The translations under genes were made by a program, and so were the position numbers. This document shows, one piece after another, positions 1-64,000 of a stretch of DNA of 64,000 nucleotides (its first letter is position 1; every line of letters starts with the position of its first letter). The stretch is from assembly GCA_937920105.1 (NCBI GenBank), contig CALETH010000028.1, positions 19,273-83,272 on the forward strand. Reading direction: 5' to 3'. The notes beneath the pieces were generated by a model. The model had not been told where the DNA came from, did no database searches, and was given only the letters and a program-made list of their open reading frames with translations. The DNA comes from an uncultured Bacteroidota bacterium. GTDB lineage: Bacteria > Bacteroidota > Ignavibacteria > UBA10030 > UBA8401.

Positions 1-1121
1 AATGCGGAATTTATTTTTCCAACTTGTGGAACAAATTCTTCATTATACAATATTCTACGAGCATCAGAAATTTTTGTGTATTGCACTAAATATTCCGGTA
101 AAGGAAATACTGCATGGTCTGCACTCAACACAACAAGAAAATTTTCTTTCCCAATATTTTTTTCTACAAAATCAAAAAATTGTCCCAATGCTTTATCAAG
201 ATGAACAAGATGGTCAACCATTTCGTGACTGTTGGGTCCATGATTATGACCAATATAATCACAATCGGAAAGACTAATACACAATAAATCTGAAACATCT
301 CGCTTTCCTAATTGTTCCGCAATAATTGCTTCTTTCACAAAATCCAACACTAAGTTATCTCCATAGGGACTTCGCAAAATCAATTCTGTTTTTTTCTTTT
401 CAGTAAATGGATGTGGAAATACTGTGTTTCCTTCCCACGGAGTTTCGGCAAAAAATTCATCTGGCTGTATTGTTATATAATTTTTTTCTGGTAAAGATTT
501 TTCCCATTGTTTGGGAAGATTTTTTTCTATCCAATCTTCATCATTAAATTTTTTTGCCCATTCTGGAAGTTGCTGCATATAATAATTGGATGTTACCATT
601 TTTCCATTTTTTTTCTGATACCAAAATACTTTATCGGGATTTTTTCCACCCATTAAAATTGCAGCTCTATCTTTTGCAGAAATTGAAACCACTTTTGAGT
701 TGGGTGATGTTTTTTTCAACCAATCTCCAATAGTTGTTACTGCAAGATTTTTTGCAGAAAATCCACCACCTTCTCCTTCAACAGATTTTGCATTTTCATC
801 ACTCACACAATACACAGATTTTCTTGTTGTTGGGTCAATCCAATCATTTGCTAAAATTCCGCTTTTGTGTGGATATGTTCCCGTAGAAAGTGTTGCGTGT
901 CCAGGTCCGGTTTCACTGGAAGCATAGTTCAAATTTGCTTCTTTATAAACAATTCCTTGATTGTACAGTTTTTTCAATCCACCAGAAAATAATGTATCAA
1001 AACGTTCAAAATAATCTGCACGCATTTGGTCAATAGAAATGAAAATAACTAATTTGGGTTGTGATGCTTGTGCAAAAAAATGAACACAAAAAATAAGCAT
1101 CAAAGTAGAACGTCTGAACAT
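1..1121 (-). CDS. Alkaline phosphatase-superfamily protein (type I phosphodiesterase / nucleotide pyrophosphatase-like). The 3' end runs off the left edge of the window.
   Basis: Own translation of the minus strand from the ATG at 1121: MFRRSTLMLIFCVHFFAQASQPKLVIFISIDQMRADYFERF...SSETGPGHATLSTGTYPHKSGILANDW. It has a signal peptide and the TxTGxxPxxHGI signature of the AlkP/PhoD-like phosphodiesterase family. It is absent from the ORF track because no stop codon lies inside the window. Confidence 0.75.
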   Translation of the reverse strand, partial: MFRRSTLMLIFCVHFFAQASQPKLVIFISIDQMRADYFERFDTLFSGGLKKLYNQGIVYKEANLNYASSETGPGHATLSTGTYPHKSGILANDWIDPTTRKSVYCVSDENAKSVEGEGGGFSAKNLAVTTIGDWLKKTSPNSKVVSISAKDRAAILMGGKNPDKVFWYQKKNGKMVTSNYYMQQLPEWAKKFNDEDWIEKNLPKQWEKSLPEKNYITIQPDEFFAETPWEGNTVFPHPFTEKKKTELILRSPYGDNLVLDFVKEAIIAEQLGKRDVSDLLCISLSDCDYIGHNHGPNSHEMVDHLVHLDKALGQFFDFVEKNIGKENFLVVLSADHAVFPLPEYLVQYTKISDARRILYNEEFVPQVGKINSA

Positions 1122-1124
1122 AAA

Positions 1125-2177
1125 TTATCCTTTATATTTTAATTGTTGGAGAACACAATCATTTTCATCCATATCATTTCGCAACCCAAGATATGTTGGC
1201 TGATACAATGAACCACCCTTATACGCATACAAATATCGCACTTCAATGATTTCATTTTCTCTGGGAATTTCTGCATTTGGCGGAATGGTAACATTACCAA
1301 CCGAAATCCAATCATCACCATCTTTTAATCTCATACTCACACTTCGTTTGAGATTTACTTTTTCCACAGACACGGTTGCCGTTTCATAAAACTTAAATTT
1401 TACTTGCGAACCACCACTTGCAGGACGTCCTGCTTGATATGATGCCTGTAAATCTTTAAACACAATTCCTTCTTTATTATTTTTTTTCAATTTTTGTAAT
1501 AAAGATTTTTTTTCTTTAGATGTACTTGCTAATGCTACTTTTATAATAGAGGATGTTTTTTTATTAGAGAAAAATTTTTCTAAAATCTCGTACCTTTCTT
1601 GATATGCAAGTGATTGAATTTCTTTACCATTGTGTGAAAGAATATCAAACACATAAAGTGTATTATTTAAAAATTCTCCGTCAAGAATAAAATCTTCAGC
1701 AAAGTTTTTTATTTCGTGATGAAGATTTTCTGCAACAGGAATAACAAGTCCTTTGCGATTAATACCTTCTATCGTATCTTGCTCTTTTCTGATAAGCGTA
1801 CGATGTCCATCTAATTTTTCTTGAGCACCATATTGTGCATTTTCTAAATAATGTTGTACTTCTTCTTCTTCAATGGGATTGAGTAATTGACAAAAAACTC
1901 CACTGGTGCGTTCCTCTTTTGTAACAGTGATAGATATTCCTTCCGGTGTACCTTCTTGATATCCTTTTGCTTTTTTTGAACGTACTAAAGAATCCATTAT
2001 TTTTTTTGCAGCATCATACGAAACGGGAACAGAAGTTTTTGTTCCCGTTTGTAATGTTGTACCGCGTCTGCCAAAAGCAAAATTTACCACAAAACCACCA
2101 CTGACTTTTTCAAGTTTTACGTGATACACTTTATCACTGCTACCGCTTTGGTAATAAAGACTGATTTCGTCACTCAC
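1125..2177 (-). CDS. WGR-domain protein fused to a minimal ATP-dependent DNA (or RNA) ligase adenylation domain
   Basis: N-terminal WGR-like segment (VYHVKLEKV...FAFGRRGT). Nucleotidyltransferase motif I KLDGHR, motif III FILDGEF and motif V EGIVFK lie in the correct order. Confidence 0.65.
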   Translation of the reverse strand: MSDEISLYYQSGSSDKVYHVKLEKVSGGFVVNFAFGRRGTTLQTGTKTSVPVSYDAAKKIMDSLVRSKKAKGYQEGTPEGISITVTKEERTSGVFCQLLNPIEEEEVQHYLENAQYGAQEKLDGHRTLIRKEQDTIEGINRKGLVIPVAENLHHEIKNFAEDFILDGEFLNNTLYVFDILSHNGKEIQSLAYQERYEILEKFFSNKKTSSIIKVALASTSKEKKSLLQKLKKNNKEGIVFKDLQASYQAGRPASGGSQVKFKFYETATVSVEKVNLKRSVSMRLKDGDDWISVGNVTIPPNAEIPRENEIIEVRYLYAYKGGSLYQPTYLGLRNDMDENDCVLQQLKYKG

Positions 2178-2182
2178 AACTA

Positions 2183-2905
2183 TTACCTTCTACTATAATA
2201 GACACGAAGTTGAAAACCAGTTTGGTTTCCTTGTGCTTGATTAGAGGTTAAAACAATTGGACTTGTTTGAGTGGTTGGATTAACATTTTCAGAGAAAAAC
2301 ATAGATGTTCCATTAATATTTGGGTCAGTATCTTCATCATCATACAAATCCACTCTCCAATTTTCATTTTTTAATTCAATATTTTTTGAAACAAGATTCC
2401 ATATTTGTGGAAATACAGTAACATTATTTCTAGTCCCACCATTCGAAGATTCAGAAGTATTTGTTATATATGATACACCGGACTTTCCAAATGCAATATA
2501 TAAATCTGGACCATCATTAGGGTCCCAATTATTATTAAATCTATCTTTTGCTGGAATTGTTATAACAGCAATACTATCAAGATAATATTGTGATAGAGAA
2601 AACCATGCCTTTATTGTGTGTGATGATGTAACATTAACAAAAGTATAACTCGTTGTGGAATCAAGATTTTTTACTCCATCTACTACCACACTATCAAAAC
2701 GATAATTTGTTTCTGGTGTATAAGTATATCGCTGATTACTTCCAGAAACTATTGATGTAGAACCATTGGGAGTAATTGTTCCTCCAGTTGCGGATGAAGT
2801 AATCGTTATTCCATTTCCACTTTCTCCAGAGGAAGACATGGGTGAATCTTTTGAACATGAAGACAATACCACTGTACAAATTACAGCCCACAAAAACTTT
2901 TTCAT
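2183..2905 (-). CDS. Lipoprotein of unknown function
   Basis: Signal peptide MKKFLWAVICTVVLSSCSKDS with a lipobox Cys. Ser/Thr/Asn-rich. It lies 6 bp upstream of the ligase gene on the same strand. Confidence 0.5.
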   Translation of the reverse strand: MKKFLWAVICTVVLSSCSKDSPMSSSGESGNGITITSSATGGTITPNGSTSIVSGSNQRYTYTPETNYRFDSVVVDGVKNLDSTTSYTFVNVTSSHTIKAWFSLSQYYLDSIAVITIPAKDRFNNNWDPNDGPDLYIAFGKSGVSYITNTSESSNGGTRNNVTVFPQIWNLVSKNIELKNENWRVDLYDDEDTDPNINGTSMFFSENVNPTTQTSPIVLTSNQAQGNQTGFQLRVYYSRR

Positions 2906-3067
2906 AAAAACTCCTTTATTAAAAGTGAATAAAATATTTTAGAATTTAAATATAAGGATTTATTGTTTATCATAACAACAAATACCTCACAAAACGAATA
3001 TTACTATAATAAAATCTTCTTTTATTGAAATTTTGTAAAAAAATTTATATCTTCTTACACAAAAATT

Positions 3068-3097
3068 AGATTCCCACTTAAAGCATGTGGGAATGAC
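3068..3097. repeat. GC-rich hairpin of the GATTCCC(R)C...G(Y)GGGAATGAC family
   Basis: Sequence gattcccac-ttaaagcat-gtgggaatgac. It is a variant of a motif that recurs in many intergenic regions of this window. Confidence 0.5.
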
Positions 3098-3112
3098 CAA
3101 TCTTTAATTATC

Positions 3113-4552
3113 ATGGAAAACATTCGCGTACGCTTTGCACCAAGTCCCACAGGATACCTTCACGTTGGCGGATTACGCACCGCACTCTATAATTATCTTC
3201 TCGCAAAAAAACATCACGGAAAATTTCTTCTCCGCATCGAAGATACAGACCAATCCCGAAAAGTAGAAGGAGCAATGGAAAATCTCATTGAAACACTTCA
3301 ATGGGCAGGACTTGACTTTGATGAAGGACCAACAAAAGATGGAAATTTCGGACCGTACATTCAATCACAACGATTACCAATTTATCAACAACACGCACAC
3401 CAATTAGTAAAAGAAGAAAAAGCATATTATTGTTTTTGTTCTGCAGAACGATTAGAGCAAGTACGTCAAAAACAAATTGCAGCAAAAGTTCCACCTTCGT
3501 ATGATAGAAATTGTCGTTCAAAATCTTTAGAAGAAGCACAAAAAAAAATTGAACACGGCGAACGTTATGTAATCCGCATGAAAGTTCCACTTACTGGAGA
3601 ATTGGTTTTTGAAGATATGATTCGCGGAAAAGTTGCTATTGGTTATAAAATTTTAGATGACCAAGTCATTCTCAAATCTGATGGATTTCCAACCTACCAT
3701 CTTGCTGTTGTTGTGGATGACCATTTGATGAATATCAGTCACGTAATTCGCGGAGAAGAATGGCTACCCAGCACACCAAAACATATTTTGCTGTATCAAT
3801 ATTTTGGATGGGAAATTCCACAATTTGCACATCTTCCCCTTCTTCTCAATCCTGATAAAAGCAAATTGAGTAAACGACAAGGTGATGTTGCTGTGGAAGA
3901 TTATCGTGCAAAAGGTTTTTTGAAAGAAGCAATTATAAATTTTATTGCATTATTGGGTTGGAATCCCGGAGATAATAGAGAAATTTTTTCTTTAGAAGAA
4001 TTGGTGAAAGAATTTTCGATTGAACGCGTTGGAAAATCCGGAGCAATTTTTAATATAGAAAAATTACAATGGCTCAATCAACAACACATCCGCTTAAAAT
4101 CAGATGATGAATTATTAGCATTAGTGAAACCAAATATTCTTGAACAAGGTTGGAAAAATTTTTCTGATGATTATATAAAAAGTGTCATCAATTTGATGAA
4201 AGAACGTGTTACGGTTCTACCGGATTTTGTGAACGAATGCAAATTTTTTTACGAAGACCCAACGAGTTTTGATGAAAAAGGAAAATCCAAAAATTGGAGT
4301 GCGGAAACACCAAAGCATCTTGCACGATTTGTAGAAAAAATTTCTGAATTACAAAATTATACTGCATCAACAATCGAAGAAACACTTCGTACTACGGCAA
4401 CAGAATTTTCTTTAAGTGCGGGGAAACTTATTCATCCAATTCGCCTTGCTGTCTCGGGAATTTCTCTGGGACCGAGTTTGTTTCATCTGTTAGAAATTGT
4501 AGGAAAAGAAACTGTTGTAAGAAGAATTAATTTTGCGATTAAGAATTTATAA
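3113..4552 (+). CDS. gltX: Glutamyl-tRNA synthetase
   Basis: RVRFAPSPTGYLHVGG (HIGH motif) and KLSKRQ (KMSKS motif). 479 aa class I aaRS architecture. Confidence 0.95.
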   Translation: MENIRVRFAPSPTGYLHVGGLRTALYNYLLAKKHHGKFLLRIEDTDQSRKVEGAMENLIETLQWAGLDFDEGPTKDGNFGPYIQSQRLPIYQQHAHQLVKEEKAYYCFCSAERLEQVRQKQIAAKVPPSYDRNCRSKSLEEAQKKIEHGERYVIRMKVPLTGELVFEDMIRGKVAIGYKILDDQVILKSDGFPTYHLAVVVDDHLMNISHVIRGEEWLPSTPKHILLYQYFGWEIPQFAHLPLLLNPDKSKLSKRQGDVAVEDYRAKGFLKEAIINFIALLGWNPGDNREIFSLEELVKEFSIERVGKSGAIFNIEKLQWLNQQHIRLKSDDELLALVKPNILEQGWKNFSDDYIKSVINLMKERVTVLPDFVNECKFFYEDPTSFDEKGKSKNWSAETPKHLARFVEKISELQNYTASTIEETLRTTATEFSLSAGKLIHPIRLAVSGISLGPSLFHLLEIVGKETVVRRINFAIKNL

Positions 4553-4556
4553 GAAA

Positions 4557-4587
4557 GATTTGTCAAGTTTTTAAAACTTGACAAATC
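4557..4587. repeat. 31-bp AT-centred palindrome GATTTGTCAAGTTTTTAAAACTTGACAAATC
   Basis: Near-perfect palindrome immediately 3' of gltX. The same sequence occurs at 53035-53065, and close variants at 11545, 22698 and 60675. Confidence 0.7.
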
Positions 4588-4602
4588 TAAAAACTGATTA
4601 CT

Positions 4603-4983
4603 ATGAACAATACATCCTACGACATCATCCGACTTCGCAATGCTGTGTTTTACGCCTATCATGGAGTGATGAAAGATGAGCAAAATCTCGGAGGAAAATT
4701 TGAGGTTGATGCTGAACTCTATTGCCATCTTACCAACGTAAGAAAAAGTGATAATTTGAATGATACTGTGAATTACGAACAAGTCTATACTATTATAAGC
4801 AGCGTCATCAGTCAAAAAAAATATTATTTAATAGAAGCACTTGCTGATGCAATTGCAAAAAAAATTATTGAGCAATTTTTTCTTGTAGAAAAAGTTTGCA
4901 TTCGCATCAGAAAACTCAGCGTACCAATTCATGGTGTTGTGGATTCTGTTGAAGTAGAAATTATAGAAGAACGTCACAAATAA
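4603..4983 (+). CDS. folB: Dihydroneopterin aldolase
   Basis: YHGVMKDEQNLGGKFEVDAEL, typical of FolB. Placed 5' of folK. Confidence 0.85.
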   Translation: MNNTSYDIIRLRNAVFYAYHGVMKDEQNLGGKFEVDAELYCHLTNVRKSDNLNDTVNYEQVYTIISSVISQKKYYLIEALADAIAKKIIEQFFLVEKVCIRIRKLSVPIHGVVDSVEVEIIEERHK

Positions 4984-4984
4984 T

Positions 4985-5473
4985 ATGGAAATTGTTTATC
5001 TCGGTTTGGGTTCAAATGTTGGAAATCGTTTAGAAAATCTTACTCATGCAATAACACAAATTGAAAAAATTCCTCAAACAACTATCACAAAAAAATCCAA
5101 CATTTATGAGACTGAACCCGTTGGTGTAGAAACGCAAGAAAATTTTTTCAATACAACTATTGAAATAAAAACTGAACTTTCTGTAGAACAATTATATCAA
5201 CATCTCAAAACAATAGAAAAAAATTTAGGGAGAAAACACCGTGAACGTTGGGGACCTCGTGAAATTGATATTGATATTTTATTATTTGGAAATCACACAA
5301 TTGAAACTGAACTTATCACTGTTCCTCACAAAGAACTTCACAAGAGACAGTTTGTTCTTACGCCATTACAAGAAATTGCAAAAGATTGTATTCATCCGAT
5401 TTTTCAAAAAACTATTACAACATTACAACAAGAATGTAATGATATACATGCAGTAAAAATTATCCAAAAATAA
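4985..5473 (+). CDS. folK: 2-amino-4-hydroxy-6-hydroxymethyldihydropteridine pyrophosphokinase (HPPK)
   Basis: VYLGLGSNVGNR...YETEPVG...REIDIDILLFG. Confidence 0.9.
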   Translation: MEIVYLGLGSNVGNRLENLTHAITQIEKIPQTTITKKSNIYETEPVGVETQENFFNTTIEIKTELSVEQLYQHLKTIEKNLGRKHRERWGPREIDIDILLFGNHTIETELITVPHKELHKRQFVLTPLQEIAKDCIHPIFQKTITTLQQECNDIHAVKIIQK

Positions 5474-5475
5474 TT

Positions 5476-5850
5476 ATGATAGTTCAAGGTATTGGTGTCG
5501 ATATTATTGAAATTCAACGTATTGAAAATTCCATAAAAGAATTTGGAAATATTTTTTTGAATAAAATTTTTACTGCAAAAGAAATAGAATACTGTCAATC
5601 AAAAAAAAATTCCGCTCAACATTTTGCAGCCCGTTTCGCTGCAAAAGAAGCAGTCAGCAAAGCCATTGGCAGCGGATGGACGAATAATTTTCAATGGAAA
5701 CATATTGAAGTATTGAATAATGATTCCGGACTTCCCACCATCATTCTTCATGATAAACTTCTTGATTCTTTTCAAGAGTTCACATTTCTTCTTTCACTTT
5801 CCCACTCAGAAATTTCTGCAGTTGCATTTGTTGTAATGCAAAAAAAATAA
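5476..5850 (+). CDS. acpS: Holo-ACP synthase (4'-phosphopantetheinyl transferase)
   Basis: GIGVDIIEIQRI...FAAKEAVSKAIG. Confidence 0.9.
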   Translation: MIVQGIGVDIIEIQRIENSIKEFGNIFLNKIFTAKEIEYCQSKKNSAQHFAARFAAKEAVSKAIGSGWTNNFQWKHIEVLNNDSGLPTIILHDKLLDSFQEFTFLLSLSHSEISAVAFVVMQKK

Positions 5851-7326
5851 TTATTTTACAAACATCATTTTTTTTACAGAAATAAAATTTCCTGCACGAA
5901 GTTTATAAAAATAAACTCCACTGCTTAATGCTGCAGCATTAAATTCTACTGAATAATTTCCTGCTTCTTGTTCTTTATCTACCAATGTTGCAATATTTTC
6001 TCCTACAATATTATAAACTTTTAAGGATACTTTTTCTTTTAAAGTAATCTTATAATCTATTTGTGTTTTAGGATTAAAGGGATTAGGATAATTCATTGAT
6101 AAATACGGACGCGAAGGAACAATCGTTATATCTTGTTCTTTTGTGCTATAATGTATACTTCCATCCTTATCAATTTGTAATAAACGATACATGTAAGTTT
6201 TTCCAGTTTGCACAGTCAAATCTGTATATTGATATTGTGTTACTGTTGAGGATGTTCCTTTCCCTTCTACAAAACCAATTTTTTCCCACTTCTTTTCTAT
6301 TGGTGGATTATCAATAATAGATTTCTGAATTTCAAATCCATAATTATTAATTTCAGAAATTGTTTGCCAATAAAGACATGCTTTATCATCATACATATCA
6401 ACAACAAAATTATTTAATTGAATTGGTAAAAATGTAGAATTATAAGCAAGAAGTTGTGAGTACGTAAAATATTGATATCCATTTAAATGAATTTTACTTT
6501 TCCACTCAGAAGTTTCTTTTGCAAAGTCTTGATTGTAAATTTCGTACACTTCTGCAAGTGAATGATTTTGCAACCAAGGTCCCATAAAATCTGGTTCAGA
6601 AGAAAAAAGCGGAATAACTGTTATTGCTTTTGTTGTTGAACCAAAATACGATAAACGTTCTCTACTATAATTATATGCAGTTATTGGATTTTGTACGTAC
6701 GCATGTACGAAAATACGGTCAGCATATTGAATAATCTGCTGACACTGACCTTGTGTTGGCCAACCAACATAAGTTTCTGTGATTGCTCCTGCGGATGCAC
6801 TTGCAGTTTTTACTTTTGCTAATTCTTTTATATAAAAAGCAAATGCACCTTCCACAGTACAAGAATATGTCGATTGAAGATAGGTAGTGCAATAATATTT
6901 TCCACTACCAATGAGATTGGGATTCCAAAATTCAAATTCTAAATTATAGACATCTATTTTTTCCGAAGTGTTTGTATGGATTGCATTGTACGGATAAACC
7001 ATATCTTGAAAAAATGCAGCCGTTTCTCCAGAAACCCCAACTTGGAGAATCCCGTACGATGTTTTTGCTTTCTTTATAAAAGATACCAATTGCAAAGTTT
7101 TTGGGTCAGTACTATTTTGAATAGGAAATCTCCACACATCATATAACATGAGATAATTGACATTTCTATTTTGACAAAATGTTAAAAGTTCATCCTCTTT
7201 TTGTACATCTCCTAATATGAGATGAAATTTATCAACATAAATTCCCACCAATGATGAACTTTGTCCATTCACTATTGAAATGTAACATAGTAAATACAGC
7301 GGTACGACAACAAAAAAATTTTTCAT
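5851..7326 (-). CDS. Secreted protein with a T9SS C-terminal sorting domain (unknown N-terminal domain)
   Basis: C-terminus YPNPFNPKTQIDYKI...KVYNIVGENIATLV...YFYKLRAGNFISVKKMMFVK. The start is set at the internal Met (MKNFFVVVPLYLL...), which is preceded by AAAGGAGG 5 nt upstream. The ORF-track start at 7362 is probably too long. Confidence 0.8.
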   Translation of the reverse strand: MKNFFVVVPLYLLCYISIVNGQSSSLVGIYVDKFHLILGDVQKEDELLTFCQNRNVNYLMLYDVWRFPIQNSTDPKTLQLVSFIKKAKTSYGILQVGVSGETAAFFQDMVYPYNAIHTNTSEKIDVYNLEFEFWNPNLIGSGKYYCTTYLQSTYSCTVEGAFAFYIKELAKVKTASASAGAITETYVGWPTQGQCQQIIQYADRIFVHAYVQNPITAYNYSRERLSYFGSTTKAITVIPLFSSEPDFMGPWLQNHSLAEVYEIYNQDFAKETSEWKSKIHLNGYQYFTYSQLLAYNSTFLPIQLNNFVVDMYDDKACLYWQTISEINNYGFEIQKSIIDNPPIEKKWEKIGFVEGKGTSSTVTQYQYTDLTVQTGKTYMYRLLQIDKDGSIHYSTKEQDITIVPSRPYLSMNYPNPFNPKTQIDYKITLKEKVSLKVYNIVGENIATLVDKEQEAGNYSVEFNAAALSSGVYFYKLRAGNFISVKKMMFVK

Positions 7327-7426
7327 ACTTCCTCCTTTAAATAAGTAGTTATTATTAACCACTCATAGAAAAGATAATTATGAAAAAGTTTTTCTACTGT
7401 GATAAGAAACAAAAAGTTTGGAAAAT

Positions 7427-8197
7427 TTACAGTGACTGTAAAATTTCTTTTACAAAGGCAGGATTATTAGCGATGAGACCTTCTACACCAAGATTGAACA
7501 TGCGGCGAACATCACGTTCGGAGGAAATTCCATATACATAAATAGAATAATTTTTTGAATGAATATCATTCACCACATCTTTATTCACTTGATATTTACT
7601 ACACACAAAAATATCCGCTTTTGATAATTCTAATAATTGAGATGGTGAACGACGAAAACTAAGTGGATTATAGATGATTCCTGTAAAAATATTATTATCT
7701 AATTCTTTAATTTCTTTAACCATAGAATAATTAAACGAAGTGATAATAATTTTCTTTTTTATTTTTTTCTTGTGAATAAGAGAAACTATTTTTTCTGCAA
7801 CAGAAATGGAATCCGTACTGACAACATCCGGTTTAATTTCTATGTTCAGTAACACATTTTTTTTTGTGAATGGAAAAACTTTTTCTAATAAAGAAATTCG
7901 CTCAGAAGAAAATTGTTGAGAAAACCACGAACCATTATCTACCTGCAACAATTCTTCTGTTGTTTTATTTTTAAGAACACCATGTCCATTAGAAGTTCGT
8001 TCTAATCGCTTATCATGAAAAATGATAAAATCATTATCCGCTGAAAGACGAACATCTAATTCAATCATATCCACGTGAACTTCTATGGCTTTGTGAAATG
8101 CAGCAAGAGTGTTTTCCGGTGCAATTTCAGAAAAGCCGCGGTGGGCTATAACGAGTGGAAATGTATGAGTAGAAAAAAATGGTTTTGTAGAAGACAT
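7427..8197 (-). CDS. Glycerophosphoryl diester phosphodiesterase
   Basis: VIAHRGFSEIAPENTLAAF...IELDVRLSADNDFIIFHD (GDPD family). Confidence 0.9.
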   Translation of the reverse strand: MSSTKPFFSTHTFPLVIAHRGFSEIAPENTLAAFHKAIEVHVDMIELDVRLSADNDFIIFHDKRLERTSNGHGVLKNKTTEELLQVDNGSWFSQQFSSERISLLEKVFPFTKKNVLLNIEIKPDVVSTDSISVAEKIVSLIHKKKIKKKIIITSFNYSMVKEIKELDNNIFTGIIYNPLSFRRSPSQLLELSKADIFVCSKYQVNKDVVNDIHSKNYSIYVYGISSERDVRRMFNLGVEGLIANNPAFVKEILQSL

Positions 8198-8199
8198 TG

Positions 8200-8766
8200 T
8201 TATTTTTTCAAAACAGAAAGTATTCGTTGTGATACTTCTTCTACAGAACCAACACCATCAACATTGTGCAAAATTTTCTTACGTTCGTAATATTCTTTTA
8301 CTGGTGCTGTGGTTTGGTGATATACTTGAAGGCGTTTTTTTACTGTTTCCGGTTTATCATCGGTGCGACCTAATTCTTGACTGCGTGTATTTAATCGTTC
8401 AAGAATAAGATTTTCCGGAACAACAATATTGATAACGAAATTTATTGTACGATGAAATTCTGTGAACATTGTTTGCAATGCATCTGCTTGTGCTACTGTT
8501 CGAGGAAATCCATCTAAAATAATTCCCTTCTCACATTTTCCGGAACGAAGAATTTCTTTAATCATTCCTATCATCACATCATCGGGAACAAGATTTCCTT
8601 CATCAATATATTTTTTTGCTTTGATGCCGAGTGGTGTTTGTTCTTGCATATTTTGTCGCAAAATATCACCAGTGGAAACATGCGGAATATCATATTTTTG
8701 TGAAAGGAGTTTTGCTTGTGTTCCTTTGCCTACACCAGGCGAACCGAAGAGTATAATGTTTATCAT
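8200..8766 (-). CDS. adk: Adenylate kinase
   Basis: MINIILFGSPGVGKGTQAKLLSQKYDIPHVSTGDILR. Confidence 0.95.
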   Translation of the reverse strand: MINIILFGSPGVGKGTQAKLLSQKYDIPHVSTGDILRQNMQEQTPLGIKAKKYIDEGNLVPDDVMIGMIKEILRSGKCEKGIILDGFPRTVAQADALQTMFTEFHRTINFVINIVVPENLILERLNTRSQELGRTDDKPETVKKRLQVYHQTTAPVKEYYERKKILHNVDGVGSVEEVSQRILSVLKK

Positions 8767-8773
8767 TAATATT

Positions 8774-9517
8774 TTATTTTTGTGGATTGATTGAAGAATT
8801 TAATTCAACTATTTTTTTCCAACTAATTTCACCATTATCATTACAAAAATTATCAAAAAATTCTTTGGTAAATTTATTTATCATTTGAGAATATGACTGC
8901 AAAAAAATATCATTTTTTTCTTTTGCTTTATGTCCGAGTGGTTCAATAATATCTGTATAAAGATTTAAATCTCCAGAAATAAATTCCCAAAATTTTTGAC
9001 CGCAATACTTAAAGTATTCTCCTTTATCAACATTATTCTCTCTACCATAACAGCAACCATTAACTGCAACAACGATAAGTTTTGAATTACTTGTTCGTAA
9101 CGATTTCTTTGCTGTCGTAAAATCAGCAATCATTTTTTTAATTTGTTGTGCATTTCCCCAATTCGGTCCTGATTTTATAGTAACAATATATCGAATTCCA
9201 TCTTTATCAAATTCAAGGTCTATTCCTGATATTCCCGATTTCCAGCCATCATATATTTTTTGATTAATAAATATGGCAAGTCCTTCTAACCAATCACCAA
9301 ATATTGTTTCTTCACTTGAAGAAATATACGCATCAACAATTCCTTTAATAATTTGTTCTGATGTTAAAACATATTTTGCTTTAAATAAATAGGGATTTTT
9401 TTTCTTTAATACAGTTAAAAGTTTCAAACCATCTAAACTTTGTATTCTTTTCTTATGAAAGGTTTCTATATTTTCTTCAACGTATTGCGTAACGTCTTTG
9501 AGTTTTAACTTCTTCAT
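8774..9517 (-). CDS. Putative Type II restriction endonuclease (partner of the adjacent methyltransferase)
   Basis: Overlaps the 3' end of the methyltransferase gene by 41 bp on the same strand. No recognisable housekeeping family. Segment GIDLEFDKDGIRYIVTIKSG could be a PD-(D/E)xK-like core. The call rests mainly on context. Confidence 0.45.
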   Translation of the reverse strand: MKKLKLKDVTQYVEENIETFHKKRIQSLDGLKLLTVLKKKNPYLFKAKYVLTSEQIIKGIVDAYISSSEETIFGDWLEGLAIFINQKIYDGWKSGISGIDLEFDKDGIRYIVTIKSGPNWGNAQQIKKMIADFTTAKKSLRTSNSKLIVVAVNGCCYGRENNVDKGEYFKYCGQKFWEFISGDLNLYTDIIEPLGHKAKEKNDIFLQSYSQMINKFTKEFFDNFCNDNGEISWKKIVELNSSINPQK

Positions 9518-10358
9518 AAATAATTTTAGTTTCTTCTAATAAAGGCAACTCCTTATTTTGCAATTCATTTTTTACCATTTGATAATATTCAGGAACAACA
9601 TCTATACCAATAGAATGTCGTTGCATTCTATGAGCAACAAGTATTGTTGTACCTGAACCCATAAATGGGTCAAGAACAGTATCATATTTTTTAGTGAAAA
9701 GTTTGATGAACCATTCCGGTAATTCTTCAGGAAATGCAGCAGAGTGATTTTTATTATTACATTCTGTTGCAAGATGTAAAACATTTGTTGGATATGCTTT
9801 ATCTCTATGTAACCAATTAGAAATTTTTTTTCCGAAACCACTGCCAACTTTAGAAACATCTCTTACCTTATCTGTATTTGATAAATTTTTGAGACGTGTT
9901 TTTGACCACTCACCCATCGGAACCATTACTTCATCTTGATACATTGCAAAATGTTTGGATTTATTAAATTGTAATAAACGTTCCCACGCATCACGAAATC
10001 TGTTTGGCCATTTTCCTGGATAACTATTTTTTTTATGCCAAATAAATTCTTCTGTCCACAACCAACCTTGTTTTCTCATTTCCAAAATTAATTCCATTAC
10101 ATAAGTACTTCTTTCACCATTTACAACTTTTTCTTTAATATTAAGAATAAAAGTTCCAGTTGGTTTTAATACTCGTAAAAGTTCTGCAGAGATTGGTAAA
10201 AACCATTCAACATACTTTTCATGCGAAACACCTCCGTATGTATTTTTTCTTTGGTCTGCATACGGTGGAGATGTTACAATAAGGTCAACAGAATTTTCAG
10301 GAATTTTTTGAAGTTCCTTTGCACTATCACCCAGATATAAATTTGCTTTTATATTCAT
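9477..10358 (-). CDS. DNA methyltransferase, beta-class amino-MTase (N4-cytosine or N6-adenine)
   Basis: Motif IV TSPPY near the N-terminus and motif I DPFMGSGTT near the C-terminus (circularly permuted beta order). Has the HRDKAYPT pre-motif-I segment. Confidence 0.85.
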   Translation of the reverse strand: MNIKANLYLGDSAKELQKIPENSVDLIVTSPPYADQRKNTYGGVSHEKYVEWFLPISAELLRVLKPTGTFILNIKEKVVNGERSTYVMELILEMRKQGWLWTEEFIWHKKNSYPGKWPNRFRDAWERLLQFNKSKHFAMYQDEVMVPMGEWSKTRLKNLSNTDKVRDVSKVGSGFGKKISNWLHRDKAYPTNVLHLATECNNKNHSAAFPEELPEWFIKLFTKKYDTVLDPFMGSGTTILVAHRMQRHSIGIDVVPEYYQMVKNELQNKELPLLEETKIIYEEVKTQRRYAIR

Positions 10359-10372
10359 TTTCGTAGATTTTT

Positions 10373-11446
10373 TTACGCTGCACTATTAATTGCTAACTGA
10401 CCGCATGCTGCATCAATATCAACACCGGAACTATTGCGAATAAAGACATCAACATTTCCATCTCGTAATTTTCTTGCAAAACTCAACATCTTCTCTTCTG
10501 AAACACCTCGCAATGTTGCAGCAAATCCTTGCGGATTAGTGAATTGAATTGAATGATATGGAATAAGATTGACTTTACACTCAAACCGACGTGAAACTTT
10601 AATCAGTTTTGCAACATCACTATCAGAATCATTGACACCATCAAATAAAATATATTCTAACATCACACCTTTTTTTGTAATATGATGATAATATTCTAAT
10701 GCATCTAATAATTCATCAACATTATATTTTTTTGTAATTGGCATTATTTGAAGACGTGTTGCTGAATCCAAAGAATGCAACGAAAGTGCAAGTTTTACTT
10801 TTCTTCCTTCATCAGCCATTTTACGAATTTGTTGAACGTAGCCGGCTGTGGAAACGGTAATTCGCCGCGGACTCATCGCAAAACCAGTTGGCGATGTGAG
10901 AATATCAATAGCGTTCATCACATTATCATAATTCAACATTGGCTCGCCCATTCCCATAAACACAATATTAGTAATTGGTCTGGTACTTTGCTGTTGTGCA
11001 AGAATTACTTGATTGAGAATTTCGCTGGCTGTTAAATTTCGTAAAAAACCCATGCTTGCTGTTGCACAAAATTTACAATCTAATGGACATCCAACTTGTG
11101 TGGAAACGCATAATGTAAGACGTGTATCAACATCGACTGCTGTGGTTCTGGGTGGAATGACGACGCTTTCTATTTTTTTTTCATCAAAAAGTTGAAAAAG
11201 AAATTTTACCGTGTTATCTAATAATGAAGTTTGTTTGGAAACAATATTCAATCGTTCAATACAAGCGTTTTGTTCTAATTTTTCTCGTAATGGAATCGAT
11301 AAATTGAGCATTTCTTGAAATGAGGAAACTCGCTCTTTATAAAGCCATTCAAACAACTGAGTTGCTCGAAATTTTTTTTCTCCTAATTCAAGAACAAATG
11401 TTTCTAGTTCTGATAACGATTTTCCAAAAAGATTGTGTTTTTTCAT
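10373..11446 (-). CDS. rlmN: 23S rRNA (adenine2503-C2)-methyltransferase, radical SAM
   Basis: GCPLDCKFCATASMGF radical-SAM motif. Start chosen at MKKHNLFGKSLSELE... (ATG at 11446). The ORF-track N-terminal extension looks spurious. Confidence 0.9.
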   Translation of the reverse strand: MKKHNLFGKSLSELETFVLELGEKKFRATQLFEWLYKERVSSFQEMLNLSIPLREKLEQNACIERLNIVSKQTSLLDNTVKFLFQLFDEKKIESVVIPPRTTAVDVDTRLTLCVSTQVGCPLDCKFCATASMGFLRNLTASEILNQVILAQQQSTRPITNIVFMGMGEPMLNYDNVMNAIDILTSPTGFAMSPRRITVSTAGYVQQIRKMADEGRKVKLALSLHSLDSATRLQIMPITKKYNVDELLDALEYYHHITKKGVMLEYILFDGVNDSDSDVAKLIKVSRRFECKVNLIPYHSIQFTNPQGFAATLRGVSEEKMLSFARKLRDGNVDVFIRNSSGVDIDAACGQLAINSAA

Positions 11447-11544
11447 AAGAATGTTGTTCAATTTATGAAATTTAAAAACGTGTTGCAAACAAAGAAAAAT
11501 TGTATTTAGAAGATGAAATCCATAAATTTTACCTGCTAAAAACA

Positions 11545-11575
11545 GACTAGTCAAGTTTTTAAAACTTGACTAGTC
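11545..11575. repeat. 31-bp AT-centred palindrome GACTAGTCAAGTTTTTAAAACTTGACTAGTC
   Basis: Lies in the divergent rlmN/uvrA intergenic region. Same family as 4557 and 53035. Confidence 0.7.
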
Positions 11576-11596
11576 TCCCTCTAACGAAAAATAAAT

Positions 11597-14410
11597 ATGC
11601 CAAAAAAAAATTCACCACAACCATCTCTCCCATCACACAAAGCACCACTCGTTATTCGCGGAGCAAGAGTTCATAATCTCAAAAATATCACCGTGGAAAT
11701 TCCACGTAATAAATTAGTAGTTATTACCGGAGTCAGTGGTTCAGGAAAATCCAGTTTGGCGTTTGATACTATTTATGCTGAAGGACAGCGACGATATGTG
11801 GAAAGTCTCTCTGCGTACGCACGTCAATTTTTGGAGCGGATGGAAAAACCGGATGTCGATGTCATTCAAGGAATGAGTCCCGCAATAGCCATTGAACAAA
11901 AAACCAATACACGAAATCCACGTTCCACTGTTGGGACCACAACAGAAATTTACGATTATCTCCGACTTCTTTTTGCACGAATTGGGAAAACATATTGCCG
12001 AGTTTGCGGAAAACTTGTTACCAAAGATACCGTGCAATCTGTTGTTGATACAATTAACAAAGAAGATGATGGAACAAAATTTTACATTTCTTTTCCACTT
12101 CAAAAACATGAAGGACATTCGCTCACAGAAGAACTGGATGCATTGAAAAAACGCGGCTTTTTCCGCATCATTGTGAATGGAGAAATTATTGATTTGAATG
12201 AACAAAATTTTTCACCAAAACAAAAACAGCAATTCGATATTTTGGTGGATAGATTTATTCTGAGAAAAAATGAAACCGCAAGTCAAAACCGATTAGCAGA
12301 TTCTATTCAAACTGCGTTTGTGGAAGGAAATGGATACGCTGTTATTCACAATCTCACCACACAAAAAAATATTCCGTTCAATCAACATTTTGAGTGTTCG
12401 GAAGATAATATTCGGTACGAAGAACCAGAGCCGCAACTTTTTTCATTCAACAGTCCAATTGGAGCATGCCCAAAATGTCAGGGCTTTGGAAAATCCGTTG
12501 GCATTGATATGGATGTCGTTGTCCCTGATAAAACAAAAACACTTCGCGATGGAGCAATTCATCCGTGGACAACTCCGGGATTTCAAGAAGAACTTCGCTC
12601 ACTTGCACGCATTGCCTACGATGCAAAAATTCCGATGAACGTACCATTCAACCAACTCACAAAACAACAACTTGATATTGTGATGAATGGTTATGGAAAA
12701 GAATATGATGGAATAAACAAATTTTTTAAATGGGTAGAATCAAAATCGTACAAAATACAATATCGTGTGATGTTAAGTCGATATAGAGGATATTCTCTAT
12801 GTGATGAATGTGAAGGAACTCGTTTGCGGCGTGATGCACTCAATGTAAAAATTTCCAATAAACATATTGGCGAAATTGTTTCTATGACGATTGATGATGC
12901 ACAAAAATTTTTTCAATCACTTTCATTTACAGAATATGAATTAAGTATTGGAAAAAGAGTCATCGAAGAAATTCAAAAACGACTTCGCTATTTAGTGGAT
13001 GTTGGTGTTGGATATCTCACATTAGATAGATTATCCAACACACTTTCCGGTGGAGAATCACAGCGAATAAATTTAGCAACATCAATCGGTTCCTCACTTG
13101 TTGGTTCTATTTATGTGTTGGATGAACCAAGCATTGGTCTCCACCCCGTTGATAACGGACGTCTCATCAATATTCTTAAATCACTTCGCGATATTGGAAA
13201 CACTGTTCTCGTTGTTGAACACGATGCCGAAATGATGCGTGAAGCAGATATGTTAATTGATATTGGACCGTATGCGGGAGAACATGGTGGAGAAATTACT
13301 TTTACCGGTACGTATCAAGAATCTTTACAGGATAAAAATTCTCTCACGGGAAAATATCTTTCCGGAAAACTTTCCATACCACTTCCAAAATCTCGCAGAA
13401 AAATTACAGAAAAAAAATTGCAAATTTTTAATGCCTTCCAACACAATCTCAAAAATATTGATGTAGAAATTCCATTGGGAGTTTTTGTTTGCGTAACTGG
13501 TGTCAGTGGTTCGGGAAAAAGTACACTCATTCATGATATTATTGCAAAAGGAATTCAAAAACGTTTAAGTGGATATAAAGAAAGAATTCCCGGAGTTCAT
13601 CACATTGATGGTGTTGAAAATATCCAACACATAGAAATTGTTGACCAATCTCCTATCGGAAGAACTTCACGCTCCAATCCCGCAACATACACAAAAGCGT
13701 TTGACCACATTCGCGAAATTTTTTCCAAAACGCCAACCGCAAAAAGTCATGGTTATAGTGCAGGATACTTTTCATTCAACATTCCCGGTGGAAGATGTGA
13801 AACCTGTGAAGGCGAAGGTGTGCAAACGGTGGAAATGCAATTCATGGCGGATTTATCTTTACCATGCGAAAGTTGCCAAGGAAAACGGTACAAACGCGAA
13901 GTGTTGGATATTCGTTACCAAGGAAAAAATATTGATGATGTGTTAGCGATGACTGTTACAGAAGCAATTCAGTTTTTTGAAAAATCTCCAACCGGAAAAC
14001 ATGTTGCCAAAAGATTGCGTGTGATGGGTGATGTTGGTTTGGGTTATATGAGATTGGGACAACCAGCACCAACATTTTCCGGAGGCGAAGCACAACGAGT
14101 AAAATTGGCAACACATCTTGCAGAAAAACGCGAAGGACACACACTATTTATTTTTGATGAACCAACCACTGGTTTACATTTTGACGATATTACAAAATTA
14201 TTACTATGTTTTACGTCATTACTTGATGCCGGAAATTCCGTTGTGGTAATTGAACACAATCTTGATGTGATTAAATGTGCAGATTACATTATTGATATTG
14301 GTCCCGGTGGTGGTGAGTTTGGGGGGAAAATTGTTGCAACGGGAACTCCTGAAGAATTATCTAAAAATAAAAATTCTGTTACCGGAAAGTTTTTGAAAGA
14401 GATAAAATAA
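11597..14410 (+). CDS. uvrA: Excinuclease ABC subunit A
   Basis: 937 aa. Two ABC ATPase modules ([35 protein letters not shown] and a second Walker [11 protein letters not shown]) plus zinc-finger Cys pairs. Confidence 0.97.
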
Positions 14411-14412
14411 CA

Positions 14413-14751
14413 ATGGAACCAATTAGTAATCTTCCAATGAAAATTCGAGAATTACTTTTTTATGCTCTTGATATTTTAATAAAAGATGGTGCGAGAGGAT
14501 GTGCAAAAAAGGGATTTCTTGAAAAGAAATATGTTGATTATGTAGATGAATTATATCAAGTTTATGGAGGAAAATTTCGATTACCTCCACCAAACGCCCC
14601 AATGTTTCTTATTATGGTAGATGATAACACTTATTATATAGAGATTCCCCTTTGGATTGAAGGAGAAAATGAACCTAGCGAATTATTTGCTCATATGGAA
14701 ATTAATTCTAAAACGAAAAAAATAAAACTTGCCAGTTTTTTAGTTCCTTAA
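14413..14751 (+). CDS. Hypothetical protein (112 aa)
   Basis: ORF begins 3 bp after the uvrA stop. No recognisable motif. Confidence 0.4.
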   Translation: MEPISNLPMKIRELLFYALDILIKDGARGCAKKGFLEKKYVDYVDELYQVYGGKFRLPPPNAPMFLIMVDDNTYYIEIPLWIEGENEPSELFAHMEINSKTKKIKLASFLVP

Positions 14752-14773
14752 AAAATTTCTCTCTAAAAACCTA

Positions 14774-14800
14774 AGAGCGAAATTTTTCATCCCGCTCTTT
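14774..14800 (+). terminator. Rho-independent terminator candidate
   Basis: Sequence agagcg-aaatttttcatcc-cgctct followed by ttttct. Confidence 0.5.
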
Positions 14801-14804
14801 TTCT

Positions 14805-14841
14805 GGATTCCTGTCCGTGTTTGATACGGGACAGGAATGAC
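14805..14841. repeat. GC-rich hairpin of the GGATTCC...GGAATGAC family (variant)
   Basis: Sequence ggattcctgtccgt-gtttgat-acgggacaggaatgac. Confidence 0.5.
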
Positions 14842-14884
14842 AACTTCATTTTTTTACTGACTACTGATTACTAAAAACTGAAAA

Positions 14885-16117
14885 CTACTTAAACCTCTTA
14901 ATCGTAACAATCGTTTTATCATCAGAATAATGTTGATTATTGGCACTAAATTTTTGCACATCTTCAAGAACGAGTTGGGTAATTTCTTTTGCAGATTTAT
15001 CCTTATAAGTCAATAATTGTTGAATCAAACGCTCTTCAGAATACAATTCTTCATCAGCATTCATCGCTTCAGAAACACCATCAGTGTACAAAAATAAAAT
15101 ATCACCCTTCTCCATCATAAAACTTTCACTACGGTATTTTTCATTCGGAAACGGACCCAAAATTTGTCCGGTTGGTTCAATAACTTCCACCGTGTGAGTT
15201 TTTGCTCTATATAATAGAGGCGAAGCGTGTCCCGCATTCACAAAAATACATAAGCCCTTTTTATCATTAACAAATTCTGCATAAAATAATGTGAGAAAAC
15301 GTTTATCCGGAAATGCACGATGCACCAATGTATTGATACGGCGAATGAGTGAACTAATTTTTGTTTGGTAGCCCGCACCCATCCGCAACGCACCGGAAAC
15401 ATACAACGCTTGCACTGCTGCTGAAAGACCTTTACTTGCAGCATCTCCAATAACAACATTCACTCTATCATCTTCTTCATTTAAGATGTAATCGAAAAAA
15501 TCTCCACCAACACTTCTATCCGCAACAGAAACACCAAACATTTCATAATTGTGAAAAAACAATTCGTGTTCCGGCAAAATGCTCCGCTGAATTTGGCGGG
15601 CTTTATCCAAATCTTTTTTTAATTGAGCAGTGTTGGTTTCAATAAATTTACTTTTTAATAATGTTGTTACCGCAATACCAATAATATTTAATGTTGCTGC
15701 TAATTGCTCGTGATTTAAATTGGTGTTAAATGAAAGAACGTACGGATACAACATCATATCTTTTACTTTTACCAATTCACCAACACCGGTTGCAGCAAAT
15801 TTTTTTATCCCCTTGCTTCGCAAATACTCATTTGATTCATTGGCAATAATTGTTTTATGACGAGGCAATTGTTTAAATAAACGATACTCATCCAGTTTTA
15901 AAATAAAATGGGATTTTATTTTTTCTGTTGCTCCAACTTGTGCATGAAGTTCATATCCCAATTTTTGTGTATTCAATCGCCAAATTCTCCCACCTTGAAT
16001 TTCTATTCTATCGCTTTGCACTATTTGGTGAATGACATGAAAAAGTAATGCTTCAATAGATTCAAATTCTTTGTTTGCAAAACTTTCGATTGTTTTATAA
16101 AGTTTTAATTGATTCAT
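14885..16117 (-). CDS. PP2C-family serine phosphatase (SpoIIE/RsbU-like) with an N-terminal sensory (GAF-like) region
   Basis: GGDFFDY...GDAASKGLSAA...FYAEF...NAGHASP...LYTDGVSEA...DDKTIV. Confidence 0.8.
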   Translation of the reverse strand: MNQLKLYKTIESFANKEFESIEALLFHVIHQIVQSDRIEIQGGRIWRLNTQKLGYELHAQVGATEKIKSHFILKLDEYRLFKQLPRHKTIIANESNEYLRSKGIKKFAATGVGELVKVKDMMLYPYVLSFNTNLNHEQLAATLNIIGIAVTTLLKSKFIETNTAQLKKDLDKARQIQRSILPEHELFFHNYEMFGVSVADRSVGGDFFDYILNEEDDRVNVVIGDAASKGLSAAVQALYVSGALRMGAGYQTKISSLIRRINTLVHRAFPDKRFLTLFYAEFVNDKKGLCIFVNAGHASPLLYRAKTHTVEVIEPTGQILGPFPNEKYRSESFMMEKGDILFLYTDGVSEAMNADEELYSEERLIQQLLTYKDKSAKEITQLVLEDVQKFSANNQHYSDDKTIVTIKRFK

Positions 16118-16203
16118 ACTACCATTGTATAATGATTATTTATTGCTTCTATAGAACAATATAAGTATTTTTTTGAGCAATTTTTATTTTTTATCACATT
16201 ACT

Positions 16204-17814
16204 ATGAAATCACCTATCACAATAGAAGAAATACAATCCAACGCACTATTTACCAATAGTAACGATGTCGATTTTTCTTCTCTCATTTCTCATATCACAA
16301 AAAAAGAATTTCCTCCACATTCAATCATTGATATTGATAAAAATATTTATCTTATCCTCAAAGGAAAAATTAAAATTTCTAAAAACATCAATTCAACAAT
16401 TGAAATAACTTTATCTACTTTAAACAAAAATGATTTTTTTGGTGAAGCAGAAATTCTTGGACAGCATACCCGTTCTACAAAAATCACAGCAATAGAAAAC
16501 ACTACCCTTGCAGTACTTCCTCAAAAATATTTTGATGAAATAATGTCCACCAATAGAACCGTTGCTTCAAATGTGTTAAAAAATATTATTCAATATCCAG
16601 CATTAGTAGAAGAAACTATTGCAAAAGAAATAGAACATACTATTGCATTTTCTCAACAACACATTAACAAACTCAATCTCTTAATTGAAGCAGCAAAATC
16701 CATCAACTCAATTTTAGACTTAGATAAACTTCTTTCTGTTATTTTAGAAACGGCAATAAAATCCATCCACGCTGATAGAGGAACTCTTTACGTAGTAGAT
16801 GAAGATAAAAAAGAAATTTGGTCAAAAATTTTGCGTGGAAAAGAATTAGTAGAAATACGCCTTCCATTAGGAAAAGGATTAGCAGGGTACGTTGCAGAAA
16901 CTGGAGAAATAATTAATATTCCCGATGTGTATCAAGATTCACGTTTCAATCCTGACATAGATAAGAAATCCGGATACAAAACAACAAACATGCTTTGTAT
17001 GCCAATGAAAAATCGTGAAGGAAAAATTATTGGCGTATTTCAACTATTAAATAAAAAGAATGAGCCATTTAATAAATCCGACGAAGATTTTATTACTGCA
17101 CTTTCCACACATGCCTCTATTGCTATTGAAAATTCCAAACTTGCACAAGCAATGGTGAATAATGAACGACTTTCTGCTGTAGGAAGAATGGCAAACACTA
17201 TTATTCATGATATAAAAAATCCCATGAGTACTTTACGCCTTTACGCACAAGCAATCAAACAAAAAGCAAATAATGATTCCGCAAAATTAGCGGATGAAAT
17301 TATTCGTCAGGTTGACCGTTTTGTTACCATGACTCAAGAAATTTTGGATTTTAGCAGAGGCGTTAGTTCTACGAATATAGAAGAAGTGGATTTAAATGAA
17401 ATAATGGAAAGCGTACTAACATTTTTAGAAAAAGATTTAACCAAAAAGAATATTACTCTTACAAAAAATTTAAAGCACAATGGTACCGTAAAAATTGACC
17501 AAGAAAAAATGATTCGTGTTTTCTATAATATCGCCAGCAATGCAGCAGATGCAATGAGTGGTGGAGGTAACCTTTCTGTAGAAACCAATAAAAGTAAGAA
17601 TTATATAACTATTTCTTTTACTGATACCGGAAGTGGAATGCCTGAGGAAATTAAAAAGAAAATTTTTGAACCTTTTATTACTTATGGAAAAAAACACGGG
17701 ACAGGTTTAGGAATGGCAATTGTAAAAAAAATTATGGATGACCACAACGGAAAAATTGAAATTGAAAGCGAACTTGGCAAAGGAACAACGATTACTCTTT
17801 ATCTACCTATATAA
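16204..17814 (+). CDS. Sensor histidine kinase with cNMP-binding and GAF domains
   Basis: N-terminal cyclic-nucleotide-binding-like fold (DFFGEAEILG), a GAF segment, HisKA (IIHDIKNPMSTL) and HATPase_c (DTGSGMPEEIKKKIFEPF...GTGLGMAIVKK). No receiver domain. Confidence 0.8.
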   Translation: MKSPITIEEIQSNALFTNSNDVDFSSLISHITKKEFPPHSIIDIDKNIYLILKGKIKISKNINSTIEITLSTLNKNDFFGEAEILGQHTRSTKITAIENTTLAVLPQKYFDEIMSTNRTVASNVLKNIIQYPALVEETIAKEIEHTIAFSQQHINKLNLLIEAAKSINSILDLDKLLSVILETAIKSIHADRGTLYVVDEDKKEIWSKILRGKELVEIRLPLGKGLAGYVAETGEIINIPDVYQDSRFNPDIDKKSGYKTTNMLCMPMKNREGKIIGVFQLLNKKNEPFNKSDEDFITALSTHASIAIENSKLAQAMVNNERLSAVGRMANTIIHDIKNPMSTLRLYAQAIKQKANNDSAKLADEIIRQVDRFVTMTQEILDFSRGVSSTNIEEVDLNEIMESVLTFLEKDLTKKNITLTKNLKHNGTVKIDQEKMIRVFYNIASNAADAMSGGGNLSVETNKSKNYITISFTDTGSGMPEEIKKKIFEPFITYGKKHGTGLGMAIVKKIMDDHNGKIEIESELGKGTTITLYLPI

Positions 17815-18624
17815 TTATCTCCATTTCCATTTTCTCCAAATTTTTATAAGACTATGAAGATGAAGAATGGTAAAAACAATTTTCATTTGCACACGAAAAA
17901 ATCGTAAAAGAAAAAAATATTGTGCTTGAAAATTCCATAATGAATTTATGGATAATGCTTTTTTCACTTCTTTCAAAGTCTCCTTTTCATACTTTCCAGA
18001 AGCACCGCTACCACTCATATACACTAATGGAAACTCTTGTAGATAAAAACCTTTCTCTGCAAAATTCGGACTTTTTTTAAAAATTCTACAGAACAATTCA
18101 TAATCCATCGCATAACGAAAATTTACATCATAAGTACCAAATCCTTGATACACTGTTTTTCGAAAAAACATTGTGGGATGATTATAAGGCATTGCTTTTT
18201 CAATTGAACACAATAATGGTTTTCTTCGATTAGAACCATACACAAAATCTTCAAAAAAAATATCCCCATGAACAAATAAAACATTGGGATTAGAAAATGC
18301 TTCTACTACCTTTTGCAAAACATTTTCATTATAATACCAATCATCACTATTGAGAATTGCAATAATATCACCAGAAGAATTTTTTATTCCCTTATTAAAA
18401 GCATCAGCAATACCATTATCTTTTTCTGAAATAATTTTTAATGTATCAAATTTTCCACTTTCACTATAGAGTTTTTTTACAATAGAAAGCGTTGCATCAC
18501 TACTCATATTATCAACAATGATATGTTCAAAATTTGAATAACTTTGACTTATAATAGAGTGAATATTGCGAGCAATTGTTTTTTCAGAATTATAGGTTGG
18601 AGTAATAAGAGAAATTTTTAACAT
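17815..18624 (-). CDS. Family 2 glycosyltransferase
   Basis: ISLITPTYNSEKTIARNIHSIISQSY...IVDNMSSD (GT2 signature). Confidence 0.85.
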   Translation of the reverse strand: MLKISLITPTYNSEKTIARNIHSIISQSYSNFEHIIVDNMSSDATLSIVKKLYSESGKFDTLKIISEKDNGIADAFNKGIKNSSGDIIAILNSDDWYYNENVLQKVVEAFSNPNVLFVHGDIFFEDFVYGSNRRKPLLCSIEKAMPYNHPTMFFRKTVYQGFGTYDVNFRYAMDYELFCRIFKKSPNFAEKGFYLQEFPLVYMSGSGASGKYEKETLKEVKKALSINSLWNFQAQYFFLLRFFRVQMKIVFTILHLHSLIKIWRKWKWR

Positions 18625-18640
18625 AATCGCTAATAATGTA

Positions 18641-19816
18641 ATGAATAATACAATAAAGAAAAATGTTCTCTGTCTCTCTGTGATGGAAAATTGGGGCGGT
18701 GGTGAAGAATTTCTTCTTCACCTTAATCACAACGTTAAAGATTTTCATTGTATTATTGTAACTCCGGAAGGTGAAACATCCAAAAAATTTCAAGAAAATG
18801 AAGTTGATTACATCATTCTCAACAGCATAAAAAAAATTTATAGAAAAGAAAATCAATGGAAATTTAGTGAAAAACTGTTTTTATGTTGGAATATTTTCTG
18901 TTCAATCCCTCAATTATTATGGATTATATATTCAAGAAACATTTCCTGCATTCTCCTTAACGGAAATTTTGCCGGATTGTTTGGAATAATTCCTGGAATT
19001 CTCAGCAGAAAAAAAATACTATCCATTCAACATCTCATATATGAAAAAAAATCTCCTGACATAAAATTTCTTTCTATTATAAACCATTTCGCTCATCAAT
19101 GCGTTTGCGTTTCTCACGCTGTGTTAGAAAATATTTCTGTTTTATTGAGGAAAAAATTTCGTCCATCAAAATATACAGTCATCCATAATGGTATTTCCCT
19201 TCCACCAAAAAAATCACAAAAAAAATATTATACTATTGTAAGAATTGGAATTATTGGCTCCATTATTAGAACAAAAGGAATTGATATAATTATAGAATGT
19301 GTTGGAAAAATCAAAAAAAATAATCCAGAATTATCATTAGAAGTTTTATTATTTGGAAATGTAAGAGATAGTGAAGATTCGAGAAAATATCAACGAGAAC
19401 TCAAAAACCAAATACAATTTGGAAATTTAGAAAATATTGTTCATTGGCAAGGATATGCGGATTCAAAAGAAAAAATGTATTCAAATGTAGATATTGTTGT
19501 AAATTATTCACAAGTGCCAGAATCATTTTCACTTGTTGTAGCAGAAGCGATGGTACATAAAAAAATTGTCATTGCAGCAAATATTGGAGGACCAAAAGAA
19601 ATTATTACCAATAAACAAAACGGATTTCTTGTTGAACCAAATAATCCACAATTATTACAAAATATTTTAGAATATTGTATTCAAAATATTTATTCTGCAG
19701 AATTTGAAAAAATACGAGAATATGCATACACCACAATAAAAAATAATTTTTCTATAGAACAATTTGCTTTGAATTATAATAAACTTTTTCATCAACTGAT
19801 AAATTTCCTTAAATAA
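18641..19816 (+). CDS. Family 1/4 glycosyltransferase
   Basis: C-terminal EAMVHKKIVIAANIGGPKEIITNKQNGFLVEP, the GT4 retaining-GT motif. Confidence 0.8.
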   Translation: MNNTIKKNVLCLSVMENWGGGEEFLLHLNHNVKDFHCIIVTPEGETSKKFQENEVDYIILNSIKKIYRKENQWKFSEKLFLCWNIFCSIPQLLWIIYSRNISCILLNGNFAGLFGIIPGILSRKKILSIQHLIYEKKSPDIKFLSIINHFAHQCVCVSHAVLENISVLLRKKFRPSKYTVIHNGISLPPKKSQKKYYTIVRIGIIGSIIRTKGIDIIIECVGKIKKNNPELSLEVLLFGNVRDSEDSRKYQRELKNQIQFGNLENIVHWQGYADSKEKMYSNVDIVVNYSQVPESFSLVVAEAMVHKKIVIAANIGGPKEIITNKQNGFLVEPNNPQLLQNILEYCIQNIYSAEFEKIREYAYTTIKNNFSIEQFALNYNKLFHQLINFLK

Positions 19817-19825
19817 AATCAACAT

Positions 19826-19877
19826 CATTCCCGCACGTTCCTGACCTGTCGTCAGGACAGGTTTTAGCGGGAATCCA
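19826..19877. repeat. Compound GC-rich hairpin CATTCCCGC...(inner CCTGACCTGTCGTCAGGACAGG)...GCGGGAATCC
   Basis: The outer stem belongs to the GTCATTCCCGC family. A nested inner inverted repeat sits within it. Confidence 0.55.
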
Positions 19878-19897
19878 TATACAAAATTTATTTTACC

Positions 19898-20473
19898 ATG
19901 AACATCGGAATTTTCGGCGGAACATTTAATCCACCACACATCGGACATTTACTTGCTGCACAATCAGTACTAGAGCAAGGACAATTAGATAAAATTATTT
20001 TTGTTCCATCCTACATCACACCACATAAAAATAATGGAGAAGAAATTCTGGCACACCACCGTTTAACAATGACAAAACTTGCAATTCAAGAAAATCTATC
20101 ATTTGAATGTTCAGATATCGAAATTCAAAAACAAGGAACATCCTATACCTATCAAACATTAGAATATTTTCAACAACAATATCCAGCAGCAAAATTTTTT
20201 CTCATTATTGGAATAGATAATTTTATTACATTTGAGCAATGGAAATTTCCAGAAAAAATTTTAAAAATGGCAACTCTTCTTGTTATAAACCGTCCACCAA
20301 AACAAACAATTCCCATAACAAAAATTCCGGCAAAACACATACTCATTCCAGATATTGAAATTTCATCCACAACCATTCGCAGCCGTGTAAAAAACAATCT
20401 CCCCATTCGATATTATGTGACCCCAAAAGTAGAAGAATACATTATTAAAAACTTACTCTATAACTATGATTAA
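19898..20473 (+). CDS. nadD: Nicotinate-nucleotide adenylyltransferase
   Basis: IGIFGGTFNPPHIGHL. Confidence 0.9.
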   Translation: MNIGIFGGTFNPPHIGHLLAAQSVLEQGQLDKIIFVPSYITPHKNNGEEILAHHRLTMTKLAIQENLSFECSDIEIQKQGTSYTYQTLEYFQQQYPAAKFFLIIGIDNFITFEQWKFPEKILKMATLLVINRPPKQTIPITKIPAKHILIPDIEISSTTIRSRVKNNLPIRYYVTPKVEEYIIKNLLYNYD

Positions 20474-20490
20474 ATGATGTGTATGATGGA

Positions 20491-20535
20491 ATGAAGTAGT
20501 TGAGTAGTGAAGTAGATGAGTGGATGAGATAACTA
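20491..20535. repeat. GAGTAGTG(A/G)AGTA direct-repeat block
   Basis: Sequence gaagtagttgagtagtgaagtagatgagtggatgag. Related blocks occur at 22851-22890 (reverse complement), 40921-40957 (reverse complement) and 48651-48705. Confidence 0.55.
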
Positions 20536-20791
20536 AAACCTTTAGGATTTCTGAATACTTCATTGATAATTGTTCATTGATAATTGAATTTTTGTTTGCA
20601 CGCTTTTTGTGTCCCGTGCTTTTTACGGGATTTGTTTATATATTTAACCATGATTAAAAGATTTGGAAGATTACCATGATTTTTATATTCATAGTAAATT
20701 TTCTGAGTACTCATTACTGACAACTGATTACTTTTTTCTTAATTCATAATTCTTACTTTTTTTACTCACTTAATTTTAAAGGATAATATCG

Positions 20792-22621
20792 ATGAAAAAA
20801 CTCACCCTCGCACTCTTCTTGTGCACCACCTTCGCCCTCTACGCACAAAACGGACCAGGCGGCATTGGCAAAACTGATGGCTCTTCCCCAGGACTTACTT
20901 TATGGTTAGATGCTGCAGACACAAGTACTATTACACTTATTAGCGATAGTGTTTCTCAATGGAGAGATAAAAGCGGAAAAACCAATCACACCTCTTCCAT
21001 TGCAGGAAGTCGCCCTCTCTACCAAACCAATAAATTTAATGAATTACCGGCAATACGGTTTGGCAGTGGGGGACTTTCAACTTATTTACAAACAACAAAT
21101 AATTTACCTCTTGATAATGCCACAATTTTTATTGTGTATAGAGATACACTACCCACAAATCTTACTGAACAATTAATTTCTTGTGGAACCAATACTTTAG
21201 GATTTTTTGCTAGATTAACTGGAGGTAATAATAATGTAGTAGGTTCTTTTTCGTCAGCCACAGGAATAACAGCAACATTTTCTCGTCCTGATACATCACA
21301 CATATTTATGCTACGACGGAATGGTACAACACAAGATATTTGGGGAGATGGACTTCAAAAAGTATCAACAAGTTCTGGCAGTGTGGCTACAACATCTTCT
21401 TCTCCATTGAGAATAGGTTATAGTAGTGTTAATACTTCTCCTTTTAACGGTTGGATAAAAGAAATCATCATCTACAACTACGCACTCAACGAAGCCGAAC
21501 GTGCTTTAGTAGAAAACTACCTCTCCGCAAAATGGAACATCCCACTTATGGCTAATGATATTTATAGTGGAGATAATTCTGGTTATGATTTTAATGTTGC
21601 AGGAATTTATCTTTATAACCGAGCGTTTAATTCTTTAAATGTTGCAACTTCCGATGGGCTTACTATACGTAATAGTACATTTTTTTATGCGGACAATGAC
21701 TACATTACATTTGGACATCAACAAAGTGGTATAAATAGTGTTATTGATGTAATGATAGACCAAGGAAATGCAACCAAATGTTGGTCAAGAAATTGGTCAA
21801 TCACAAAAAATAGTCCCGACCCAACTTCAGATAGACTCATTGATATAGTATTTGATTTTAGTGATGCAGGAATGAATATTACACCAAGTGGAACATATTA
21901 TCTTCTTAAATCCAGTGATGGTACAACATGGTCAGAAGTTGCAAACCATTCTACCATACAAAATGTAGACCAAGTATTTTTTAATAATATAGAGTCAAGC
22001 AACTTTCCCACAGGAACTATTATCACCATCGGAGCAAGTAGTGCAACAGCACTTCCAGTTACACTCACCTCATTTACCGTAACACTGCAAAACAATACAC
22101 CACATCTCCAATGGCAAACTGCAAGTGAGGTTAATAGCAAAGGGTTTAATGTACAGAGGTCAGAAATCAGTAATCAGAACTCAGTTTGGAAAACAATTGG
22201 TTTTGTAGCAAGCAAAAATAGTACATCAAACTATACACAAAACTATAGTTTTATAGATAAATCTGCAATGAGTGGAAAAAATACCTACCGTCTCCAACAA
22301 ATAGATAACGATGGAAAAACTCAATACAGCCAAGAATATTCTATCACTGTTGTACCAGGTGAGTATTTTGTTTCTGAAAGTTATCCAAACCCATTCAATC
22401 CAACAACAAGTATCAACTATCAAATACCAACAAACAATCTGGTAACATTGAAAGTCTATAATTTACTCGGAGAAGAAATTGCAACATTAGTGAATGAAGA
22501 AAAACCCGCAGGAACATACAACGTCAACTTTGATGGCAGTTCACTTCCCAGTGGAATGTATTTCTACAAACTCAATGCTGGTAAGTTTTCTGAAACCAAA
22601 AAAATGATGTTGTTGAAGTAG
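20792..22621 (+). CDS. Secreted protein with a T9SS C-terminal sorting domain
   Basis: Signal peptide MKKLTLALFLCTTFALYAQ. C-terminus YPNPFNPTTSINYQIP...KVYNLLGEEIATLVN...YFYKLNAGKFSETKKMMLLK. Confidence 0.8.
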   Translation: MKKLTLALFLCTTFALYAQNGPGGIGKTDGSSPGLTLWLDAADTSTITLISDSVSQWRDKSGKTNHTSSIAGSRPLYQTNKFNELPAIRFGSGGLSTYLQTTNNLPLDNATIFIVYRDTLPTNLTEQLISCGTNTLGFFARLTGGNNNVVGSFSSATGITATFSRPDTSHIFMLRRNGTTQDIWGDGLQKVSTSSGSVATTSSSPLRIGYSSVNTSPFNGWIKEIIIYNYALNEAERALVENYLSAKWNIPLMANDIYSGDNSGYDFNVAGIYLYNRAFNSLNVATSDGLTIRNSTFFYADNDYITFGHQQSGINSVIDVMIDQGNATKCWSRNWSITKNSPDPTSDRLIDIVFDFSDAGMNITPSGTYYLLKSSDGTTWSEVANHSTIQNVDQVFFNNIESSNFPTGTIITIGASSATALPVTLTSFTVTLQNNTPHLQWQTASEVNSKGFNVQRSEISNQNSVWKTIGFVASKNSTSNYTQNYSFIDKSAMSGKNTYRLQQIDNDGKTQYSQEYSITVVPGEYFVSESYPNPFNPTTSINYQIPTNNLVTLKVYNLLGEEIATLVNEEKPAGTYNVNFDGSSLPSGMYFYKLNAGKFSETKKMMLLK

Positions 22622-22664
22622 TATCATGATTTTTAGGATTACAAGATTTATCATGATTGTGTAG

Positions 22665-22694
22665 GAGCGGATGCAAATCCGCTCTTTATTTTTT
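22665..22694 (+). terminator. Rho-independent terminator
   Basis: Sequence gagcggat-gcaa-atccgctc followed by tttatttttt. Confidence 0.75.
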
Positions 22695-22697
22695 AGA

Positions 22698-22728
22698 GAC
22701 TACAAAAGTTTTAAAAACTTTTGTAGTC
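22698..22728. repeat. 31-bp AT-centred palindrome GACTACAAAAGTTTTAAAAACTTTTGTAGTC
   Basis: Palindrome, variant of the 4557 family. It is followed by an AAACCCTGCCAG...CTGGCAGGGTTT hairpin at 22741-22787. Confidence 0.65.
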
Positions 22729-22883
22729 TTGGTAAAACAAAACCCTGCCAGATTTTAATTCGCCTGTGGCGAACTGGCAGGGTTTATTTTGTTTTTGTTT
22801 ACGAGATTCCTCACTACTCTCGGAATGACAATCATATAAATACAAAAATTCTCATCTACTCCACTACTCATCTACTCAATCAC

Positions 22884-24023
22884 TCACCTCAACAAATTTC
22901 TCGCAATAACAATGCGTTGAATTTCTGAAGTCCCTTCGTAAATTTCTGTAATTTTTGCATCACGCAAATATCTTTCTACATTATACTCACGAATGTATCC
23001 ATATCCACCATGAATTTGAATTGCTTCCAAAGCAGATTTCACTGCAGTTTTGGATGCGTATAATTTTGCCATCGCTGCTTGTTGAGAATAATTTTTTCCT
23101 GCATCTTTTAAAATTGCTGCTTGGTACACTAACATTCGTGACGCTTCTATTTCTGTTGCCATATCGGCAATTTTAAATTGTATTGCTTGAAGATGTGCAA
23201 TTGGTTGGTCAAACGCTTTTCGCTGTTTAGAATAATTTATGGAAGCATCCAAACATGCTTGAGCAATTCCAAGTGCTTGTGAACCAATACCAATGCGTCC
23301 ACCATCCAAAGTTTTCATTGCGAACTTAAAACCAAAACCCTCTTCTCCTATTCTATTGGCAACGGGAACTTTAACATCTTGAAATGCAAGCGAAACGGTA
23401 TCAGAACTTCGAATTCCTAATTTTTTTTCTTTCTTTCCAACAGAAAATCCGGGAAAATCTTTTTCTACAATAAATGCACTAATTCCGTGCGAACCTTTGG
23501 AAGCATCTGTTGTTGCCATCACTAACGCATAATCTGCATTCACACCATTAGTAATCCAATTTTTAATTCCGTTCAAAATATAATAATCACCATCTCGCAC
23601 TGCTGTAGTTCGTTGATTGGTTGCATCACTTCCTGCTTCTGGCTCAGAAAGTGCAAAAGCACCAAGTTTTTTTCCTGATGCTAACGGAACAAGATATTGT
23701 TGTTTTTGTTCTTCATTTCCAAATTGATTTATTCCATAACACACAAGTGAATTATTAACGGACATAACTACTCCGCAAGAAGCGTCAACACGAGAAATTT
23801 CTTCTACAGCAATTGCATAACTGAGCGTATCAAGTCCTGCACCACCATATTGTTCAGGAATCATCATTCCCATAAAACCAAGTTCGCCGAGTTTTTTTAC
23901 GGCTTCATGCGGAAACTCTTCTTTTTCATCTCGCACATCCGCAGTTGGTGCGAGTTCATCAACAGCAAATTGACGCGCTGTTTCTCGTATCATTTGTTGC
24001 GTTTCTGATAATTGAAATTGCAT
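22884..24023 (-). CDS. Acyl-CoA dehydrogenase (short-chain / butyryl-CoA type)
   Basis: 379 aa. MIPEQYGGAGLD...AFALSEPEAGSDA...YEGTSEIQ. Confidence 0.9.
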   Translation of the reverse strand: MQFQLSETQQMIRETARQFAVDELAPTADVRDEKEEFPHEAVKKLGELGFMGMMIPEQYGGAGLDTLSYAIAVEEISRVDASCGVVMSVNNSLVCYGINQFGNEEQKQQYLVPLASGKKLGAFALSEPEAGSDATNQRTTAVRDGDYYILNGIKNWITNGVNADYALVMATTDASKGSHGISAFIVEKDFPGFSVGKKEKKLGIRSSDTVSLAFQDVKVPVANRIGEEGFGFKFAMKTLDGGRIGIGSQALGIAQACLDASINYSKQRKAFDQPIAHLQAIQFKIADMATEIEASRMLVYQAAILKDAGKNYSQQAAMAKLYASKTAVKSALEAIQIHGGYGYIREYNVERYLRDAKITEIYEGTSEIQRIVIARNLLR

Positions 24024-24065
24024 AATACTTTACAAATTAATGAATAAAATTAATGATTTATTTTT

Positions 24066-24920
24066 CTATATTTTTTGTAATTGTTCTTTTGTCAATTCTT
24101 CTTTTCTCACTTCTCTATAATTATCTGGTTGATACATTACTTGAGCAAAATTTTTTGTAAGTAACTCTGTTTCAATAATTTTACCACTTTCAAATTTTAA
24201 TGTTTTATTTCGCCAGATTTCGTTTTTTCTATAAAAATTTTCTTCCACTTTTAAAAACTCATGTTCTTTTTCAAAAACATGATAATTATAGTCCAATTCT
24301 GTATTTATTCGCAAATCTCCATCCAAACATTTTTCTGATAACCAAAGATTTATTTGATATGTGTGAGAAGTATTATTAGTAAATTGATAATCAAGATAAT
24401 TGTAAAATATCGTTGCCCCACTTCCAAATGGAAGAACTCTTCCATCGTCAGGAAAAGGGTCAAAACTATAATGGTAACGTTCTACAACTGTTAAAGGACT
24501 ATGAATAACAAGCCAATGAAGTAAATTAGAAATCTGACACAAACCTCCACCAATTCCGGGCTTTGCTCTGCCAAAACTTAATTCCATTCCTAAAAGATAC
24601 CCTTTTCGTTTTGTCGGTAATCCAACCAATTTACAAAAAGAAAATGTTTCACCTGGCTTAATTAAAATTCCATTAATTTTTTCTATGGCAATTTTAAGAT
24701 TGGTAACTTTATTTATTTGTAATTGCATATCTGTTCCGCTCAATTTTCGCAAAAGAACAGATTGATGTTTTTTTATTCTATATGGTAATGATGTTTTTGA
24801 AAATTTTGTCGCATATCGCTTTTTTCCAAAATACCAATGGAGATAACGTCGAATTCTTTTTTCCCAAACAGAAATAAAATATAAAATTGGATGGTACTGA
24901 CTTAGTAATTTTTTCTGCAT
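24066..24920 (-). CDS. VanW-family protein
   Basis: GETFSFCKLVG...GYLLG...GGGLCQISNLL (VanW-like). Confidence 0.65.
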   Translation of the reverse strand: MQKKLLSQYHPILYFISVWEKRIRRYLHWYFGKKRYATKFSKTSLPYRIKKHQSVLLRKLSGTDMQLQINKVTNLKIAIEKINGILIKPGETFSFCKLVGLPTKRKGYLLGMELSFGRAKPGIGGGLCQISNLLHWLVIHSPLTVVERYHYSFDPFPDDGRVLPFGSGATIFYNYLDYQFTNNTSHTYQINLWLSEKCLDGDLRINTELDYNYHVFEKEHEFLKVEENFYRKNEIWRNKTLKFESGKIIETELLTKNFAQVMYQPDNYREVRKEELTKEQLQKI

Positions 24921-24929
24921 GGTATAAAA

Positions 24930-25778
24930 TTATTTGTATTCAAAAAACCCTTTTCCGGATTTTTTTCCTAAATATCCTGCAGCAACCATTTTTTTCAACA
25001 ATGGACATGGACGATATTTTGAATCTCCCAAACCATCATACAATACATTCATAATAGAAAGACATACATCTAAACCAATAAAATCCGCAAGGGTTAACGG
25101 ACCCATAGGATGATTCATTCCTAATTTCATTACCGTATCAATTGCTTCGGGAGTTGCAACGCCTTCCATCACACAATACATTGCTTCATTTAACATCGGC
25201 AACAAAATTCTGTTAGAAATAAATCCGGGATAATCATTTACTTCTACCGGAACTTTTTCTAATTTTTCTGAAAGTGTTTTTACGGTTTGATATGTTTCAT
25301 TGGAAGTTGCAAGTCCACGAATAACTTCTACCAATTTCATTATTGGTACGGGATTCATAAAGTGCATTCCAATTACTTTTTCGGGACGTTTTGTTACTGC
25401 GGCAATTTCTGTAATGGATATTGATGATGTGTTGGATGCTAAAATTGCATTCGCTGGAGCATTGGCATCTATCGTTTTAAAAATCTCCAGTTTAATATTT
25501 TTATTTTCTGTTGCGGCTTCTATAATAAGGTCTGCGTTTTTTACAGATTCGTTAAGATTTGTTTTGAGGGAAATTTTTTTAAGTGTATTTTCTTTTTGTT
25601 CGGCAGTAAGTGTTCCCTTTTTTACTTGTCGTTCTAAATTTGCAGAAATTGTGTTGAGTGCTTTTTCCAAAAATTCTTGTTTGATATCATTAAGAATGAC
25701 GTTGAAACCATATTGTGCAAAAACGTGAGCAATTCCGTTTCCCATTGTTCCTGCACCAATTACTGTAATGTTGTTCAT
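24930..25778 (-). CDS. hbd: 3-hydroxybutyryl-CoA dehydrogenase
   Basis: VIGAGTMGNGIAHVFAQ...HFMNPVPIMKLVEV. Confidence 0.9.
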   Translation of the reverse strand: MNNITVIGAGTMGNGIAHVFAQYGFNVILNDIKQEFLEKALNTISANLERQVKKGTLTAEQKENTLKKISLKTNLNESVKNADLIIEAATENKNIKLEIFKTIDANAPANAILASNTSSISITEIAAVTKRPEKVIGMHFMNPVPIMKLVEVIRGLATSNETYQTVKTLSEKLEKVPVEVNDYPGFISNRILLPMLNEAMYCVMEGVATPEAIDTVMKLGMNHPMGPLTLADFIGLDVCLSIMNVLYDGLGDSKYRPCPLLKKMVAAGYLGKKSGKGFFEYK

Positions 25779-25779
25779 A

Positions 25780-25808
25780 GAAATTCCTTATTGTGTTTTT
25801 AAGATTTT
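25780..25808. repeat. 29-bp direct repeat, copy 1 (second copy at 26295-26323)
   Basis: Both copies read gaaattccttattgtgtttttaagatttt. Copy 2 contains the last seven codons of the Fic gene (KILKTQ*). Confidence 0.85.
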
Positions 25809-25814
25809 TGTAAA

Positions 25815-26294
25815 TTACGATGGGATTTTTTGCATGTGTTTACCAATATTCCCAGTAGACCAATAATGTTCAAGTTCAAAAAAAAGTTTTAATAAATTGT
25901 CCACGACTTCTTTCGTTGAACATAATTTTGGCTTACCAAATAAACGCTGAAATAATGTATTATCTTGACGAAACCATTTTCGTGAAGAAAAACGTCCTTT
26001 ACGAGGTTGAAGATGTCCACTATCTGGTAACCAAGACGCAAAAATATTTTCGGGAGTCATAAATTTCGTACCAATCATTTCTCCATTGGAATTGCATGTA
26101 CCATAATTAATTCGAAATCTTGCCATACCATATTTATCCCATTGAATCTCAAAAATATGAACCTGTTGGTTAGCCCAACGTCGAAATACCCAAAAAAAAC
26201 GAGGTTCACGTAAGTCTACAATAAAACCACGTTCTTGAACTATAGGGAAAAAACATTGCTTAATCTCGTTTCGAAGCGGTGCAGTCTTAGCCAT
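25815..26294 (-). CDS. Hypothetical protein (159 aa)
   Basis: The ORF fills almost exactly the segment bracketed by the 29-bp direct repeats. No recognisable domain. Confidence 0.5.
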   Translation of the reverse strand: MAKTAPLRNEIKQCFFPIVQERGFIVDLREPRFFWVFRRWANQQVHIFEIQWDKYGMARFRINYGTCNSNGEMIGTKFMTPENIFASWLPDSGHLQPRKGRFSSRKWFRQDNTLFQRLFGKPKLCSTKEVVDNLLKLFFELEHYWSTGNIGKHMQKIPS

Positions 26295-26302
26295 GAAATT
26301 CC

Positions 26303-27388
26303 TTATTGTGTTTTTAAGATTTTCATAAGTTGATGATTGAGATAAAATTTTTCTTTCCCGACAATTTCACTTTTCAAAAAGCCCTTTTTTTCTAACGTTT
26401 GCAAATATGTTCCGGATGTTTTGATATTTCCTAATCCGGCTTTTTCAATAAATGTTCTTTTAGTATAAGGAAGCCGAAATAAAATTTCCAATAAATCTCG
26501 TGAATACATTTTTGGTAATTGCTTTTGAATTTTTTCTCCCATTGCTTGCATCAGATTTTCTATTTTAGCAATACGTTCTCTTCCGCTTTTTGCCGTTACT
26601 TCAATCATATCCAAAATATAAAACACCCAATCTTCCCACGCTTTTTTTTCTGTAACATTTTTTAATTTGAGATAATATTCATTTTTATTTTTTAAGATGT
26701 AACTGCTTAAATACAACGATGGAAGTTCCATCAATCCACAAAGTTGCAAATATAATAAAAGAATAATTCTTCCTGTTCTTCCATTACCATCAAAGAAGGG
26801 ATGGATTGCTTCAAATTGATAATGGATAAATGCTAATTTAATGAGTGGGTCAATTTCATCTTCAAGATGAATAAATTGTTCTAACGCTTTCAATTTTTCA
26901 CGGATAATGGTTTCACCATCTGGTGGCGTATAAATTACTTTTTGTGTTACAGGATTCTTTAATTGTGTTCCAGGGAAATTTCGTATTCCTGTTTGATTTT
27001 CTTTTATAATTCTCATCAAAGCAATAAAAAGATTTGTTGTGAGTAACGGTTTCTTTTGTATTTGCTCAACGCCATACCACAGTGCATCTTTGTAATGGAT
27101 TACTTCTTTTGTTGCAGGGTCTTCCGTTTGTTTATCAGTAATAGCAGATTTGAATAAATCATCTTGTGTGGTGATAATATTTTCAATTGCAGAACTTGCT
27201 TGTGCTTCTTGCAAGTTAATGGTATCTATAAAAAGTAATGGATTGGGTAAATTAGTGATTGCTCCTTTAAGTTCTGATAATGCCCTACTGGATGAAATAA
27301 GTTTTTTAAGAATGGCTTTTGTTTCTATATTAATTTTGGGTGGTAAATCTGGTAAAGCGTTGTAAGGTTTTAAAGGATTATAATTCAT
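26303..27388 (-). CDS. Fic-family protein (AMPylator type) with an N-terminal Fic_N inhibitory helix
   Basis: HPFFDGNGRTGRIILL Fic motif and an S-SAIEN [S/T]xxxE[G/N] inhibitory motif. Start set at MNYNPLKPYN (ATG 27388). The ORF-track N-terminal extension translates terminator hairpins. Confidence 0.85.
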   Translation of the reverse strand: MNYNPLKPYNALPDLPPKINIETKAILKKLISSSRALSELKGAITNLPNPLLFIDTINLQEAQASSAIENIITTQDDLFKSAITDKQTEDPATKEVIHYKDALWYGVEQIQKKPLLTTNLFIALMRIIKENQTGIRNFPGTQLKNPVTQKVIYTPPDGETIIREKLKALEQFIHLEDEIDPLIKLAFIHYQFEAIHPFFDGNGRTGRIILLLYLQLCGLMELPSLYLSSYILKNKNEYYLKLKNVTEKKAWEDWVFYILDMIEVTAKSGRERIAKIENLMQAMGEKIQKQLPKMYSRDLLEILFRLPYTKRTFIEKAGLGNIKTSGTYLQTLEKKGFLKSEIVGKEKFYLNHQLMKILKTQ

Positions 27389-27428
27389 ACAATATTTTTC
27401 TAAAAAATGCTGTTTTTTTGTATTTCCG

Positions 27429-27493
27429 AACGAGGGCAAAAAATCGCTTTTTTTGCCCTCGTTTAAAAAACGAGGGCGTTTGTTGCCCTCGTT
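27429..27493 (-). terminator. Two tandem hairpins sharing GCCCTCGTT arms; likely terminator of the aminotransferase gene
   Basis: First hairpin aacgagggc-aaaaaatcgcttttttt-gccctcgtt. Second hairpin aacgagggc-gtttgtt-gccctcgtt. Confidence 0.5.
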
Positions 27494-27508
27494 CAAAAAT
27501 AATATTAT

Positions 27509-28840
27509 TTACATATTTTTTAATATTTCGCTAATACTTTTTAATCCTTCACTCAATTCTTCTTTTTGAATAATCAATGGAGTTCTAAAGCGAATAGATT
27601 TTTCTCCACATCCTAAAAGAATAACTCCGCGTTCGTACATTGTTTTTCGAAATTCATTTCTGTGTTCTACAGTATCAAAATCCATTGCACACATTAAACC
27701 ACGTCCGCGTGGATTAGAAATGAGTTTAGGAAATTCTTGTGAAAGTGATTGAAGTTCTTGTAATAAAAACTCACCTTGAACTTTTGCATTTTCTACTAAT
27801 TGTTCTTCTTCAATGATTTCCATAATTTTTGTGAAGCGAACCATATCAACCAAATTTCCACCAAAGGTAGAATTTATTCTGCTTGCTTTATGAAAAACAT
27901 TTTCCGGAACATCATCTATTTTTTTGCTGCTCATAAAACCACAGATGTGTGTTTTCTTTCCAAAGGACATTAAATCCGGTTGCACAAAATATTCGTGTAC
28001 CCACATTTTTCCTGTTAAACCAATTCCCGTTTGCACTTCATCAAAAATTAAGAGAATTTCATTTTCATCGCAAAGTTGGCGAAGTTGCAATAAAAATTCT
28101 TTGCGAAAATGATTATCTCCACCTTCGGCTTGAATTGGTTCAATAATTAAGGCAGCAATATCATCTGGATTTTTTTTAATTGCTTCTTTAATTTGCTGAA
28201 TTGCTGTTTGTTCTTCTTTTTCTACTTTTTTTAAATTTTCTTCTGTAAAAGGAAATTGCATTGCGGGATTGTGAATTCTTGGCCATTGAAATTTCGGAAA
28301 ATAATTTGTCTTAACAGGGTCTGTATTAGTTAATGAAATTGTATAACCACTGCGTCCGTGAAAGGCCTGACGAAAATGAATAACTTGCATTCCCTTTTCT
28401 TCTTTATATCCTTTTGCAAAATTTTTTCGCACCTTCCAATCAAAAGCCGTTTTCATTGCATTTTCATTGGCTAATGCACCACCATCAACAAAAAAAACAT
28501 AAGGTAAATATTGCGGCTGAACTACACGAGCAAATGTTTCTGCAAATTCTGCCATTTCCACTGTATAGACATCAGAATTGGATGGTTTATTCACAGCAAC
28601 ATCAGCAAGTTTTTCTTTAAACTCTTTTGATGTGAGTTTTGGATGATTCATTCCTAATGCGGATGAACCAAAAAAAGAGAAAAAATCTAAAAACCATTTT
28701 TTATTTTTTGAATCGTAGAGACGGCAACCTTGACTTTTTTTCAAATCCAACACCATACCAAAACCATCTGCCAACATGTGTTTTGAAAGTGTAGTATGAA
28801 CTTCTTGAGGTTGAATTGTGATATGAGAGAACGTTTTCAT
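27509..28840 (-). CDS. Class III PLP-dependent aminotransferase (possibly L-lysine 6-aminotransferase-like)
   Basis: 443 aa with the general class III aminotransferase layout. The lysine assignment is a guess from the N-terminal similarity. Confidence 0.6.
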   Translation of the reverse strand: MKTFSHITIQPQEVHTTLSKHMLADGFGMVLDLKKSQGCRLYDSKNKKWFLDFFSFFGSSALGMNHPKLTSKEFKEKLADVAVNKPSNSDVYTVEMAEFAETFARVVQPQYLPYVFFVDGGALANENAMKTAFDWKVRKNFAKGYKEEKGMQVIHFRQAFHGRSGYTISLTNTDPVKTNYFPKFQWPRIHNPAMQFPFTEENLKKVEKEEQTAIQQIKEAIKKNPDDIAALIIEPIQAEGGDNHFRKEFLLQLRQLCDENEILLIFDEVQTGIGLTGKMWVHEYFVQPDLMSFGKKTHICGFMSSKKIDDVPENVFHKASRINSTFGGNLVDMVRFTKIMEIIEEEQLVENAKVQGEFLLQELQSLSQEFPKLISNPRGRGLMCAMDFDTVEHRNEFRKTMYERGVILLGCGEKSIRFRTPLIIQKEELSEGLKSISEILKNM

Positions 28841-29087
28841 AGTTTTACCTTTTGAGATTAGAGTTTATAAAATTCTTGTTTTTGAATAATACAATACCAT
28901 CTCTTTTCTCAAAAGAATTCTTGATGCTCGTATAACGATATGATATAGGGACGTCCTAACATAAGAGAAATGTTTTCTTTAATTTAAGAAATTTTTTGAA
29001 GGAAAAACAGATTATCACCTACAAAATACAAAGGTTCAACAAAGTATTGTTGAACCTTATCACAAAAAAAAATCTTTTTATTTTATT

Positions 29088-30317
29088 TTATTCCAATGGC
29101 AATACAATAAAAAACTCATTCATCTGATTTTCACTCACACGATATCCCAACGTACCGTTGTGTTTTTCTATCATCATTTTTGAGTAATGAAGTCCAATGC
29201 CTTTGCTGTACACTGAATGTTTTTCTGGTGAAGCATATTTTTCAAACAACGTTGTTTGCTGTTCTTCAGAAATAACTTCTCCAGAATTACGGAATGAGAA
29301 AATTACTTCCCTATTTTTTGTAATAATATCTATTTCGATACTTCCATCCTGCTTTGTATGTTGATACGCATTGGAAAGAAGATTTTCCCACACTAACTCT
29401 ATATATTGACGGTCTACCAAAGCACTATCATTTTTATCATAAGACATGGTAAAACGAATATTTTTTTCTTGAAATTTTGTTTCCCAATTTTTTTTGATGC
29501 CTTCTACTATTTCTTCTATTTGAATTTTCTCTTTTCTCAAATATAATTCTGTTTCCGAAAAAACATTAATGAGATTTCCCACCATTCTATTAATATGCTT
29601 TTGGTCATCCAAAAGACCTTCTATTCTTTTATCACTTCCATTACGCAATTTTAATGATGATAGATGAATAATACTTGTCTGAATTTTATTTTTAACATCA
29701 TGAGCAAATACTTTTATAAAATATTGATTCTTTTGATTGGTTGCTTGTTCTCTCTTTCGCAAATTATTAATAAAAATATTATACAATCCTCCCATAATAA
29801 TAGAAAAGATGAGAGAAATGGATACAATGTACATCTGCAAAAAATTTATTGGTACACCTGAAAGTACTGTTAAAAGGTTATGTAAAAAAAGTGAAACAAT
29901 TGCAGGAAGGAAAAATTCTTTTCCTGTGGATTCTGCCATAATTGCGATTGCGGTATTGCAAATAATAATGATTCCAAAATACGGACTGTAAAATCCTTCG
30001 CCTGAAACAATTGTCATCAACGTTATACTCATACAAGCAAATAAATATCCTACGATAATCAGAGGAGAAATATATTTTTCCAAAATTTTTGTCCGCAAAC
30101 AAAATATTGCAACACAATAGATAATAAACGATGAACGAATTATAAGAAATGCTTCCCAATGGTTGTGATAATATATCACATCCATAATAAAGTATGCAAG
30201 GAAATATGCCAGTGCGGCAGTGATATGAAGAAACGCTGAAAGATTTTGTCTATCGGTGAGTTTGATTTTTTCTGTAGAAAAATCAAAAGAAGAAATTATT
30301 TTTGAAGAATTTATCAT
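29088..30317 (-). CDS. Membrane sensor histidine kinase (multi-TM N-terminus); no cognate regulator nearby
   Basis: At least 6 predicted TM helices, then HisKA (FAHDVKNKIQTSIIHLSSL) and HATPase_c (NSGEVISEEQ...GIGLHYSKMMIEKHNGTL). Start set at the internal MINSS. Confidence 0.7.
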   Translation of the reverse strand: MINSSKIISSFDFSTEKIKLTDRQNLSAFLHITAALAYFLAYFIMDVIYYHNHWEAFLIIRSSFIIYCVAIFCLRTKILEKYISPLIIVGYLFACMSITLMTIVSGEGFYSPYFGIIIICNTAIAIMAESTGKEFFLPAIVSLFLHNLLTVLSGVPINFLQMYIVSISLIFSIIMGGLYNIFINNLRKREQATNQKNQYFIKVFAHDVKNKIQTSIIHLSSLKLRNGSDKRIEGLLDDQKHINRMVGNLINVFSETELYLRKEKIQIEEIVEGIKKNWETKFQEKNIRFTMSYDKNDSALVDRQYIELVWENLLSNAYQHTKQDGSIEIDIITKNREVIFSFRNSGEVISEEQQTTLFEKYASPEKHSVYSKGIGLHYSKMMIEKHNGTLGYRVSENQMNEFFIVLPLE

Positions 30318-30324
30318 GCAAGAA

Positions 30325-31500
30325 TTATTCGTGATATGCCAAACTTGAACCAACCCATCGTTGACCTTTGTTGAATGCAACTCCCATCATTTTTCCTTTA
30401 CTCATTCGCACAAGATTATTGACTAACATTGGTTTTTCATTCCAGATAAACATCATTCTGATTTCTGCTTTGGAAAATCCTTCCGGAGTTTCTACAAGTG
30501 GTGTATATTCTACTTTTTTTTGTAAAAGATAATGCTCTTTATTTTGAATTGCAGAAAGTTTTTCTGGTGTTACTTCTACTTCAACTCCTAAACCAGCAAA
30601 TGAATACAGTGGTTTCAAAACGTAGTTTTGTAAGTCGAAAGGGAGATTTTTTATTTCACTCAATATATAAGCAGGTGGAACGTACTGGCTTTTCAAAAAT
30701 GGCAGTGTGTGTTTGCTAATTCTAAAATACCAGTTTGGATGTCCGAGCCATTCTACATCCAACTCTTCAGTAAAACGAAATTCGCATGGTGGATTTTTTC
30801 GTTCTAATTCATCAAAAATTACTCTATTATAAATTCGTTCAATAGGAATTTCTTTTCCGTTTTTGTAATAAAATAATTTCTTGCCTCGTTTTTTTATTTT
30901 GGTTACACAAACGGATTCTATTCCAAGCAGTGTTTCTGTGCAAGCAAAATCTATTCTCGTTTTTTGATTTTCCGGTTCTATTTCTAATAGAATAACATTT
31001 TCAGAATTGCTTTTTCCAAGGATGGTTTTCTTTAAAAGTTGCAAATATGTTTCATCATTCAATCCACTAAAATATGTTGTGTAATTTTGTGGGATGGAAA
31101 AATATTTTTCAGTTGTTTTTTTGAGGAATGGTTGAAAACCATAGAGCGATGGAAAGCCCTGTAGTTCTATTAATTGCGGAAAAAATTCTCCGTTTTCATT
31201 TTTACAAATAGCAAAATCTACTTGTAGAAATATGGGATGTGATGTTTCGTTGGGAACGATGAGATGCTGAGGAATTGCTTTTGTAGAATAGTCAAAAAAT
31301 GTTTTGGTTTGTAATTGATTGACTATCTCGTACGAGGCATCAACAAGTTTTTGTGTTAATTCTTTGGAGAGAAAAAGTGGCGTTTCGGAAACTGCAAAAT
31401 CTATTGGATATTTATAGGTAGTGTGAAGTTCTTGCATGAATGCCGAATATGTTTTTTCAGAAAATTCGGCGTTGTATTTTTTTCGTAAGGAAGGGAGCAT
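30325..31500 (-). CDS. Hypothetical protein (391 aa), possible ATP-grasp-like C-terminal region
   Basis: C-terminal YVLKPLYSFAGLGVEV resembles the ATP-grasp / glutathionylspermidine-synthetase-like nucleotide-binding loop. Otherwise unassigned. Confidence 0.3.
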   Translation of the reverse strand: MLPSLRKKYNAEFSEKTYSAFMQELHTTYKYPIDFAVSETPLFLSKELTQKLVDASYEIVNQLQTKTFFDYSTKAIPQHLIVPNETSHPIFLQVDFAICKNENGEFFPQLIELQGFPSLYGFQPFLKKTTEKYFSIPQNYTTYFSGLNDETYLQLLKKTILGKSNSENVILLEIEPENQKTRIDFACTETLLGIESVCVTKIKKRGKKLFYYKNGKEIPIERIYNRVIFDELERKNPPCEFRFTEELDVEWLGHPNWYFRISKHTLPFLKSQYVPPAYILSEIKNLPFDLQNYVLKPLYSFAGLGVEVEVTPEKLSAIQNKEHYLLQKKVEYTPLVETPEGFSKAEIRMMFIWNEKPMLVNNLVRMSKGKMMGVAFNKGQRWVGSSLAYHE

Positions 31501-31508
31501 AAATTTAA

Positions 31509-32285
31509 TTATTGATTGTATCGTGAAAAATAATTATCTATTTCGGTTCGTAGTTCAATTCCAACTTTTTCAAAAATAGTAAGTAATTGTTGATATGTAC
31601 CTTCTCCACCAAGAAAATCCCAAAATTCGTTTGCTACTTTTAACTCATTTTCTAAATCCAACATTCCTCTCATTGTCCAACGATTATAGGGTTGCGGTTC
31701 ATACGGATTATACGGTATTGCGACAAGTGAATGAACTTTTGCTTTTGGCTCATTGGCAAGTGTTACAGCTACCCACTCTAAAAGAGTTCGTTTAAATTCT
31801 TTAAAACCGCCTGCATTGGGTTTTGCTGTTTTTATATCAAAAAGAAAAATTTGATTATTCTTATCTACTAATTTTATATCTACTTTTGTTGGTTTTACAG
31901 TAATCATTTTTCCTTTTCTACAAACATTTCTAATTTTTTCTATTTCTGAATTTTTATTTGGTGAGGTTTTTGCTGTCGTAAGTCCATCCATAATTTGTTG
32001 GATAACTTTTTGTGCTTCTTCACTTATTTCAGTTCCTGCTGTTGCTTGTGATGTTACTTCTTTAAAATTTGTTAATGCTAAGGCCACAGCGACTGGCTCA
32101 AAAATGCTTGTACCAAAATTTGTATTAAGAGAATGTATAAATGAAAACAACGCCATTCTATCTTTACCTAAAAGACGTGTATGAAATGGCATTGATGCTG
32201 GTTCTGGCTTATAGTTTTGAAATTTACGTCGTAAATTTTCTTTAAGAACAGTTTCTATTTGTTGAATTTGTAATTTTTCTAACAA
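31509..32285 (-). CDS. Putative Type II restriction endonuclease (PD-DxK)
   Basis: Overlaps the 3' end of the methyltransferase gene by 7 bp. KLVD-x9-DIK fits a PD-(D/E)xK core. Confidence 0.5.
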   Translation of the reverse strand: MLEKLQIQQIETVLKENLRRKFQNYKPEPASMPFHTRLLGKDRMALFSFIHSLNTNFGTSIFEPVAVALALTNFKEVTSQATAGTEISEEAQKVIQQIMDGLTTAKTSPNKNSEIEKIRNVCRKGKMITVKPTKVDIKLVDKNNQIFLFDIKTAKPNAGGFKEFKRTLLEWVAVTLANEPKAKVHSLVAIPYNPYEPQPYNRWTMRGMLDLENELKVANEFWDFLGGEGTYQQLLTIFEKVGIELRTEIDNYFSRYNQ

Positions 32286-33865
32286 GACTTTACTTCTTTC
32301 AAATGAAAAATTATTTCCGCATACGCTGTTTTATCTTTTTCTGTACGGTTTAATACGGGACGTTTAAATTGATTAACGATTTTCATTTCTGCTTTTTCTG
32401 CAATTATTGGATATAAGTTAAATTTATCATTAGAAACTAAAAATATATTATAATTTTCTTCTAAATATTGTTTGCAATTATTTAATACAGCGGAAATTCC
32501 ATCCACATATAAACGTTGTGCTTCTTTTGTTTGTTTTTTTGCAAGTGGTCCTATTTCCAATTCATCATTTCGCTCAAAACCAAATAAATCGTATGCGTAC
32601 GCATGTTGTTCATGATAATCAATTAATCCAACATACGGAGGCGAAGAAAAAATTCCTTGAATTTTCTTTTCTTTTACTATTGCAGCAAATGCTGGAAATA
32701 TTTTTTGCAGTTGTTTATAAATATCAATAGTACGAGAATCTCCTGTTAAACATATTTGATTGGTATTTGTTCGTAGTGAGGTAAATTCGCTTAATCGTTT
32801 TATGGTATCTTTGGAATATCGTTCCCACCAATCATACATAGAAAAAAGCGGTTTACAAATTTTTCCATGTTTTGCACAATAATAAGTACTGGTAATTGGT
32901 TCAATTAATGTTGCTAAATCAGCATGAGTTGTTGCCCTACAAGTTCTCACCGTTCTACTTAAAATAATACTTACTATTTTTTTAACTTGTGAATTTTTGA
33001 TGGATTTTACTAATTCAAAAACAAAATCGATTTCTTTTCTTACTGGATACAAGTACCATGTATCCAAAAAAGTTTTTTTGTTTTTTTGCTGTATTTGAAT
33101 AGAAAATTGTTTTACTAGTTTTTGAAATATGGGTTGGAATTTTTGAACTTTATCTTGTGTGTATTCCAATTCATTTATTTTTTTTTCTTTCAGCCAATGT
33201 TTATAATCGGGTGATGGAAAGTATGTGTTATTAAAGGTGGTGAGTTTTTCTAGAAGTGCTTCCTCAAATTGTCTGTTGGAATGACTTGCAATAAATTGTT
33301 GTAGTTTGGAAGAAATATTTTTTACTTCAATAAGTATATCTGATAAATTATAATGAGCAATTTTTGCATTGGAAATGTGTGTATTAAATGCAGAAACATC
33401 TATACCAATTGCATGAATTCCTAATTCATTGGCTTGCACTAAAGTTGTTCCACTTCCACAAAATGGGTCAAGAACAATATCTCCTGCTTGAAAATATTTT
33501 TCTTTTTTAAATTCATCTGTATGATTATCTAAAAAATATTCCACAAGTTGTGGAATAAATTTTCCTTTATAAGGATGTAATCGATGAACATGTTTTGTAG
33601 TTTCTGCTTCTTTTAAATAATCAAATGATAAATTCCAATTCAAATCATTGCCAAGTTGTTTTTTCCAATTTAATTCTCGTTTTCCGTAAAATGATTCATA
33701 GTATTTACGTAATTCATCTTTTTTAATCAAAGGATTTCCATTATTACCTACTTTTTTAATTTTTCCGTAATTAATCAAATAAGTAATATTAGACGTTGTT
33801 ACATTTTTGTTCAAATGTTCCGACGCCCAAATGCTTGCTTCTTTTATTGTTAAAAAATCGTTCAT
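32279..33865 (-). CDS. DNA methyltransferase (amino-MTase, alpha-like order) with an N-terminal HTH-like region
   Basis: Motif I VLDPFCGSGTT (~residue 130) preceded by HRLHPYKGKFIPQLVEYFL. Motif IV SSPPY lies near the C-terminus. Confidence 0.8.
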   Translation of the reverse strand: MNDFLTIKEASIWASEHLNKNVTTSNITYLINYGKIKKVGNNGNPLIKKDELRKYYESFYGKRELNWKKQLGNDLNWNLSFDYLKEAETTKHVHRLHPYKGKFIPQLVEYFLDNHTDEFKKEKYFQAGDIVLDPFCGSGTTLVQANELGIHAIGIDVSAFNTHISNAKIAHYNLSDILIEVKNISSKLQQFIASHSNRQFEEALLEKLTTFNNTYFPSPDYKHWLKEKKINELEYTQDKVQKFQPIFQKLVKQFSIQIQQKNKKTFLDTWYLYPVRKEIDFVFELVKSIKNSQVKKIVSIILSRTVRTCRATTHADLATLIEPITSTYYCAKHGKICKPLFSMYDWWERYSKDTIKRLSEFTSLRTNTNQICLTGDSRTIDIYKQLQKIFPAFAAIVKEKKIQGIFSSPPYVGLIDYHEQHAYAYDLFGFERNDELEIGPLAKKQTKEAQRLYVDGISAVLNNCKQYLEENYNIFLVSNDKFNLYPIIAEKAEMKIVNQFKRPVLNRTEKDKTAYAEIIFHLKEVKSC

Positions 33866-33878
33866 TGTTCTAAAATAG

Positions 33879-33950
33879 ATTCCTCGCTACGCTCCCGATA
33901 AGTCCCGCTTTGGCGGGATAAATACGGGACAGGTCGGAATGACAAATTTT
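33879..33950. repeat. GC-rich hairpin cluster (GATTCC...GTCCCGCTTTGGCGGGAT...GGAATGAC)
   Basis: Member of the GTCATTCCCGC family with a nested GTCCCGC/GCGGGAT hairpin. Confidence 0.5.
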
Positions 33951-33981
33951 TATTATCCTTCCTAATTCTGACTTCTTACTT

Positions 33982-34995
33982 CTACATTAAAAACTTTCCT
34001 TTTTCCATAATTTTTTCGTCGTCCATCCAAATATCAAAATTGCGACCAACGCAATCTATGTGTGTGGTGGAAATCCATGTTTGGCCAGTGTGTTCTGCGT
34101 AAGGATGTCCGAAGGCAATGTGAATTCCGGGGATTTTTTCATCTTGCAAAATATTTCCTATCACATTTTTTATGGCGATGTTTGTTCCAATAGCAAATTC
34201 TCCAACACGATTACTGTTTTCATCAGTGTTGGTGTAGGCAGTAAATTCTTGTAATAGTTCTTTATTACTGCATTCTATTTTTGCGATACGATTTTCTACT
34301 ATATCTATATAGACTGGAGTTTTTTGTATATCTCCATATTTTTGGCAAAGATAATCTCCTACTACACCATCAACAACAAATTTTCCGTTGGTATTTTGTG
34401 GGGATGTGAAAATTTCTCCTCCGGGAAGATTCCCCCATTTTTCCGGTGTAATAATTCCGCTGGTTTTTAACCATTTAAGATTGGGTGAAAATGTTGCTAT
34501 AATATTGGTTCCTGCGGGTGTTGTGGCTTTAATGATTTTTGTTTGACGTGCTTTTTCTACTAATTTTTGACTGATTGCATCGACTTGTAAAAAATCTGCC
34601 TGCATTCCTTCTAACATTATTTGCTTATCTATATTGACCATGTGTCCGTGACGAATTTTGTGTTGTCCTACCACTTTCGTCATTTGAATTCGTGAGCCAA
34701 GTTCTCCTGTTTGTACCATGCAAGCAAATATACTGACTTGCGATTTTGCAAGGTCTTCCAAAATTGGTTGCGGCATATCTTTTAATGGTCGTTGTGCGTA
34801 ATCTTCCAATACAAAAACGCTGTATTCTGAGCCAACTTTTTCTATTTCATGGATGAGTGCTGAAGCGATTTCTATTGATTTTCTATCGGTAATCAATGTC
34901 ATTCGTTCGTTTGGTTTGAGGCGAAGACACACGTTGATTGCATTATATGCTCCTTTACTTAATCGTGTGTCAAATGTTACGGTTGTTTCTGTCAT
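33982..34995 (-). CDS. M29-family aminopeptidase (AmpS/PepS-like)
   Basis: 337 aa. The ...GIHIAFGHPY... and VVDGVVGDY segments are typical of thermophilic-type M29 aminopeptidases. Confidence 0.65.
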   Translation of the reverse strand: MTETTVTFDTRLSKGAYNAINVCLRLKPNERMTLITDRKSIEIASALIHEIEKVGSEYSVFVLEDYAQRPLKDMPQPILEDLAKSQVSIFACMVQTGELGSRIQMTKVVGQHKIRHGHMVNIDKQIMLEGMQADFLQVDAISQKLVEKARQTKIIKATTPAGTNIIATFSPNLKWLKTSGIITPEKWGNLPGGEIFTSPQNTNGKFVVDGVVGDYLCQKYGDIQKTPVYIDIVENRIAKIECSNKELLQEFTAYTNTDENSNRVGEFAIGTNIAIKNVIGNILQDEKIPGIHIAFGHPYAEHTGQTWISTTHIDCVGRNFDIWMDDEKIMEKGKFLM

Positions 34996-35030
34996 AGTTT
35001 TCAGTTATGAGTTATTAGTTATAAGTTTAT

Positions 35031-36515
35031 TTATTTTATCATTATCATTTTTTTTGTTTCAGAAAATTTGCCTGCTGTGAGACGGTAATAATATATTCCA
35101 CTTGTTAATGATGAAGCATTAAATGGTATTTGATATGCTCCTGCTTGCATTTCTTGATTGAGTAATGTTGTTATTTCTTTTCCTAAAATATTGTACACTT
35201 TTAAAATTACTTTTTCATTGGTGGGGATTTGAAATTGTATTTCTGTGGTTGGGTTAAATGGATTGGGATAGTTTTGTTGTAGTGTATAATTTTCTGGGAT
35301 ATTTATTAATTCTCTCTTTATTGTTGTAATTGTATTCCCTTTATTTAACACAATTGCTATTTGATTTTTTGTATATACTTCAGTAAATCGAGTAGCAATA
35401 ATATCTTGGTAATTATCATTGTTAATATCTGCTACTTGAAATGATGTAAGTGTATCAATTCCTAATTTTACTGGAATTGGATTTTGAAATGTTCCATTTC
35501 CATTACCTAATAAATACCACAATGTATCTGATATAATACCTTTCAGAGGAGTAAATGTAGTTGCTACAAAAATATCAAGTTTTCCATCATTATTAAAATC
35601 TCCTACTTGTGGTTGTATTTCACCAAGGTTTAGATTGGTTTTAGTAGAAATTAAAGAAGATGAAAAATCTCCTACTCCTGTACCAAATTGTACTTTTACT
35701 GTATCCGTGAAACGGATTTGAGAAACTAAATCTGGAATACCATCATTATTAAAATCTCCAATGTTGGAATTAAATCCTATTAAATAAGTTTTTTTAGTAA
35801 ATACCCCATTTGTTTCTTGTTTATACCAATGACCTGAGCCTTTTAGAATATCTATTCTTCCATCATTATCAAAATCTGTAAATTGTATCCATCCTACTCC
35901 ACCTCCTACATCAGGATGAGAAACTCTTGTAAATGTATTATCATGATTATTGTAATATATTCGAAGTGCTGATGAAAATTGGCTTTGTGCTTCATTAAAT
36001 GTTAAAATGATATCTTGATAACCATCATTATTAATATCAACACAACGAAGAACTTGAATATTATTACAGGTATCAGTAAAAAAGAATGTGTCTGCAATTG
36101 CACCAACTGGGTCAATTCCCATAAATATTGCCAAACCATTTCCTCCGCTACTAATAACATCCATTTTACCATCATTGTTTATGTCGGCAATATCGTACAT
36201 CAAACCATTGGAAAATACAAAATTTGTATTAACTGTGTGAGGAAAAATCTGTTCTGGTTGAAAAGTTCCATTACTATTTCCTTGTAAAACGTTATAAAAA
36301 ATACTTGTTTGAGGAACAAGCATCCCACTACTATCTCTGTAAATAGTATTTGTTCCACCAATAATATCTACTTTTCCATCATTATCGTAATCTCTGATTA
36401 AGAAATAATTTGGGTAACCATTGTATTGATAATGTGTTGGTGTTGTTTCAAATCCTTTCCATTGAGCAAAAAGATTGATGGTTATAAAAAACAGTAATAC
36501 AAATTTTTTTATCAT
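35031..36515 (-). CDS. FG-GAP/VCBS repeat protein with a T9SS C-terminal sorting domain
   Basis: Repeated D[IF]NNDG[KYRI].D[IV] motifs (six or more). C-terminus YPNPFNPTTEIQFQIP...KVYNILGKEITTLLN...YYYRLTAGKFSETKKMIMIK. Confidence 0.8.
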   Translation of the reverse strand: MIKKFVLLFFITINLFAQWKGFETTPTHYQYNGYPNYFLIRDYDNDGKVDIIGGTNTIYRDSSGMLVPQTSIFYNVLQGNSNGTFQPEQIFPHTVNTNFVFSNGLMYDIADINNDGKMDVISSGGNGLAIFMGIDPVGAIADTFFFTDTCNNIQVLRCVDINNDGYQDIILTFNEAQSQFSSALRIYYNNHDNTFTRVSHPDVGGGVGWIQFTDFDNDGRIDILKGSGHWYKQETNGVFTKKTYLIGFNSNIGDFNNDGIPDLVSQIRFTDTVKVQFGTGVGDFSSSLISTKTNLNLGEIQPQVGDFNNDGKLDIFVATTFTPLKGIISDTLWYLLGNGNGTFQNPIPVKLGIDTLTSFQVADINNDNYQDIIATRFTEVYTKNQIAIVLNKGNTITTIKRELINIPENYTLQQNYPNPFNPTTEIQFQIPTNEKVILKVYNILGKEITTLLNQEMQAGAYQIPFNASSLTSGIYYYRLTAGKFSETKKMIMIK

Positions 36516-37634
36516 TTATTTTTGTAATCCTGATGTTGTTTCGCTAACAATGTAATCTACAACGGCTCGCATATCACGAGTTTTTTCCCATACTTTTACT
36601 TGTCTATCAGCACCAGTTCCATTGTTGAGCATTTCGTACACGTAATTTATTTCTTCACGACTTCCTAAATCGTCAACAACGTCATCGACAAATTCCAAAA
36701 GTTCATTAATGAGTGTGTTGGTTGGTACTTCTTCTTGTTTTCCGAAATCTATAAGTTTTCCGGAAATTCCATACCGTGCAGCTCGCCAACGGTTTTCATT
36801 AATTAATCTCCCTTTATAAATTCTAAATCCGAGATTTTGTTTGAAGAGTTTGTAGAGTTTTGCAGTTACTGCTTGCATGAGTGCCGCAAGTGCGATGGTT
36901 TCATCAACTCGCATGGGAATATCACAAATTCTCCATTCTAATGTGTGAAACATTGGATGCAAACGTATATCCCACCAGATTTTTTTTGGATTATCAATAC
37001 AGTTGGTTTTTACTAAAAGTTTTACATATTCTTCGTACTCAGAAAGACTTTCAAAAACATCGGGAACTCCTGTGCGGGGAAAGCGTTCAAAAATTTTTAT
37101 ACGATAGGATTTAAATCCCGTGTTGCTTCCTTCCCAAAATGGTGAGTTGGTGGAAAGTGCAAAAATATGCGGGATAAAATATCGTGCGGTATTCATAATT
37201 TGAATTGCTGTTTCACGGTCAGGCATTCCAACATGAACATGCAATCCGAAAATGAGATTGGCTCTCGCAATTTGCTGCATATCTTCTACAATAATTTTGT
37301 AGCGGATGCCATCGGTAATTTTTTGGTCTTCCCATCGTGAAAAGGGATGTGTTCCTGCAGCAGCAATTCGCATTCCTGCACGTTCGGCAAGCTTGGCAAG
37401 TTCTGTCCGCAGTTTTATTACTTCTCTTCGTGCTTCGGAAATATTTTTGCAAACGTCTGTTCCGACTTCCACAACGGATTGGTGCATTTCTGGTTTGACA
37501 TTTTCTTTGAGTATCATTTTCCCATCTTCCAAAATTTGCTGGATATGAGAATGAAGTTCTCGTGTTGCTGGATTGACGATTTGAAATTCTTCCTCTATGC
37601 CGAGGGTGAATTGTTCGCTTGGGAGTTTTTTCAT
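36516..37634 (-). CDS. YbdK-type carboxylate-amine ligase (GCS2 family)
   Basis: FTLGIEEEFQIV N-terminus and overall GCS2 layout, 372 aa. Confidence 0.8.
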   Translation of the reverse strand: MKKLPSEQFTLGIEEEFQIVNPATRELHSHIQQILEDGKMILKENVKPEMHQSVVEVGTDVCKNISEARREVIKLRTELAKLAERAGMRIAAAGTHPFSRWEDQKITDGIRYKIIVEDMQQIARANLIFGLHVHVGMPDRETAIQIMNTARYFIPHIFALSTNSPFWEGSNTGFKSYRIKIFERFPRTGVPDVFESLSEYEEYVKLLVKTNCIDNPKKIWWDIRLHPMFHTLEWRICDIPMRVDETIALAALMQAVTAKLYKLFKQNLGFRIYKGRLINENRWRAARYGISGKLIDFGKQEEVPTNTLINELLEFVDDVVDDLGSREEINYVYEMLNNGTGADRQVKVWEKTRDMRAVVDYIVSETTSGLQK

Positions 37635-37679
37635 AATGTTTTTTTTAGAATTCAGAAGTCAGAATTCTGAATTCAGTTT

Positions 37680-37914
37680 TTATTTAGTTTTTGAATTATA
37701 AATTGCTTTCATATATCCTGTTAATAATTTACTTACCTCTTCTAAATTTTCAAAAAGTTCATTGGTATTTGCATAATGCAAGTCAGAAATCAAAATGAGA
37801 TAATATCGGCATTCTTCCAGCGAACCTTGTGCAATATTATACAGATAAAACAAATTGATGTGCTTTTTGCCAAACAATTAAATCTTTAAAAGTTTTCGCT
37901 GTTTCGTTTTGCAT
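37680..37914 (-). pseudogene. Degraded four-helix-bundle protein gene (23S rRNA IVS protein family)
   Basis: Frame A reads MQNETAKTFKDLIVWQKAHQFVLSV*. Frame B then reads NIAQGSLEECRYYL...LTGYMKAI. The N- and C-terminal signatures of the family are present, but about 35 aa are missing and there is a frameshift between them. Confidence 0.55.
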
Positions 37915-37950
37915 ACTAATTCTGATTTCTGAATTCCGACTTCTGTATTC

Positions 37951-38904
37951 TTATAAAGATTTTCCACCCGCAAATGCTTTCACAAATTTTCCCCAGGTAA
38001 GATTATTTTGGCCGGGTTTGTGTTCTTTTGCTTTTTGGATAAGCATGTTTGCTGCTGCTTCAAGTACCCAATCAAAATTTTCTTGTCCAACAGAATTTAC
38101 ATCTGCATCGGGTGCGGGATTGCAGAAATCTATTGCTAAAGGTACACCATCTCGCACAGCAAATTCTACAGTATTAAAATCGTAACCCAATGCTTGGTTA
38201 AGTGCGAGTGTATCTTTTTCTACTCGTTCTAACAATTTTTTTGCAACCGGTGGTCCATTTTTTACATAACGGAGATGGTGTGGATTGCGTGGTTCGTATT
38301 GCATGATGCGGACATCTTTTCCACCAATGCAATAGCAACGAAAATATTCTGTGAAGATGACTTCTTCTTGCAACATCATTACAAGTTGTCCGGTTTCATT
38401 GTAGGCTTTGAAAAATTCTTCGTAGCTGCTGAGTTTGTAAACATTTTTCCAACCACCGCCGGCGAATGGTTTGAAGTATGCGGGAAATCCGACATAGTTA
38501 AAAATTCCTTCCCAATCTAATGGATAGGCGAGATTTCTCATGGAACGTTCGTTGGTATCGGGTGGATGTTGGTTAGATGGTAAGAGTACAGTTTTTGGTA
38601 CGGCAACTCCGATTTTTGTGGCAAGTGCGTTGTTAAAAAATTTTTCATCGGCGCTCCACCAAAATGGATTGTTGACTACTGCTGTTCCGCTGAGTGCTGC
38701 GTTTTTTAAATATCCGCGATAAAATGGGATGTCTTGCGAAATGCGGTCTAAGATAACATCGTACTGGCATTGTTCGCCTTGTACTACTTTATCTATGCGG
38801 ACAAATTCTGCGGTGATTCCTTTTTCTTTTTTTGAGTTGATGCGTTCTACTAATGCTGGCGGAAAGGTGTTTTCCTGCCCAAAGAGGATTCCGATTTTTT
38901 TCAT
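37951..38904 (-). CDS. ATP-grasp-family ligase (RimK/GshB-like)
   Basis: 317 aa. GFPAYFKPFAGGGWKNV ATP-binding loop and overall ATP-grasp layout. Confidence 0.65.
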   Translation of the reverse strand: MKKIGILFGQENTFPPALVERINSKKEKGITAEFVRIDKVVQGEQCQYDVILDRISQDIPFYRGYLKNAALSGTAVVNNPFWWSADEKFFNNALATKIGVAVPKTVLLPSNQHPPDTNERSMRNLAYPLDWEGIFNYVGFPAYFKPFAGGGWKNVYKLSSYEEFFKAYNETGQLVMMLQEEVIFTEYFRCYCIGGKDVRIMQYEPRNPHHLRYVKNGPPVAKKLLERVEKDTLALNQALGYDFNTVEFAVRDGVPLAIDFCNPAPDADVNSVGQENFDWVLEAAANMLIQKAKEHKPGQNNLTWGKFVKAFAGGKSL

Positions 38905-38958
38905 GGTGTTTCCTTTCTAAAAATATAAATGAATAATTTTTACTTTTTCAATTTTAAA

Positions 38959-39675
38959 TTAAATTCTTGACAAATACTTTGGGAACATTTCTCGCCACCA
39001 GGGCCAATCGTGACCAACGCCTTGTCTATCATCTAACCAATGATTTATTCCTTTAGAGAAAAGTATTCCGGAAAGTTTATGATTTTCTCCGCGGCAACTA
39101 TCCCACTCACCTGTTCCTAACACAATTCCCATTTGATGTAAGTGGTGAAAATACCATGGGTCACTTAAATTCGGCATGTAATCCATTGGATTGTTGAAAT
39201 AACAATTATCATCATAATATCCATCAATAAATTGTTTAATATCAAATGCACCGCTCATGCTGAATACATATCCTACTTTATCGGGATGACGAAATGCGAT
39301 ATTGGCTGAATGATATCCACCAAAACTACATCCGGCAACACCAACTTTGCTTCGTCCGGTTTCTCGCATAGCATATTCAAATACATCGTGCAAAATTACA
39401 TTTTCGTACGCCATATGGGTTTTTACTCTATCGGCGGGATGGATGGATTTGTTGTACCAACTTTGTTCATCTATTCCATTCGGACAGTAAATTTTAATGA
39501 GTCCGGCATCTAAAAAATATGAGGCAGATTCTATTAATTTAAAATCTTTGTTTTGATAATGATTACCGAGTGAGGTGGGAAATGCGATGATGGGATATCC
39601 GGAATGTCCGAAAACAGCCATTTCAAAATCTCTGCTGAGGTACGGTGTGTACCAGCGTATAAGTTGTTCTTGCAT
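38959..39675 (-). CDS. Alpha/beta-hydrolase esterase (esterase D / enterochelin-esterase-like)
   Basis: GCSFGG nucleophile elbow. Putative-esterase family layout. Confidence 0.7.
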   Translation of the reverse strand: MQEQLIRWYTPYLSRDFEMAVFGHSGYPIIAFPTSLGNHYQNKDFKLIESASYFLDAGLIKIYCPNGIDEQSWYNKSIHPADRVKTHMAYENVILHDVFEYAMRETGRSKVGVAGCSFGGYHSANIAFRHPDKVGYVFSMSGAFDIKQFIDGYYDDNCYFNNPMDYMPNLSDPWYFHHLHQMGIVLGTGEWDSCRGENHKLSGILFSKGINHWLDDRQGVGHDWPWWREMFPKYLSRI

Positions 39676-39885
39676 GTTATATCAATTTTTTATAAGTGAT
39701 TGGAAAGGTTTTATGAATATATAATTTATGTGAAATATAGCACTTTTTCTATGAAAGTAAAAAGGATAATGGATGAAAGATAAAAAACGAATTACTAAAT
39801 ACTAAAAGAACTTTTTTCTTGCAAAGTCGCAAACATAATATTCGGAATTCAAAATCCGAAATTCTAATTTCTTCCTTCTTAATTC

Positions 39886-40662
39886 TTACCTCTTACTTCT
39901 TAATTCTCTATCAATATATTTTTTTGCTTGTTCTTGTGTGAGTGCGGAAAAATTTTTGTAGCGTTCGTGAACATCGATAATTTCTTCTAATGCTTTTGCA
40001 ACGAGTTCTTGATTTTCCCACGTTTTTAAATCTCGAACAACAATTTCTAAACATCCTTTTTTGTACGCGATTTGTCCGAGTACGTGAACTAATGTATTTT
40101 TTACTCTTGTTGTGGTATCATGTTGGAGTTCTTTTAATAATGGTAAAATATCGTGTGGATATTTTCTTCCGCGGAGTTCTATTCCGTGACATATTTCTCT
40201 GCGGATTTCTTTGTTTTCGTGATGAAGATATTTTTTTGCCCATTGCAAAACGGGTTTCGGATTTTTTTCTCCCATTTTTTTGATTGAACCGATAACAGCG
40301 TTTCGTACTGAATGATGTTCATCAAATAATCCTATATCAAAAAAGTGCTCTACTTTTTCAAAATCTTTTATTCCAATTTCTCCCGCAGCATTGATAGTTG
40401 TTTGTCGGATTTTAAAGTTATCGGATTTCAGTAATTTTTTTAATAAAGAAGTTATTGGTAATTGTAAAGGTGGGTGTGTTTTGTAAATTTTCCCGATGGA
40501 AAGATATGCGGTTTTTCTGATGTAGGTATCTTCATCAGAAAAATAGGTGGGTATTTTTTTGAGTTTTTGTTTTTGGATTTCTGAAAAAATTTCTGTGTTG
40601 ATTTTTTCTACAAGTGTGGTTCGTTGGGGTTTGGAAAGTGTATAAAAAGACATTTTTTTCAA
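39886..40662 (-). CDS. HEAT-repeat protein, DNA alkylation repair enzyme family (AlkC/AlkD-like)
   Basis: About 250 aa of HEAT-like repeats (IRKTAYLSIGKI, VRNAVIGSIKKM, RVKNTLVHVLGQI). Confidence 0.5.
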   Translation of the reverse strand: MKKMSFYTLSKPQRTTLVEKINTEIFSEIQKQKLKKIPTYFSDEDTYIRKTAYLSIGKIYKTHPPLQLPITSLLKKLLKSDNFKIRQTTINAAGEIGIKDFEKVEHFFDIGLFDEHHSVRNAVIGSIKKMGEKNPKPVLQWAKKYLHHENKEIRREICHGIELRGRKYPHDILPLLKELQHDTTTRVKNTLVHVLGQIAYKKGCLEIVVRDLKTWENQELVAKALEEIIDVHERYKNFSALTQEQAKKYIDRELRSKR

Positions 40663-40957
40663 TTAAAAATTAACAATGAAAAATTATCAATATTATTTTT
40701 TTTAAATTACAGATATAAGATTTTTTTCTCGCAAAGACGCAAAGTCGCTAATCTTTTAATAAATGGAACACTGGGTATACATTTTATTTCTATAATTACA
40801 ATAATTCATTGTTTTTTTCACATAAAAAATAGAACACTGATTTGTTATCCGCCACGGGCGGATTACTATGATATTCACTGAAATATTCTATCTTCTACCT
40901 TCTGAATTCTGACTTCTTAATTCTCACTTACTCCACTACTCATTTACTCAACTACTT

Positions 40958-42328
40958 TCAAACTTTTTTAAACTCCGCCACCAAACCTTGAACAACATTC
41001 TTCGCATCTCCAAAAAGCATTCGTGTGTTGGGTTTGAAAAATAATGGATTTTCAATTCCTGCAAAACCAGAAGCCATTGAACGTTTCATTACGATTACAG
41101 TTTTTGCCATATCAACATTGATAATCGGCATTCCATAAATGGGACTACTTTTATCTTCTCGTGCAGACGGATTGACAACATCATTTGCTCCAATGACTAA
41201 ACACACATCGATGGTTTCCATAATGGGATTGACGGCGTCCATTTCAAAAAGTTTATCGTACGAAACATTGGCTTCAGCAAGTAATACGTTCATGTGTCCG
41301 GGCATTCTTCCTGCAACGGGATGGATGATGTAACGAACTTCTGCTCCATTGTGTTCCAACAATTCTCCCAACTCGCGAACAACGTGTTGGGCTTGTGCAA
41401 CAGCAAGTCCGTAACCGGGAACAACCGCAACAGAACGTGCTGCTTCCAAAATGTAATACGCATCTTCAACAGAAACAGATTTTACTTCTCCTTGTGCTGC
41501 ATTACTTGTTTGCATTGTTACCGAACCAAATCCGCTGAACAACACATTGGTGAGTGAACGGTTCATTGCTTTGCACATAATTTGTGTAAGAATAATTCCG
41601 CTGGCACCAACAAGTGAACCAGTAACAATCAACACATTATTTTGGATAGCAAATCCGGCAAAACATGCAGCAATTCCAGAATAACTGTTGAGCAGCGAAA
41701 TCACCACCGGCATATCCGCTCCACCAATTGGAATAACGGATGTTATCCCTAAAATAAATGATAATACAATTATAAAAAGAAAAATTTCCGGACTTAATTC
41801 TGGTTGGAGAACAAAAATAATTCCCAATACAATTGCTGAAAGTAAAAGTAATCCATTTACAAATTTTTGTCCGGAAAAAAGAATTGGTTTTCCTGTCATC
41901 ACTTCTTTGAGTTTTGCCCATGCAATAACACTTCCGGTAAATGTTATTCCGCCAACAAGGATTGTGAGAAATAATGTTGTGGACGTGTAGCAATCAAACG
42001 AAGCTGCTCGGTGATATTCTGCCCAGCCAACAAGCAAACTCGCAAGTCCGCCATAACCATTTAAGAGTGCAACCATTTGCGGCATTTCGGTCATCTTTAC
42101 AATTTTTGCGAGGATTATTCCGATGACAGAACCAATGAGCATTCCAACAATAATCCACGTGAAATCAAGAATTTGGTAATGAATGATTGTTGCGAGTATT
42201 GCGATGAGCATTCCAACGGCAGAAATTAAATTTCCACGACGTGCGGTTTCCGGTTTTCCTAATTTTTTTAATCCGATAATAAAAAGTGTTGCGGCGATGA
42301 TGTATAAAATTTCTGCAAATGATGTCAT
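40958..42328 (-). CDS. pntB: NAD(P) transhydrogenase subunit beta
   Basis: 456 aa. Membrane domain followed by the dIII NADP(H)-binding domain (GYGLAVAQAQH...HPVAGRMPGHMNVLLAEA). Confidence 0.95.
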   Translation of the reverse strand: MTSFAEILYIIAATLFIIGLKKLGKPETARRGNLISAVGMLIAILATIIHYQILDFTWIIVGMLIGSVIGIILAKIVKMTEMPQMVALLNGYGGLASLLVGWAEYHRAASFDCYTSTTLFLTILVGGITFTGSVIAWAKLKEVMTGKPILFSGQKFVNGLLLLSAIVLGIIFVLQPELSPEIFLFIIVLSFILGITSVIPIGGADMPVVISLLNSYSGIAACFAGFAIQNNVLIVTGSLVGASGIILTQIMCKAMNRSLTNVLFSGFGSVTMQTSNAAQGEVKSVSVEDAYYILEAARSVAVVPGYGLAVAQAQHVVRELGELLEHNGAEVRYIIHPVAGRMPGHMNVLLAEANVSYDKLFEMDAVNPIMETIDVCLVIGANDVVNPSAREDKSSPIYGMPIINVDMAKTVIVMKRSMASGFAGIENPLFFKPNTRMLFGDAKNVVQGLVAEFKKV

Positions 42329-42628
42329 TTATTTTCCGCTCTCTTTCTTTTTGAACATTTCTAACATGCGGTGAGTTACTAAATATCCGCCAACAACATT
42401 TATCATGGCAAAAATAATTGCTAATGTTCCCAATACAATACTGAGCGTTTCATTTCCTCCTTCTCCGGCAGCAATGATTGCACCAACTACGGTGATTCCC
42501 GAAATTGCATTGGAGCCAGACATGAGTGGTGTGTGAAGTGTGGATGGAACTTTTGAGATGAGTTCAAAACCGAGAAAGATGGCGATGACAAAAACAAAAA
42601 GTAGTGGTACGAGTAGTTCGAGTGTCAT
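42329..42628 (-). CDS. pntA: NAD(P) transhydrogenase subunit alpha, membrane part 2
   Basis: 99 aa membrane protein (SGSNAISGITVVGAIIAAG). Abuts pntB. No alpha part 1 (dI) gene lies upstream. Confidence 0.9.
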   Translation of the reverse strand: MTLELLVPLLFVFVIAIFLGFELISKVPSTLHTPLMSGSNAISGITVVGAIIAAGEGGNETLSIVLGTLAIIFAMINVVGGYLVTHRMLEMFKKKESGK

Positions 42629-42726
42629 AATTTTTCCTTTGATTGATATTTAATTGCTTGCCACAGATTTCACTGATTAACACAGACTTTTTATAATTCT
42701 GCTTTCTTAATTTTTCCTTCTTACTC

Positions 42727-42775
42727 TAATTTGGACACACCCCTAATTCGCCATAGGCGAACCCTCTCTCCACCG
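42727..42775. repeat. Direct repeat TTTGGACACACCCCTnATTC...CCCTCTCTCCAyCGCT, copy 1 (copy 2 at 43746-43790)
   Basis: The two copies bracket the 42864-43733 gene. Copy 1 carries an extra TTCGCC-ATA-GGCGAA hairpin. Confidence 0.7.
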
Positions 42776-42863
42776 CTTAACCCAACGTATCCCGCAAAAA
42801 AATGCGGGACACAAAAAACGTGGAGGGGACTTATTTTGATTTCTGTATTCTGCTTTCTAAATT

Positions 42864-43733
42864 CTATTTTCTACATTCTCTCAATTTACTACGATATGGT
42901 TCTTCCAAATATTTATCTGCTAAATAGAGTACACCATCTAACCCTTTTTCAATCCATTGACGTAACAATTGAGAATCACTGTGTGTTTCTCTATCAAGCC
43001 ACAATGCTACTGGTAATGCTCCCCACTTTTCCTCAAATTTTCCTTTTGATAATTTATTGAAAAGTGAATCATCAAAGTTTTGGTGATGAAATGCAAAACA
43101 AAATTTTTCAACAAATATGGGTTCTAATTTTTTCAATGTATTTTTTGTAATTTCGGGAATTTTTCCTTGTGTATCTATTTTCCATTTTTGAGATAATGAA
43201 TAATAATTTCCTAATCCCTCATTGACACATTCCAACAAAATTTTTTCCCATTGTGTTGTGATAATAATTTTATCTTTTCTCCATGATTTATGAAGAAGAT
43301 GAATATATTCATGCGAAAATATTCTATCTATTCGCTCTTTATTTTCCTCAGATTCTCCTTTACCGTATTCAGAAAGTTGTTGAATATCAAAACAAATGGT
43401 ATTGTTACCATGAGTGAAAGCATCATCTGCTAATTGATTACCAATAACAATATAAATAGTATCGGATAATGAAACATTAAAAAATGGTTTTTGTAACTTT
43501 GGTAGGATTTTTTTCCAACGTGGAATTGCTTGATAAATATTTTTTATCCATGAAGAATCTTTGGTAGAGGATATAATATTCAATGTAGTGCTATCATTGT
43601 AATTATATCTTTTATAAATAATATCCATCCAAATTTTTGTAGGATAACCAAGTGAATCAAAAGCAATGATGGGATGAAGTTCTTGTGCGAGTGAAAAACT
43701 TGAAATGAAAAAACAGGTAACAATAAATTTCAT
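42864..43733 (-). CDS. Secreted HExxH protein (putative zinc peptidase), unknown family
   Basis: Signal peptide MKFIVTCFFISSFSLAQE and an HEYIHLLH motif. Confidence 0.45.
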   Translation of the reverse strand: MKFIVTCFFISSFSLAQELHPIIAFDSLGYPTKIWMDIIYKRYNYNDSTTLNIISSTKDSSWIKNIYQAIPRWKKILPKLQKPFFNVSLSDTIYIVIGNQLADDAFTHGNNTICFDIQQLSEYGKGESEENKERIDRIFSHEYIHLLHKSWRKDKIIITTQWEKILLECVNEGLGNYYSLSQKWKIDTQGKIPEITKNTLKKLEPIFVEKFCFAFHHQNFDDSLFNKLSKGKFEEKWGALPVALWLDRETHSDSQLLRQWIEKGLDGVLYLADKYLEEPYRSKLRECRK

Positions 43734-43852
43734 AAAATTTCTTAATTTTTGGACACACCCCTCATTCCCCTCTCTCCATCGCTACAGAGGGGAGGATTTT
43801 TTTGCATTCTAAATTCCTACTTCTTAATTCTTCCTTACTTCTAACTTCTGAA

Positions 43853-44776
43853 TCAACTCATCTCCAACATTTTTTGAATTGGTTTAAGTGCTTTTTCCAT
43901 AATTTCTGCACTTAAAGTAATTTGTGGAGATTTATTTTTCATACAAAGATAAAGTTTTTCCATCGTGTTGAGTTTCATATACGGACATTCATTGCATGAA
44001 CAGTTTGCTTCCGGTGGTGCGGGAATAAATTTTTTCTCCGGACATTTTTTTTCCATTTGATGTAATATTCCGGATTCGGTTGCAACAATAAATTCTTTGT
44101 GTGGATTTGTTTGAACATAGTTTAACAATGCACTGGTAGAACCAATAAAATCTGCTTTTTCTAAAATATGTTCTTCACATTCCGGATGTGCAATGAGTTG
44201 AGCATTTGGATGTTGCATTTGCAAGCCGATAATTTTACGTTCGCTAAATGTTTCGTGAACAATACATGCACCATTCCACAACAACATGTCTCTTCCCGTT
44301 TTCTTTTTAAGATAGCCACCTAAATTTTTATCCGGAGAAAATAAAATTTGTTGGTTGCGTGGAATTTGATTAATGATTTTTTCTGCATTGCTGGATGTGC
44401 AAATAATATCACTTAACGCTTTTACTTCTGCGGTGCAATTAATGTAAGTGATAGCAAGATATTCCGGATGGATTTCTCTAAATTTTTTAAATGCGGGTGG
44501 TGGACAACTATCCGCAAGAGAACAGCCAGCTTCTAAATCCGGCAACAATACTAATTTTTTTGGATTGAGAATTTTTGCTGTTTCTGCCATAAAATGAACA
44601 CCAGCAAACACAATAACATCCGCCGATGTTGAGGCAGCACGACGTGCAAGTTCCAAACTATCTCCCACAACATCCGCAATATCCTGAATTTCTCCTTCTT
44701 GATAATAATGTGCGAGGATTACTGCGTTCAGTTCTTTTTTAAGTTGGTGGATTTTTTCTACAAGGTTGGTTTCCAT
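43853..44776 (-). CDS. nadA: Quinolinate synthase
   Basis: [26 protein letters not shown]...FMAETAKIL and conserved Cys residues. Confidence 0.95.
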
Positions 44777-44862
44777 ATTTTTCTTAAGTTTTTGCAGCCT
44801 ATTTTTATTTGTATAAGATACAGACTAATGCAAGCAGTGTCAATAAAAACAAAAAAGGACGG

Positions 44863-44887
44863 ATTTTTCATCCGTCCTTAGATAACT
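44863..44887 (-). terminator. Rho-independent terminator (minus strand) after the LRR gene
   Basis: On the minus strand: aaggacggat-gaaaa-atccgtcc followed by ttttttg. Confidence 0.65.
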
Positions 44888-45551
44888 CAAACCATGATAA
44901 TCTTTTCATCGTACCAATCATGGTTTACTTCACCAACACCATTTTCTTAATTTCACTAAATTTTCCCGCAGTCAGTCTGTAAAAATATATTCCACCGGAT
45001 AATTGACTTCCATCAAAATTCACTTCATACACTCCAACTTTCTTTTCTCCATTCACTAGTGTTGCGACTTCTTTCCCTAACATATCATACACTTTCAATG
45101 TTACATAACTACTTATTGGTAGTTGATAATTGATTAGTGTTGATGGGTTGAATGGGTTCGGATAGTTTTGAGATATACTATATTCTGTTGGTACAAAATT
45201 CTTTTCTGGATGAATTGATGTGGTGGGTAGAGTTCCAGTCCCATATGCTTTCAAGGTATCTAATCCTTTGGTGGTGTTACTGGTAAGGATGATTTGGGTG
45301 GAATCTTTTCCTAATCCATTTGGAGTGAACTTTATTGTTATATTACTTGTTTGAGTAAATGGAATGTTATATTGACTGCTTCCTACAACCATAAATTTTG
45401 AATTTGCAATATTGATTGTATTGATTTTCAAGGTATCTCCTCCCATACATTGTACGGCAAAGGACATATCTTTATTGCTGCCTATACCAACATTCCCAAA
45501 ATCTATTGTGGTAGATGAATAATTTGATGTGGGAGCAGAAAGAGTCGTAAA
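44884..45551. repeat. Approximately 668-bp segment apparently identical to 48911-49578
   Basis: Side-by-side reading shows no mismatch. It covers the 3' UTR hairpin AACCATGAT...ATCATGGTT plus the last ~200 codons of both LRR genes. Confidence 0.8.
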
Positions 45552-46556
45552 ATAGCTTGCTGAAGAATATGGACTATTTCCTTTTATATTTTGTGCACGC
45601 ACTCCCCAAGCATATGTTGTATTATACAATAACGGTCCTATTTGTTTGGATGTATCGGTAAGCGTGGTATCAAGAAGAATAGTAACATTATTTCTTACTA
45701 CATGAAGAAAATATTTATGGGCAGAGGAAACTTTTTTCCATGTTAGTGTGGGATACAATGATTGATTGGTCGCATTGTTTACTGGGCTTACTATAATCGG
45801 TGTTGTTGGTGATGGAAGAACTACATACATTGCTGACATATCTTTTATTATGGATATACCTGATGGTGGATTTACCAATACATAAATAGTAGTAAGATTA
45901 GCATTAGAAGAACAATTTAAATTTTGTAATGAGGTATTGGTACTAATATCTAATGTAGTCAGTTTAGTGGAAGAACAATATAAATTTTGTAATGCGGTAT
46001 TGGTACTCACATTTAAACTCGTCAGATTAGTGGAAGAACAATATAAATATAGTAATGCGGTGGCTCCACTCACATTTAATGTACTGAGATTAGCATTATT
46101 AGAACAATCTAAATATTCTAATGCGGTATTGGTACTCACGTTTAAACTCGTCAGATTAGTGGAAGAACAATCTAAAGTTTGTAATGCGGTGGCTCCACTC
46201 ACATTTAATGTGCTGAGATTAGCATTAGTAGAACAATCTAAATATTCTAATGCGGTATTGGTACTCACGTTTAATGTGCTGAGATTTGGATTATCAGAAC
46301 AATCTAAAGTTTGTAATGCGGTAAATTTTTCTATCCCTTGTAAATTGGTAATTTGAGAGCTGGATATCTCTATGATACGTACGGCACTGATATTTTGTAC
46401 TATTACCGTATCATTAGTACCTTGGGTTATAGCGTTAGCACTGTTAATAAGTGCAGTTCTAAAATTTTGGTCAGGCACCCATACTTTTGTTTGGGCAGTG
46501 GTTATTCCTACAACCAGTAAGAATAATGCAACGAGTTTGGTAAGTTGTGTTTGCAT
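44925..46556 (-). CDS. LRR + FN3-like surface protein with a T9SS C-terminal sorting domain (paralog A)
   Basis: Signal peptide. Units with period of about 22-23 aa (LDCS.N.NLSTLNVS.NTAL). C-terminus YPNPFNPSTLINYQLP...KVYDMLGKEVATLVN...YFYRLTAGKFSEIKKMVLVK. Confidence 0.8.
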   Translation of the reverse strand: MQTQLTKLVALFLLVVGITTAQTKVWVPDQNFRTALINSANAITQGTNDTVIVQNISAVRIIEISSSQITNLQGIEKFTALQTLDCSDNPNLSTLNVSTNTALEYLDCSTNANLSTLNVSGATALQTLDCSSTNLTSLNVSTNTALEYLDCSNNANLSTLNVSGATALLYLYCSSTNLTSLNVSTNTALQNLYCSSTKLTTLDISTNTSLQNLNCSSNANLTTIYVLVNPPSGISIIKDMSAMYVVLPSPTTPIIVSPVNNATNQSLYPTLTWKKVSSAHKYFLHVVRNNVTILLDTTLTDTSKQIGPLLYNTTYAWGVRAQNIKGNSPYSSASYFTTLSAPTSNYSSTTIDFGNVGIGSNKDMSFAVQCMGGDTLKINTINIANSKFMVVGSSQYNIPFTQTSNITIKFTPNGLGKDSTQIILTSNTTKGLDTLKAYGTGTLPTTSIHPEKNFVPTEYSISQNYPNPFNPSTLINYQLPISSYVTLKVYDMLGKEVATLVNGEKKVGVYEVNFDGSQLSGGIYFYRLTAGKFSEIKKMVLVK

Positions 46557-46775
46557 AAAAATTGCTCCTTAGTTTTAATGAAGTATAAAATAAAAATTAG
46601 GAAATTATACGGATTTTAATTTTCATTATCAATGAGTAATTTTTGGATTCCTATTTTCATCCTAAATTCCCACTGGCTAACACACAATCCACCACTGCAG
46701 AGGACTACATTCTAACTTCTATATTCTGACTACGAAATTCTGTGTTCTGTATTCTGAATTTCGTATCTTTGAAGC

Positions 46776-48635
46776 ATGAAAATTCCAAATGAAAAAATAG
46801 AAGAAATCCGCAATGCTGTAGATATCGTTGAATACATTGGTGGTTTTATCAAACTCAAAAAGCGTGGAAAAAATTATCTCGGATTATGTCCATTTCATAA
46901 TGAAAAAACACCATCATTTAATGTTAGTTTAGATAAACAAATGTATTATTGTTTCGGATGCCAACGTGGTGGAAATGTTTTTACGTTCATTATGGAATAT
47001 GATAATATTTCTTATGTAGAAGCCGTTACTGTTCTCGCCGAAAAAACCGGAATTCCTATCACGAAAATAGAAAACAATGTTCAAGAAAGTGAAACAGAAA
47101 TTTTATATTCTGTTTGTACTTTCGCAGCAAAAGCATTCTATTATAATCTCAAAACTGAAGAAGGAAAATTTGCGCAAGACTATTTTTTGAAACGTGGCTT
47201 TTCCGAAAAAACTATTACCACGTTCGGTTTAGGATATTCTTTACGCGGATGGGAATCTCTTATAGAAAAAGCAAAAGAGGAAGGTCTATCACTTTATAAT
47301 TTGGAAAAAGTTGGCTTACTCAAAAAACGAGATGATGGTTCGTATTATGATGTATTTCGCGGAAGAGCAATGTTTCCCATTTTTTCTCCGCTCGGAAGAG
47401 TGATTGCGTTTGGCGCAAGAAAATTATATGATGATGACCCTTTAGCAAAATATATCAATTCACCAGAAACACCAATTTATCAAAAAAGCAAAACGCTGTA
47501 CGGACTTTGGCAGGCAAAGGAAAGTATTCGCGAAAAGGATTTTGTGATTTTGGTGGAAGGTTACGCTGATGTGATTTCTGTTTTTCAAGCAGGAATAAAA
47601 AATGTGGTGGCTTCCAGCGGAACGGCGTTAACCACAGAACAAATTCAACTTCTTTCCCGCTACACCAAAAATATTATCTTTTTGTATGATGCAGATTCCG
47701 CTGGTGCCAATGCTATGATGCGTGGTGTGGATTTGATTTTGGAAAATGGTTTGGATGTTCGTGTTGTGCAATTACCGGAAGGCAATGACCCGGATTCTTT
47801 TGTGCAAAAAAATGGCGTGAATGCTTTGCATGATGCAATCACACGAGCAACAACATTTTTGAATTTTAAAGCAAGAATGTTGGAACGTGAAGGAAAATTT
47901 TCTACTCCGGAAGGAAAAGCAGAAGCAATACGAACATTGGTCCAAACTATCGCAAAAGTGAAAGACCCGTTACGTCAAGCATTTTTTATTAAAGAAATTG
48001 CTGAAGAATATCATATTTACGAATCTACCTTGTATTCTGAATTAGAAAAATGGAAAAAGAAGGATTTTACAAAAGCATCATTTCAATCAAATACTTCTAA
48101 TACAAAAAAATCTCCAGAGATTCCGCAAAAAAATTCTTCTACCACTCTTCCCTTAGAAGAAAAAGAATTATTATTCGTGCTATTACATTCTCCACAAACA
48201 ATGATGCCATTCGTTTTTCGGCATCTTTCTGTAGATGAAATTTCACATCCACAAATACAAAAGATTATTCAATTATTGGTAGATGAGTTTGATAACCACG
48301 GTTCATTTGATAGTCATCAAATATTAACATTGTTAGAAAATGATGAAGAAAAGAAAATATTTTCTGAAGTATTATTTTCTCGTGAGCATGAAGATACACG
48401 AATTCAACGAGAAGTTGGGGCGCAAGAACGTGATGGGAGAATTTTTGAACAGGCGTTGGGTGCCATTAAAAGCATCAAAAAGAAAAAATTGGAGCAGGAT
48501 TTACAGTATAATAGAGTAGAAATTCAAAATGCTTTGCTGAATGGTATTGATACAATTGCTTTTTTAAAAGAACAACAACAAATTATTCAAAAAATTCGTG
48601 ATGTGGAAAAATATTCAATGAAAAATTTGCAATGA
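46776..48635 (+). CDS. dnaG: DNA primase
   Basis: CPFHNEKTPSFNVSLDKQMYYCFGCQRGGNVFTF zinc ribbon. TOPRIM EGYADVISVFQAG...LYDADSAG. Confidence 0.95.
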   Translation: MKIPNEKIEEIRNAVDIVEYIGGFIKLKKRGKNYLGLCPFHNEKTPSFNVSLDKQMYYCFGCQRGGNVFTFIMEYDNISYVEAVTVLAEKTGIPITKIENNVQESETEILYSVCTFAAKAFYYNLKTEEGKFAQDYFLKRGFSEKTITTFGLGYSLRGWESLIEKAKEEGLSLYNLEKVGLLKKRDDGSYYDVFRGRAMFPIFSPLGRVIAFGARKLYDDDPLAKYINSPETPIYQKSKTLYGLWQAKESIREKDFVILVEGYADVISVFQAGIKNVVASSGTALTTEQIQLLSRYTKNIIFLYDADSAGANAMMRGVDLILENGLDVRVVQLPEGNDPDSFVQKNGVNALHDAITRATTFLNFKARMLEREGKFSTPEGKAEAIRTLVQTIAKVKDPLRQAFFIKEIAEEYHIYESTLYSELEKWKKKDFTKASFQSNTSNTKKSPEIPQKNSSTTLPLEEKELLFVLLHSPQTMMPFVFRHLSVDEISHPQIQKIIQLLVDEFDNHGSFDSHQILTLLENDEEKKIFSEVLFSREHEDTRIQREVGAQERDGRIFEQALGAIKSIKKKKLEQDLQYNRVEIQNALLNGIDTIAFLKEQQQIIQKIRDVEKYSMKNLQ

Positions 48636-48650
48636 ACAATTATCAATGGA

Positions 48651-48705
48651 GTATGTGAGTAGTGGAGTATATTGAGTAATTGAGTAACGAAGTAGATGAG
48701 TATTT
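48651..48705. repeat. GAGTAGTGGAGTA direct-repeat block
   Basis: Sequence gagtatgtgagtagtggagtatattgagtaattgagtaacgaagtagatgagta. Confidence 0.55.
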
Positions 48706-48885
48706 TTTACAAAGAAAAAATCAAAGATGAATTCGCCTTGGTGAAGTAAAAATACCAATGAAAGATATAAGATTTTTTCCTCGCAAAGACAAAATCAATG
48801 GAAAATTTGCAATGAACAATTATCAATTTTAGATTTCTGTTAAACTTGTTCTCAAATGCAATACAAGCAGTCAATAAAAATACAA

Positions 48886-48908
48886 AGAGTCCCGTTATAA
48901 GCGGGACT
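48886..48908 (-). terminator. Rho-independent terminator (minus strand) after LRR gene B
   Basis: Sequence gagtcccg-cttataa-cgggactc followed by tttgtattttt on the minus strand. Confidence 0.6.
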
Positions 48909-48951
48909 CCAACTCAAACCATGATAATCTTTTCATCGTACCAATCATGGT

Positions 48952-50715
48952 TTACTTCACCAACACCATTTTCTTAATTTCACTAAATTTTCCCGCAGTC
49001 AGTCTGTAAAAATATATTCCACCGGATAATTGACTTCCATCAAAATTCACTTCATACACTCCAACTTTCTTTTCTCCATTCACTAGTGTTGCGACTTCTT
49101 TCCCTAACATATCATACACTTTCAATGTTACATAACTACTTATTGGTAGTTGATAATTGATTAGTGTTGATGGGTTGAATGGGTTCGGATAGTTTTGAGA
49201 TATACTATATTCTGTTGGTACAAAATTCTTTTCTGGATGAATTGATGTGGTGGGTAGAGTTCCAGTCCCATATGCTTTCAAGGTATCTAATCCTTTGGTG
49301 GTGTTACTGGTAAGGATGATTTGGGTGGAATCTTTTCCTAATCCATTTGGAGTGAACTTTATTGTTATATTACTTGTTTGAGTAAATGGAATGTTATATT
49401 GACTGCTTCCTACAACCATAAATTTTGAATTTGCAATATTGATTGTATTGATTTTCAAGGTATCTCCTCCCATACATTGTACGGCAAAGGACATATCTTT
49501 ATTGCTGCCTATACCAACATTCCCAAAATCTATTGTGGTAGATGAATAATTTGATGTGGGAGCAGAAAGAGTCGTAAATTGATTTATCCTATAAGGACTG
49601 GTTCCCTTAACGTTTCTTGCTCGTACTTGCCATGTGTATATTGTATTATATAGTAACGGACCTATTTTTTTGGTGGTATCAACCAGTGTAGTATCTTTAA
49701 AAACTATAATATTGTTGTGTGATACTTCCAATTGATAGGTATGGGCAAAAGAAACTTTTCCCCATTTTAATGTTGGATATAATGATTGATTGGTCGCATT
49801 ATTTATTGGACTTAGTAAGATTGGCATTGCCGGAACTGGTGGAGTTACATAATTTGCTGACATATCTTTTACTTCTATTACACCTGGTGGTGGAAATGGA
49901 AGTATCCATACATATATAGTGGTAAGATTTGGATTTAACGAACAATCTACATCTGTTAATGCTGTATTTGCACTGATATCTAAAATACTAAGGTTATTAC
50001 CAAAACATTTTAAATATGTCAACGTTGTATTTCTATTTAAGTTCAATGTAGTTAGATTATTATTAACACAACTTAACGATATCAATGCTGTATTATTACT
50101 CACATCTAAGGTACTGATGTTATTATTAGAACAAGATAGTGTTTGTAATGCTGTATTTGTACTCACATCTAAGGTACTGATGTTATTATTAGAACAATAT
50201 AATGTTTGTAATGCTGTATTATTACTCACATCTAAGGTAGTAATATTCATAGAGGCACAATCTAAATGTGTTAATGCTGTATTTGCACTCACATCTAAAG
50301 TAGTGACCTTGTTGTTCGAACAATCTAAAACTTGTAATGCTGTATTATTACTTACATTTAGTATAGAAAGATTAGTGTTATAAAAACAGTTTAAATATGT
50401 TAATGCTAAATTGTTACTTACATCCAATGTGGTAAGTTGATTAAAAGCACAACTTAAATATTGTAATGCAGTAAATTTTTCTATTCCTTGTAAGTTAGTA
50501 ATTTGTTTATTATTAATAATTAAAGTATCAATCAAATTAATATTTGGCACTACTACAGTATCACTATTACCTTGAATAATATTATAAGTTGGAGAATGAT
50601 TAATAAGCGCTTTTCTAAAACTTGTATCAGGTACACATACTTTTGTTTGGGCAGTTATCTCTACAATAAATAATAATAATGCCACAAGGGTAAGTTTGGT
50701 TTTTATCATAATCAC
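48952..50715 (-). CDS. LRR + FN3-like surface protein with a T9SS C-terminal sorting domain (paralog B)
   Basis: Same architecture as 44925-46556. The last ~200 aa are identical. The N-terminal LRR region has diverged. Confidence 0.8.
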   Translation of the reverse strand: MIMIKTKLTLVALLLFIVEITAQTKVCVPDTSFRKALINHSPTYNIIQGNSDTVVVPNINLIDTLIINNKQITNLQGIEKFTALQYLSCAFNQLTTLDVSNNLALTYLNCFYNTNLSILNVSNNTALQVLDCSNNKVTTLDVSANTALTHLDCASMNITTLDVSNNTALQTLYCSNNNISTLDVSTNTALQTLSCSNNNISTLDVSNNTALISLSCVNNNLTTLNLNRNTTLTYLKCFGNNLSILDISANTALTDVDCSLNPNLTTIYVWILPFPPPGVIEVKDMSANYVTPPVPAMPILLSPINNATNQSLYPTLKWGKVSFAHTYQLEVSHNNIIVFKDTTLVDTTKKIGPLLYNTIYTWQVRARNVKGTSPYRINQFTTLSAPTSNYSSTTIDFGNVGIGSNKDMSFAVQCMGGDTLKINTINIANSKFMVVGSSQYNIPFTQTSNITIKFTPNGLGKDSTQIILTSNTTKGLDTLKAYGTGTLPTTSIHPEKNFVPTEYSISQNYPNPFNPSTLINYQLPISSYVTLKVYDMLGKEVATLVNGEKKVGVYEVNFDGSQLSGGIYFYRLTAGKFSEIKKMVLVK

Positions 50716-50894
50716 TCCTTATTTGTTTATGGTTTATGATAGAATTATATGAACTAAATTATCTATTGTCAATATTCTAGAACTATTTTGACTTTTTGTA
50801 TTTTGAATTCTACATTTTTTCTCAAACTTTTATCATTTCTAAAAAATAAAAAGTATTCCGTTACAATGGAATCTCTACAAATTAAAATCATAGT

Positions 50895-52220
50895 CTACAT
50901 CTTCTTCATCATTGCTTCACCAAATTCTGAACACTTAATTTCTTTTGCACCATCCATTAAACGAGCAAAATCGTACGTTACAGTTTTTGCACCAATCGCT
51001 CCATTCAAGCCCTTTAAAATTAAATCCGCTGCTTCAGTCCAACCCATGTACCGCAACATCATTTCTCCGCTTAATACAACTGAACCGGGATTTACTTTAT
51101 CAAGATTCGCATATTTGGGAGCTGTTCCGTGGGTTGCTTCAAAAATTGCGTGCCCGGTGATGTAATTAATATTTCCACCAGGTGCGATTCCAATTCCGCC
51201 AACTTGTGCGGCTAACGCATCAGAAAGATAATCTCCATTTAAATTTAATGTTGCAATCACATCAAAATCTTCCGGACGTGTGAGCACTTGTTGTAAGGTA
51301 ATATCAGCGATTGCATCTTTTATAATAATTCCTGCCCCGGGTTTTCCATCGGGAATTTTACACCACGGTCCGCCATCGATTTCCACAGCACCAAAATATT
51401 CTTTCGCTACTTGATATCCCCAATCCCGAAAAGCACCTTCAGTAAATTTCATGATGTTGCCTTTGTGAACTAATGTTACATTTTTGCGTTTGTTTTCTAT
51501 TGCATAACTAATTGCACTGTGTACAAGTCGGACTGTTCCGGAATAACTTACGGGTTTAATCCCAATTCCCACATTAATATCTGTGGGGAAATTTTTTGCG
51601 CCAACAAGTTTCCAAAATTCTTCGCTTTTCTCTTTTGTGTTGAAACGAATTTTTTCGAAATCTTTTGGAAATTCTTTTGCAAGAAAATCTAAAACTTTTT
51701 GTGCTTCGGGTGAGCCGCCTTTGTACTCAATTCCTGCATAAATATCTTCTGTGTTTTCGCGAAAAATTACCATATCAACTTTTTCAGGATGTTTTACTGG
51801 CGATGGAACTCCGGTAAACCATTGCACTGGACGCAAACAGACATACAAATCTAAAATTTGTCTCAACGCAACATTGAGTGAACGAATTCCTCCTCCAACA
51901 GGAGTAGTCAATGGTCCTTTAATTCCTACAAGATATTCTTTGAATGCTTCGATAGTATCATCATGCAACCATGTATTTGGTCCGTATACTGTGTTTGCTT
52001 TTTCTCCGGCGTACACTTCAAACCATGTGATTTTTCTTTTTCCATTGTATGCTTTTGCAATGGCAGCATCAAACACTTTTTGTGAAGCACGCCAAATATC
52101 TGGTCCAGTTCCATCTCCTTCTATAAATGGTATGATGGGATTTTCTGGAACATTGAGTTTTCCATTTTGGATGGTGATTTTTTTTCCGTTGGTTGGTGGG
52201 GTGAGTTTTACGTATGACAT
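50895..52220 (-). CDS. icd: NADP-dependent isocitrate dehydrogenase
   Basis: 441 aa. [14 protein letters not shown]...SLNVALRQ...[10 protein letters not shown]. Confidence 0.95.
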
Positions 52221-52288
52221 AGAAAATGAGATTGATGTGAAACAATGTAGGGACAGAACATGTTCTGTCCCTACCTGTTATGTTTTTG

Positions 52289-52375
52289 CGGAGAGAGTGG
52301 GATTCGAACCCACGGTACCCTTACGGGTACACTACCTTTCCAGGGTAGCCAATTCAACCACTCTTGCATCTCTCC
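52289..52375 (-). tRNA. tRNA-Ser (anticodon GGA)
   Basis: Reverse complement folds as a type II tRNA. Acceptor stem GGAGAGA/TCTCTCC, anticodon stem CTACC/GGTAG with loop CTGGAAA, a long variable arm (TGTACCCGTAAGGGTAC), and T-arm GTGGG-TTCGAAT-CCCAC. Confidence 0.85.
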
Positions 52376-52514
52376 AAAAGTTTTGTAATATAGGTGAAAA
52401 AAAATAAAAATAAAATTTTTATAAGAAAGATTTTTAGAATAACATCTTGCTCTCCACAATGAACTTCAGTATATTTTTTTTCCTCCATTTTACAAATTTT
52501 TAATTTCTTCAATC

Positions 52515-53024
52515 ATGCCAAAAGTCTACTGCACTTCTTTTGATTCCAAAATAGGAACTGTGTATGTTGCCTCTACAGAAAAAGGTGTTTGTAAAATTAC
52601 TATTCCGAAAGAATCCAAAAAAGATTTTTTCAAATGGCTTTCACTTCATTTTGAAAAAGATGACGTCATCGAAAACAAAAGTAGAAACAAAGAAATTATT
52701 GAACAACTCAATCGTTACTTCAACGGAAAGTTAGTAAAATTTTCTCTTCCTTTAGATTGTGTTGGAAGTGATTTTGAACTTCGTGTGTGGAAAGAACTCA
52801 AAAAAATTCCGTACGGAACAACTATTTCTTATAAGCAATTAGCCAAACGAGCAGGTGTTCCACGCGGATTTCAAGCCGTTGGAAAAGCCAATGGACACAA
52901 TCCAATTCCTATCATTATACCATGTCATCGTGTTATTGGAAACGATGGCTCTCTCACCGGTTATGCTGCAGGGACAAAAACAAAAGAATTTCTTCTTCGT
53001 TTAGAAGGTGCAATTATTTTGTAA
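52515..53024 (+). CDS. ogt: Methylated-DNA--protein-cysteine methyltransferase
   Basis: IPIIIPCHRVIGNDGSLTGY (PCHRV active site). Confidence 0.9.
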   Translation: MPKVYCTSFDSKIGTVYVASTEKGVCKITIPKESKKDFFKWLSLHFEKDDVIENKSRNKEIIEQLNRYFNGKLVKFSLPLDCVGSDFELRVWKELKKIPYGTTISYKQLAKRAGVPRGFQAVGKANGHNPIPIIIPCHRVIGNDGSLTGYAAGTKTKEFLLRLEGAIIL

Positions 53025-53034
53025 TATTTTTTTA

Positions 53035-53065
53035 GATTTGTCAAGTTTTTAAAACTTGACAAATC
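53035..53065. repeat. 31-bp AT-centred palindrome GATTTGTCAAGTTTTTAAAACTTGACAAATC
   Basis: Identical to the copy at 4557-4587. Lies inside the segment bracketed by the duplicated ogt 3' end. Confidence 0.7.
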
Positions 53066-53291
53066 TCTTCTCACAAAAAATATTTCCCATCCCATACTAA
53101 AACTATCAAAAAGTTTTCTTATTTTAGTTCTGCAAAAATAATTTCTTCCTTCCTAATTTTTTCAGAATGAATTTCTTCTTCGTTTAGAAGGTGCAATTAT
53201 TTTGCAATATGTTGAATTTCCGTAACCCTGCCAGAGTTTTAAACTCTGACAGGGTTTAGTTAAAAATAATTTCCTTCCTAATTTTTTTAGA

Positions 53292-55517
53292 ATGAATTCT
53301 TTACTTCAACAACTTAATCCTGTACAACAACAAGCCGTTTCCACTATTGATGGACCAGTGATGATTGTTGCAGGTGCCGGCAGCGGAAAAACCCGCGTTC
53401 TCACCTATCGCATTGCCTATCTCATTCATTCTAACATAAAGCCGTACGAAATTCTTGCACTCACCTTTACCAATAAAGCTGCACGAGAAATGAAAGAACG
53501 CATTCATTCCATTGTTGGACCTCAAGCAACTAATGTGTGGGCAGGAACATTTCATTCTATCTTTGCAAGAATTCTTAGACAAGAATGTGAAGTGCTTGGT
53601 TATCAAAGAAGTTTTACTATTTATGATACTGATGATTGTCTCTCACTCATCAAAAATATTATGTCCGCAATAAATCTTTCTGCACAACAATTTAATCCGC
53701 GAGCAGTGTACTCTCGCATCAGCGGAGCAAAAAATCAAATGATTTCTCCTGCAGAATATGAAAATATTGCAAAAGATATTTTTGAACAAAAGGTTGCACA
53801 AGTTTATCATGAATATCAACAACGATTATACAAATCTAATTCTATGGATTTTGATGATTTATTATTGAAACCCATTGAACTCTTTCAATCTCATCAACAT
53901 ATTTTAGAAAAATATCAACATCGTTTTCGTCACATTTTGGTCGATGAATATCAAGATACTAATCGTGCTCAATATACATTGATAAATTTATTGGCATCAC
54001 GTTTTAAAAATATTTGCGTTGTTGGTGATGATGCACAAAGTATTTATTCATTTCGTGGTGCCGATATTCGTAATATTTTAGATTTTGAACGAGATTATCC
54101 CGAAGCACAAACATTTCGATTAGAACAAAATTATCGTTCTACAAAAACTATTCTCGCTGCGGCAGATGCTGTTATTAAACGCAACAAAAATCAAATTCAC
54201 AAAACGTTGTGGACTGAAAATATTCAAGGTGATGGTATCACATTATTGGAAACCGAAGATGATAAAGATGAAGGAATGCAAATTGTTCATCGCATAAAAG
54301 AGCAATGCACAAAATATAAATATGATTTAAAAGATTTTGCCGTTCTCTATCGCACCAATGCACAATCTCGTTCTATCGAAGATGCAATGCGGCGAGCAGG
54401 AATTCCCTACATCATTGTTGGGGGAATTGAATTTTACAAAAGAAAAGAAATTAAAGATGTATTAGCCTATTTGCGAATACTCGTCAATCCCAAAGATGAA
54501 GAAAGCATGTTACGCATTATCAATTATCCCACACGAGGAATTGGTGAAACAACAATAGAAAAAATCCGAGAATATGCCAAAGAAAAAAATCTTTCTTTTT
54601 TTGATGCACTGCATTCTGTTACAAATATTCCATCACTCACCGAACGAAATAAACAAAGTATTATTCAGTTCATTCGTCTATTAGATAAATATCTTATACT
54701 CAAAAAAGAATTTTCTACCAACGAACTTGTTCGCACCTTAGTTGATGAGTTAGGAATTCTCAAAATGTATAAAGATGAAGGAACGTTGGAATCTTTAGGC
54801 AAGTGGGAAAATATTCAAGAATTACTTTCTGCGATTAGTGAATTTATTGCTGCCAAACCCGACGCAACATTAGAAACATTTTTAGAAGAAGTTGCATTAG
54901 TTTCTGCAACAGATAATTTGACGGATAATAAAAATACCATAACGTTAATGACTCTCCACGCTGCCAAAGGATTGGAATTTCCTGTAGTGTTTATTGCCGG
55001 AACAGAAGAAGGTCTGCTCCCACTCTATCAAGTTGCATTGGATGTTCACGAATTGGAAGAAGAACGAAGATTATTTTATGTGGGAATTACTCGTGCGATG
55101 AAAAAACTTTTCCTCACCCATTCACGCATTCGTTATCGTTTTGGAGATTTAACATATCCCATACTTTCTCGTTTTGTTGAAGAAATTGAAAATTCTCTTA
55201 TTATAAAAGAAACATCACGTCCAACAATTCCAAAAACTACTTCACGCAATGCATTTACGAAATATGAAAACAAAAAATCTTTCTACAAAAAAAATACGGA
55301 AGAGAATTTTATCTTTCGTGATGAAGAACCAACTTATGATGAATCACAAGAGCAGCCAACATTAAAAATTGGTTCACTGGTTCAACATGAAGTTTTTGGA
55401 AAAGGAAAAATTCTTCATCTTACAGGAAATGGTGAAGCAGCAAAAGCGGTAGTGTTATTCCAAAGTGTGGGACAAAAAAATTTGATGCTGAAGTTTGCTC
55501 ATCTAAAACTACTATAA
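53292..55517 (+). CDS. pcrA: ATP-dependent DNA helicase, UvrD/PcrA/Rep family
   Basis: 741 aa. AGAGSGKTRVLTYRIAYLI Walker A. Motifs II (DEYQDTN) to VI (VGITRAMKKLFLT) are present. Confidence 0.93.
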   Translation: MNSLLQQLNPVQQQAVSTIDGPVMIVAGAGSGKTRVLTYRIAYLIHSNIKPYEILALTFTNKAAREMKERIHSIVGPQATNVWAGTFHSIFARILRQECEVLGYQRSFTIYDTDDCLSLIKNIMSAINLSAQQFNPRAVYSRISGAKNQMISPAEYENIAKDIFEQKVAQVYHEYQQRLYKSNSMDFDDLLLKPIELFQSHQHILEKYQHRFRHILVDEYQDTNRAQYTLINLLASRFKNICVVGDDAQSIYSFRGADIRNILDFERDYPEAQTFRLEQNYRSTKTILAAADAVIKRNKNQIHKTLWTENIQGDGITLLETEDDKDEGMQIVHRIKEQCTKYKYDLKDFAVLYRTNAQSRSIEDAMRRAGIPYIIVGGIEFYKRKEIKDVLAYLRILVNPKDEESMLRIINYPTRGIGETTIEKIREYAKEKNLSFFDALHSVTNIPSLTERNKQSIIQFIRLLDKYLILKKEFSTNELVRTLVDELGILKMYKDEGTLESLGKWENIQELLSAISEFIAAKPDATLETFLEEVALVSATDNLTDNKNTITLMTLHAAKGLEFPVVFIAGTEEGLLPLYQVALDVHELEEERRLFYVGITRAMKKLFLTHSRIRYRFGDLTYPILSRFVEEIENSLIIKETSRPTIPKTTSRNAFTKYENKKSFYKKNTEENFIFRDEEPTYDESQEQPTLKIGSLVQHEVFGKGKILHLTGNGEAAKAVVLFQSVGQKNLMLKFAHLKLL

Positions 55518-55534
55518 TATAAAAGGAATTATTT

Positions 55535-57034
55535 ATGTATAATTTTTTCTACGTAATTTTATTAACAATAATAATTCATACAACAAATATTGCTCAAACA
55601 AAGGTATGGATTCCTGATGAACAATTTCGTAATGCGTTAATTAACCACTCTCTTAATTATAACATTAGTCAGAGCATCGGTGATACAGTTATTGTACCCA
55701 ATATTGCTGATATATATTTTTTAAAAATCAGTACTAATAATATTGCTAGTTTACAAGGAATAGAGAATTTTACTCATCTTGTATATTTGACATGTGGTGG
55801 TAATAAATTAATGAAATTAGATATAAGTAAAAATCAAGAATTAATATACTTAGATTGTGCAGTTAACCAACTCACAACATTAAATGTGAGTAAAAATACA
55901 AAATTAAAAACATTAATCTGCAATTACAATCAACTTACTGCTTTAAATGTAGAAAACAACATAAAATTAGAAAACTTAAATTGCTCTTCTAATAAAATTA
56001 TTTCTTTAAATTTAAAGAACAATATAAATCTCACAACATTAGATTGTTATTATAATCAACTTACTATCTTAGAAATAAACAAGAATAAAAAACTAGAAAA
56101 TTTAGACTGTTCTTCTAACCGCTTTACTTCATTAGATGTAAAAAATAATCATAATTTAAAAAAATTAAACTGTTACAATAATCAACTTACAAATTTGAAT
56201 GTGAGTCAAAATACAAATTTAACACATTTAAAATGTTATCTTAATCAATTTATAAAATTGGACATACATAAAAATACAGAATTACAATATTTAGATTGTT
56301 CCAAAAATCAACTTGTAAAATTAGATATAAGCCAGAACGGAAAATTAGTCTTTTTAGATTGTAATTCCAATAAACTTGATACATTAATAACAAATAAAAC
56401 AGAGATAAATTTAACATTAGAAACTTTATACTGTTTTTCTAATCAACTTACCACATTAGATATGACTAAAAATTTAGCGTTGAAATCTTTGAACTGTTCT
56501 TCTAATCAACTCACTGCATTAGATATAACTAAAAATTTTTTATTGAAGTTTTTGAACTGTTCTTCTAATCGACTCACCGCGTTAGATATAACTAAAAATT
56601 TTTCATTAGAAGTTTTAGATTGTTCTGTTAATCAACTTAATACATTAAATATAAACCAAAATACAAATTTAGTAGAATTAAAATGTTCTTCTAATAAAAT
56701 TAATACATTAAGTATAAATCAAAATATAAACCTGAATTATTTGTATTGTTCCTCAAACCAACTTACTAGTTTAGAATTAGGTAGTGTAAAATTAAAATTA
56801 TTAGATTGCTCTTTCAATCAACTTGGTACATTAAATGTAACCCAAAATACAAATTTAGAAATATTAAACTGTTCTTCTAATCAACTTACTAATTTAGATT
56901 TAAGTAAAAACCTAGAATTGATAAGCTTAAATTACAAGAAAACTAAAATTGAGAATATTGACCTTAGCAAAAATACAAAGTTACGAGAATTGTTTGATGA
57001 TGCAATTAAAGAAGAGGTTGAAGAAGCTCGATAA
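55535..57034 (+). CDS. Leucine-rich-repeat protein (third LRR paralog, no T9SS C-terminal domain)
   Basis: N-terminus (AQTKVWIPDEQFRNALINHS) is homologous to the N-termini of the two T9SS LRR proteins. About 20 LRR units (L.CS.N.LT.L). Ends without FN3 or sorting domains. Confidence 0.7.
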   Translation: MYNFFYVILLTIIIHTTNIAQTKVWIPDEQFRNALINHSLNYNISQSIGDTVIVPNIADIYFLKISTNNIASLQGIENFTHLVYLTCGGNKLMKLDISKNQELIYLDCAVNQLTTLNVSKNTKLKTLICNYNQLTALNVENNIKLENLNCSSNKIISLNLKNNINLTTLDCYYNQLTILEINKNKKLENLDCSSNRFTSLDVKNNHNLKKLNCYNNQLTNLNVSQNTNLTHLKCYLNQFIKLDIHKNTELQYLDCSKNQLVKLDISQNGKLVFLDCNSNKLDTLITNKTEINLTLETLYCFSNQLTTLDMTKNLALKSLNCSSNQLTALDITKNFLLKFLNCSSNRLTALDITKNFSLEVLDCSVNQLNTLNINQNTNLVELKCSSNKINTLSINQNINLNYLYCSSNQLTSLELGSVKLKLLDCSFNQLGTLNVTQNTNLEILNCSSNQLTNLDLSKNLELISLNYKKTKIENIDLSKNTKLRELFDDAIKEEVEEAR

Positions 57035-57101
57035 AACAGATTATTTATCTAACAAATAAAATTATTGTGATATTGATTATAGAAAATTTCGTGATAATTC
57101 A

Positions 57102-57518
57102 TTATTGTTGAAGTGAACGAACAATCACCAAATTTCCCCAATATTCACGATGAATGTAATGAGTAATAATTGCCGTAAATTCTTCAATCCGTGAAGGTGG
57201 AAGTATATAATACACACGAGAAGATTTTTTGTTCAAACTATTATGATGGTCAAAAAAAACATCATATTCTGTTAAACATTCTAAAGATTCAAGATTATCG
57301 GTCTCAGTTTTTACAATACCAAGAACGTAGCATTCTCGCTCTTTATCATAGCCAATAATGTCCGGAGATTTTTCTTTTTGGTCTCCGTAACCATCATTAA
57401 ATAATGGTGATGGTTCATTGTAACCATCTATTTCTCTTGCAGCAAGAATTTTTATAGAATGAGAATGAAAAATTTTTACTAATTCTTTTCGCAATAATAA
57501 ACGAGTATTATTAATCAT
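57102..57518 (-). CDS. Hypothetical protein (138 aa)
   Basis: ORF only. Its start codon lies 1 bp from the start of the divergent 57520 ORF, so at least one of the two start calls is doubtful. Confidence 0.3.
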   Translation of the reverse strand: MINNTRLLLRKELVKIFHSHSIKILAAREIDGYNEPSPLFNDGYGDQKEKSPDIIGYDKERECYVLGIVKTETDNLESLECLTEYDVFFDHHNSLNKKSSRVYYILPPSRIEEFTAIITHYIHREYWGNLVIVRSLQQ

Positions 57519-57519
57519 T

Positions 57520-58233
57520 ATGCAAATATCTTTTCAACGTTGGTTGTATCGTTTTTTAGTTTTAGGTTTTGTGTTTGGGTTATATTATGGTGTTCAACGT
57601 TTGGCAATGTTAGAAATTCTTCCTTCGCTCATTCACTTTCCTTCTACACTTTCTAAAAATTTTCTTTTCATTTTTCAGCATCACTTTTGGCAATTCACCG
57701 TAGGAATGCTCGTCATTATTGTTGCTTCTCGCGGACATTTGTGGAGTTACGGAATTAATGCCATGAACCGTCCACTTGGGTTTTCATTACTTTTACAATG
57801 GTGTATTACGACATCACTTTTTATTGTAGTATTATATTATCAATATGGTATTCCTTACAAAACAGAAATTTTTACTACAGGAAATACCATTATAATGTTC
57901 ATCACGCAATTTGTTTCCGGACCAGTTGCAGACCAAATATTTTTTTATGGAATGATGCAAACTCTTATCGGAAAATTTTGGGACGAGCCAATTGTAATTT
58001 CTCGATTTCGCATTTCCCCAGCAATACTTTTTTCCACAACACTTTTTGCTTTCGGACAAGTGAATATTCCATTCTACACTTATAACACTATTTTAATGTA
58101 TGGAATTTTTATTCTTCTTGGCGGATTTTGTGGTTATGTGTATGAAAAAACCCGCAGTCTTTTAGTACCTATGTTTGCAGAATCATTTATTTTAGGAATT
58201 CCTTTACTTGTAAAAATGATTTTAGGAATTTAA
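57520..58233 (+). CDS. Polytopic membrane protein of unknown function
   Basis: Six or more predicted TM helices. Loosely CPBP/Abi-like in topology but lacks the EExxxR and H motifs. Confidence 0.35.
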   Translation: MQISFQRWLYRFLVLGFVFGLYYGVQRLAMLEILPSLIHFPSTLSKNFLFIFQHHFWQFTVGMLVIIVASRGHLWSYGINAMNRPLGFSLLLQWCITTSLFIVVLYYQYGIPYKTEIFTTGNTIIMFITQFVSGPVADQIFFYGMMQTLIGKFWDEPIVISRFRISPAILFSTTLFAFGQVNIPFYTYNTILMYGIFILLGGFCGYVYEKTRSLLVPMFAESFILGIPLLVKMILGI

Positions 58234-58243
58234 AATATTATCG

Positions 58244-58309
58244 TCATGCCCGAATGTTTTCATCGGGCATCCACAAAATAGATTCCCGCTAAAAGCGTGC
58301 GGGAATGAC
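58244..58309. repeat. Two tandem GC-rich hairpins (GTCATGCCCGA...TCGGGCATC and GATTCCCGC...GCGGGAATGAC)
   Basis: Members of the GTCATTCCCGC family. Confidence 0.6.
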
Positions 58310-58335
58310 ATTACACTACAAATAAAATATCTTTT

Positions 58336-59358
58336 CTACAATCTTTCACACACTGCATTATACACCTCATCAACAGTGATGAGTTTCATACATTCCAAAT
58401 GTGTTGCATTATTACATACTGTTGTGCGACACGGTGAGCACGGAATTTTTTTGAACAACGCCACATGTCCTTTTTCTTTATCGTAAGGGAACCATACTTC
58501 AGTTGGTTCTGGACCAAAAATTCCGATTGTTTTTACTCCCACCGCAACACCAATGTGCATTGGTCCACAATCATTAGAAACAAATACTGAACTTTGTGAT
58601 AATATTGCTGCAAGTTTTCTTACTGATAATAGTGGAAGTTGATATAATGAATGTGTTGATGATGTAGATAAATAATGAATGAGTTCTTTATCTTTTGGAC
58701 CGGGACTGAGAAGAATATTAATTTTATGATTTTCAACAAGTTTTTGAATTAAAGAAAAAAAATGTTCTTTCAACCACACTTTATTTTCCCACGTTGCTCC
58801 CGGATGTACAACAACAATTGATTTTTCAATTTCCATTCCCAGTGATTGAAGAAAATTTTTTGCTTCTTTTTTTTCTTCACTTGTTAAAAAAATTTGTGTT
58901 GTATTATAAAAGTGAGAATTTACACCTATTGCTTTTAATGATTGATAATGAAAGTCTATTGCTGATTTTGGCTTCCCATCATCTTTTACCAATGTAGTAT
59001 AAAACTTTTTCCGCACACGAACATCTCCACCGACTCTTACTTTTGCACCAGTAATAAAACTTAATAATGCTGTCCGTGGATTACAAAATAAATCTATTAC
59101 CACATCAAATTTTTTTGAACGAAGAAGGGAAAACATCTTTAATTGATACAATATTCCTTTTTGTTCAAAATCAAACGGAATAATTTCATCTAAATAAGGA
59201 TTCTGTTCCAAAAGAGAAACAGCTTTTTTTTCTCCAAGATAGCCGATATATGCTTTGGGAAAATTTTCTCGCAATGTACGAATGAGCGGAGTTGTTAAGA
59301 CAACATCTCCAATAAATTTCATTCGAGTAAGTAAAATGCGGTTATATTGATGAAACAT
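58336..59358 (-). CDS. Family 9 glycosyltransferase (LPS heptosyltransferase-like)
   Basis: ILLTRMKFIGDVVLTTPLIRTLRE...GCSPCRT. GT9 layout. Confidence 0.8.
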   Translation of the reverse strand: MFHQYNRILLTRMKFIGDVVLTTPLIRTLRENFPKAYIGYLGEKKAVSLLEQNPYLDEIIPFDFEQKGILYQLKMFSLLRSKKFDVVIDLFCNPRTALLSFITGAKVRVGGDVRVRKKFYTTLVKDDGKPKSAIDFHYQSLKAIGVNSHFYNTTQIFLTSEEKKEAKNFLQSLGMEIEKSIVVVHPGATWENKVWLKEHFFSLIQKLVENHKINILLSPGPKDKELIHYLSTSSTHSLYQLPLLSVRKLAAILSQSSVFVSNDCGPMHIGVAVGVKTIGIFGPEPTEVWFPYDKEKGHVALFKKIPCSPCRTTVCNNATHLECMKLITVDEVYNAVCERL

Positions 59359-59453
59359 AAAGTTTATTATTGATTGATATCACAAGAAACTTGACTTTCG
59401 CAGAAAGATGATTCATATTATACGAAAGAAATTTATTCACCAAATATTTTCTT

Positions 59454-60110
59454 ATGAAAACTTCTTTCTACAAAAGAGTATTTGATGTAGTTTTTTCTTC
59501 TCTTTTTTTGTTAATACTCTTTCCTTTTATTCTTATTATTCTCTTTGTTGCGTGGTTGGAAACAAAACAATTTCCTATTTACACTCAACAACGGGGATTA
59601 TCCTTAGAAAAAAATCTTTTTACCATTTTCAAAGTCAGAACAATAAAAAAACATTCCTGCACATCTCCAAACGAACAAGTATTTTTTAAACCTTACTACG
59701 CAGATTTTGTTCCTCCCTTTTGTCGTTGGTTACGCAAAACGGGTTTGGACGAATTACCTCAACTTTTCAATATTCTTCGTGGTGATATGAGTTTTGTTGG
59801 ACCTCGTCCGTTTTCTCAAGAAGATTTAGAAATAATGAAAGCTCATTTTTCTGTTGTATATTCTGTTCGTTCAAATTTTTCAATTCAACCCGGGTTAACA
59901 GGAACGTGGCAACTATATGGTGATAGAAATGCTGGAATGAAAAATCTTATTCACTGGGATAATTATTATGTTTCTCATTCTTCCTTTTTCTTAGATACAA
60001 AAATTTTATTTAATACCATTCCTTATATTTTCTTCGCTTTGCATTCTGATGCTATTATAGAAAAAAAATCTTCTACAAAATTTTCTGCTATTTTCATTTC
60101 TCAAGATTAA
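59454..60110 (+). CDS. Sugar phosphotransferase (bacterial sugar transferase family, WbaP/WcaJ C-terminal-domain type)
   Basis: KRVFDVVFSSLFLLILFPFILI...MSFVGPRP...QPGLTGTWQ. Confidence 0.85.
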   Translation: MKTSFYKRVFDVVFSSLFLLILFPFILIILFVAWLETKQFPIYTQQRGLSLEKNLFTIFKVRTIKKHSCTSPNEQVFFKPYYADFVPPFCRWLRKTGLDELPQLFNILRGDMSFVGPRPFSQEDLEIMKAHFSVVYSVRSNFSIQPGLTGTWQLYGDRNAGMKNLIHWDNYYVSHSSFFLDTKILFNTIPYIFFALHSDAIIEKKSSTKFSAIFISQD

Positions 60111-60117
60111 AATAAAA

Positions 60118-60139
60118 AACTTCGGTAAAAAAACCGAAG
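60118..60139 (+). terminator. Terminator-like hairpin
   Basis: Sequence aacttcgg-taaaaaaa-ccgaagtt. Confidence 0.5.
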
Positions 60140-60161
60140 TTCATAAATCACTAAAATATTT

Positions 60162-60247
60162 GTCATTCCCGCGAAAGCGGGAATCCAGTTTGTTTTTTAC
60201 AATAAAAATGGATGCCCAATAATCCCGACTTGTCGGGATGGGCATGA
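60162..60247. repeat. GC-rich hairpins GTCATTCCCGCGAAAGCGGGAATCC and nested GATGCCCAATAATCCCGACTTGTCGGGATGGGCATGAC
   Basis: Canonical member of the GTCATTCCCGC family, plus a second nested hairpin. Confidence 0.6.
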
Positions 60248-60255
60248 CGGAAAAA

Positions 60256-60642
60256 CTAATTATCCTTTGCACCTTCATTAATCCATTGTTTGAAAAGATT
60301 TACTTCATCTTCTGTTAATTTCTTTTTAGAAAAAAGTGGCATTTGTTTTCCTTTGGGTGGATTAGGTAATAATTTTGTGATGAGATAGCTTTCTTCTGAT
60401 TTTCCTACCACTACAGCTTTTTTATATTTTCCACCTTTCACAATATTTTCATATGTATCCATCATATATCCATTATCTCCATCGGAATCTGGTTGATGAC
60501 ATTTAATACATCGTTTATTGATAATCGGCATTAAATCTTTTGAAAGAGAAATTTCTTTTTTTTCTTCTTTTTTAGTTTCTTGCGAGTACAGTATTGCTAT
60601 ACTTATTGCACAAAGAAAAAAAATTGCGGTGAGTGTTTTCAT
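60256..60642 (-). CDS. Small c-type cytochrome-like protein (standalone PSCyt1-like domain), paralog 1
   Basis: Signal peptide. CIKCH heme-binding motif. C-terminal ...WINEGAKDN, shared with the two paralogs. Confidence 0.6.
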   Translation of the reverse strand: MKTLTAIFFLCAISIAILYSQETKKEEKKEISLSKDLMPIINKRCIKCHQPDSDGDNGYMMDTYENIVKGGKYKKAVVVGKSEESYLITKLLPNPPKGKQMPLFSKKKLTEDEVNLFKQWINEGAKDN

Positions 60643-60674
60643 AGTTTTTCCTTTTATATATGTTAGTGTTTAAA

Positions 60675-60705
60675 GATTACAAAAGTTTTAAAAACTTTTG
60701 TAATC
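60675..60705. repeat. 31-bp AT-centred palindrome GATTACAAAAGTTTTAAAAACTTTTGTAATC
   Basis: Same family as the 22698 element. Confidence 0.65.
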
Positions 60706-60717
60706 TACAAAAATATT

Positions 60718-60798
60718 AAATGTCAGACATCTTATCTCTAAATTTTTTCCTATAACAAATTTTATACATCTTCTTTCTAACAAGATGTCTAACATTTA
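60718..60798. promoter_or_regulatory. 16-bp inverted repeat AAATGTCAGACATCTT ...49 bp... AAGATGTCTAACATTT
   Basis: 15 of 16 positions are complementary. It lies between two cytochrome paralog genes, upstream of the 60256-60642 gene. Confidence 0.4.
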
Positions 60799-60801
60799 GA
60801 G

Positions 60802-61197
60802 TTAATTATCTTTTGCACCTTGGTCAATCCACAAAGAAATTTTAGCAATTTCATTTTCTGTTGCTGAATTTCCCGGTGGCATAATTGTTCCAAAACCGGC
60901 AGTACCTCGCATTTTGGTAATTAAGATACTTCCTGCTCCATTACCAGAAACAATTACTGGTGTGTGAATTCCAGTAGTTTTTAATTCATTCACAGTACCA
61001 AGATTTAATCCGCCAGAACCACCGTGACATCCAATACATCCATATTTATTAAAAATTGGTATGACATCACTTTGAAATGAAATTGTTGATACTGTTGTAT
61101 CCGGTGGAATAATAACTGTTGGTGTTGGTTCATTTCCCATATCCTTACAACTGTATAAAAAAATGCTGGTTACAATGAGAATGTAAAGAAGTTTCAT
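60802..61197 (-). CDS. Small c-type cytochrome-like lipoprotein (PSCyt1-like), paralog 2
   Basis: Lipobox LYSCKD. CIGCH. ...KMRGTAGFGTIMPP...WIDQGAKDN. Confidence 0.6.
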   Translation of the reverse strand: MKLLYILIVTSIFLYSCKDMGNEPTPTVIIPPDTTVSTISFQSDVIPIFNKYGCIGCHGGSGGLNLGTVNELKTTGIHTPVIVSGNGAGSILITKMRGTAGFGTIMPPGNSATENEIAKISLWIDQGAKDN

Positions 61198-61217
61198 AGA
61201 TTTTTTTTAAAATAAAA

Positions 61218-61613
61218 TTAATTATCTTTTGCACCTTGGTTAATCCATGCAGAAATCTTGGTTATTGAAATTTCGGAAATCATACCCTCTGGCGGCATAA
61301 TTGTTCCAAAACCTGCAGTACCACGCATTTTTTTTATTAAAATACTGCCCTCCGCATCCCCAACAATAACTACTGGTTTGTGGTCTCCTGTAGTTTTTAA
61401 TTTGTTTACATTACTAAGATTTAATCCACCATTATCGCCATGACACGTTATACATCTATAGTTATTAAAAATTGGAAGAATATCTTTTTGAAAAGAGACA
61501 GTTGTTGGATAAGGTATATTAGGTGGAAGACCTTCAGGTGGATTATCTCCTAAATCTATACAACCATATAGAAAAAAAAATTTTGCAATAAAAATATAAG
61601 AAAGTTTAGTCAT
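61218..61613 (-). CDS. Small c-type cytochrome-like lipoprotein (PSCyt1-like), paralog 3
   Basis: Lipobox LYGCID. CITCH. ...KMRGTAGFGTIMPP...WINQGAKDN. Confidence 0.6.
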   Translation of the reverse strand: MTKLSYIFIAKFFFLYGCIDLGDNPPEGLPPNIPYPTTVSFQKDILPIFNNYRCITCHGDNGGLNLSNVNKLKTTGDHKPVVIVGDAEGSILIKKMRGTAGFGTIMPPEGMISEISITKISAWINQGAKDN

Positions 61614-61655
61614 AAAAAATTTTTCCTTTAATAAATATGGAATAATAATCTGAAA

Positions 61656-62774
61656 TTATAAATAAAAATGAAACATACATTGTATTTCATCATTCTTTAT
61701 TTCATTTTTTTCTTCTTTATTTAAACGATACATTGGCTGAATTTCCACTCCATTCCATGGAAATAGTTCAACACCAAAAGTCATCCGTGTATAACTTCCC
61801 GTTTTAAGATTTTTATCTGGGTCATAAAATTCGTAACGAACATTTGCATCTATACCTTGGGTAATTGTGTAACTTAATTCGTTAAATGTAACGAAGCCAA
61901 CAATTTCTTTTCCTTCACTAAAAAGTGTAACATAATCAAGTTCCCCAGTGTATGTGAGTGATTGTAAAATATTGAAAGAACCAAACGCTCCATAGAATTG
62001 TGTTTTTCCGGATGTATTTGTGTTAGGATGGTTATAGAATGAACCGCCAATAATCAAATTTCCAAAATCTGTTTGGATAGTTGCATCTCCGCGAGCAACA
62101 AATGCTTTGGATTTTTCTCCTGCGACACCGGAAATTCCACCTCCGGGAGTTCCGTTAAAAACTCCAACATTGAATGTGAAAATACTTGGGAGAAAACCAA
62201 ATTCCAATCCTGTATCTTCAGAACGCTGTCCAAAGCGAAACCCTGTAGAAGGTGAACCATAACCGCCACCGCGAATAAAGGCAGTGTGGTCTTCAATGCG
62301 GGTTCCATACGCTGGCAAAAATTTTCCGAGTTTTACATAACCGTGTAATGGAAGAACTTTTGCTAATCCATATACTTCAAATCCGGAATACAATCCTTTA
62401 TCAAGATGAAGAGAAATTTTTTTGTTGAGTTTCATATCAATATAAATATCTCCTTGCATTTGAAAAAAACTACTTTTTTTATCTGCTATTGTATAAAAGA
62501 AAAGTGTACGAATATCTGCTCCGAGAGAAAATGTACTAAACAAACTTCCTACTTTTTCTGTAATTTCTTCTTCTACATTTTCTTCTTTTTCATTTAGGGA
62601 TATTGGTAATTCTTCTTTCCCGTACGTTGCACCAAAAGTATTTCGCATTCCTTTTCCTGTGGGATTTACGTGACATGATTGGCATTTCATTCCGGTACGT
62701 GCAGAAAACTTTGGCAACGCATAGAGTGATGATGAAATGAGTGTTGTTAAAAAAATGAGTATGAGTGTTTTCAT
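61656..62774 (-). CDS. Predicted outer-membrane beta-barrel protein with an N-terminal CxxCH heme-binding motif
   Basis: Signal peptide, then CQSCH at residues 31-35. Alternating amphipathic strands. C-terminal ...FHFYL ends in an aromatic residue. Confidence 0.5.
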   Translation of the reverse strand: MKTLILIFLTTLISSSLYALPKFSARTGMKCQSCHVNPTGKGMRNTFGATYGKEELPISLNEKEENVEEEITEKVGSLFSTFSLGADIRTLFFYTIADKKSSFFQMQGDIYIDMKLNKKISLHLDKGLYSGFEVYGLAKVLPLHGYVKLGKFLPAYGTRIEDHTAFIRGGGYGSPSTGFRFGQRSEDTGLEFGFLPSIFTFNVGVFNGTPGGGISGVAGEKSKAFVARGDATIQTDFGNLIIGGSFYNHPNTNTSGKTQFYGAFGSFNILQSLTYTGELDYVTLFSEGKEIVGFVTFNELSYTITQGIDANVRYEFYDPDKNLKTGSYTRMTFGVELFPWNGVEIQPMYRLNKEEKNEIKNDEIQCMFHFYL

Positions 62775-62821
62775 GAGATTTTTATAATTGTGAATGGATT
62801 TTTATTTACATAGCAAGATTT

Positions 62822-62893
62822 GTCATTCCTGCGAAAGCAGGAATCCACACATTTTATATTTCTGGATTCCCGCTAAAAACATGCGGGAATGAC
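62822..62893. repeat. Two tandem GC-rich hairpins GTCATTCCTGCGAAAGCAGGAATCC and GGATTCCCGCTAAAAACATGCGGGAATGAC
   Basis: Canonical members of the dispersed family. Confidence 0.65.
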
Positions 62894-62903
62894 ATTTGAA
62901 TTA

Positions 62904-64000
62904 TCATTTCTTTTCCACTACCCATTTTTCATCCAACCAATATTCATACAAAAATTTTTGTTGCTGTGTGGGCGATGATGTTTTTTGAACTGTATATTTT
63001 GGCACTCCAAAATTTTCTAATACTACAGTTCGTTCTTGTACAATATCATTGCGAAATGTTGTAAGAGTAATTTTTTCTTCTGCAGAATATTCACTGATAT
63101 ATTGTGACAATGTAGAGGTATTAATACGGAAACCATTTAATGCTACAATTTCATCATCAACATCTATTCCGCTTTTTTCTGCTGGTGAGTTTGTAATAAC
63201 ACGTGTTACTTTTGTTCTTCCTTCACTTTCTTTAGTGTTAATTCCTAATGATGGTTTATTGACACTATCTTTTACATTTATTTCTAACCCTACATAAGAA
63301 AAATATTTTTCAAATGGAAGTGCTATTGTTCCATGCACATAATTGGTAAAAAATTCTTGTAAAGTTCCTTGCGCAAACTCTTCTGCAATCTTTTGAAAAT
63401 CATCAACCGTATAGCCATTTCCAGAAAGTGGAAATCTTTGATACATTGCTCTCATCACATCATCAAGAGAATGCTTATTGTTGGAACGTTGACGAATTTC
63501 TAAATCTAATAATAAACTAACATTCGCACCTTTGCTATAATAGTTTGTTTCATAGTTGTACGCTTGTTGCGTATTTTTCCAAAACTTTATCCATGCATCA
63601 TAACTGGATTCTGTCAATGATTGTGCTGTATTTCCGGGTGATTTTCTTTCTTCTTCAACAGATGTTGTTAAAACAGAAAAGTATTTTTCTGGAGAAATAA
63701 AACTTGCTCTCACACATAATAGTTCATCATAATAACTGGTGATTCCTTCGGCAATCCATAATTCTTTAGTATAATTTTCTTTTTGATAATTATATGGTTG
63801 TATTCCTTGCGGACGAAATTGTTTTACATTCCATGTATGAAAAAATTCATGCATCACCAAATTTAAAAATTTTGTGTACTCTGCTGGATTTTTAAAGATA
63901 AGCGGTTTTGTCCCCATAATTGTAGAATTGATATGTTCTGTTCCTCCACCGGAATTTGGTGTTATGTGAACAAGAAATACATATCGTTCATACGGAAGCG
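62904..64000 (-). CDS. M61-family (glycyl aminopeptidase-like) zinc peptidase with a C-terminal PDZ domain; the 5' end runs off the window
   Basis: HEFFHTWN motif. C-terminal PDZ-like GIDVDDEIVALNGFRI. The reading frame stays open upstream of the ORF-track ATG to the window edge. Confidence 0.7.
   Translation of the reverse strand, partial: LPYERYVFLVHITPNSGGGTEHINSTIMGTKPLIFKNPAEYTKFLNLVMHEFFHTWNVKQFRPQGIQPYNYQKENYTKELWIAEGITSYYDELLCVRASFISPEKYFSVLTTSVEEERKSPGNTAQSLTESSYDAWIKFWKNTQQAYNYETNYYSKGANVSLLLDLEIRQRSNNKHSLDDVMRAMYQRFPLSGNGYTVDDFQKIAEEFAQGTLQEFFTNYVHGTIALPFEKYFSYVGLEINVKDSVNKPSLGINTKESEGRTKVTRVITNSPAEKSGIDVDDEIVALNGFRINTSTLSQYISEYSAEEKITLTTFRNDIVQERTVVLENFGVPKYTVQKTSSPTQQQKFLYEYWLDEKWVVEKK

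Follow-up and report, generated by a model that had tools for sequence, protein, structure and literature searches.

In the 64-kb stretch of DNA analysed here (the window), the boundary of a SoFic-type Fic gene with hbd is the site of a genuine strain-level insertion/deletion polymorphism, in which a single complete gene, ORF159, is bracketed by a perfect direct repeat in one allele and absent, with one repeat copy left, in the other. The gain-or-loss event behind this difference is real and recent. As to how it came about, we lean towards a one-off insertion of a DUF4304-like gene by the replication/recombination machinery of the host, with a 29-bp target duplication and no dedicated mobile element. 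The two alleles offer a rare and clean view of single-gene gain or loss in an uncultivated bacterium, before and after the event, with each junction resolved to the base and without any involvement of mobile-element genes. This is a single case, and it also shows that ORF159 is a member of a DUF4304-like family so far unannotated; further cases of the kind, if found, would point to a route of gene gain missed by annotation, marked by short duplicated leaders instead of transposases.

The duplicated Fic 3' end and the gene it brackets

The 29-mer GAAATTCCTTATTGTGTTTTTAAGATTTT occurs in the window in exactly two copies, R1 and R2 (Table 1), placed 515 bp apart from start to start, and no third copy was found in the window even at 3 mismatches. 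Matches arose by chance in 0 of 100 shuffles. A repeat search lengthens the pair to 34/37 identity, but the 8 nt so added (5/8 matching) are at chance level. On the minus strand, the upstream copy reads AAA ATC TTA AAA ACA CAA TAA followed by GGAATTTC, that is, KILKTQ* of Fic and an 8-nt spacer containing the Shine-Dalgarno-like AAGGA, and the ATG of ORF159 (26294) comes directly after this spacer. The downstream copy lies after the ORF159 stop codon and TTTACA. Since the Fic C-terminus, ...LMxILKxx, is conserved across ~120 relatives among the matches listed, the repeat is Fic's own sequence and the copy next to hbd is derived. Leaders of the AAGGA type that resemble the end of the repeat also precede other genes of the window, and they are a plausible source of microhomology beside a start codon.

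The original prediction of an ORF bracketed by 29-bp direct repeats that copy the Fic 3' end is borne out, as is its description of a 486-bp segment made essentially of one ORF: the unique insert (25809-26294) consists of the intact 480-nt reading frame, stop codon included, and 6 nt. The same AAGGA leader precedes both ORF159 and hbd, so that both genes keep the same ribosome-binding context, as had been proposed. Some details needed correction. The 29-mer stands directly before the start codon of ORF159 but not before that of hbd, where an extra T (25779) intervenes. A Fic-hbd junction lacking the ORF does exist, as described below, but with this T the hbd spacer is 9 nt, so the proposed ancestral order Fic-8 bp-hbd becomes Fic-9 nt-hbd.

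Table 1. Features of the Fic-hbd region, in window coordinates
Feature	Position	Strand	Evidence
VanW-like gene (24066-24920) and acyl-CoA dehydrogenase gene (22884-24023); spacers of 9 and 42 nt	22884..24920	-	
hbd (3-hydroxybutyryl-CoA dehydrogenase), preceded by T (25779) and R2	24930..25778	-	Pfam 3HCDH_N/3HCDH; NCBIfam PRK05808, 462 bits, above cut-off
R2, non-coding duplicate of the Fic 3' end, serving as hbd leader	25780..25808	-	
6-nt tail TTTACA (minus strand) between ORF159 stop and R2; final bases of the unique insert	25809..25814	-	
ORF159, intact, encoding a divergent ~160-aa DUF4304-like protein (159 aa)	25815..26294	-	155 full-length HMMER matches
R1, last six Fic codons, stop and 8-nt spacer with AAGGA; before ORF159 ATG	26295..26323	-	LMKILKTQ C-terminus matches family consensus
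Class-II SoFic-type Fic (predicted AMPylase) gene, 361 aa	26303..27388	-	Pfam Fic_N + Fic + SoFic-like_C
Fic upstream region, four AACGAGGGC motifs in nested inverted repeats (I2, I23)	27389..27508	-	RNA fold z = -8.2

The product of ORF159 had been described as having no recognisable family, a view that no longer holds. HMMER searches of representative clusters returned 155 full-length matches at E<=1e-3, 5 of them at E<=1e-30, and 25 of the 42 aligned family members weakly touch Pfam DUF4304 (PF14137), with a best value of 8.5e-07; one homologue carries the UniRef name DUF4304. ORF159 itself has no Pfam match at E<=0.01 or E<=1, and the gathering score of PF14137 is not reached. ORF159 is related to DUF4304 only distantly, at the superfamily level; its clade shares with DUF4304 the character of bacterial proteins of about 160 aa but differs by motifs of its own, IQWDKYGxPRF and WFRQD. 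The homology is full-length, and ORF159 carries almost all of the near-invariant family residues (L7, R8, G23, F24, W52, K54, F60, L95, W107, F108, E140 and G151 in its own numbering). Its GC3 of 0.225, against 0.22 +/- 0.05 for the host, rules out a foreign composition. Being an intact family member with host-like GC3, the gene has its origin in this lineage or in one of similar composition. In the AlphaFold check that had been suggested, the AF2 model reached a pLDDT of 93.7, with weak and generic fold matches; the protein is a small alpha+beta module of binding or chaperone-like shape.

None of the intergenic gaps between Fic and the acyl-CoA dehydrogenase gene holds a terminator-like site on the minus strand. 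Fic, ORF159 and hbd are probably transcribed together from the Fic promoter, and the arrangement suggests that the VanW-like and acyl-CoA dehydrogenase genes are a probable downstream part of the same unit. In the best hbd relatives (81% identical) the order is thiolase-hbd-acdh, without Fic, ORF159 or VanW. These loci are too distant to be informative on the 29-mer, but the different gene order shows that the 5' flank of hbd has been rearranged repeatedly, which marks the region 5' of hbd as a hotspot of rearrangement in this lineage.

Empty and occupied alleles

The unoccupied junction is found in L001 (ENA ERZ650243 NODE_7287), an independent assembly that has a single repeat copy and no ORF159, and whose sequence reads ...CTTATG+29mer+T+ATG(hbd), that is, Fic-29mer-T-ATG(hbd). 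L001 is 100% identical to the window over 1026 nt of Fic and differs from it by 1 mismatch in ~3.07 kb between the repeat and the end of the aligned stretch, which overall comes to 1 substitution in ~4 kb. A comparison of related Fic-hbd loci for presence or absence of the ORF had been proposed as a check, and this near-identical contig with the empty junction and one repeat copy directly supports the insertion reading. The occupied right-hand junction, ACA+repeat+T+ATG, is in turn found at the start of L002, an independent Logan contig from a k=31 assembly. Exact-protein look-ups for hbd and VanW returned L001 and L002 only, those for ORF159, Fic and the aminotransferase returned no match, and the 29-mer was not found in JGI metagenome contigs or in viral contigs. 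The locus is covered by only three assemblies (the window, L001 and L002), all of them metagenome assemblies. L001 has low coverage (3x), and its ends differ from the window over 83 nt and 10 nt; the first 83 nt had no match among the sequences compared. The small number of assemblies, together with the low coverage and divergent ends of L001, weighs against the host-mediated reading.

From the two junctions we infer the following mechanism of insertion. A 486-bp segment with little in it beyond one complete gene would have entered the junction of the SoFic-type Fic gene and hbd, with duplication of 29 bp of target, namely the Fic 3' end and the spacer with its ribosome-binding AAGGA. One candidate route is a pair of template switches during replication. 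Another is homology-facilitated illegitimate recombination, anchored by homology at the Fic end and with its return join placed 29 nt "too early"; equivalently, a 515-bp circle with its own copy of the 29-mer could have integrated at the chromosomal copy by one crossover. The duplication of the leader leaves Fic its C-terminus and provides ORF159 and hbd with the same leader each. Recombination between the two perfect repeats would now permit precise loss or re-gain of the insert, and such repeat-mediated exchange fits the occurrence of both alleles in genomes that are almost identical. Indels flanked by short direct repeats and caused by replication slippage, template switching or homology-facilitated illegitimate recombination likewise lack mobility genes, are one-off, duplicate the target at the joint and can be reversed by repeat-mediated deletion, but the insert here is a complete gene with almost no flanking sequence. 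It starts exactly at the ATG and ends 6 nt past the stop codon, which is tidier than most illegitimate events and gives it a cassette-like appearance. The searches yielded no donor copy of ORF159 either, its best relatives being only 47-50% identical; both observations sit less easily with a host-mediated event.

It is possible, though rather doubtful, that the occupied state is the older one and that L001 arose by secondary deletion through the 29-mers, which would make the event a gene loss and not a recent gain, with a prior duplication still needed. It is well established that direct repeats as long as these, with 486 bp between them, readily undergo precise deletion, and the expected product is exactly the L001 junction; the fully host-like composition of ORF159 also argues against a very recent foreign arrival. 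However, the repeats are still 29/29 identical and the genomes differ by so little that the event would be recent in either direction, while two alleles alone give no polarity.

Tests for a mobile element

The original prediction that the insert is unlike an IS element or transposon agrees with our results. No transposase, recombinase or integrase Pfam match was obtained for any ORF >=120 aa of the window, and the insert ends, ATGGCTAAG... and ...TAATTTACA, are by inspection not inverted repeats, so there are no terminal inverted repeats. IS elements and transposons carry a transposase gene and leave a short target-site duplication, whereas the insert consists of one DUF4304-like ORF and its duplication is 29 nt long. 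The alternative that had been put forward, a cassette-type, site-specific gain, found no support, with no att- or attC-like structure and no recurrence at related Fic genes.

Integron gene cassettes are likewise single promoter-less ORFs with tight boundaries, oriented with an upstream promoter. Such cassettes end 3' in an attC site, an imperfect palindrome of 57-141 nt. Only 35 nt (TTTACA and the 29-mer) lie between the ORF159 stop codon and the T before the hbd ATG; this tail holds no attC-like palindrome, and with no IntI or attI present and no integrase in the window an integron cassette was rejected. Integron cassettes also share only a 7-nt core, in contrast to the 29-nt perfect repeat here. 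The repeat region folds no better than shuffled sequence (z 0.75), which rules out a structured recombination site such as attC or an HUH hairpin. The Xer-dependent modules (IMEX, pdif) resemble the insert in carrying small cargo without a recombinase of their own between sites of about 28-29 nt. A Xer/dif site is 28 nt long with two 11-nt arms of dyad symmetry. Inspection of the 29-mer gave a best dyad of 7/10 around an 8-nt spacer, no ATAA-N6-TTAT core and no more identity to E. coli dif than chance would give, so a dif-like site was discarded; unlike those modules, moreover, the 29-mer has no significant dyad and overlaps a coding 3' end, and its two copies are direct repeats, in contrast to the inverted sites that border pdif modules.

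Another likeness is to elements that integrate at the 3' ends of genes. Phages and islands in tRNA and tmRNA genes, and phage 21 and e14 in icd, insert at the gene 3' end and bring a replacement copy. As in these elements, the direct repeats here are attL/attR-like in that the target gene's 3' end forms part of them, the target stays intact, and the empty and occupied alleles differ by one repeat copy and the insert. The differences lie in the size of the unit, only 0.5 kb with one cargo ORF, in the target, which is the end of a protein gene together with its intergenic spacer, and in the lack of an integrase within the insert or the 64 kb around it and of recurrence at related Fic genes. A repeat of >=15 nt of the gene's own 3' end was found downstream of related Fic genes at 0 of 76 loci, and the relatives have no conserved sequence after the Fic stop codon, so recurrent attachment at the Fic 3' end was rejected. 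A mobility intrinsic to the ORF159 family was also rejected, because no flanking repeats were found around homologues at 4 loci and the family was absent from plasmid, phage and viral-contig collections. As no equivalent duplication exists behind the 76 Fic genes or around the 4 ORF159 homologues, the event is singular.

These results bear on the idea that the 515-bp unit is a minimal mobile cassette, with the 29-mer as attachment site for a site-specific recombinase encoded elsewhere in the genome, and with excision as a circle that integrates at the Fic 3' end and thereby restores the Fic C-terminus, which we regard as improbable. A perfect direct repeat that holds the target 3' end is the established signature of tRNA- and icd-type integrations, the single promoter-less ORF is oriented like its neighbours, both alleles exist, and the weak dyad with its spacer can be drawn by eye inside the repeat. 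However, in AT-rich sequence such a dyad is no more than chance would give, the repeat folds no better than shuffled sequence, there is no recombinase in 64 kb, and neither the Fic relatives, the ORF159 homologues nor the contig collections searched for the 29-mer and the family yielded a further example.

The Fic gene, its possible partner and the least probable readings

All three Pfam domains of the Fic gene are above their cut-offs, including the winged helix SoFic-like_C. The protein scores 414 bits against NCBIfam ProtAdlyltaseSoFic, under the cut-off of 550, and 1.9e-107 against PADLOC SoFic, and it would therefore seem to be a member of the SoFic family but not an equivalog of the Shewanella enzyme. 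The catalytic motif HxFx(D/E)GNGRxxR is present as HPFFDGNGRTGR at residue 196, and the inhibitory helix motif (S/T)xxxE(G/N) is found N-terminally in the same polypeptide, as SSAIEN at residue 65, the arrangement that defines class II Fic proteins (PMC3667792, PMC12249575). The gene product is a predicted AMPylase, and PADLOC SoFic is a defence gene class. Relatives of the same length, about 78% identical, start at the same Met.

The position of ORF159 had raised the possibility of a Fic-associated partner, an idea that co-occurrence weakens. A Fic gene lies beside ORF159 homologues at 0 of 6 distinct loci (L003-L008, L169), an ORF159 relative or DUF4304-like ORF lies within 5 kb of Fic relatives at 0 of 80 loci, and there is no conserved downstream ORF at the latter. 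Judged by this distribution, the ORF159 family is not a general partner of Fic. The idea is weakened rather than dismissed because there is a precedent in AS1, a small anti-SoFic gene of 47 aa downstream of E. coli SoFic (PMC12249575), which is likewise a small same-strand gene immediately 3' of a SoFic-type gene. That ORF159 is an acquired antagonist or modulator of the SoFic-type toxin, like AS1, with its position selected accordingly, is nevertheless very improbable. In addition to the counts above, Fic has an inhibitory helix of its own, ORF159 at 159 aa and DUF4304-like differs from AS1 in size, its fold matches are weak and generic, and the two families do not co-occur elsewhere. Only as a long shot do we mention that the 515-bp unit could be a working minimal cassette, made of one ORF and a 29-bp site copied from its target gene's end, moved in and out by a recombinase or by short-homology recombination provided in trans, and possibly delivering a SoFic antagonist or modulator; if true, this would be a new integrase-less way to plug regulators directly behind a defence gene.

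We give almost no credence to an assembly artefact, in which a de Bruijn graph assembler would have created the ORF159 loop in the window or its absence in L001: the sources are metagenomic, L001 is thin with odd ends, and 29 nt is one default k value of MEGAHIT, but a graph loop would still require real reads linking the 29-mer to both ends of ORF159, the A+29mer+T specific to the occupied right junction is present in the k=31 contig L002, L001 is a SPAdes contig (k>=33, longer than the repeat) whose junction lies ~1.1 kb inside the 5' end, amid sequence that otherwise matches the window exactly, and ORF159 has host composition.

SoFic-type genes carry a conserved upstream repeat element: the AACGAGGGC motif recurs upstream of Fic relatives at fixed offsets. 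The Fic upstream region is likely the operator or leader of the unit that ORF159 has joined.

Occupied and empty alleles of the Fic-hbd junction

From the aminotransferase to the acyl-CoA dehydrogenase every gene lies on the minus strand, and ORF159, a 159-aa ORF, sits between a Fic gene and hbd (3-hydroxybutyryl-CoA dehydrogenase), bracketed by two copies of a perfect 29-nt direct repeat, R1 at the Fic 3' end and R2 before hbd (see table). The 29-mer occurs exactly twice in the 64 kb with up to 3 mismatches tolerated, where none is expected by chance, and the unique DNA between the copies amounts to 486 bp, made up of the 480-nt ORF (stop included) and 6 nt. Re-reading of the window sequence bore out the original prediction in its coordinates and its description of a repeat-bracketed ORF, but the hbd spacer, given there as 8 nt, is 9 nt.

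Features of the window (positions on the 64,000-nt stretch)
Feature	Position	Strand	Remark
Second repeat family	3069, 58281, 62865		GATTCCCGCnnAAGCnTGCGGGAATGAC
33-nt palindrome	4556-4588, 11544-11576, 53034-53066, 60674-60706 (also 22686-22729)		AGATTTGTCAAGTTTTTAAAACTTGACAAATCT, intergenic
DNA ligase-domain ORF	1125-2177
Type II restriction-modification	8774-10358 and 31509-33865		EcoO109I-type endonuclease + N6/N4 methylase; TdeIII-type endonuclease + methylase
Acyl-CoA dehydrogenase	24023..22884	-
VanW-like gene	24920..24066	-
hbd	25778..24930	-
R2	25808..25780	-	after ORF159 stop + TTTACA; then T, then hbd ATG
ORF159	26294..25815	-
R1	26323..26295	-	AAA ATC TTA AAA ACA CAA TAA GGAATTTC, then ORF159 ATG directly
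Fic	27388..26303	-
Fic upstream element	27389-27510	-
Class-III aminotransferase	28840..27509	-
300-nt identical repeat	44884-45183 and 48911-49210
Leucine-rich-repeat unit arrays	45909-46295, 49939-50382, 55777-56921

Exact-protein look-up of hbd found two independent assemblies. In the first, L001 (ENA ERZ650243, SPAdes NODE_7287, 4158 nt), the junction reads ...CATCAACTTATG + 29-mer + T + ATGAAC..., with a single repeat copy joining Fic to hbd and ORF159 absent, which is the predicted empty site. This contig matches the window without any difference along 1026 nt of Fic, and with 1 mismatch along the ~3.07 kb that run from the repeat across hbd, VanW and acyl-CoA dehydrogenase. The second, L002 (from SRR6231173, a Logan assembly with k=31), opens with ACA + 29-mer + T + ATG of hbd, which is how the occupied allele reads at its right-hand junction. 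Since these junctions come from separate assemblies, both alleles exist in sequence data, and the earlier reading of the locus as an insertion gains direct support from the empty site. An assembly artefact is an unlikely source of the difference, as the A+29mer+T k-mer exceeds the repeat length and is specific to the occupied form, and the L001 junction lies ~1.1 kb from the contig 5' end in an assembly with k > 29.

At its own ends L001 departs from the window. Its first 83 nt (window equivalent 27321-27388), which had no match among the sequences compared, stand in place of Fic codons 1-23 with the frame open, and its final 10 nt (4149-4158, beyond window 22751) differ inside a terminator hairpin. 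These are either a second structural difference between strains or the poor ends of a 3x-coverage contig.

Origin of the insertion

The C-terminus ...LYLN-x-x-LM-x-ILK-x-x is conserved in the ~120 closest Fic relatives (71-79% identity, nearly all 360-362 aa), therefore KILKTQ* is the native Fic end and R2 its copy. With two alleles compared, L001 could be the empty site in its ancestral state or the product of a later deletion between the repeats; whichever its polarity, an insertion that duplicated the Fic end must underlie the occupied form.

The hbd relatives (69-81% identity, Ignavibacteria/Bacteroidota MAGs) have the order thiolase-hbd-acyl-CoA dehydrogenase; hbd adjoins the dehydrogenase in 10 of the 10 closest, and a thiolase is upstream in all 3 checked. 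Their loci lack Fic, ORF159 and VanW, and their hbd leaders show no relation to the 29-mer. Compared with them, the thiolase is gone here, Fic with its own upstream element is in place and ORF159 is variably present, so this lineage has remodelled the sequence 5' of hbd at least twice. The VanW-like gene between hbd and the dehydrogenase, 9 nt after hbd, is absent in the relatives, and thus the operon has gained several unrelated genes.

Because no sign of a dedicated mobile element was found, we favour a single host-mediated event. No ORF of at least 120 aa in the 64-kb window had a Pfam match to an integrase, recombinase or transposase, and the insert has no terminal inverted repeats, in keeping with the earlier statement that it is unlike an IS or transposon; the rest of the window, two restriction-modification systems included, is ordinary chromosome. 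Neither the 29-mer nor its surroundings form an attC-like or any other hairpin, as the DNA there folds no better than shuffles, and the 29-mer is no dif-like site. Nor did the arrangement recur: none of 76 related Fic genes was followed by a repeat of its own 3' end, and no sequence is conserved past their stop codons, ORF159 homologues had no flanking repeats, the ORF159 family was not found in plasmid, phage or viral collections, and the 29-mer was not found in JGI metagenome or viral contigs.

Two versions of such a host-mediated event, template switching or a single crossover, would give exactly the observed structure, and the mechanism is one that we infer. In the former, a nascent or invading donor strand would depart the Fic-hbd junction after ...AAGGAATTTC, copy ORF159 off an ectopic template and rejoin 29 nt upstream of the departure point; similar AAGGA leaders precede other genes in the window and could provide microhomology setting the left joint at the start codon. 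In the latter, the chromosomal 29-mer would recombine with a 515-bp circle bearing the same 29-mer, which accounts for spread and reversibility but leaves the first origin unexplained. As the leader is duplicated, Fic keeps its terminus and ORF159 and hbd each keep an AAGGA leader, the shared context that had been predicted, and selection would favour survival of such an event. The intergenic gaps between Fic and acyl-CoA dehydrogenase hold no minus-strand terminator-like site, which makes co-transcription from the Fic promoter likely. As a single-gene indel the event is unusually tidy, transposase-less and a lone case; we class it as a variant of the repeat-flanked insertions and deletions already known, not as a new type of element.

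One further ORF of the window has an ATP-dependent DNA ligase domain, together with a weak match to the WGR domain. It is noted solely for the bearing that enzymes of end joining could have on illegitimate insertion, and the window showed no Ku-like gene.

ORF159 and the Fic gene

ORF159 had been described as having no recognisable family, and a word-based search matched only itself; a full HMMER scan of 1.84 billion representatives, however, returned 155 relatives at E<=1e-3, mostly full-length (150-175 aa), with top identity of 47-50%. The family alignment is well conserved (motifs FRR, IQWDKYGxPRF, WFRQD and GPH), and ORF159 has nearly all of its near-invariant residues. ORF159 itself had no match in Pfam, NCBIfam or PADLOC and a sole, non-significant one in PHROGs (E = 0.053), while 25 of the 42 aligned family members touch DUF4304 (best 8.5e-07) and one homologue is named DUF4304 in UniRef. 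ORF159 is no orphan but a distant DUF4304-like protein. AlphaFold2 with the family alignment gave a confident model (pLDDT 93.7, pTM 0.87), in which an antiparallel sheet is accompanied by two helices at the N-terminus and a long one at the C-terminus. Every known relative whose source is named belongs to the Proteobacteria (Pseudoduganella, Variovorax, Microbulbifer), and the GC of 0.35 and GC3 of 0.225 are those of the window genes (GC3 0.22 +/- 0.05); therefore this copy has long been resident in a low-GC lineage, and its probable source is another place in this genome or a close relative.

The Fic protein is of class II, SoFic-type (class definitions in PMC3667792), with Fic_N, Fic and SoFic-like_C domains, the catalytic motif HPFFDGNGRTGR and its own inhibitory motif, SSAIEN. 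The suggestion that ORF159 is a Fic-associated partner has precedent, since a 47-aa gene, AS1, downstream of E. coli SoFic is reported to neutralise SoFic toxicity (2025; PMC12249575). Against it, Fic was absent near ORF159 homologues at 6 distinct loci (8 contigs), which have DUF1203, glyoxalase-type and other small genes alongside instead, the family HMM found no member within ~5 kb of 80 Fic relatives, and no downstream ORF was conserved across the loci of those relatives. A partner role is thus of low probability, kept alive by L001, which lacks ORF159 and whose Fic start, either rearranged or a poor contig end, diverges.

Four marine Fic relatives (L121, L134, L136, L137) have a conserved 408-aa ORF beginning 13 nt past the Fic stop, the only sizeable conserved downstream neighbour among 67 Fic loci examined. 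Upstream of Fic, 120 nt contain four AACGAGGGC motifs in nested inverted repeats (RNA fold z = -8.2). Many SoFic-type relatives (L089-L168) are likewise preceded by CGAGGG/CCCTCG motifs, at fixed offsets of ~-107, -77, -37 and -52, -22, and both orientations occurred in 0 of 139 random stretches of the same loci. The array probably represents a conserved operator or leader, possibly bound by the C-terminal winged helix of Fic itself.

Defence genes and other repeats

With two restriction-modification systems and the SoFic-type gene, the window is rich in defence genes that form no single island. The 33-nt perfect palindrome, with two copies identical and the others 73-89% identical, appears to define a family of intergenic repeats of REP-like or terminator type, and a second repeat family has three copies. 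A 300-nt repeat of 100% identity is common to two paralogous secreted proteins (leucine-rich repeats, Ig-like domain, Por secretion tail), and a third gene, too, has long arrays of a 63-nt (21-aa) leucine-rich-repeat unit. These repeats point to gene conversion or duplication in the recent past among paralogous surface proteins.

Follow-up and report, generated by a model that had tools for sequence, protein, structure and literature searches.

A conserved operon for three carboxylate-amine ligases, broken by insertions in an uncultured bacterium of the Ignavibacteria, and its possible role in the synthesis of a small conjugate

Genes for two unrelated amide-bond ligases and an esterase lie close together on one strand of a 64,000-nucleotide stretch of DNA from an uncultured Bacteroidota bacterium (hereafter the window), which raises the question of whether these genes constitute a functional unit and, if so, what such a unit might make. 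An earlier note on this DNA had proposed a unit comprising the two ligases and the esterase, and the open reading frames were found exactly as described there, all on the minus strand. The features of the region are as follows, given in the order in which the minus strand is read.

38959 to 39675, minus strand: putative esterase of the alpha/beta-hydrolase type, 238 aa (PF00756, 29.2 bits against a cutoff of 22, plus Abhydrolase_1)
37951 to 38904, minus strand: ligase 1, classical-topology ATP-grasp protein with RimK/LysX-like fold, 317 aa, from a family without a Pfam model
37641 to 37957, minus strand: decayed gene for a four-helix-bundle protein of the 23S-IVS protein family (TIGR02436, 33.9 bits against a cutoff of 24; PF05635 family)
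about 37840 to 37914, minus strand: N-terminal fragment of the four-helix-bundle protein, MQNETAKTFKDLIVWQKAHQFVLSV*, from three-frame translation
37680 to 37877, minus strand: C-terminal fragment of the same protein in a different frame, from three-frame translation
36516 to 37634, minus strand: ligase 2, GCS2/YbdK-type carboxylate-amine ligase of glutamine-synthetase fold, 372 aa
35031 to 36515, minus strand: FG-GAP repeat protein with a T9SS C-terminal sorting domain (FG-GAP_3, FG-GAP, Por_Secre_tail)
33982 to 34995, minus strand: divergent M29-family metallopeptidase-like protein, 337 aa (PF02073, 58.1 bits against a cutoff of 27)
31509 to 33865, minus strand: type II restriction-modification pair (PF01555, 1.8e-15; PF09520, 1.4e-95)
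32279 to 33865, minus strand: N6/N4 DNA methyltransferase of the pair
31509 to 32285, minus strand: TdeIII-like endonuclease of the pair
30325 to 31500, minus strand: ligase 3, of glutathionylspermidine-synthetase/YgiC/eukaryotic-glutathione-synthetase fold, 391 aa, without a Pfam or NCBIfam model

Comparison with 80 genomes from Ignavibacteria, Bacteroidota, Verrucomicrobiota and Acidobacteriota revealed strong co-conservation of the esterase, ATP-grasp and GCS2 genes, such that the concern raised in the earlier note, that the three might not occur together elsewhere, falls away. Recurrence of order and strand across the four phyla amounted to 61/69, 43/71 and 41/56 loci, the first of these fractions referring to testable loci with GCS2 directly downstream of the ATP-grasp gene and the second to loci with the esterase upstream of that gene on the same strand; in some loci GCS2 does not adjoin the ATP-grasp gene. 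A cluster that keeps its order and strand in 80 genomes spread over four phyla cannot plausibly be put down to chance. Clusters c7, c10, c18 and c30 were left out of the ORF clustering as antisense or fused-frame artefacts from high-GC loci. Independent gene calls place the operon junctions so that genes abut or overlap (11136/11137 and 11973/11973 in locus L081).

The conserved order begins with the alpha/beta-hydrolase and continues with the RimK/LysX-like ATP-grasp gene, GCS2, the M29 gene (elsewhere a gene for a GATase1-type, putative thiol hydrolase) and the ligase of GspS/YgiC fold. The unit proposed earlier was thus real as to its genes but incomplete, in that the conserved unit includes a third ligase and as many as three hydrolases; both the membership of the M29 gene and the third ligase gene had been overlooked. 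In content, the operon, an array of five or six genes, brings together three ATP-dependent carboxylate-amine ligases of independent mechanism and two or three hydrolases, with tight junctions between the genes. It occurs in 600 or more species-level genomes, and cultured carriers include Mucilaginibacter, Pedobacter xixiisoli, Belliella kenyensis and Cryomorpha ignava. A literature search found no study of the operon, experimental or other.

In the window, three insertions separate the five conserved genes, and the locus is best explained as a cytoplasmic operon, conserved elsewhere, that has here been broken up with all five of these genes left intact. The insertions, all of them local and low in GC, are the FG-GAP gene, the four-helix-bundle remnant and the restriction-modification pair. 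The conserved genes have a GC content of 36-41%, as against 27-31% for the FG-GAP insertion, the start codon of which abuts the GCS2 stop codon. A suggestion that the FG-GAP/T9SS protein acts as partner or acceptor was rejected, given its low GC content and its lack of conservation, the protein being found at this position in 0 of the 80 other loci. The restriction-modification pair (GC 29-31%), which parts ligase 3 from the M29 gene, is likewise absent from other operon loci. The four-helix-bundle remnant had been taken as the mark of an old insertion, and this is borne out, since no counterpart lies between the ATP-grasp and GCS2 genes in any of the 80 other loci and the remnant is bracketed by a 36-nt imperfect inverted repeat (37641-37676 and 37922-37957, 83% complementary). 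The gene is also frameshifted, as had been noted, and internally deleted, since its two fragments are read in different frames and the segment between them has been lost; indeed, the TIGR02436 match covers just profile positions 58-108 of 109, so that the gene is not intact at full length. A promoter scan returned 59 matches versus 49.5 +/- 7.6 in shuffled sequence, which is not above expectation, and is uninformative for this lineage.

All three ligases keep catalytic signatures that are intact as judged from sequence. Ligase 1 has an ATP-grasp fold in which K145, G149-G151, Q179, E181, E247, D259 and N262 are invariant among 18 sequences drawn from different phyla, with E180 retained in 90% or more of them. 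This fits the ATP/Mg2+ site of the superfamily, with its beta-strand Lys, Gly-rich loop, hinge Q/E and metal triad of two acidic residues and an Asn; the predicted metal ligands, E247, D259 and N262, align with those of Ddl in an HMM alignment. Assignment to the RimK family was rejected on the basis of a TIGR00768 score of 22.9 bits, against a cutoff of 143.4, and 19% identity to E. coli RimK, as was assignment to prokaryotic GshB, there being no match to PF02951 or PF02955 (GSH-S) and the closest fold not being that of GshB. By these comparisons the protein belongs to no named family; some sources label its homologs 'glutathione synthase/RimK-type ligase-like' or 'glutathione synthase'. Its nearest structural relatives are RimK and LysX/ArgX, which act on protein C-termini, but identity to them is just 12-19%, and whereas RimK acts on ribosomal protein S6 and LysX/ArgX on LysW, no S6-, LysW- or rimAB-type partner was found in the operon. 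Identity of the ATP-grasp protein between phyla is 65-70%, a level that would be expected only of core translation proteins. In-operon orthologs carry Lys/Ala/Pro-rich or AT-hook-like C-terminal tails in 14/22 Bacteroidota loci, and true AT-hook (RGRP) or HhH tails are found on many representatives of the family; such basic tails occur in 0/22 Verrucomicrobiota and 0/7 Acidobacteriota loci, and the window protein also lacks one. Paralogs with 45-50% identity in Kapabacteria and Ignavibacteria stand alone, with neither GCS2 nor a third ligase nearby, and their contexts are variable and uninformative; one of them overlaps the start of smpB. No plasmid carriage of the ATP-grasp gene was found.

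Ligase 2 matches PF04107 over profile positions 1-290 of 291 (E 3.8e-69, 233.7 bits), and its top PDB match is YbdK (1r8g, 4.8e-51). The GhExE Mg/ATP motif, as defined in PMC2588565, reads G12-I-E14-E15-E16, with G12, E14, E15 and E16 invariant in 63 orthologs. Full-length membership, motif and top PDB match thus liken the protein to E. coli YbdK and the GCS2 family; it differs from YbdK in belonging to another equivalog and in being embedded in a multi-ligase operon. It scores 549.9 bits against NF010039 (PRK13515; cutoff 371) but 269 against NF010040, the E. coli YbdK equivalog (cutoff 425), and it does not reach the cutoff of any NCBIfam glutamate-cysteine ligase equivalog, passing only the generic 'carboxylate-amine ligase' model NF010039. 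YbdK itself is listed in PMC2588565 as having gamma-glutamyl:cysteine ligase activity (Lehmann 2004).

Ligase 3, which belongs to the conserved unit, has an ATP-grasp fold of the GspS/eukaryotic glutathione synthetase type. No match to PF03738 (GSP_synth) was obtained for the window protein, and only 3/18 orthologs have one, the best with an E value of 0.0078; hhalign against YgiC gave a probability of 51% over 80 columns. Among the relatives, YgiC and YjfC function as peptide-spermidine ligases, according to a RefSeq product name and to Pederick 2023 (cited in PMC12568646), and Cp1B is a pseudodipeptide ligase (PMC12568646). By analogy with these nearest characterised relatives only, the amine substrate of ligase 3 may be a polyamine.

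The putative esterase, encoded by the first gene of the operon, has the nucleophile motif GCSFG (GxSxG, Ser117); of the triad residues, Ser117 is conserved in 41 of 43 orthologs, Asp192 in all 43 and His222 in 42. In the M29-like protein, the PF02073 match spans residues 150-319 only; a profile of its orthologs matches AmpS (1zjc, 4.4e-5) and the M29-fold dioxygenase NicX (0.015) in the PDB. Identity between phyla is 63-66%, and many His, Glu and Asp residues are invariant (E194, E266, D285, E286, H292, H297, H312 and D314). Among loci with at least 4 kb downstream, the slot after GCS2 is occupied by M29 in 16 and by a GATase1-like protein in 22, and never by both. The GATase1-like protein matches PF00117, and its sequences, as read, keep the Cys (ICHSFQ) and HPE motifs. 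Mutual replacement of the two would be explained if both recognise a residue with a free alpha-amino group, such as gamma-glutamyl.

What the operon makes can be considered in light of these data. The most likely function, advanced tentatively, is stepwise synthesis and turnover of a small conjugate resembling glutathione or glutathionylspermidine, with the order of steps being pure conjecture. The three ligases would act successively on one small substrate, following the logic by which glutathione is converted to glutathionylspermidine: GCS2 would form the first amide, most likely gamma-glutamyl-X, the ATP-grasp enzyme would add another amino acid to the free carboxylate, and the GspS/YgiC-like ligase would cap the product with an amine, e.g. 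a polyamine. The hydrolases would then trim or recycle the product, with M29 and GATase1 both recognising the residue with the free alpha-amino group. This reading is supported by the co-conservation and fixed order of the genes, by the ligase assignments, by the fact that for two of the ligases the characterised proteins nearest to them act on small molecules, by the occupation of one slot by M29 or GATase1-like proteins but never both, and by the failure to find a conserved small ORF (25-95 aa) that could serve as tag or carrier in the 80 loci, where only lineage-specific matches were seen. An example of the latter is a FeoB-associated Cys-rich peptide in Sphingobacteriaceae. Moreover, no conserved transporter or regulator was found within the operon array of the compared loci, which, together with the lack of plasmid carriage, argues for an intracellular housekeeping-type product as opposed to a secreted secondary metabolite.

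There are precedents for such an arrangement. A carboxylate-amine ligase together with a GATase-like thiol peptidase has been read as a system for glutathione-like peptide synthesis (PMC2588565), and the general idea put forward in the earlier note, that linked unrelated amidoligases carry out successive ligations, fits a statement of the Aravind group (PMC4431377, citing Iyer 2009). The principle is shared with the linked-amidoligase operons that Iyer, Abhiman, Burroughs and Aravind predicted in 2009 (Mol Biosyst 5:1636; summarised in PMC4431377), in which an ATP-grasp gene and a COOH-NH2 ligase gene share an operon and their products ligate one after the other. Differences from the known pathway of GshA, GshB and GspS/TryS, and from YgiC/YjfC, are also apparent, since ligase 3 falls below the Pfam GSP_synth threshold and lacks a CHAP amidase domain, the ATP-grasp protein is closer to RimK/LysX than to GshB, and, in contrast to the glutathionylspermidine/trypanothione pathway, the genes lie in a single operon with esterase-family and M29/GATase1 hydrolases.

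Several observations count against a small conjugate, namely the action of the structural kin RimK and LysX/ArgX on protein C-termini, the DNA- or RNA-binding type of tail, which is unusual on a small-molecule enzyme, and a cross-phylum identity above that expected of an ordinary metabolic enzyme. In addition, the solitary paralogs and the loci in which GCS2 does not adjoin suggest that the ATP-grasp enzyme may not strictly need the other ligases, and the GATase1-like protein could be an ammonia donor instead of a hydrolase. It is conceivable, albeit doubtful, that the operon specifies an undescribed, housekeeping-grade pathway of four phyla whose product is a new peptide-amine conjugate (e.g. 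peptide-polyamine) made on or near nucleic acids, the location being suggested because the Bacteroidota ATP-grasp enzyme would be tethered by its histone-H1-like/AT-hook tails. Identification of the product would give function to several large 'hypothetical' families at once and could bring to light, in these abundant soil and water bacteria, a widespread small peptide conjugate or a protein modification not seen before, the ATP-grasp protein and third ligase being without a family model and GCS2 having a generic name only.

The main rival, possible although on balance unlikely, is protein modification of the kind that RimK carries out on ribosomal protein S6 and LysX/ArgX on LysW: a protein associated with ribosomes or the nucleoid would receive amino acids at its C-terminus or on a side chain from the ATP-grasp enzyme, perhaps aided by the other ligases, and the hydrolases would take the modification off again. 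The tails of the Bacteroidota loci and of many family representatives, the very high conservation of the ATP-grasp protein between phyla and the overlap of one paralog with smpB are in keeping with this, but neither within nor beside the operon is there a conserved gene for a tag, carrier or target, and the tails are missing from the Verrucomicrobiota, Acidobacteriota and window proteins. RimK-like enzymes, moreover, include small-molecule ligases such as CofF, MptN and the NAAG synthetases. The kinship of GCS2 with the Pup ligase PafA (PMC2588565) also speaks for this rival, and the characterisation of both the GspS/YgiC-fold and the GCS2 families on small molecules speaks against it.

An amidotransferase or gamma-glutamyl 'protecting-group' pathway, as opposed to peptide assembly, is improbable. 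Here the GATase1-like protein would give ammonia to a ligase acyl-phosphate or, in a second variant, GCS2 would transiently gamma-glutamylate an amine, with processing and deglutamylation to follow, as in the Puu and ergothioneine pathways. The class-I amidotransferase triad of the GATase1-like protein is intact by sequence and PF00117 match, and there is a resemblance to the pairings PuuA/PuuD, a GS-fold ligase with a GATase1 hydrolase, and EgtA/EgtC, the GCS2-like ligase and amidohydrolase of ergothioneine synthesis. However, M29 cannot donate ammonia and holds the slot in 16 loci, three ligases exceed the needs of the scheme, and no conserved oxidase, dehydrogenase, methyltransferase or other tailoring enzyme was found in the array of the compared loci.

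More improbable still is a plain glutathione pathway, in which GCS2 would serve as gamma-glutamylcysteine ligase and the ATP-grasp protein as glutathione synthetase. Family membership of GCS2 and the name 'glutathione synthase' given to some ATP-grasp homologs speak for it, but the absence of a GSH-S match in the latter and the sub-cutoff scores of GCS2 against the glutamate-cysteine ligase equivalogs speak against it, the third ligase and the hydrolases would be left unexplained, and bacillithiol-type thiols are reported to be the main thiols of the phyla that bear the operon. Finally, coincidental adjacency of functionally unrelated genes, which the insertions in the window might have suggested, can be dismissed as extremely improbable, being already contradicted by the recurrence of order and strand, with abutting junctions, in four phyla. 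The other genes that flank the compared loci are a matter of lineage-specific synteny; from reading of the sequences, we take them to encode TypA/BipA, PrfA, AccA, a glyoxalase-like protein and a LysR regulator with men genes.

The open reading frames described in the earlier note were present as described, all on the minus strand, and they lie within a longer array, the window members of which are listed below with the genes that interrupt them.

Features of the array region (window coordinates)
38959-39675, minus strand: alpha/beta-hydrolase, 238 aa (PF00756 'putative esterase', 29.2 bits)
37951-38904, minus strand: ATP-grasp protein, 317 aa (no Pfam match; weak rimK_fam match)
37680-37877, minus strand: four-helix-bundle/23S-IVS ORF, 65 aa (only the C-terminal half of the family matched)
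36516-37634, minus strand: GCS2/YbdK ligase, 372 aa (PF04107, E 3.8e-69; NF010039, 550 bits against a cutoff of 371)
35031-36515, minus strand: FG-GAP protein with T9SS sorting domain
33982-34995, minus strand: M29-like protein
31509-33865, same strand as the operon: type II restriction-modification pair (TdeIII-like endonuclease and N6/N4 methyltransferase)
30325-31500, minus strand: third ligase, 391 aa

Conservation was examined by a scan of one genome per species, which gave at least 600 relatives; the best 80 of these were retained and span Ignavibacteria, Bacteroidota, Verrucomicrobiota and Acidobacteriota; each count refers to loci long enough for that position to be tested. GCS2 lies immediately 3' of the ATP-grasp gene on the same strand in 61 of 69 loci, and the esterase immediately 5', also on the same strand, in 43 of 71, hence the proposed co-conservation of these three genes is borne out. 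Clustering of all neighbouring ORFs brought out further conserved members, however, so that a cluster of two ligases and an esterase is too narrow a description: a third ligase and additional hydrolases belong to the same unit. These comprise an M29 or weakly matched GATase1-like (PF00117) gene following GCS2 (38/56 loci), a protein of about 391 aa with no Pfam or NCBIfam match as the final array gene (41/56), and a second, clearer PF00756 esterase within the locus (31/65), usually beside the first in divergent orientation. In an Ignavibacteriales genome, the independently called genes run in the order ATP-grasp, GCS2, GATase and the 391-aa protein, with junctions that abut or overlap. ATP-grasp proteins from different phyla are on average 65-70% identical, GCS2 proteins 58-70%, M29 63-66%, the esterase 48-57% and the third ligase 43-52%, and the array proteins look to evolve very slowly. 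Nearest neighbours almost always share a phylum (ATP-grasp, 70 of 73), so inheritance looks to be mostly vertical; plasmid carriage of the ATP-grasp gene was looked for and not found.

Judged from sequence, the 317-aa protein is an ATP-grasp enzyme at the superfamily level, as previously assigned. In the PDB, the family profile picks up D-Ala-D-Ala ligase (6e-7) as well as biotin carboxylases, RimK and ArgX. The hhalign alignment to E. coli RimK spans 206 columns with 19% identity and a probability of 87%, and the ATP-binding Lys, Gly-rich loop and acidic/acidic/Asn metal triad are invariant in 18/18 sequences from four phyla. It is neither a standard RimK (rimK_fam 22.9 bits against a cutoff of 143) nor a glutathione synthetase (no Pfam match), the identities that had been named as grounds for rejecting the cluster. 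The AlphaFold model of the 391-aa protein is confident (pLDDT 90.7); its sequence links are faint (YgiC, E 0.02; GSP_synth in 3/18 orthologs), with an hhalign E value of 1.5e-4 over the VLKPL/Gly-loop region. E. coli YgiC is a peptide-spermidine ligase by RefSeq name, YgiC and YjfC have been described as peptidylpolyamine synthetases, and Cp1B, to which Pfam assigns no domain either, has been shown to function as an ATP-grasp ligase (PMC12568646). With the 391-aa protein taken as a GspS/YgiC-like ligase, the array therefore has three mechanistically independent ATP-dependent amide ligases.

The esterase triad is intact in the orthologs checked, and the Cys and HPE motifs of the GATase1-like proteins could be read from their sequences. 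The array thus described keeps together three predicted ligases whose signatures are intact and two or three predicted hydrolases that retain their catalytic residues. In the slot 3' of GCS2, M29 (16 loci) and GATase1-like (22 loci) proteins are mutually exclusive, never occurring together; Bacteroidota proper have only the latter and Ignavibacteria either. Both an M29 enzyme and a GATase1-type gamma-glutamyl hydrolase would need a free alpha-amino group, which is offered as the reason for their interchange.

Tentatively, the array is read as carrying out successive ligations on one small molecule, yielding an intracellular metabolite, as in the conversion of glutathione to glutathionylspermidine. 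GCS2 would form a gamma-glutamyl-type amide, the ATP-grasp enzyme would extend a carboxylate, the GspS/YgiC-like enzyme would add an amine and the hydrolases would trim or recycle the product. Such a metabolite fits with the finding of neither a conserved tag or carrier ORF in the loci nor a conserved transporter in the array, and with two of the three ligases having closest relatives that act on small molecules; similar pairings of a ligase with a GATase-peptidase have been read by Aravind's group as glutathione-like peptide synthesis (PMC2588565; PMC4431377). A protein modification system would fit the RimK/LysX fold, as well as the basic tails and the very strong conservation, but has no conserved gene for a target and is considered unlikely. 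A scheme of the amidotransferase or gamma-glutamyl protecting-group type would accommodate the GATase1-like protein but not M29, and is improbable. Plain glutathione synthesis is very improbable indeed, since it fails the GshB tests and would leave most array genes unexplained. Chance adjacency is excluded by the same gene order and strand in many loci, GCS2 for example.

The tails referred to are Lys/Ala/Pro-rich (histone-H1-like) or AT-hook-like C-terminal extensions, often present on the ATP-grasp protein inside the operon (loci L040, L067, L032, L049, L066 and others from relatives' genomes), such as the 167 aa tail in Cryomorpha and the GKRGPKPK repeats in a Saprospiraceae genome. Within the best 80 loci they occur in 14/22 Bacteroidota, 4/7 loosely labelled Bacteroidota MAGs and 2/13 Ignavibacteria, and were found in 0/22 Verrucomicrobiota, 0/7 Acidobacteriota and not on the window protein. 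Elsewhere in the family, representatives have genuine RGRP AT-hooks or end in helix-hairpin-helix tails (tail-bearing representatives P0121-P0123, P0130, P0146, P0147, P0169 and P0231). Tails of this kind suggest that the protein associates with a polyanion, for which nucleic acid is the simplest candidate.

Operons in which unrelated amidoligases are linked have been predicted before. This array seems not to have been characterised in the literature searchable here, and part of it may be in Iyer et al. 2009; it brings together three ligases (one of them from a family that has no model), alternative hydrolases and a central enzyme that bears a tail.

In the window none of the five conserved array genes is disrupted or of abnormal length, but they are split apart by three insertions: the four-helix-bundle remnant between the ATP-grasp gene and GCS2, flanked on both sides by a 36-nt inverted repeat; the FG-GAP/T9SS gene between GCS2 and M29; and the restriction-modification pair between M29 and the third ligase. 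None was found at these positions in the other loci of the best 80, consistent with the remnant marking an insertion point, as had been proposed. The gene is indeed decayed, since three-frame translation of 37600-38010 gave an N-terminal fragment (MQNETAKTFKDLIVWQKAHQFVLSV*) in a different frame from the C-terminal one, with the middle of the protein absent. GC content in 500-nt windows is 27-31% for the FG-GAP gene and restriction-modification pair, 36-41% for the esterase, ATP-grasp, GCS2 and M29 genes, and intermediate (~32-33%) for the third ligase, which fits the first two being insertions. As a local insertion of low GC, the FG-GAP protein is not a plausible acceptor, contrary to the earlier suggestion. 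The endonuclease and methyltransferase genes overlap by 7 nt, and the gap between the endonuclease stop and the third-ligase start is only 8 nt.

A motif of ~20 nt (GAATTCAGAAGTCAGAATTC and variants) has 7 copies in the window, where chance would give 0 (sites 33963-33982, 37641-37676, 37917-37957 and 40904-40923). It brackets the remnant in inverted orientation, lies just 3' of the M29 stop at the restriction-modification junction, and is also present in the intergenic gap between a HEAT-repeat gene and the gene at 40958-42328; it may be a small interspersed repeat tied to insertion sites. Of the sigma-70-like matches in the scanned region, the best (37695-37724, minus strand; TTAACA, 18-nt spacer, TATAAT; 11/12) falls within the remnant, ~60 nt 5' of the GCS2 start, and could drive GCS2 following the insertion, the promoter scan overall being not above chance.

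Downstream of the third ligase lie genes for a histidine-kinase-type ATPase protein (26303-27496), a class-III aminotransferase (27509-28840) and a Fic/SoFic-like protein (29088-30380), none of which is retained alongside the operon in other genomes. In Udaeobacter-like Verrucomicrobiota (loci L051, L059, L061, L079 and L080), a protein judged from its sequence to be of the glyoxalase/VOC family and a D-Ala-D-Ala carboxypeptidase-like gene adjoin the operon, directly 5' of the ATP-grasp gene on the opposite strand; a glyoxalase-like gene here would be in keeping with a product of the thiol type, but is lineage-specific synteny. Stand-alone ATP-grasp paralogs (45-50% identity; L086 8001-9415 and L088 8001-12161, in Kapabacteria and Ignavibacteria) have no GCS2 or third-ligase neighbours; one overlaps the smpB start, and another precedes a 554-aa protein with no assigned identity and an aromatic ammonia-lyase. 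Given these paralogs, and loci with no adjoining GCS2, the ATP-grasp enzyme may serve a function separate from that of the array.

Follow-up and report, generated by a model that had tools for sequence, protein, structure and literature searches.

A transhydrogenase locus in which a predicted secreted metallopeptidase gene, flanked by two hairpin repeats, stands in the position of the dI gene

Results

Gene content of the locus

The 64-kb stretch of DNA analysed here, which we call the window, carries a pair of transhydrogenase genes, pntAB and pntB, preceded by an unnamed gene with an HExxH motif and, further upstream, by nadA, and the minus strand carries all of these genes. The quinolinate synthase gene nadA (43853-44776; Pfam NadA, 4e-124) is the upstream neighbour, with a predicted sigma-70-like promoter match, TTGACA-17-TATCTT, upstream of it at 44843-44815 and a canonical terminator of the gene that precedes it at 44879-44855. 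The HExxH gene (42864-43733) encodes a 289-aa protein that is predicted to be a secreted, gluzincin-like zinc metallopeptidase of an uncharacterised family. It is separated from pntAB by a 235-nt intergenic region that holds no credible small ORF or leader peptide, and the intergenic regions on its two sides contain imperfect direct repeats, called here copies A and B. The pntAB gene (42329-42628) encodes the small membrane subunit, that is, the C-terminal four-TM part of the alpha subunit (Pfam PNTB_4TM, PF12769, 1.6e-34), and pntB (40958-42328) encodes the beta subunit, made of the dII-beta membrane domain and the NADP(H)-binding domain dIII (NCBIfam PRK09444, 4.9e-148; Pfam PNTB, PF02233, 7.5e-190, matched in full length over residues 6-451 of 456). 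Both genes are intact, and the pntB start codon directly abuts the pntAB stop codon, with 0 intergenic bases. In a tblastn comparison with E. coli PntA, which is a fused protein, pntAB aligned with residues 430-509; because it matches only these residues, the enzyme is of the three-polypeptide type, and therefore a soluble dI subunit (PntAA) of around 380 aa is expected as a separate gene.

The neighbourhood consists of housekeeping genes, among them gltX, folK, adk, uvrA, nadD, dnaG, icd and uvrD. Two NAD-biosynthesis genes are present in the window, nadD (19898-20473; NCBIfam equivalog, 2.4e-54) and nadA (43853-44776), the latter two genes upstream of the transhydrogenase genes and on the same strand. 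The highest GC3 values of the window (0.30-0.35, compared with a mean of 0.22) are those of the segment 36516-42628, which comprises pntAB, pntB and the genes at 36516-39675 for a GCS2 ligase, a RimK/ATP-grasp-like protein and an esterase. The gene dnaG lies between two paralogous genes (44925-46556 and 48952-50715) for LRR plus Ig-like proteins that carry a C-terminal T9SS sorting domain; the DNA of the two paralogues is about 84-88% identical, including identical sequence just 3′ of the stop codons. The window also contains two type II restriction-modification gene pairs (8774-10358 and 31509-33865), one with an EcoO109I-like endonuclease and an N6/N4 methylase and one with a TdeIII-like endonuclease and a methylase.

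The missing dI gene

The preliminary description of this DNA, made from the sequence alone, had stated that pntAB and pntB are adjacent and intact, that the dI gene is absent in front of them and that the slot is occupied by a 289-aa signal-peptide protein with an HExxH motif. All three statements stand: the Pfam matches are full length and the invariant residues are kept (see below), the ORF at 42864-43733 carries HEYIH at residues 141-145, and the absence of dI extends to the whole 64 kb by both tblastn and Pfam. When the entire window was searched in six frames with E. coli PntA, pntAB was the sole match and the next best had E=0.55. Five dI proteins of Ignavibacteria type gave a best E of 0.2 in the window and of 0.12 within 42500-44000, and the AlaDh_PNT domains (PF05222/PF01262) were found in none of the 340-400-aa ORFs of the window. 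Thus, dI is absent across at least 21 kb upstream and at least 41 kb downstream of the pnt genes. A dI remnant between pntAB and nadA was also sought with the E. coli and the five Ignavibacteria queries, which returned only noise. Among proteins from elsewhere, the listed dI homologues are at least 81% identical and come from other MAGs; two candidates, P0109 and P0113, were discarded as they belong to canonical pntAA-pntAB-pntB operons of other MAGs.

How unusual is this gene order? A PntB scan of species-representative genomes listed 80 loci, 76 of them with enough upstream DNA to be informative, and in 75 of these 76 dI stands immediately in front of pntAB. Measured between the end of the dI match and the start of the pntAB match, the gap at the 75 loci has a median of 57 nt and never exceeds 395 nt; given this upper limit, no gene ever lies between the two in the comparison loci. 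In the closest genome locus, that of an Ignavibacteriales MAG whose PntB is 73% identical, the pntAA stop overlaps the pntAB start, and dI and pntAB are also adjacent in two further Ignavibacteria-type MAGs. The sole other exception among the 76 is a Novosphingobium sp. MAG (JAGREN010000015.1, 1-2800), in which the 2.5 kb before pntAB hold a carboxyltransferase-like gene and two small ORFs and no dI. The window is thus a true exception and, since dI adjoins pntAB in nearly all informative relatives, the arrangement is rare. The nearest PntB in a collection of 5.8 billion proteins is only 75% identical, and consequently there is no close relative with which the rearrangement could be dated.

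Could the order have been created by assembly? A chimeric join at the repeats that deleted pntAA, or an equivalent binning artefact, deserves mention because the 92-kb source contig appears to be metagenome-derived. However, an independent ENA assembly contig spans nadA-HExxH-pntAB-pntB and reproduces 42086-46274 with 99.95% identity (2 mismatches in 4189 nt), and because it shows the same gene order we rule out a misassembly. In addition, the exact repeats are only 15-20 nt long, below the k-mer size of assembly. An artefact of this kind is therefore extremely improbable.

Conservation of PntAB and PntB

A dI gene that is missing in front of pntAB may have been lost, leaving pntAB-pntB as a non-functional remnant on its way to decay. 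The absence of dI within 64 kb and its adjacency in 75 of 76 relatives are what such a loss would produce. However, both ORFs are full length, the pntAB stop still abuts the pntB start, and the protein sequences do not show the marks of decay. In an alignment with E. coli PntB and a further 119 homologues, the window PntB retained 109/109 invariant and 66/66 near-invariant residues (columns conserved in at least 97% of the sequences), a test that is insensitive to very recent loss. In PntAB, likewise, 15/15 invariant columns and 8/9 of the near-invariant ones are unchanged, with L to I as the single difference. Divergence is not excessive either, since the window PntB is 47.9% identical to that of E. 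coli, rank 35 of 120, where the median is 46.8%. We place no weight on a rate comparison in which the outgroups were picked by similarity to the window PntB, as this choice is biased toward the window. Because PntB and PntAB keep all invariant residues, the pnt genes are not decaying, and we regard a dead remnant as very unlikely. The conservation instead argues for continued purifying selection on pntAB-pntB and hence for a functional enzyme.

In transhydrogenase, hydride is transferred between the NAD(H) bound to dI and the NADP(H) bound to dIII. The three-polypeptide enzymes, as known from R. rubrum and T. thermophilus, have dI as a soluble polypeptide of its own, which docks on dIII, and for this reason operon linkage is not mechanistically required. 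The window genes resemble this type in their separate PntAB of around 100 aa and PntB of around 460 aa (dII-beta plus dIII), in the family-invariant residues, all of which are kept, and in the direct abutment of the pntAB stop and the pntB start; they differ from it in that the dI gene is not adjacent. Since a functional enzyme requires dI, we infer from the conservation of PntB and PntAB that the dI gene most probably lies at another place in the genome. Of the two alternatives given in the preliminary description, this one, a split transhydrogenase, is thereby favoured, though indirectly. Alternatively, the window may hold a divergent, partial pnt paralogue, with a complete operon located elsewhere in the genome.

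The HExxH protein

The N-terminus of the 289-aa protein is signal-peptide-like (MKFIVTCFFISSFSLA|QE). In an alignment of 64 sequences H141, H145 and E172 are invariant and E142 is conserved in at least 90%, and the pattern HExxH...EGxGNYYS of the family is a gluzincin signature. The AlphaFold model (pLDDT 92.8, pTM 0.90) predicts a gluzincin (clan MA), thermolysin-like fold with a third Glu ligand. Sequence databases place the protein less readily. It reaches the gathering threshold of no Pfam family (DUF5700 scores 18.5 bits under a threshold of 25 and matches 4/64 family members at E<0.01), NCBIfam gives no match, and the zinc site of the M9 collagenases matches marginally, with E about 0.02. 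The closest known systems are the gluzincins of clan MA(E), such as the M1 aminopeptidase catalytic domain, thermolysin M4 and M61, together with Pfam DUF5700; unlike the known gluzincins, with which it shares 8-13% sequence identity, the protein is a single domain of 270 aa plus a signal peptide. Its 85 homologues are at most 40% identical, all unnamed and without Pfam domains, and the family is small, with 196 cluster representatives among 1.84 billion. Three homologues examined on long contigs lie in unrelated neighbourhoods. The composition of the HExxH gene (GC 28.7%, GC3 0.179) is within the range of the genes of the window (33.1±3.7% and 0.22±0.05). We take the gene to be an ordinary resident, coding for a predicted secreted zinc peptidase-like protein, and see no functional link between this protein and Pnt.

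The flanking repeats

That degenerate direct repeats with hairpins flank the HExxH gene, as had been pointed out before, is correct. The 64 kb contain exactly two instances of the 15-nt box TTTGGACACACCCCT, one at 42730 and one at 43748 (0.05 expected; none of 100 shuffled sequences reached two), and CCCTCTCTCCAyCGCT is present at 42762 and 43768 with 15 of 16 positions matching. The similarity goes beyond these words, as the two intergenic regions align colinearly (42702-42880 with 43737-43851) in the order TTTCTTAATT, box, C-rich arm, G-rich arm (GAGGGGA), T-run and TTCT-rich units. In copy A (42702-42880) the box at 42730-42744 is followed by a small hairpin (42747-42761) and by a C-rich arm (42765-42773) that pairs with 42820-42828 and encloses a further hairpin at 42790-42809; a T-rich run comes next, and the TTCT-rich units behind it reach into the 3′ end of the HExxH ORF. 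In copy B (43737-43851) the box at 43748-43762 and a TCATTCC head precede the stem 43765-43773/43786-43794, a T-run at about 43796-43803 and TTCT-rich units that reach the nadA stop. Copy A has three insertions relative to B, one of which is a nested hairpin, TCCCGC-A7T-GCGGGA. Both copies are predicted to fold into a C-rich/G-rich stem, with plus-strand z-scores of -2.6 and -1.6, and the stems are in different registers.

Searches for further copies returned little. An nhmmer model of A and B found elsewhere in the window only the TTCT-rich tail and one partial match (33890-33989), Rfam has no entry for the region (in the window it reports one tRNA-Ser only), and the repeat box is absent from the other 82 loci examined. 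In the JGI metagenome contigs the 20-nt box TTTGGACACACCCCTCATTC had no relevant match; the single hit lies in a GC-rich, eukaryote-like tandem-repeat contig and was dismissed as chance. In that contig (WASV01151376.1, 1896-2798) TTTGGACACACCCCTCATTC is found three times inside a satellite-type repeat.

As its second alternative, the preliminary description had proposed that a cassette bounded by these repeats displaced the dI gene and left a dead PntAB. In its broader form, the HExxH gene would be a mobile or recombined cassette between direct repeats, whose insertion or recombination separated or displaced pntAA. The two copies of the 15-nt box flank exactly this gene, the intergenic regions on its two sides are homologous from end to end, and the HExxH homologues are singleton-like and without conserved synteny, all of which would fit. 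But the pnt genes are undecayed and no dI remnant remains at the junctions. A Pfam scan of the window's 49 ORFs of 150 aa or more found no transposase, integrase, recombinase or RAYT, and no pair of inverted repeats brackets the gene; the repeats beside it are in direct orientation, carry indels and measure about 60-110 nt, so that the duplicated unit is far larger than a target-site duplication. GC and GC3 of the gene are normal for the window, the TTCT tracts are generic, and the 20-nt box had no relevant metagenome match. Moreover, had the two repeats recombined with each other, a single copy would be expected, not a pair. An integron cassette is a comparable known element, being also a single promoter-poor ORF between structured, imperfectly repeated sites of the same orientation. 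In contrast to integron cassettes, there is no IntI, no cassette array and no inverted R″/R′ core sites (RYYYAAC...GTTRRRY) at the ends of the element, and the neighbours are housekeeping genes; RYYYAAC-like words, the core of attC sites, occur in A only adjacent to each other and in the same orientation, and are absent from B. We thus consider a cassette origin unlikely, and the repeats are probably not the borders of a mobile element.

A different relationship is suggested by a family of REP-like intergenic palindromes, tgTCATTCC-(hairpin)-GGAAT(C), with nine copies in the window where shuffled sequences give 0.6 (3070-3096, 14807-14840, 19825-19874, 22806-22828, 33879-33942, 58282-58308, 60163-60184, 62823-62844 and 62866-62892). 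Some copies are nested or paired in inverted orientation, and the nested one at 33879-33942 contains a TCCCGC...GCGGGA hairpin like that inserted in copy A. Copy B reads TTTG-GACACACCCC-TCATTCC-stem-loop-GGAGGAT, that is, it combines the TTTG...TCATTCC head of the family, a 10-nt insertion and the tail GGAGGAT, and the head of copy A is degenerate (TAATTCG). Hence A and B look like diverged members of one subfamily of these palindromes, a resemblance that draws on the hairpin architecture and the short head (TTTG...TCATTCC), which is clear in copy B alone; because there are two copies only, a covariation test is impossible. With REP/BIME elements the palindrome family of the window shares the short imperfect palindromes in exclusively intergenic positions, usually after genes, the conserved head and tail and the nested or composite forms. 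Copies A and B differ from the canonical REP-like copies of the window by the 10-nt insertion GACACACCCC and the C-rich/G-rich stems, and from REP/BIME systems in that no RAYT transposase is seen in the window.

The TTCT-rich units at the end of both copies have a wider distribution. On the coding strand these units appear as C-poor, purine-rich tracts of 30-70 nt that come directly after the stop codon of many genes, with the motifs GAAGTAA/GAGTAGT/GAATTAA in a diffuse 7-8-nt period and usually a hairpin next. They follow genes of either orientation (39859-39885, 40912-40957, 43805-43849 and 22828-22883 after minus-strand genes; 20474-20532 and 48636-48687 after plus-strand genes), including pntB, a HEAT-repeat gene, nadD, dnaG and an acyl-CoA dehydrogenase gene. 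Among the long intergenic regions downstream of genes, 7 of 27 contain no more than one C within the first 35 nt, compared with 0/27 in the G-poor control. Because such tracts are a generic 3′-UTR feature after many genes, the TTCT part of the repeat is not specific to the HExxH gene. The idea that they provide stop codons in all three frames was abandoned, since this is true in 4/27 only and the periodicity is diffuse, with a lag of 7-8. The tracts are reminiscent of the cyanobacterial STRR heptamer repeats.

In both copies the G+C-rich hairpin and T-run are intrinsic-terminator-like on the plus strand, antisense to the genes, and a G+C-rich stem followed by a U-run is absent from the minus (coding) strand of either copy. 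A consensus terminator scan omitted both hairpins as their loops exceed 8 nt. Just upstream of the copies lie weak sigma-70-like hexamers (42669-42697, 10/12; 43700-43729, 9/12). The hairpin and T-run on the plus strand, together with these hexamers, make a plus-strand sRNA or antisense-terminator reading possible, in which A and B would be paralogous sRNA genes or antisense terminators, each with a promoter-like site, a C-rich single-stranded box and an intrinsic terminator, acting cis-antisense to the intergenic mRNA of nadA-HExxH-pntAB. It is in keeping with this that the homology of A and B begins near the predicted transcription start sites and that both elements end in hairpin and T-run. 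Nevertheless, promoter-like matches are at background level (23 found compared with 22.2 expected from shuffled sequence), there is neither an Rfam match nor any homologue for a covariation test, the folding z-scores are modest, and the stems of A and B are in different registers. We consider this reading quite unlikely, though the terminator-like orientation on the plus strand is a point against taking A and B as hairpins at the 3′ end of the minus-strand transcripts, which does not explain it.

Discussion

We consider it likely that the locus combines three features, namely a split pnt gene set, an unrelated gluzincin-like neighbour and two REP-like repeat copies. In this model, a chromosomal housekeeping region of a low-GC bacterium of Ignavibacteria/Bacteroidota type would encode a proton-translocating transhydrogenase of three polypeptides whose gene set is divided, with pntAB-pntB at this position and dI unlinked elsewhere. 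The usual position of dI would have been taken by an unrelated gene for a secreted zinc metallopeptidase of predicted gluzincin fold, a member of a small uncharacterised family. Copies A and B would be paralogous short hairpin repeats, a subfamily of the REP-like palindromes with the 10-nt insertion GACACACCCC after the TTTG head, each followed by the purine-rich tract (TTCT-rich on the plus strand) that stands after many stop codons in this DNA. Most likely the copies either serve in the RNA between genes, as hairpins or terminator-type structures, or are selfish repeats of REP-like type.

More far-reaching scenarios can be imagined. The organism might lack a canonical dI altogether while selection maintains PntAB-PntB, with dII and dIII working with a non-canonical NAD(H) partner or in a dI-independent role, or the two repeat copies might be the visible part of a recombination or sRNA element, so far undescribed, by which operons are rearranged in this lineage. 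We give such scenarios only a slim chance. The locus is a rare gene-order variant, not a new system, and it leaves our understanding of transhydrogenase, gluzincin and repeat systems unchanged.

What can be learned from such a variant? The HExxH protein is a confidently modelled addition to a small unnamed gluzincin family, and the repeats, together with the purine-rich post-stop tracts, provide raw material on the repeat repertoire of an undersampled lineage. For annotation and metabolic-reconstruction pipelines the locus would be a warning that local context alone is insufficient to call Pnt absent or broken. The state without a linked dI was seen in only about 1-2% of the sampled genomes. 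If dI is indeed unlinked, this bacterium would offer a natural example of a three-polypeptide Pnt that dispenses with operon linkage and translational coupling of dI.

Follow-up and report, generated by a model that had tools for sequence, protein, structure and literature searches.

An identical 668-nucleotide 3' tract in two otherwise diverged LRR/T9SS surface-protein genes flanking dnaG, a probable case of recent gene conversion

Two paralogous genes for LRR surface proteins, LRR_A and LRR_B, lie on either side of dnaG in the 64-kb window (the whole stretch of DNA analysed, 64,000 nucleotides) and end in exactly the same sequence. Self-comparison of the window at an offset of 4027 showed that positions 44884-45551 and 48911-49578 form one unbroken identical run of 668 nt, with no mismatches and no indels, whereas the two genes are 68% identical outside this block. 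The block coordinates and the abrupt collapse of identity reported in an initial annotation of this DNA were thus exact. We consider it probable that an old duplication was followed by recent interlocus gene conversion of the 3' segment that encodes the Ig domain, the T9SS sorting domain (CTD) and the UTR. The features that carry this reading are as follows.

44925..46556, minus strand: LRR_A, an intact ORF of 543 aa with 7 Cys-ladder LRRs
48952..50715, minus strand: LRR_B, an intact ORF of 587 aa from a GTG start, or 585 aa from the ATG at 50709 (P0002), with 9 LRRs
44884..45551, minus strand: identical block, copy A, 668/668 against 48911-49578, at the 3' end of LRR_A
48911..49578, minus strand: identical block, copy B, at the 3' end of LRR_B and including 41 nt of UTR
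46776..48635, plus strand: dnaG (DNA primase), TIGR01391 461 bits against a cut-off of 284, with Pfam domains

The homologous unit was aligned over its whole length, between the start codons of LRR_A and LRR_B at one end and the diverged 3' flank at the other. It comprises 1715 ungapped columns with 333 differences, every one of which falls outside the block, where no identical run is longer than 23 nt. When the variable sites were permuted 10,000 times, the longest run had a mean of 29 and a maximum of 71, and none of the 10,000 permutations reached 668. The initial annotation had also considered that single-nucleotide differences might accumulate along the block at a normal rate; base-by-base comparison found 0 in 668. 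A repeat finder seeded the pair with 300 nt at 100% identity, and self-comparison identified the block as the sole long repeat of the 64-kb window. It is present there in two copies only, in direct orientation, 4 kb apart with dnaG between them, and its gene part is made up of in-frame coding sequence. No comparable dispersed block was detected in 160 other loci (1.9 Mb, 80 of the loci centred on T9SS tails), an absence that is weak evidence because short-read assemblies tend to break at repeats of this kind.

Copy A takes in the final 208 codons of LRR_A together with the stop codon, and continues for 41 nt into the 3' UTR. The coding part opens with the end of the last strand of an FN3-like domain, from which one linker leads to a HYDIN/VesB-type Ig domain and another from there to a T9SS type A sorting domain. 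At its 5' edge the block starts with codon 336 (the F in FTTLSAP), at that codon's first base and within the last beta-strand of the FN3-like domain. The FN3-like segment was initially placed inside the block and the 3' halves of the genes were described as indistinguishable. Neither description was correct: the FN3-like domain (aa ~245-339) is diverged, with a dS of 0.90, and the block represents 208 of 543 codons, or 38% of the LRR_A gene.

LRR_A and LRR_B have the same order of parts, namely a leader, an N-cap, InlJ-like Cys-ladder LRRs, an FN3-like domain, an Ig domain and a T9SS CTD. The hydrophobic N-terminal leader of both proteins, which by eye ends in ..TAQ/TK, is a putative Sec signal peptide. 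The LRR arrays have a 21/22-residue period with one cysteine per repeat and, in agreement with the initial annotation, differ in repeat number (7 in LRR_A against 9 in LRR_B). Residues 23-223 of LRR_A matched internalin J (PDB 3bz5) with an E value of 1.8e-42, and the three LRR proteins of the locus (LRR_A, LRR_B and a third paralog, LRR_C, described below) scored 94, 145 and 254 bits with the NCBIfam InlJ model (NF033187), for which the cut-off is 1700. Judged by these scores, the LRR heads are clearly homologous to the LRR domain of InlJ only and not to full-length InlJ. The heads resemble those of Listeria InlJ in their 21/22-residue period and their cysteine per repeat; InlJ carries a Gram-positive cell-wall anchor, whereas the downstream domains here are FN3-like, Ig and T9SS sorting domains.

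The part of LRR_A downstream of the repeats was modelled with AlphaFold (AF2). For residues 225-543 the model had a mean pLDDT of 80.5 and consisted of three beta-sandwich domains with low-confidence linkers between them. The first, the FN3-like domain (aa ~245-339), had a pLDDT above 90; the Pfam fn3 match to it was sub-threshold (E 0.004, 17.8 bits against a cut-off of 25), and the predicted FN3-like fold rests on the AF2 model together with Foldseek matches of the 225-543 model to tandem FN3 arrays. The second is the Ig domain, at aa ~354-436 in the model, for which Pfam HYDIN_VesB_CFA65-like_Ig scored 35.7 bits at aa 345-439 (cut-off 25.5) and the NCBIfam choice-of-anchor D match was sub-threshold. 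The third, at aa ~460-541 in the model and aa 465-540 as Pfam Por_Secre_tail, is the T9SS type A sorting domain; in both LRR_A and LRR_B it scored 38 bits with PF18962 (cut-off 27) and 41 bits with TIGR04183 (cut-off 23). Three further CTD-bearing ORFs are present in the window, which suggests that the T9SS is in use. Each of the two genes is preceded by a promoter-like site.

46604..46632, minus strand: promoter-like site of LRR_A, sigma-70-like TTGATA-17-TATAAT, 11/12, a consensus match only
50744..50772, minus strand: promoter-like site of LRR_B, sigma-70-like TTGACA-17-TATAAT, 12/12, a consensus match only

No similarity was found 5' of the start codons of LRR_A and LRR_B, where the alignment score was no better than that of shuffles. 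Both genes are intact and apparently expressible.

Divergence between LRR_A and LRR_B was estimated region by region by the Nei-Gojobori method. The dS and dN values were 0.67 and 0.36 for the leader and N-cap, 0.75 and 0.32 for the LRR array, and 0.90 and 0.30 for the FN3-like domain, the region of highest dS; in the tail both were 0, over 138 synonymous and 486 non-synonymous sites. The comparison of LRR and tail regions proposed in the initial annotation thus separates a dS of 0.67-0.90 outside the block from a tail in which dS and dN are both 0. Neither the 138 synonymous sites nor the 41 nt of 3' UTR contain a single difference, and at the flanking pS of 0.48 the probability of seeing no synonymous difference in the tail is ~2e-40. 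By the rule of three (0 differences in 668), divergence of the tract is below ~0.5% overall and below ~2% at silent sites. On these estimates, the tract is far younger than the duplication.

The 3' side of the block was then compared between the two genes, and the elements found there are listed below.

44890..44925, minus strand: hairpin inside the block, overlapping the stop codon, with the same sequence at 48917-48952
44855..44879, minus strand: intrinsic terminator of LRR_A, stem AAGGACGGAT/ATCCGTCCTT followed by a T run, just outside the block
48886..48910, minus strand: intrinsic terminator of LRR_B, stem GGAGTCCCG/CGGGACTCT followed by a T run, just outside the block
44827..44849, minus strand: diverged homologous 3' flank beyond the terminator, with its partner at 48860-48880

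The initial annotation had extended the identity to a 3' UTR hairpin. This was right for the hairpin at 44890-44925, which lies inside the block and overlaps the stop codon; its sequence has just two matches in the window and the stem folds in both contexts. The intrinsic terminators lie outside the block and differ, the rho-independent stems of LRR_A and LRR_B being unrelated to each other. In and around the block, Rfam matches did not rise above chance level (sno_ZL8, E 0.8); a tRNA was matched elsewhere. Past the terminators the resemblance resumes (TTTTTATTGAC..TGCTTG..ATT), with a local alignment score of 30 compared with 15.5 +/- 2.4 for shuffled sequences, none of 2000 shuffles reaching 30. 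The homology of LRR_A and LRR_B therefore extends, in diverged form, ~55 nt past the block. Since diverged homology resumes 3' of the block and the terminator stems are unrelated, a recent partial duplication is argued against. Both end points of the block are at exactly homologous, in-frame positions, and there is no gradient of identity beside the edges. Exact identity, sharp edges, diverged homology on both sides and a uniform dS outside the tract can be read directly from the alignment. An identical, sharp-edged tract nested in a uniformly diverged duplicate is, as far as sequence can tell, the textbook footprint of interlocus gene conversion.

The surroundings of the pair were inspected in the window and in related genomes. 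Outside the pair, the nearest neighbours are the following.

43853-44776: nadA, on the LRR_A side
50895-52220: icd, on the LRR_B side

Genes within 10 kb on either side are housekeeping genes or encode other cargo (nadA, icd, ogt, pcrA, pntB, a GCS2 ligase, glycosyltransferases and an FG-GAP T9SS protein), and no recombinase, invertase, transposase or reverse transcriptase was found within that distance. A diversity-generating retroelement was rejected, as the repeat is free of any mismatch and a reverse transcriptase is absent among the neighbouring genes. A mobile element (IS, MITE or integrated) was likewise rejected: the window holds two copies only, no transposase is nearby, and the block had no match in plasmid and phage collections. 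The nearest relatives of DnaG in a scan of genome collections are from Bacteroidota/Ignavibacteria MAGs, at 47-69% identity. None of these DnaG-based relatives has the LRR pair, and an orthologous pair was absent from all collections searched. In two of the relatives (L002 and L003) icd directly follows dnaG, in convergent orientation. Since dnaG and icd are adjacent there, LRR_B is, on gene order, an insertion specific to this lineage.

Among 5.8 billion proteins, the exact LRR_A (P0001) and LRR_B (P0002) sequences occur once each, on one contig, and no other protein has the tail encoded by the block. The next-best full-length matches in that collection have ~45% identity over the LRR part. 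For the FN3-Ig-CTD module, the next-best matches have 33-41% identity; the N-terminal domains that precede them are unrelated, and many carry an Ignavibacteria or Bacteroidota annotation. Exact-protein look-ups of LRR_A, dnaG and P0002 returned no independent copy of the locus. No close relative was detected in JGI metagenomes, where a scan with the tail reached at best 43% identity for its full length and 62% for the sorting domain.

The proposal of recent gene conversion in a surface-exposed LRR/T9SS family, made in the initial annotation, is supported by the absence of differences in the tail of a duplicate with a dS of ~0.8 and by diverged homology on both sides. According to our model, an old duplication would have produced two paralogous genes for T9SS-secreted LRR-FN3-Ig-CTD surface proteins, which would then have diverged to a dS of ~0.8. 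Non-reciprocal homologous recombination between the direct repeats, which are 4 kb apart, would have replaced the 668-bp 3' segment of one copy with that of the other, by way of the general recombination machinery or template switching. This could have been one very recent event or the latest in a repeated series that keeps the module alike. The ligand-binding LRR heads, being outside the tract, would have gone on diverging, so that the outcome would be two differently specific heads on one identical stalk-and-sorting module.

The mechanism of recombination, its recurrence and its direction are what we infer from this footprint, and the length of the available homology bears on them. Perfect homology of ~20-23 nt is a poor substrate for RecA-dependent exchange, at or below the usual start length. 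One conversion event would therefore be hard to achieve between copies with the divergence of the present flanks, where identical runs are only ~20-23 nt long. The short flank homology favours repeated homogenisation or a non-RecA route. In the first case the tail would never have diverged and the edges would be fixed where homology ends; the alternative would be a single event of the template-switch type. Reciprocal crossing-over between the direct copies would delete dnaG, which is presumably lethal. Deletion between the repeats would thus be counter-selected, and this would explain the persistence of the pair.

Next to gene conversion, we weighed the possibility that the identity was created during assembly or polishing. 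Tails that are merely similar (e.g. 95-99%) could have been made identical by bubble-popping, consensus polishing or gap filling; in another form, the true tail of one gene would be missing and the assembler would have threaded through that of the other. A perfect repeat of 668 bp exceeds short-read k-mers, and an assembler heuristic must have resolved it. Both proteins are known from just one MAG contig in one assembly, and an independent assembly of the organism was not found in genome or metagenome collections. However, four different flanks are joined to the copies, and both genes are continuous in-frame ORFs that enter and leave the block at homologous positions. With two entries and two exits, the only linear path that uses all the flanks would cross the block twice. 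The order from the dnaG side to the icd side across copy B agrees with the dnaG-icd adjacency of the relatives, and without a second copy of the block LRR_A would have no sorting domain. The stronger suspicion voiced initially, that one locus had been assembled twice, is refuted by the different LRR heads, terminators and neighbours. An artefact would at most have turned "near-identical" into "identical", and the abrupt step from ~68% identity would stay. We regard this explanation as unlikely.

A slightly less likely alternative is a one-off replacement of the 3' module that did not involve homologous recombination, in which template switching or illegitimate recombination would have grafted the Ig-CTD part from one gene onto the other with no ongoing homogenisation. 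The direct orientation of the two copies at a distance of 4 kb, the poor homology at the edges of the tract (exact runs of at most 23 nt) and the lack of an identity gradient beside the edges, where the adjoining FN3-like domain has the highest dS (0.90), would all suit such an event. On the other hand, the end points are exactly homologous and in frame, as expected of a homology-guided exchange, and the outcome would be indistinguishable from a conversion tract.

The remaining readings concern the LRR heads and the third paralog. The features on which they draw are given below.

55535..57034, plus strand: LRR_C, 499 aa, with a homologous leader and N-cap and 18 Cys-ladder LRRs
45972..46322, minus strand: tandem duplication within the array of LRR_A, in which a two-LRR unit of 129 nt occurs in 2.7 copies with 90% matches

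LRR_C starts 18 nt after the pcrA stop codon, on the strand opposite to that of LRR_A and LRR_B, and its protein is 42-49% identical to those of the block-bearing genes over ~250 residues (leader, N-cap and LRRs). Pfam and NCBIfam detected no FN3-like, Ig or sorting domain in it, no remnant of a tail was found downstream, and it lacks strong promoter-like and terminator-like sites of its own. A third paralog lacking the sorting tail had been reported at this position, and this was confirmed, with 18 repeats. Judged by its reading frame, LRR_C is a complete ORF and not a truncated silent cassette; the role of silent or donor cassette suggested for it finds no support, since the ORF is complete and there is no sign of its having donated sequence.

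All three LRR paralogs lie within 12 kb and have 7, 9 and 18 repeats. The longest exact matches among the heads are 20 nt (A-B), 16 nt (A-C) and 18 nt (B-C). Because exact matches reach only 16-20 nt, there is no sign of recent exchange in the arrays, and nothing points to any among them or with LRR_C. Within the LRR_A array, exact internal repeats are up to 46 nt long, and the tandem duplication of two repeats there suggests that the arrays change through unit duplication. LRR codons were also classed by position relative to the L-x-C motif, with five predicted concave-face x positions per repeat. At these positions dN was 0.68 and dS 0.51, compared with a dN of 0.22 and a dS of 0.79 in the remaining array, values that come from 34 concave-face codons of two sequences with an ambiguous repeat register and alignment. 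The excess hints at divergence of binding specificity, with which it fits, and is no demonstration of positive selection.

One might propose that the tail is actively kept as a recombination handle for reshuffling or amplifying the LRR heads. This could take the form of RecA-mediated tandem amplification of the 4-kb unit (the LRR_A head plus dnaG) or of head exchange among the three LRR paralogs. If true, it would mean programmed surface variation in a free-living Ignavibacteria-like lineage, and dnaG, being essential and placed between the repeats, would lock the unit against loss. We hold this to be very unlikely. The more specific form, in which programmed cassette variation uses the tail to swap heads among LRR_A, LRR_B and the donor LRR_C, is even more doubtful. 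It would accommodate three surface-type LRR paralogs in 12 kb with 7, 9 and 18 repeats, the recent two-repeat duplication inside LRR_A and the elevated non-synonymous change at predicted binding positions. In known systems of this type (Neisseria pilE/pilS, Borrelia vlsE and Treponema tprK) there is one expression site with promoterless partial cassettes, and the variable segments are mosaic with conserved sequence on either side. The present locus has in common with them non-reciprocal recombination between paralogous surface-protein sequences, but none of the expression-site/cassette layout, the two-sided conservation or the mosaic regions. Only the 3' side is conserved here, with no handle 5' of the variable part, and mosaic tracts between the arrays are absent, no shared tract being longer than 20 nt. 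All three ORFs are complete, LRR_A and LRR_B having promoter-like sites and terminators of their own, and neither a recombinase nor a reverse transcriptase lies within 10 kb. In addition, LRR_C is on the other strand directly behind pcrA, and dS is uniform across the heads. The cassette-exchange mechanism put forward in the initial annotation is thus unsupported.

Extreme purifying selection on the tail, acting in a history free of recombination, can practically be dismissed: the tail does hold a sorting signal, and the partners of its stalk domain may be shared, but selection on the protein is ruled out as the cause because the synonymous sites (0 changes at 138, flanking pS 0.48) and the 41 untranslated bases are identical too, and secretion needs no identical sorting domain, since the other functional sorting domains of the window, encoded by ORFs with their ends at 22618, 35034 and 5854, show a protein identity of only 44-66% to that of the block.

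Gene conversion, the reading we prefer, has parallels in other surface-protein families. In Leptospira, ligA and ligB share a near-identical 5' block including the promoter, from -266 to +1890, which ends abruptly inside an Ig domain and is ascribed to gene conversion, likely eased by a tandem arrangement of the genes on some chromosomes (PMC7821625). As here, these are paralogous bacterial surface-protein genes with a long near-identical block that ends abruptly, the rest being gene-specific. The lig genes share the 5' end and the promoter, and are thereby co-regulated, whereas LRR_A and LRR_B share the 3' end and have dissimilar promoter regions; the domains and the secretion route also differ. 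In Porphyromonas gingivalis, adhesin-encoding sequences recur in identical form both inside rgpA, kgp and hagA and from one of these genes to another, so that automated assembly fails on them, and domain rearrangement and gene conversion have been discussed as sources of surface diversity (PMC5266723). Those proteins are likewise T9SS-secreted surface proteins, from the same superphylum. They differ in having many-times-repeated haemagglutinin/adhesin modules, in a cultured pathogen with many sequenced strains, whereas here a single Ig-plus-CTD module is common to two LRR proteins of an uncultured bacterium. In mammalian TLR1 and TLR6, conversion keeps the C-terminal part (the last LRRs, cap, transmembrane segment and TIR) alike while the N-terminal ligand-binding LRRs diverge, and its recurrence has been demonstrated in nine species (PMC2077338). 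These, too, are tandem LRR paralogs with a diverging head on a homogenised tail, although they are eukaryotic and were followed in nine species, compared with one genome here.

Perfect repeats of such length in MAGs can mislead assemblies and confound read mapping, variant calling and dN/dS scans. The locus points to no new mechanism and opens no long-standing question. It would represent a new instance of a known pattern, in an uncultured lineage of the FCB group with T9SS LRR cargo. As such, it may illustrate cleanly and on a small scale the evolution of multidomain surface proteins in bacteria, in which a stalk and secretion or anchoring module is kept identical by recombination while the ligand-binding LRR faces diverge.

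The genes dnaG and icd were found to adjoin each other directly in convergent orientation in two related MAGs (loci L002 and L003), with 75-130 nt between them, whereas in the window they are separated by 2.26 kb comprising LRR_B, one of the two LRR/T9SS surface-protein genes, and its flanks. The corresponding intervals are:

L002 11863-11992, dnaG-icd spacer
L003 11854-11930, dnaG-icd spacer
window 48636-50894, counterpart of these spacers

LRR_B is therefore a lineage-specific insertion. Neither nadA nor LRR_A, the paralog on the other side of dnaG, was found adjoining dnaG in any relative retrieved.

Within LRR_A, a two-LRR unit is tandemly duplicated (window 45972-46322; period 129 nt, 2.7 copies, 90% matches), and exact repeats internal to the gene reach 46 nt. 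This two-LRR tandem duplication is recent. Long antisense ORFs were observed within both LRR arrays (window 45937-46356, plus strand, 139 aa; window 49919-50383, plus strand, 154 aa); these are most likely shadows of repetitive coding sequence, not genes.

The sequence AAATTTGCAATGAACAATTATCAAT spans the final dnaG codons, the stop and the 13 nt that follow it; an exact second copy lies 180 nt onward (window 48615-48647 versus 48795-48827). Sequences like this repeat also occur in other intergenic regions, where they are accompanied by a GAGTA-rich stretch and by a 'GATATAAGATTTTTTCTCGCAAAGAC' piece. Related pieces are located at:

window 40658-40738, piece related to the dnaG 3'-end repeat
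window 20555-20586, piece related to the dnaG 3'-end repeat

Rfam returned no match. The dnaG 3'-end repeat looks like either a small family of repeats dispersed among intergenic regions or a gene 3' end that was locally duplicated in tandem.

The window holds a single tRNA:

window 52288-52375, minus strand, tRNA-Ser(GGA), between icd and ogt

The ogt 3' end is present twice, the second copy lying 183 nt downstream (window 52983-53030 versus 53166-53213, 94% identity), and the pcrA leader is likewise doubled (window about 53123-53173 versus 53255-53298). With both elements duplicated, the ogt-pcrA spacer appears to be a tandem duplication that has degenerated. A palindrome resembling a terminator, TAGATTTGTCAAGTTTTTAAAACTTGACAAATCT (window 53033-53066), occurs again in at least two further intergenic regions (window 4555-4588 and 11543-11576).

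The tail-less 18-repeat LRR gene begins 18 nt past the pcrA helicase stop codon (window 55517-55535), and a search for its own promoter-like and terminator-like sites found neither. This odd pairing suggests that the two genes are co-transcribed.

Three more ORFs were found to carry terminal T9SS type A sorting domains, with 44-66% protein identity to the identical 3' block of LRR_A and LRR_B:

window 35031-36515, minus strand, ORF with T9SS type A sorting domain
window 22352-22618, plus strand, ORF with T9SS type A sorting domain
window 5854-6162, minus strand, ORF with T9SS type A sorting domain

One of the three is an FG-GAP repeat protein. T9SS cargo genes thus total five in the 64-kb window.
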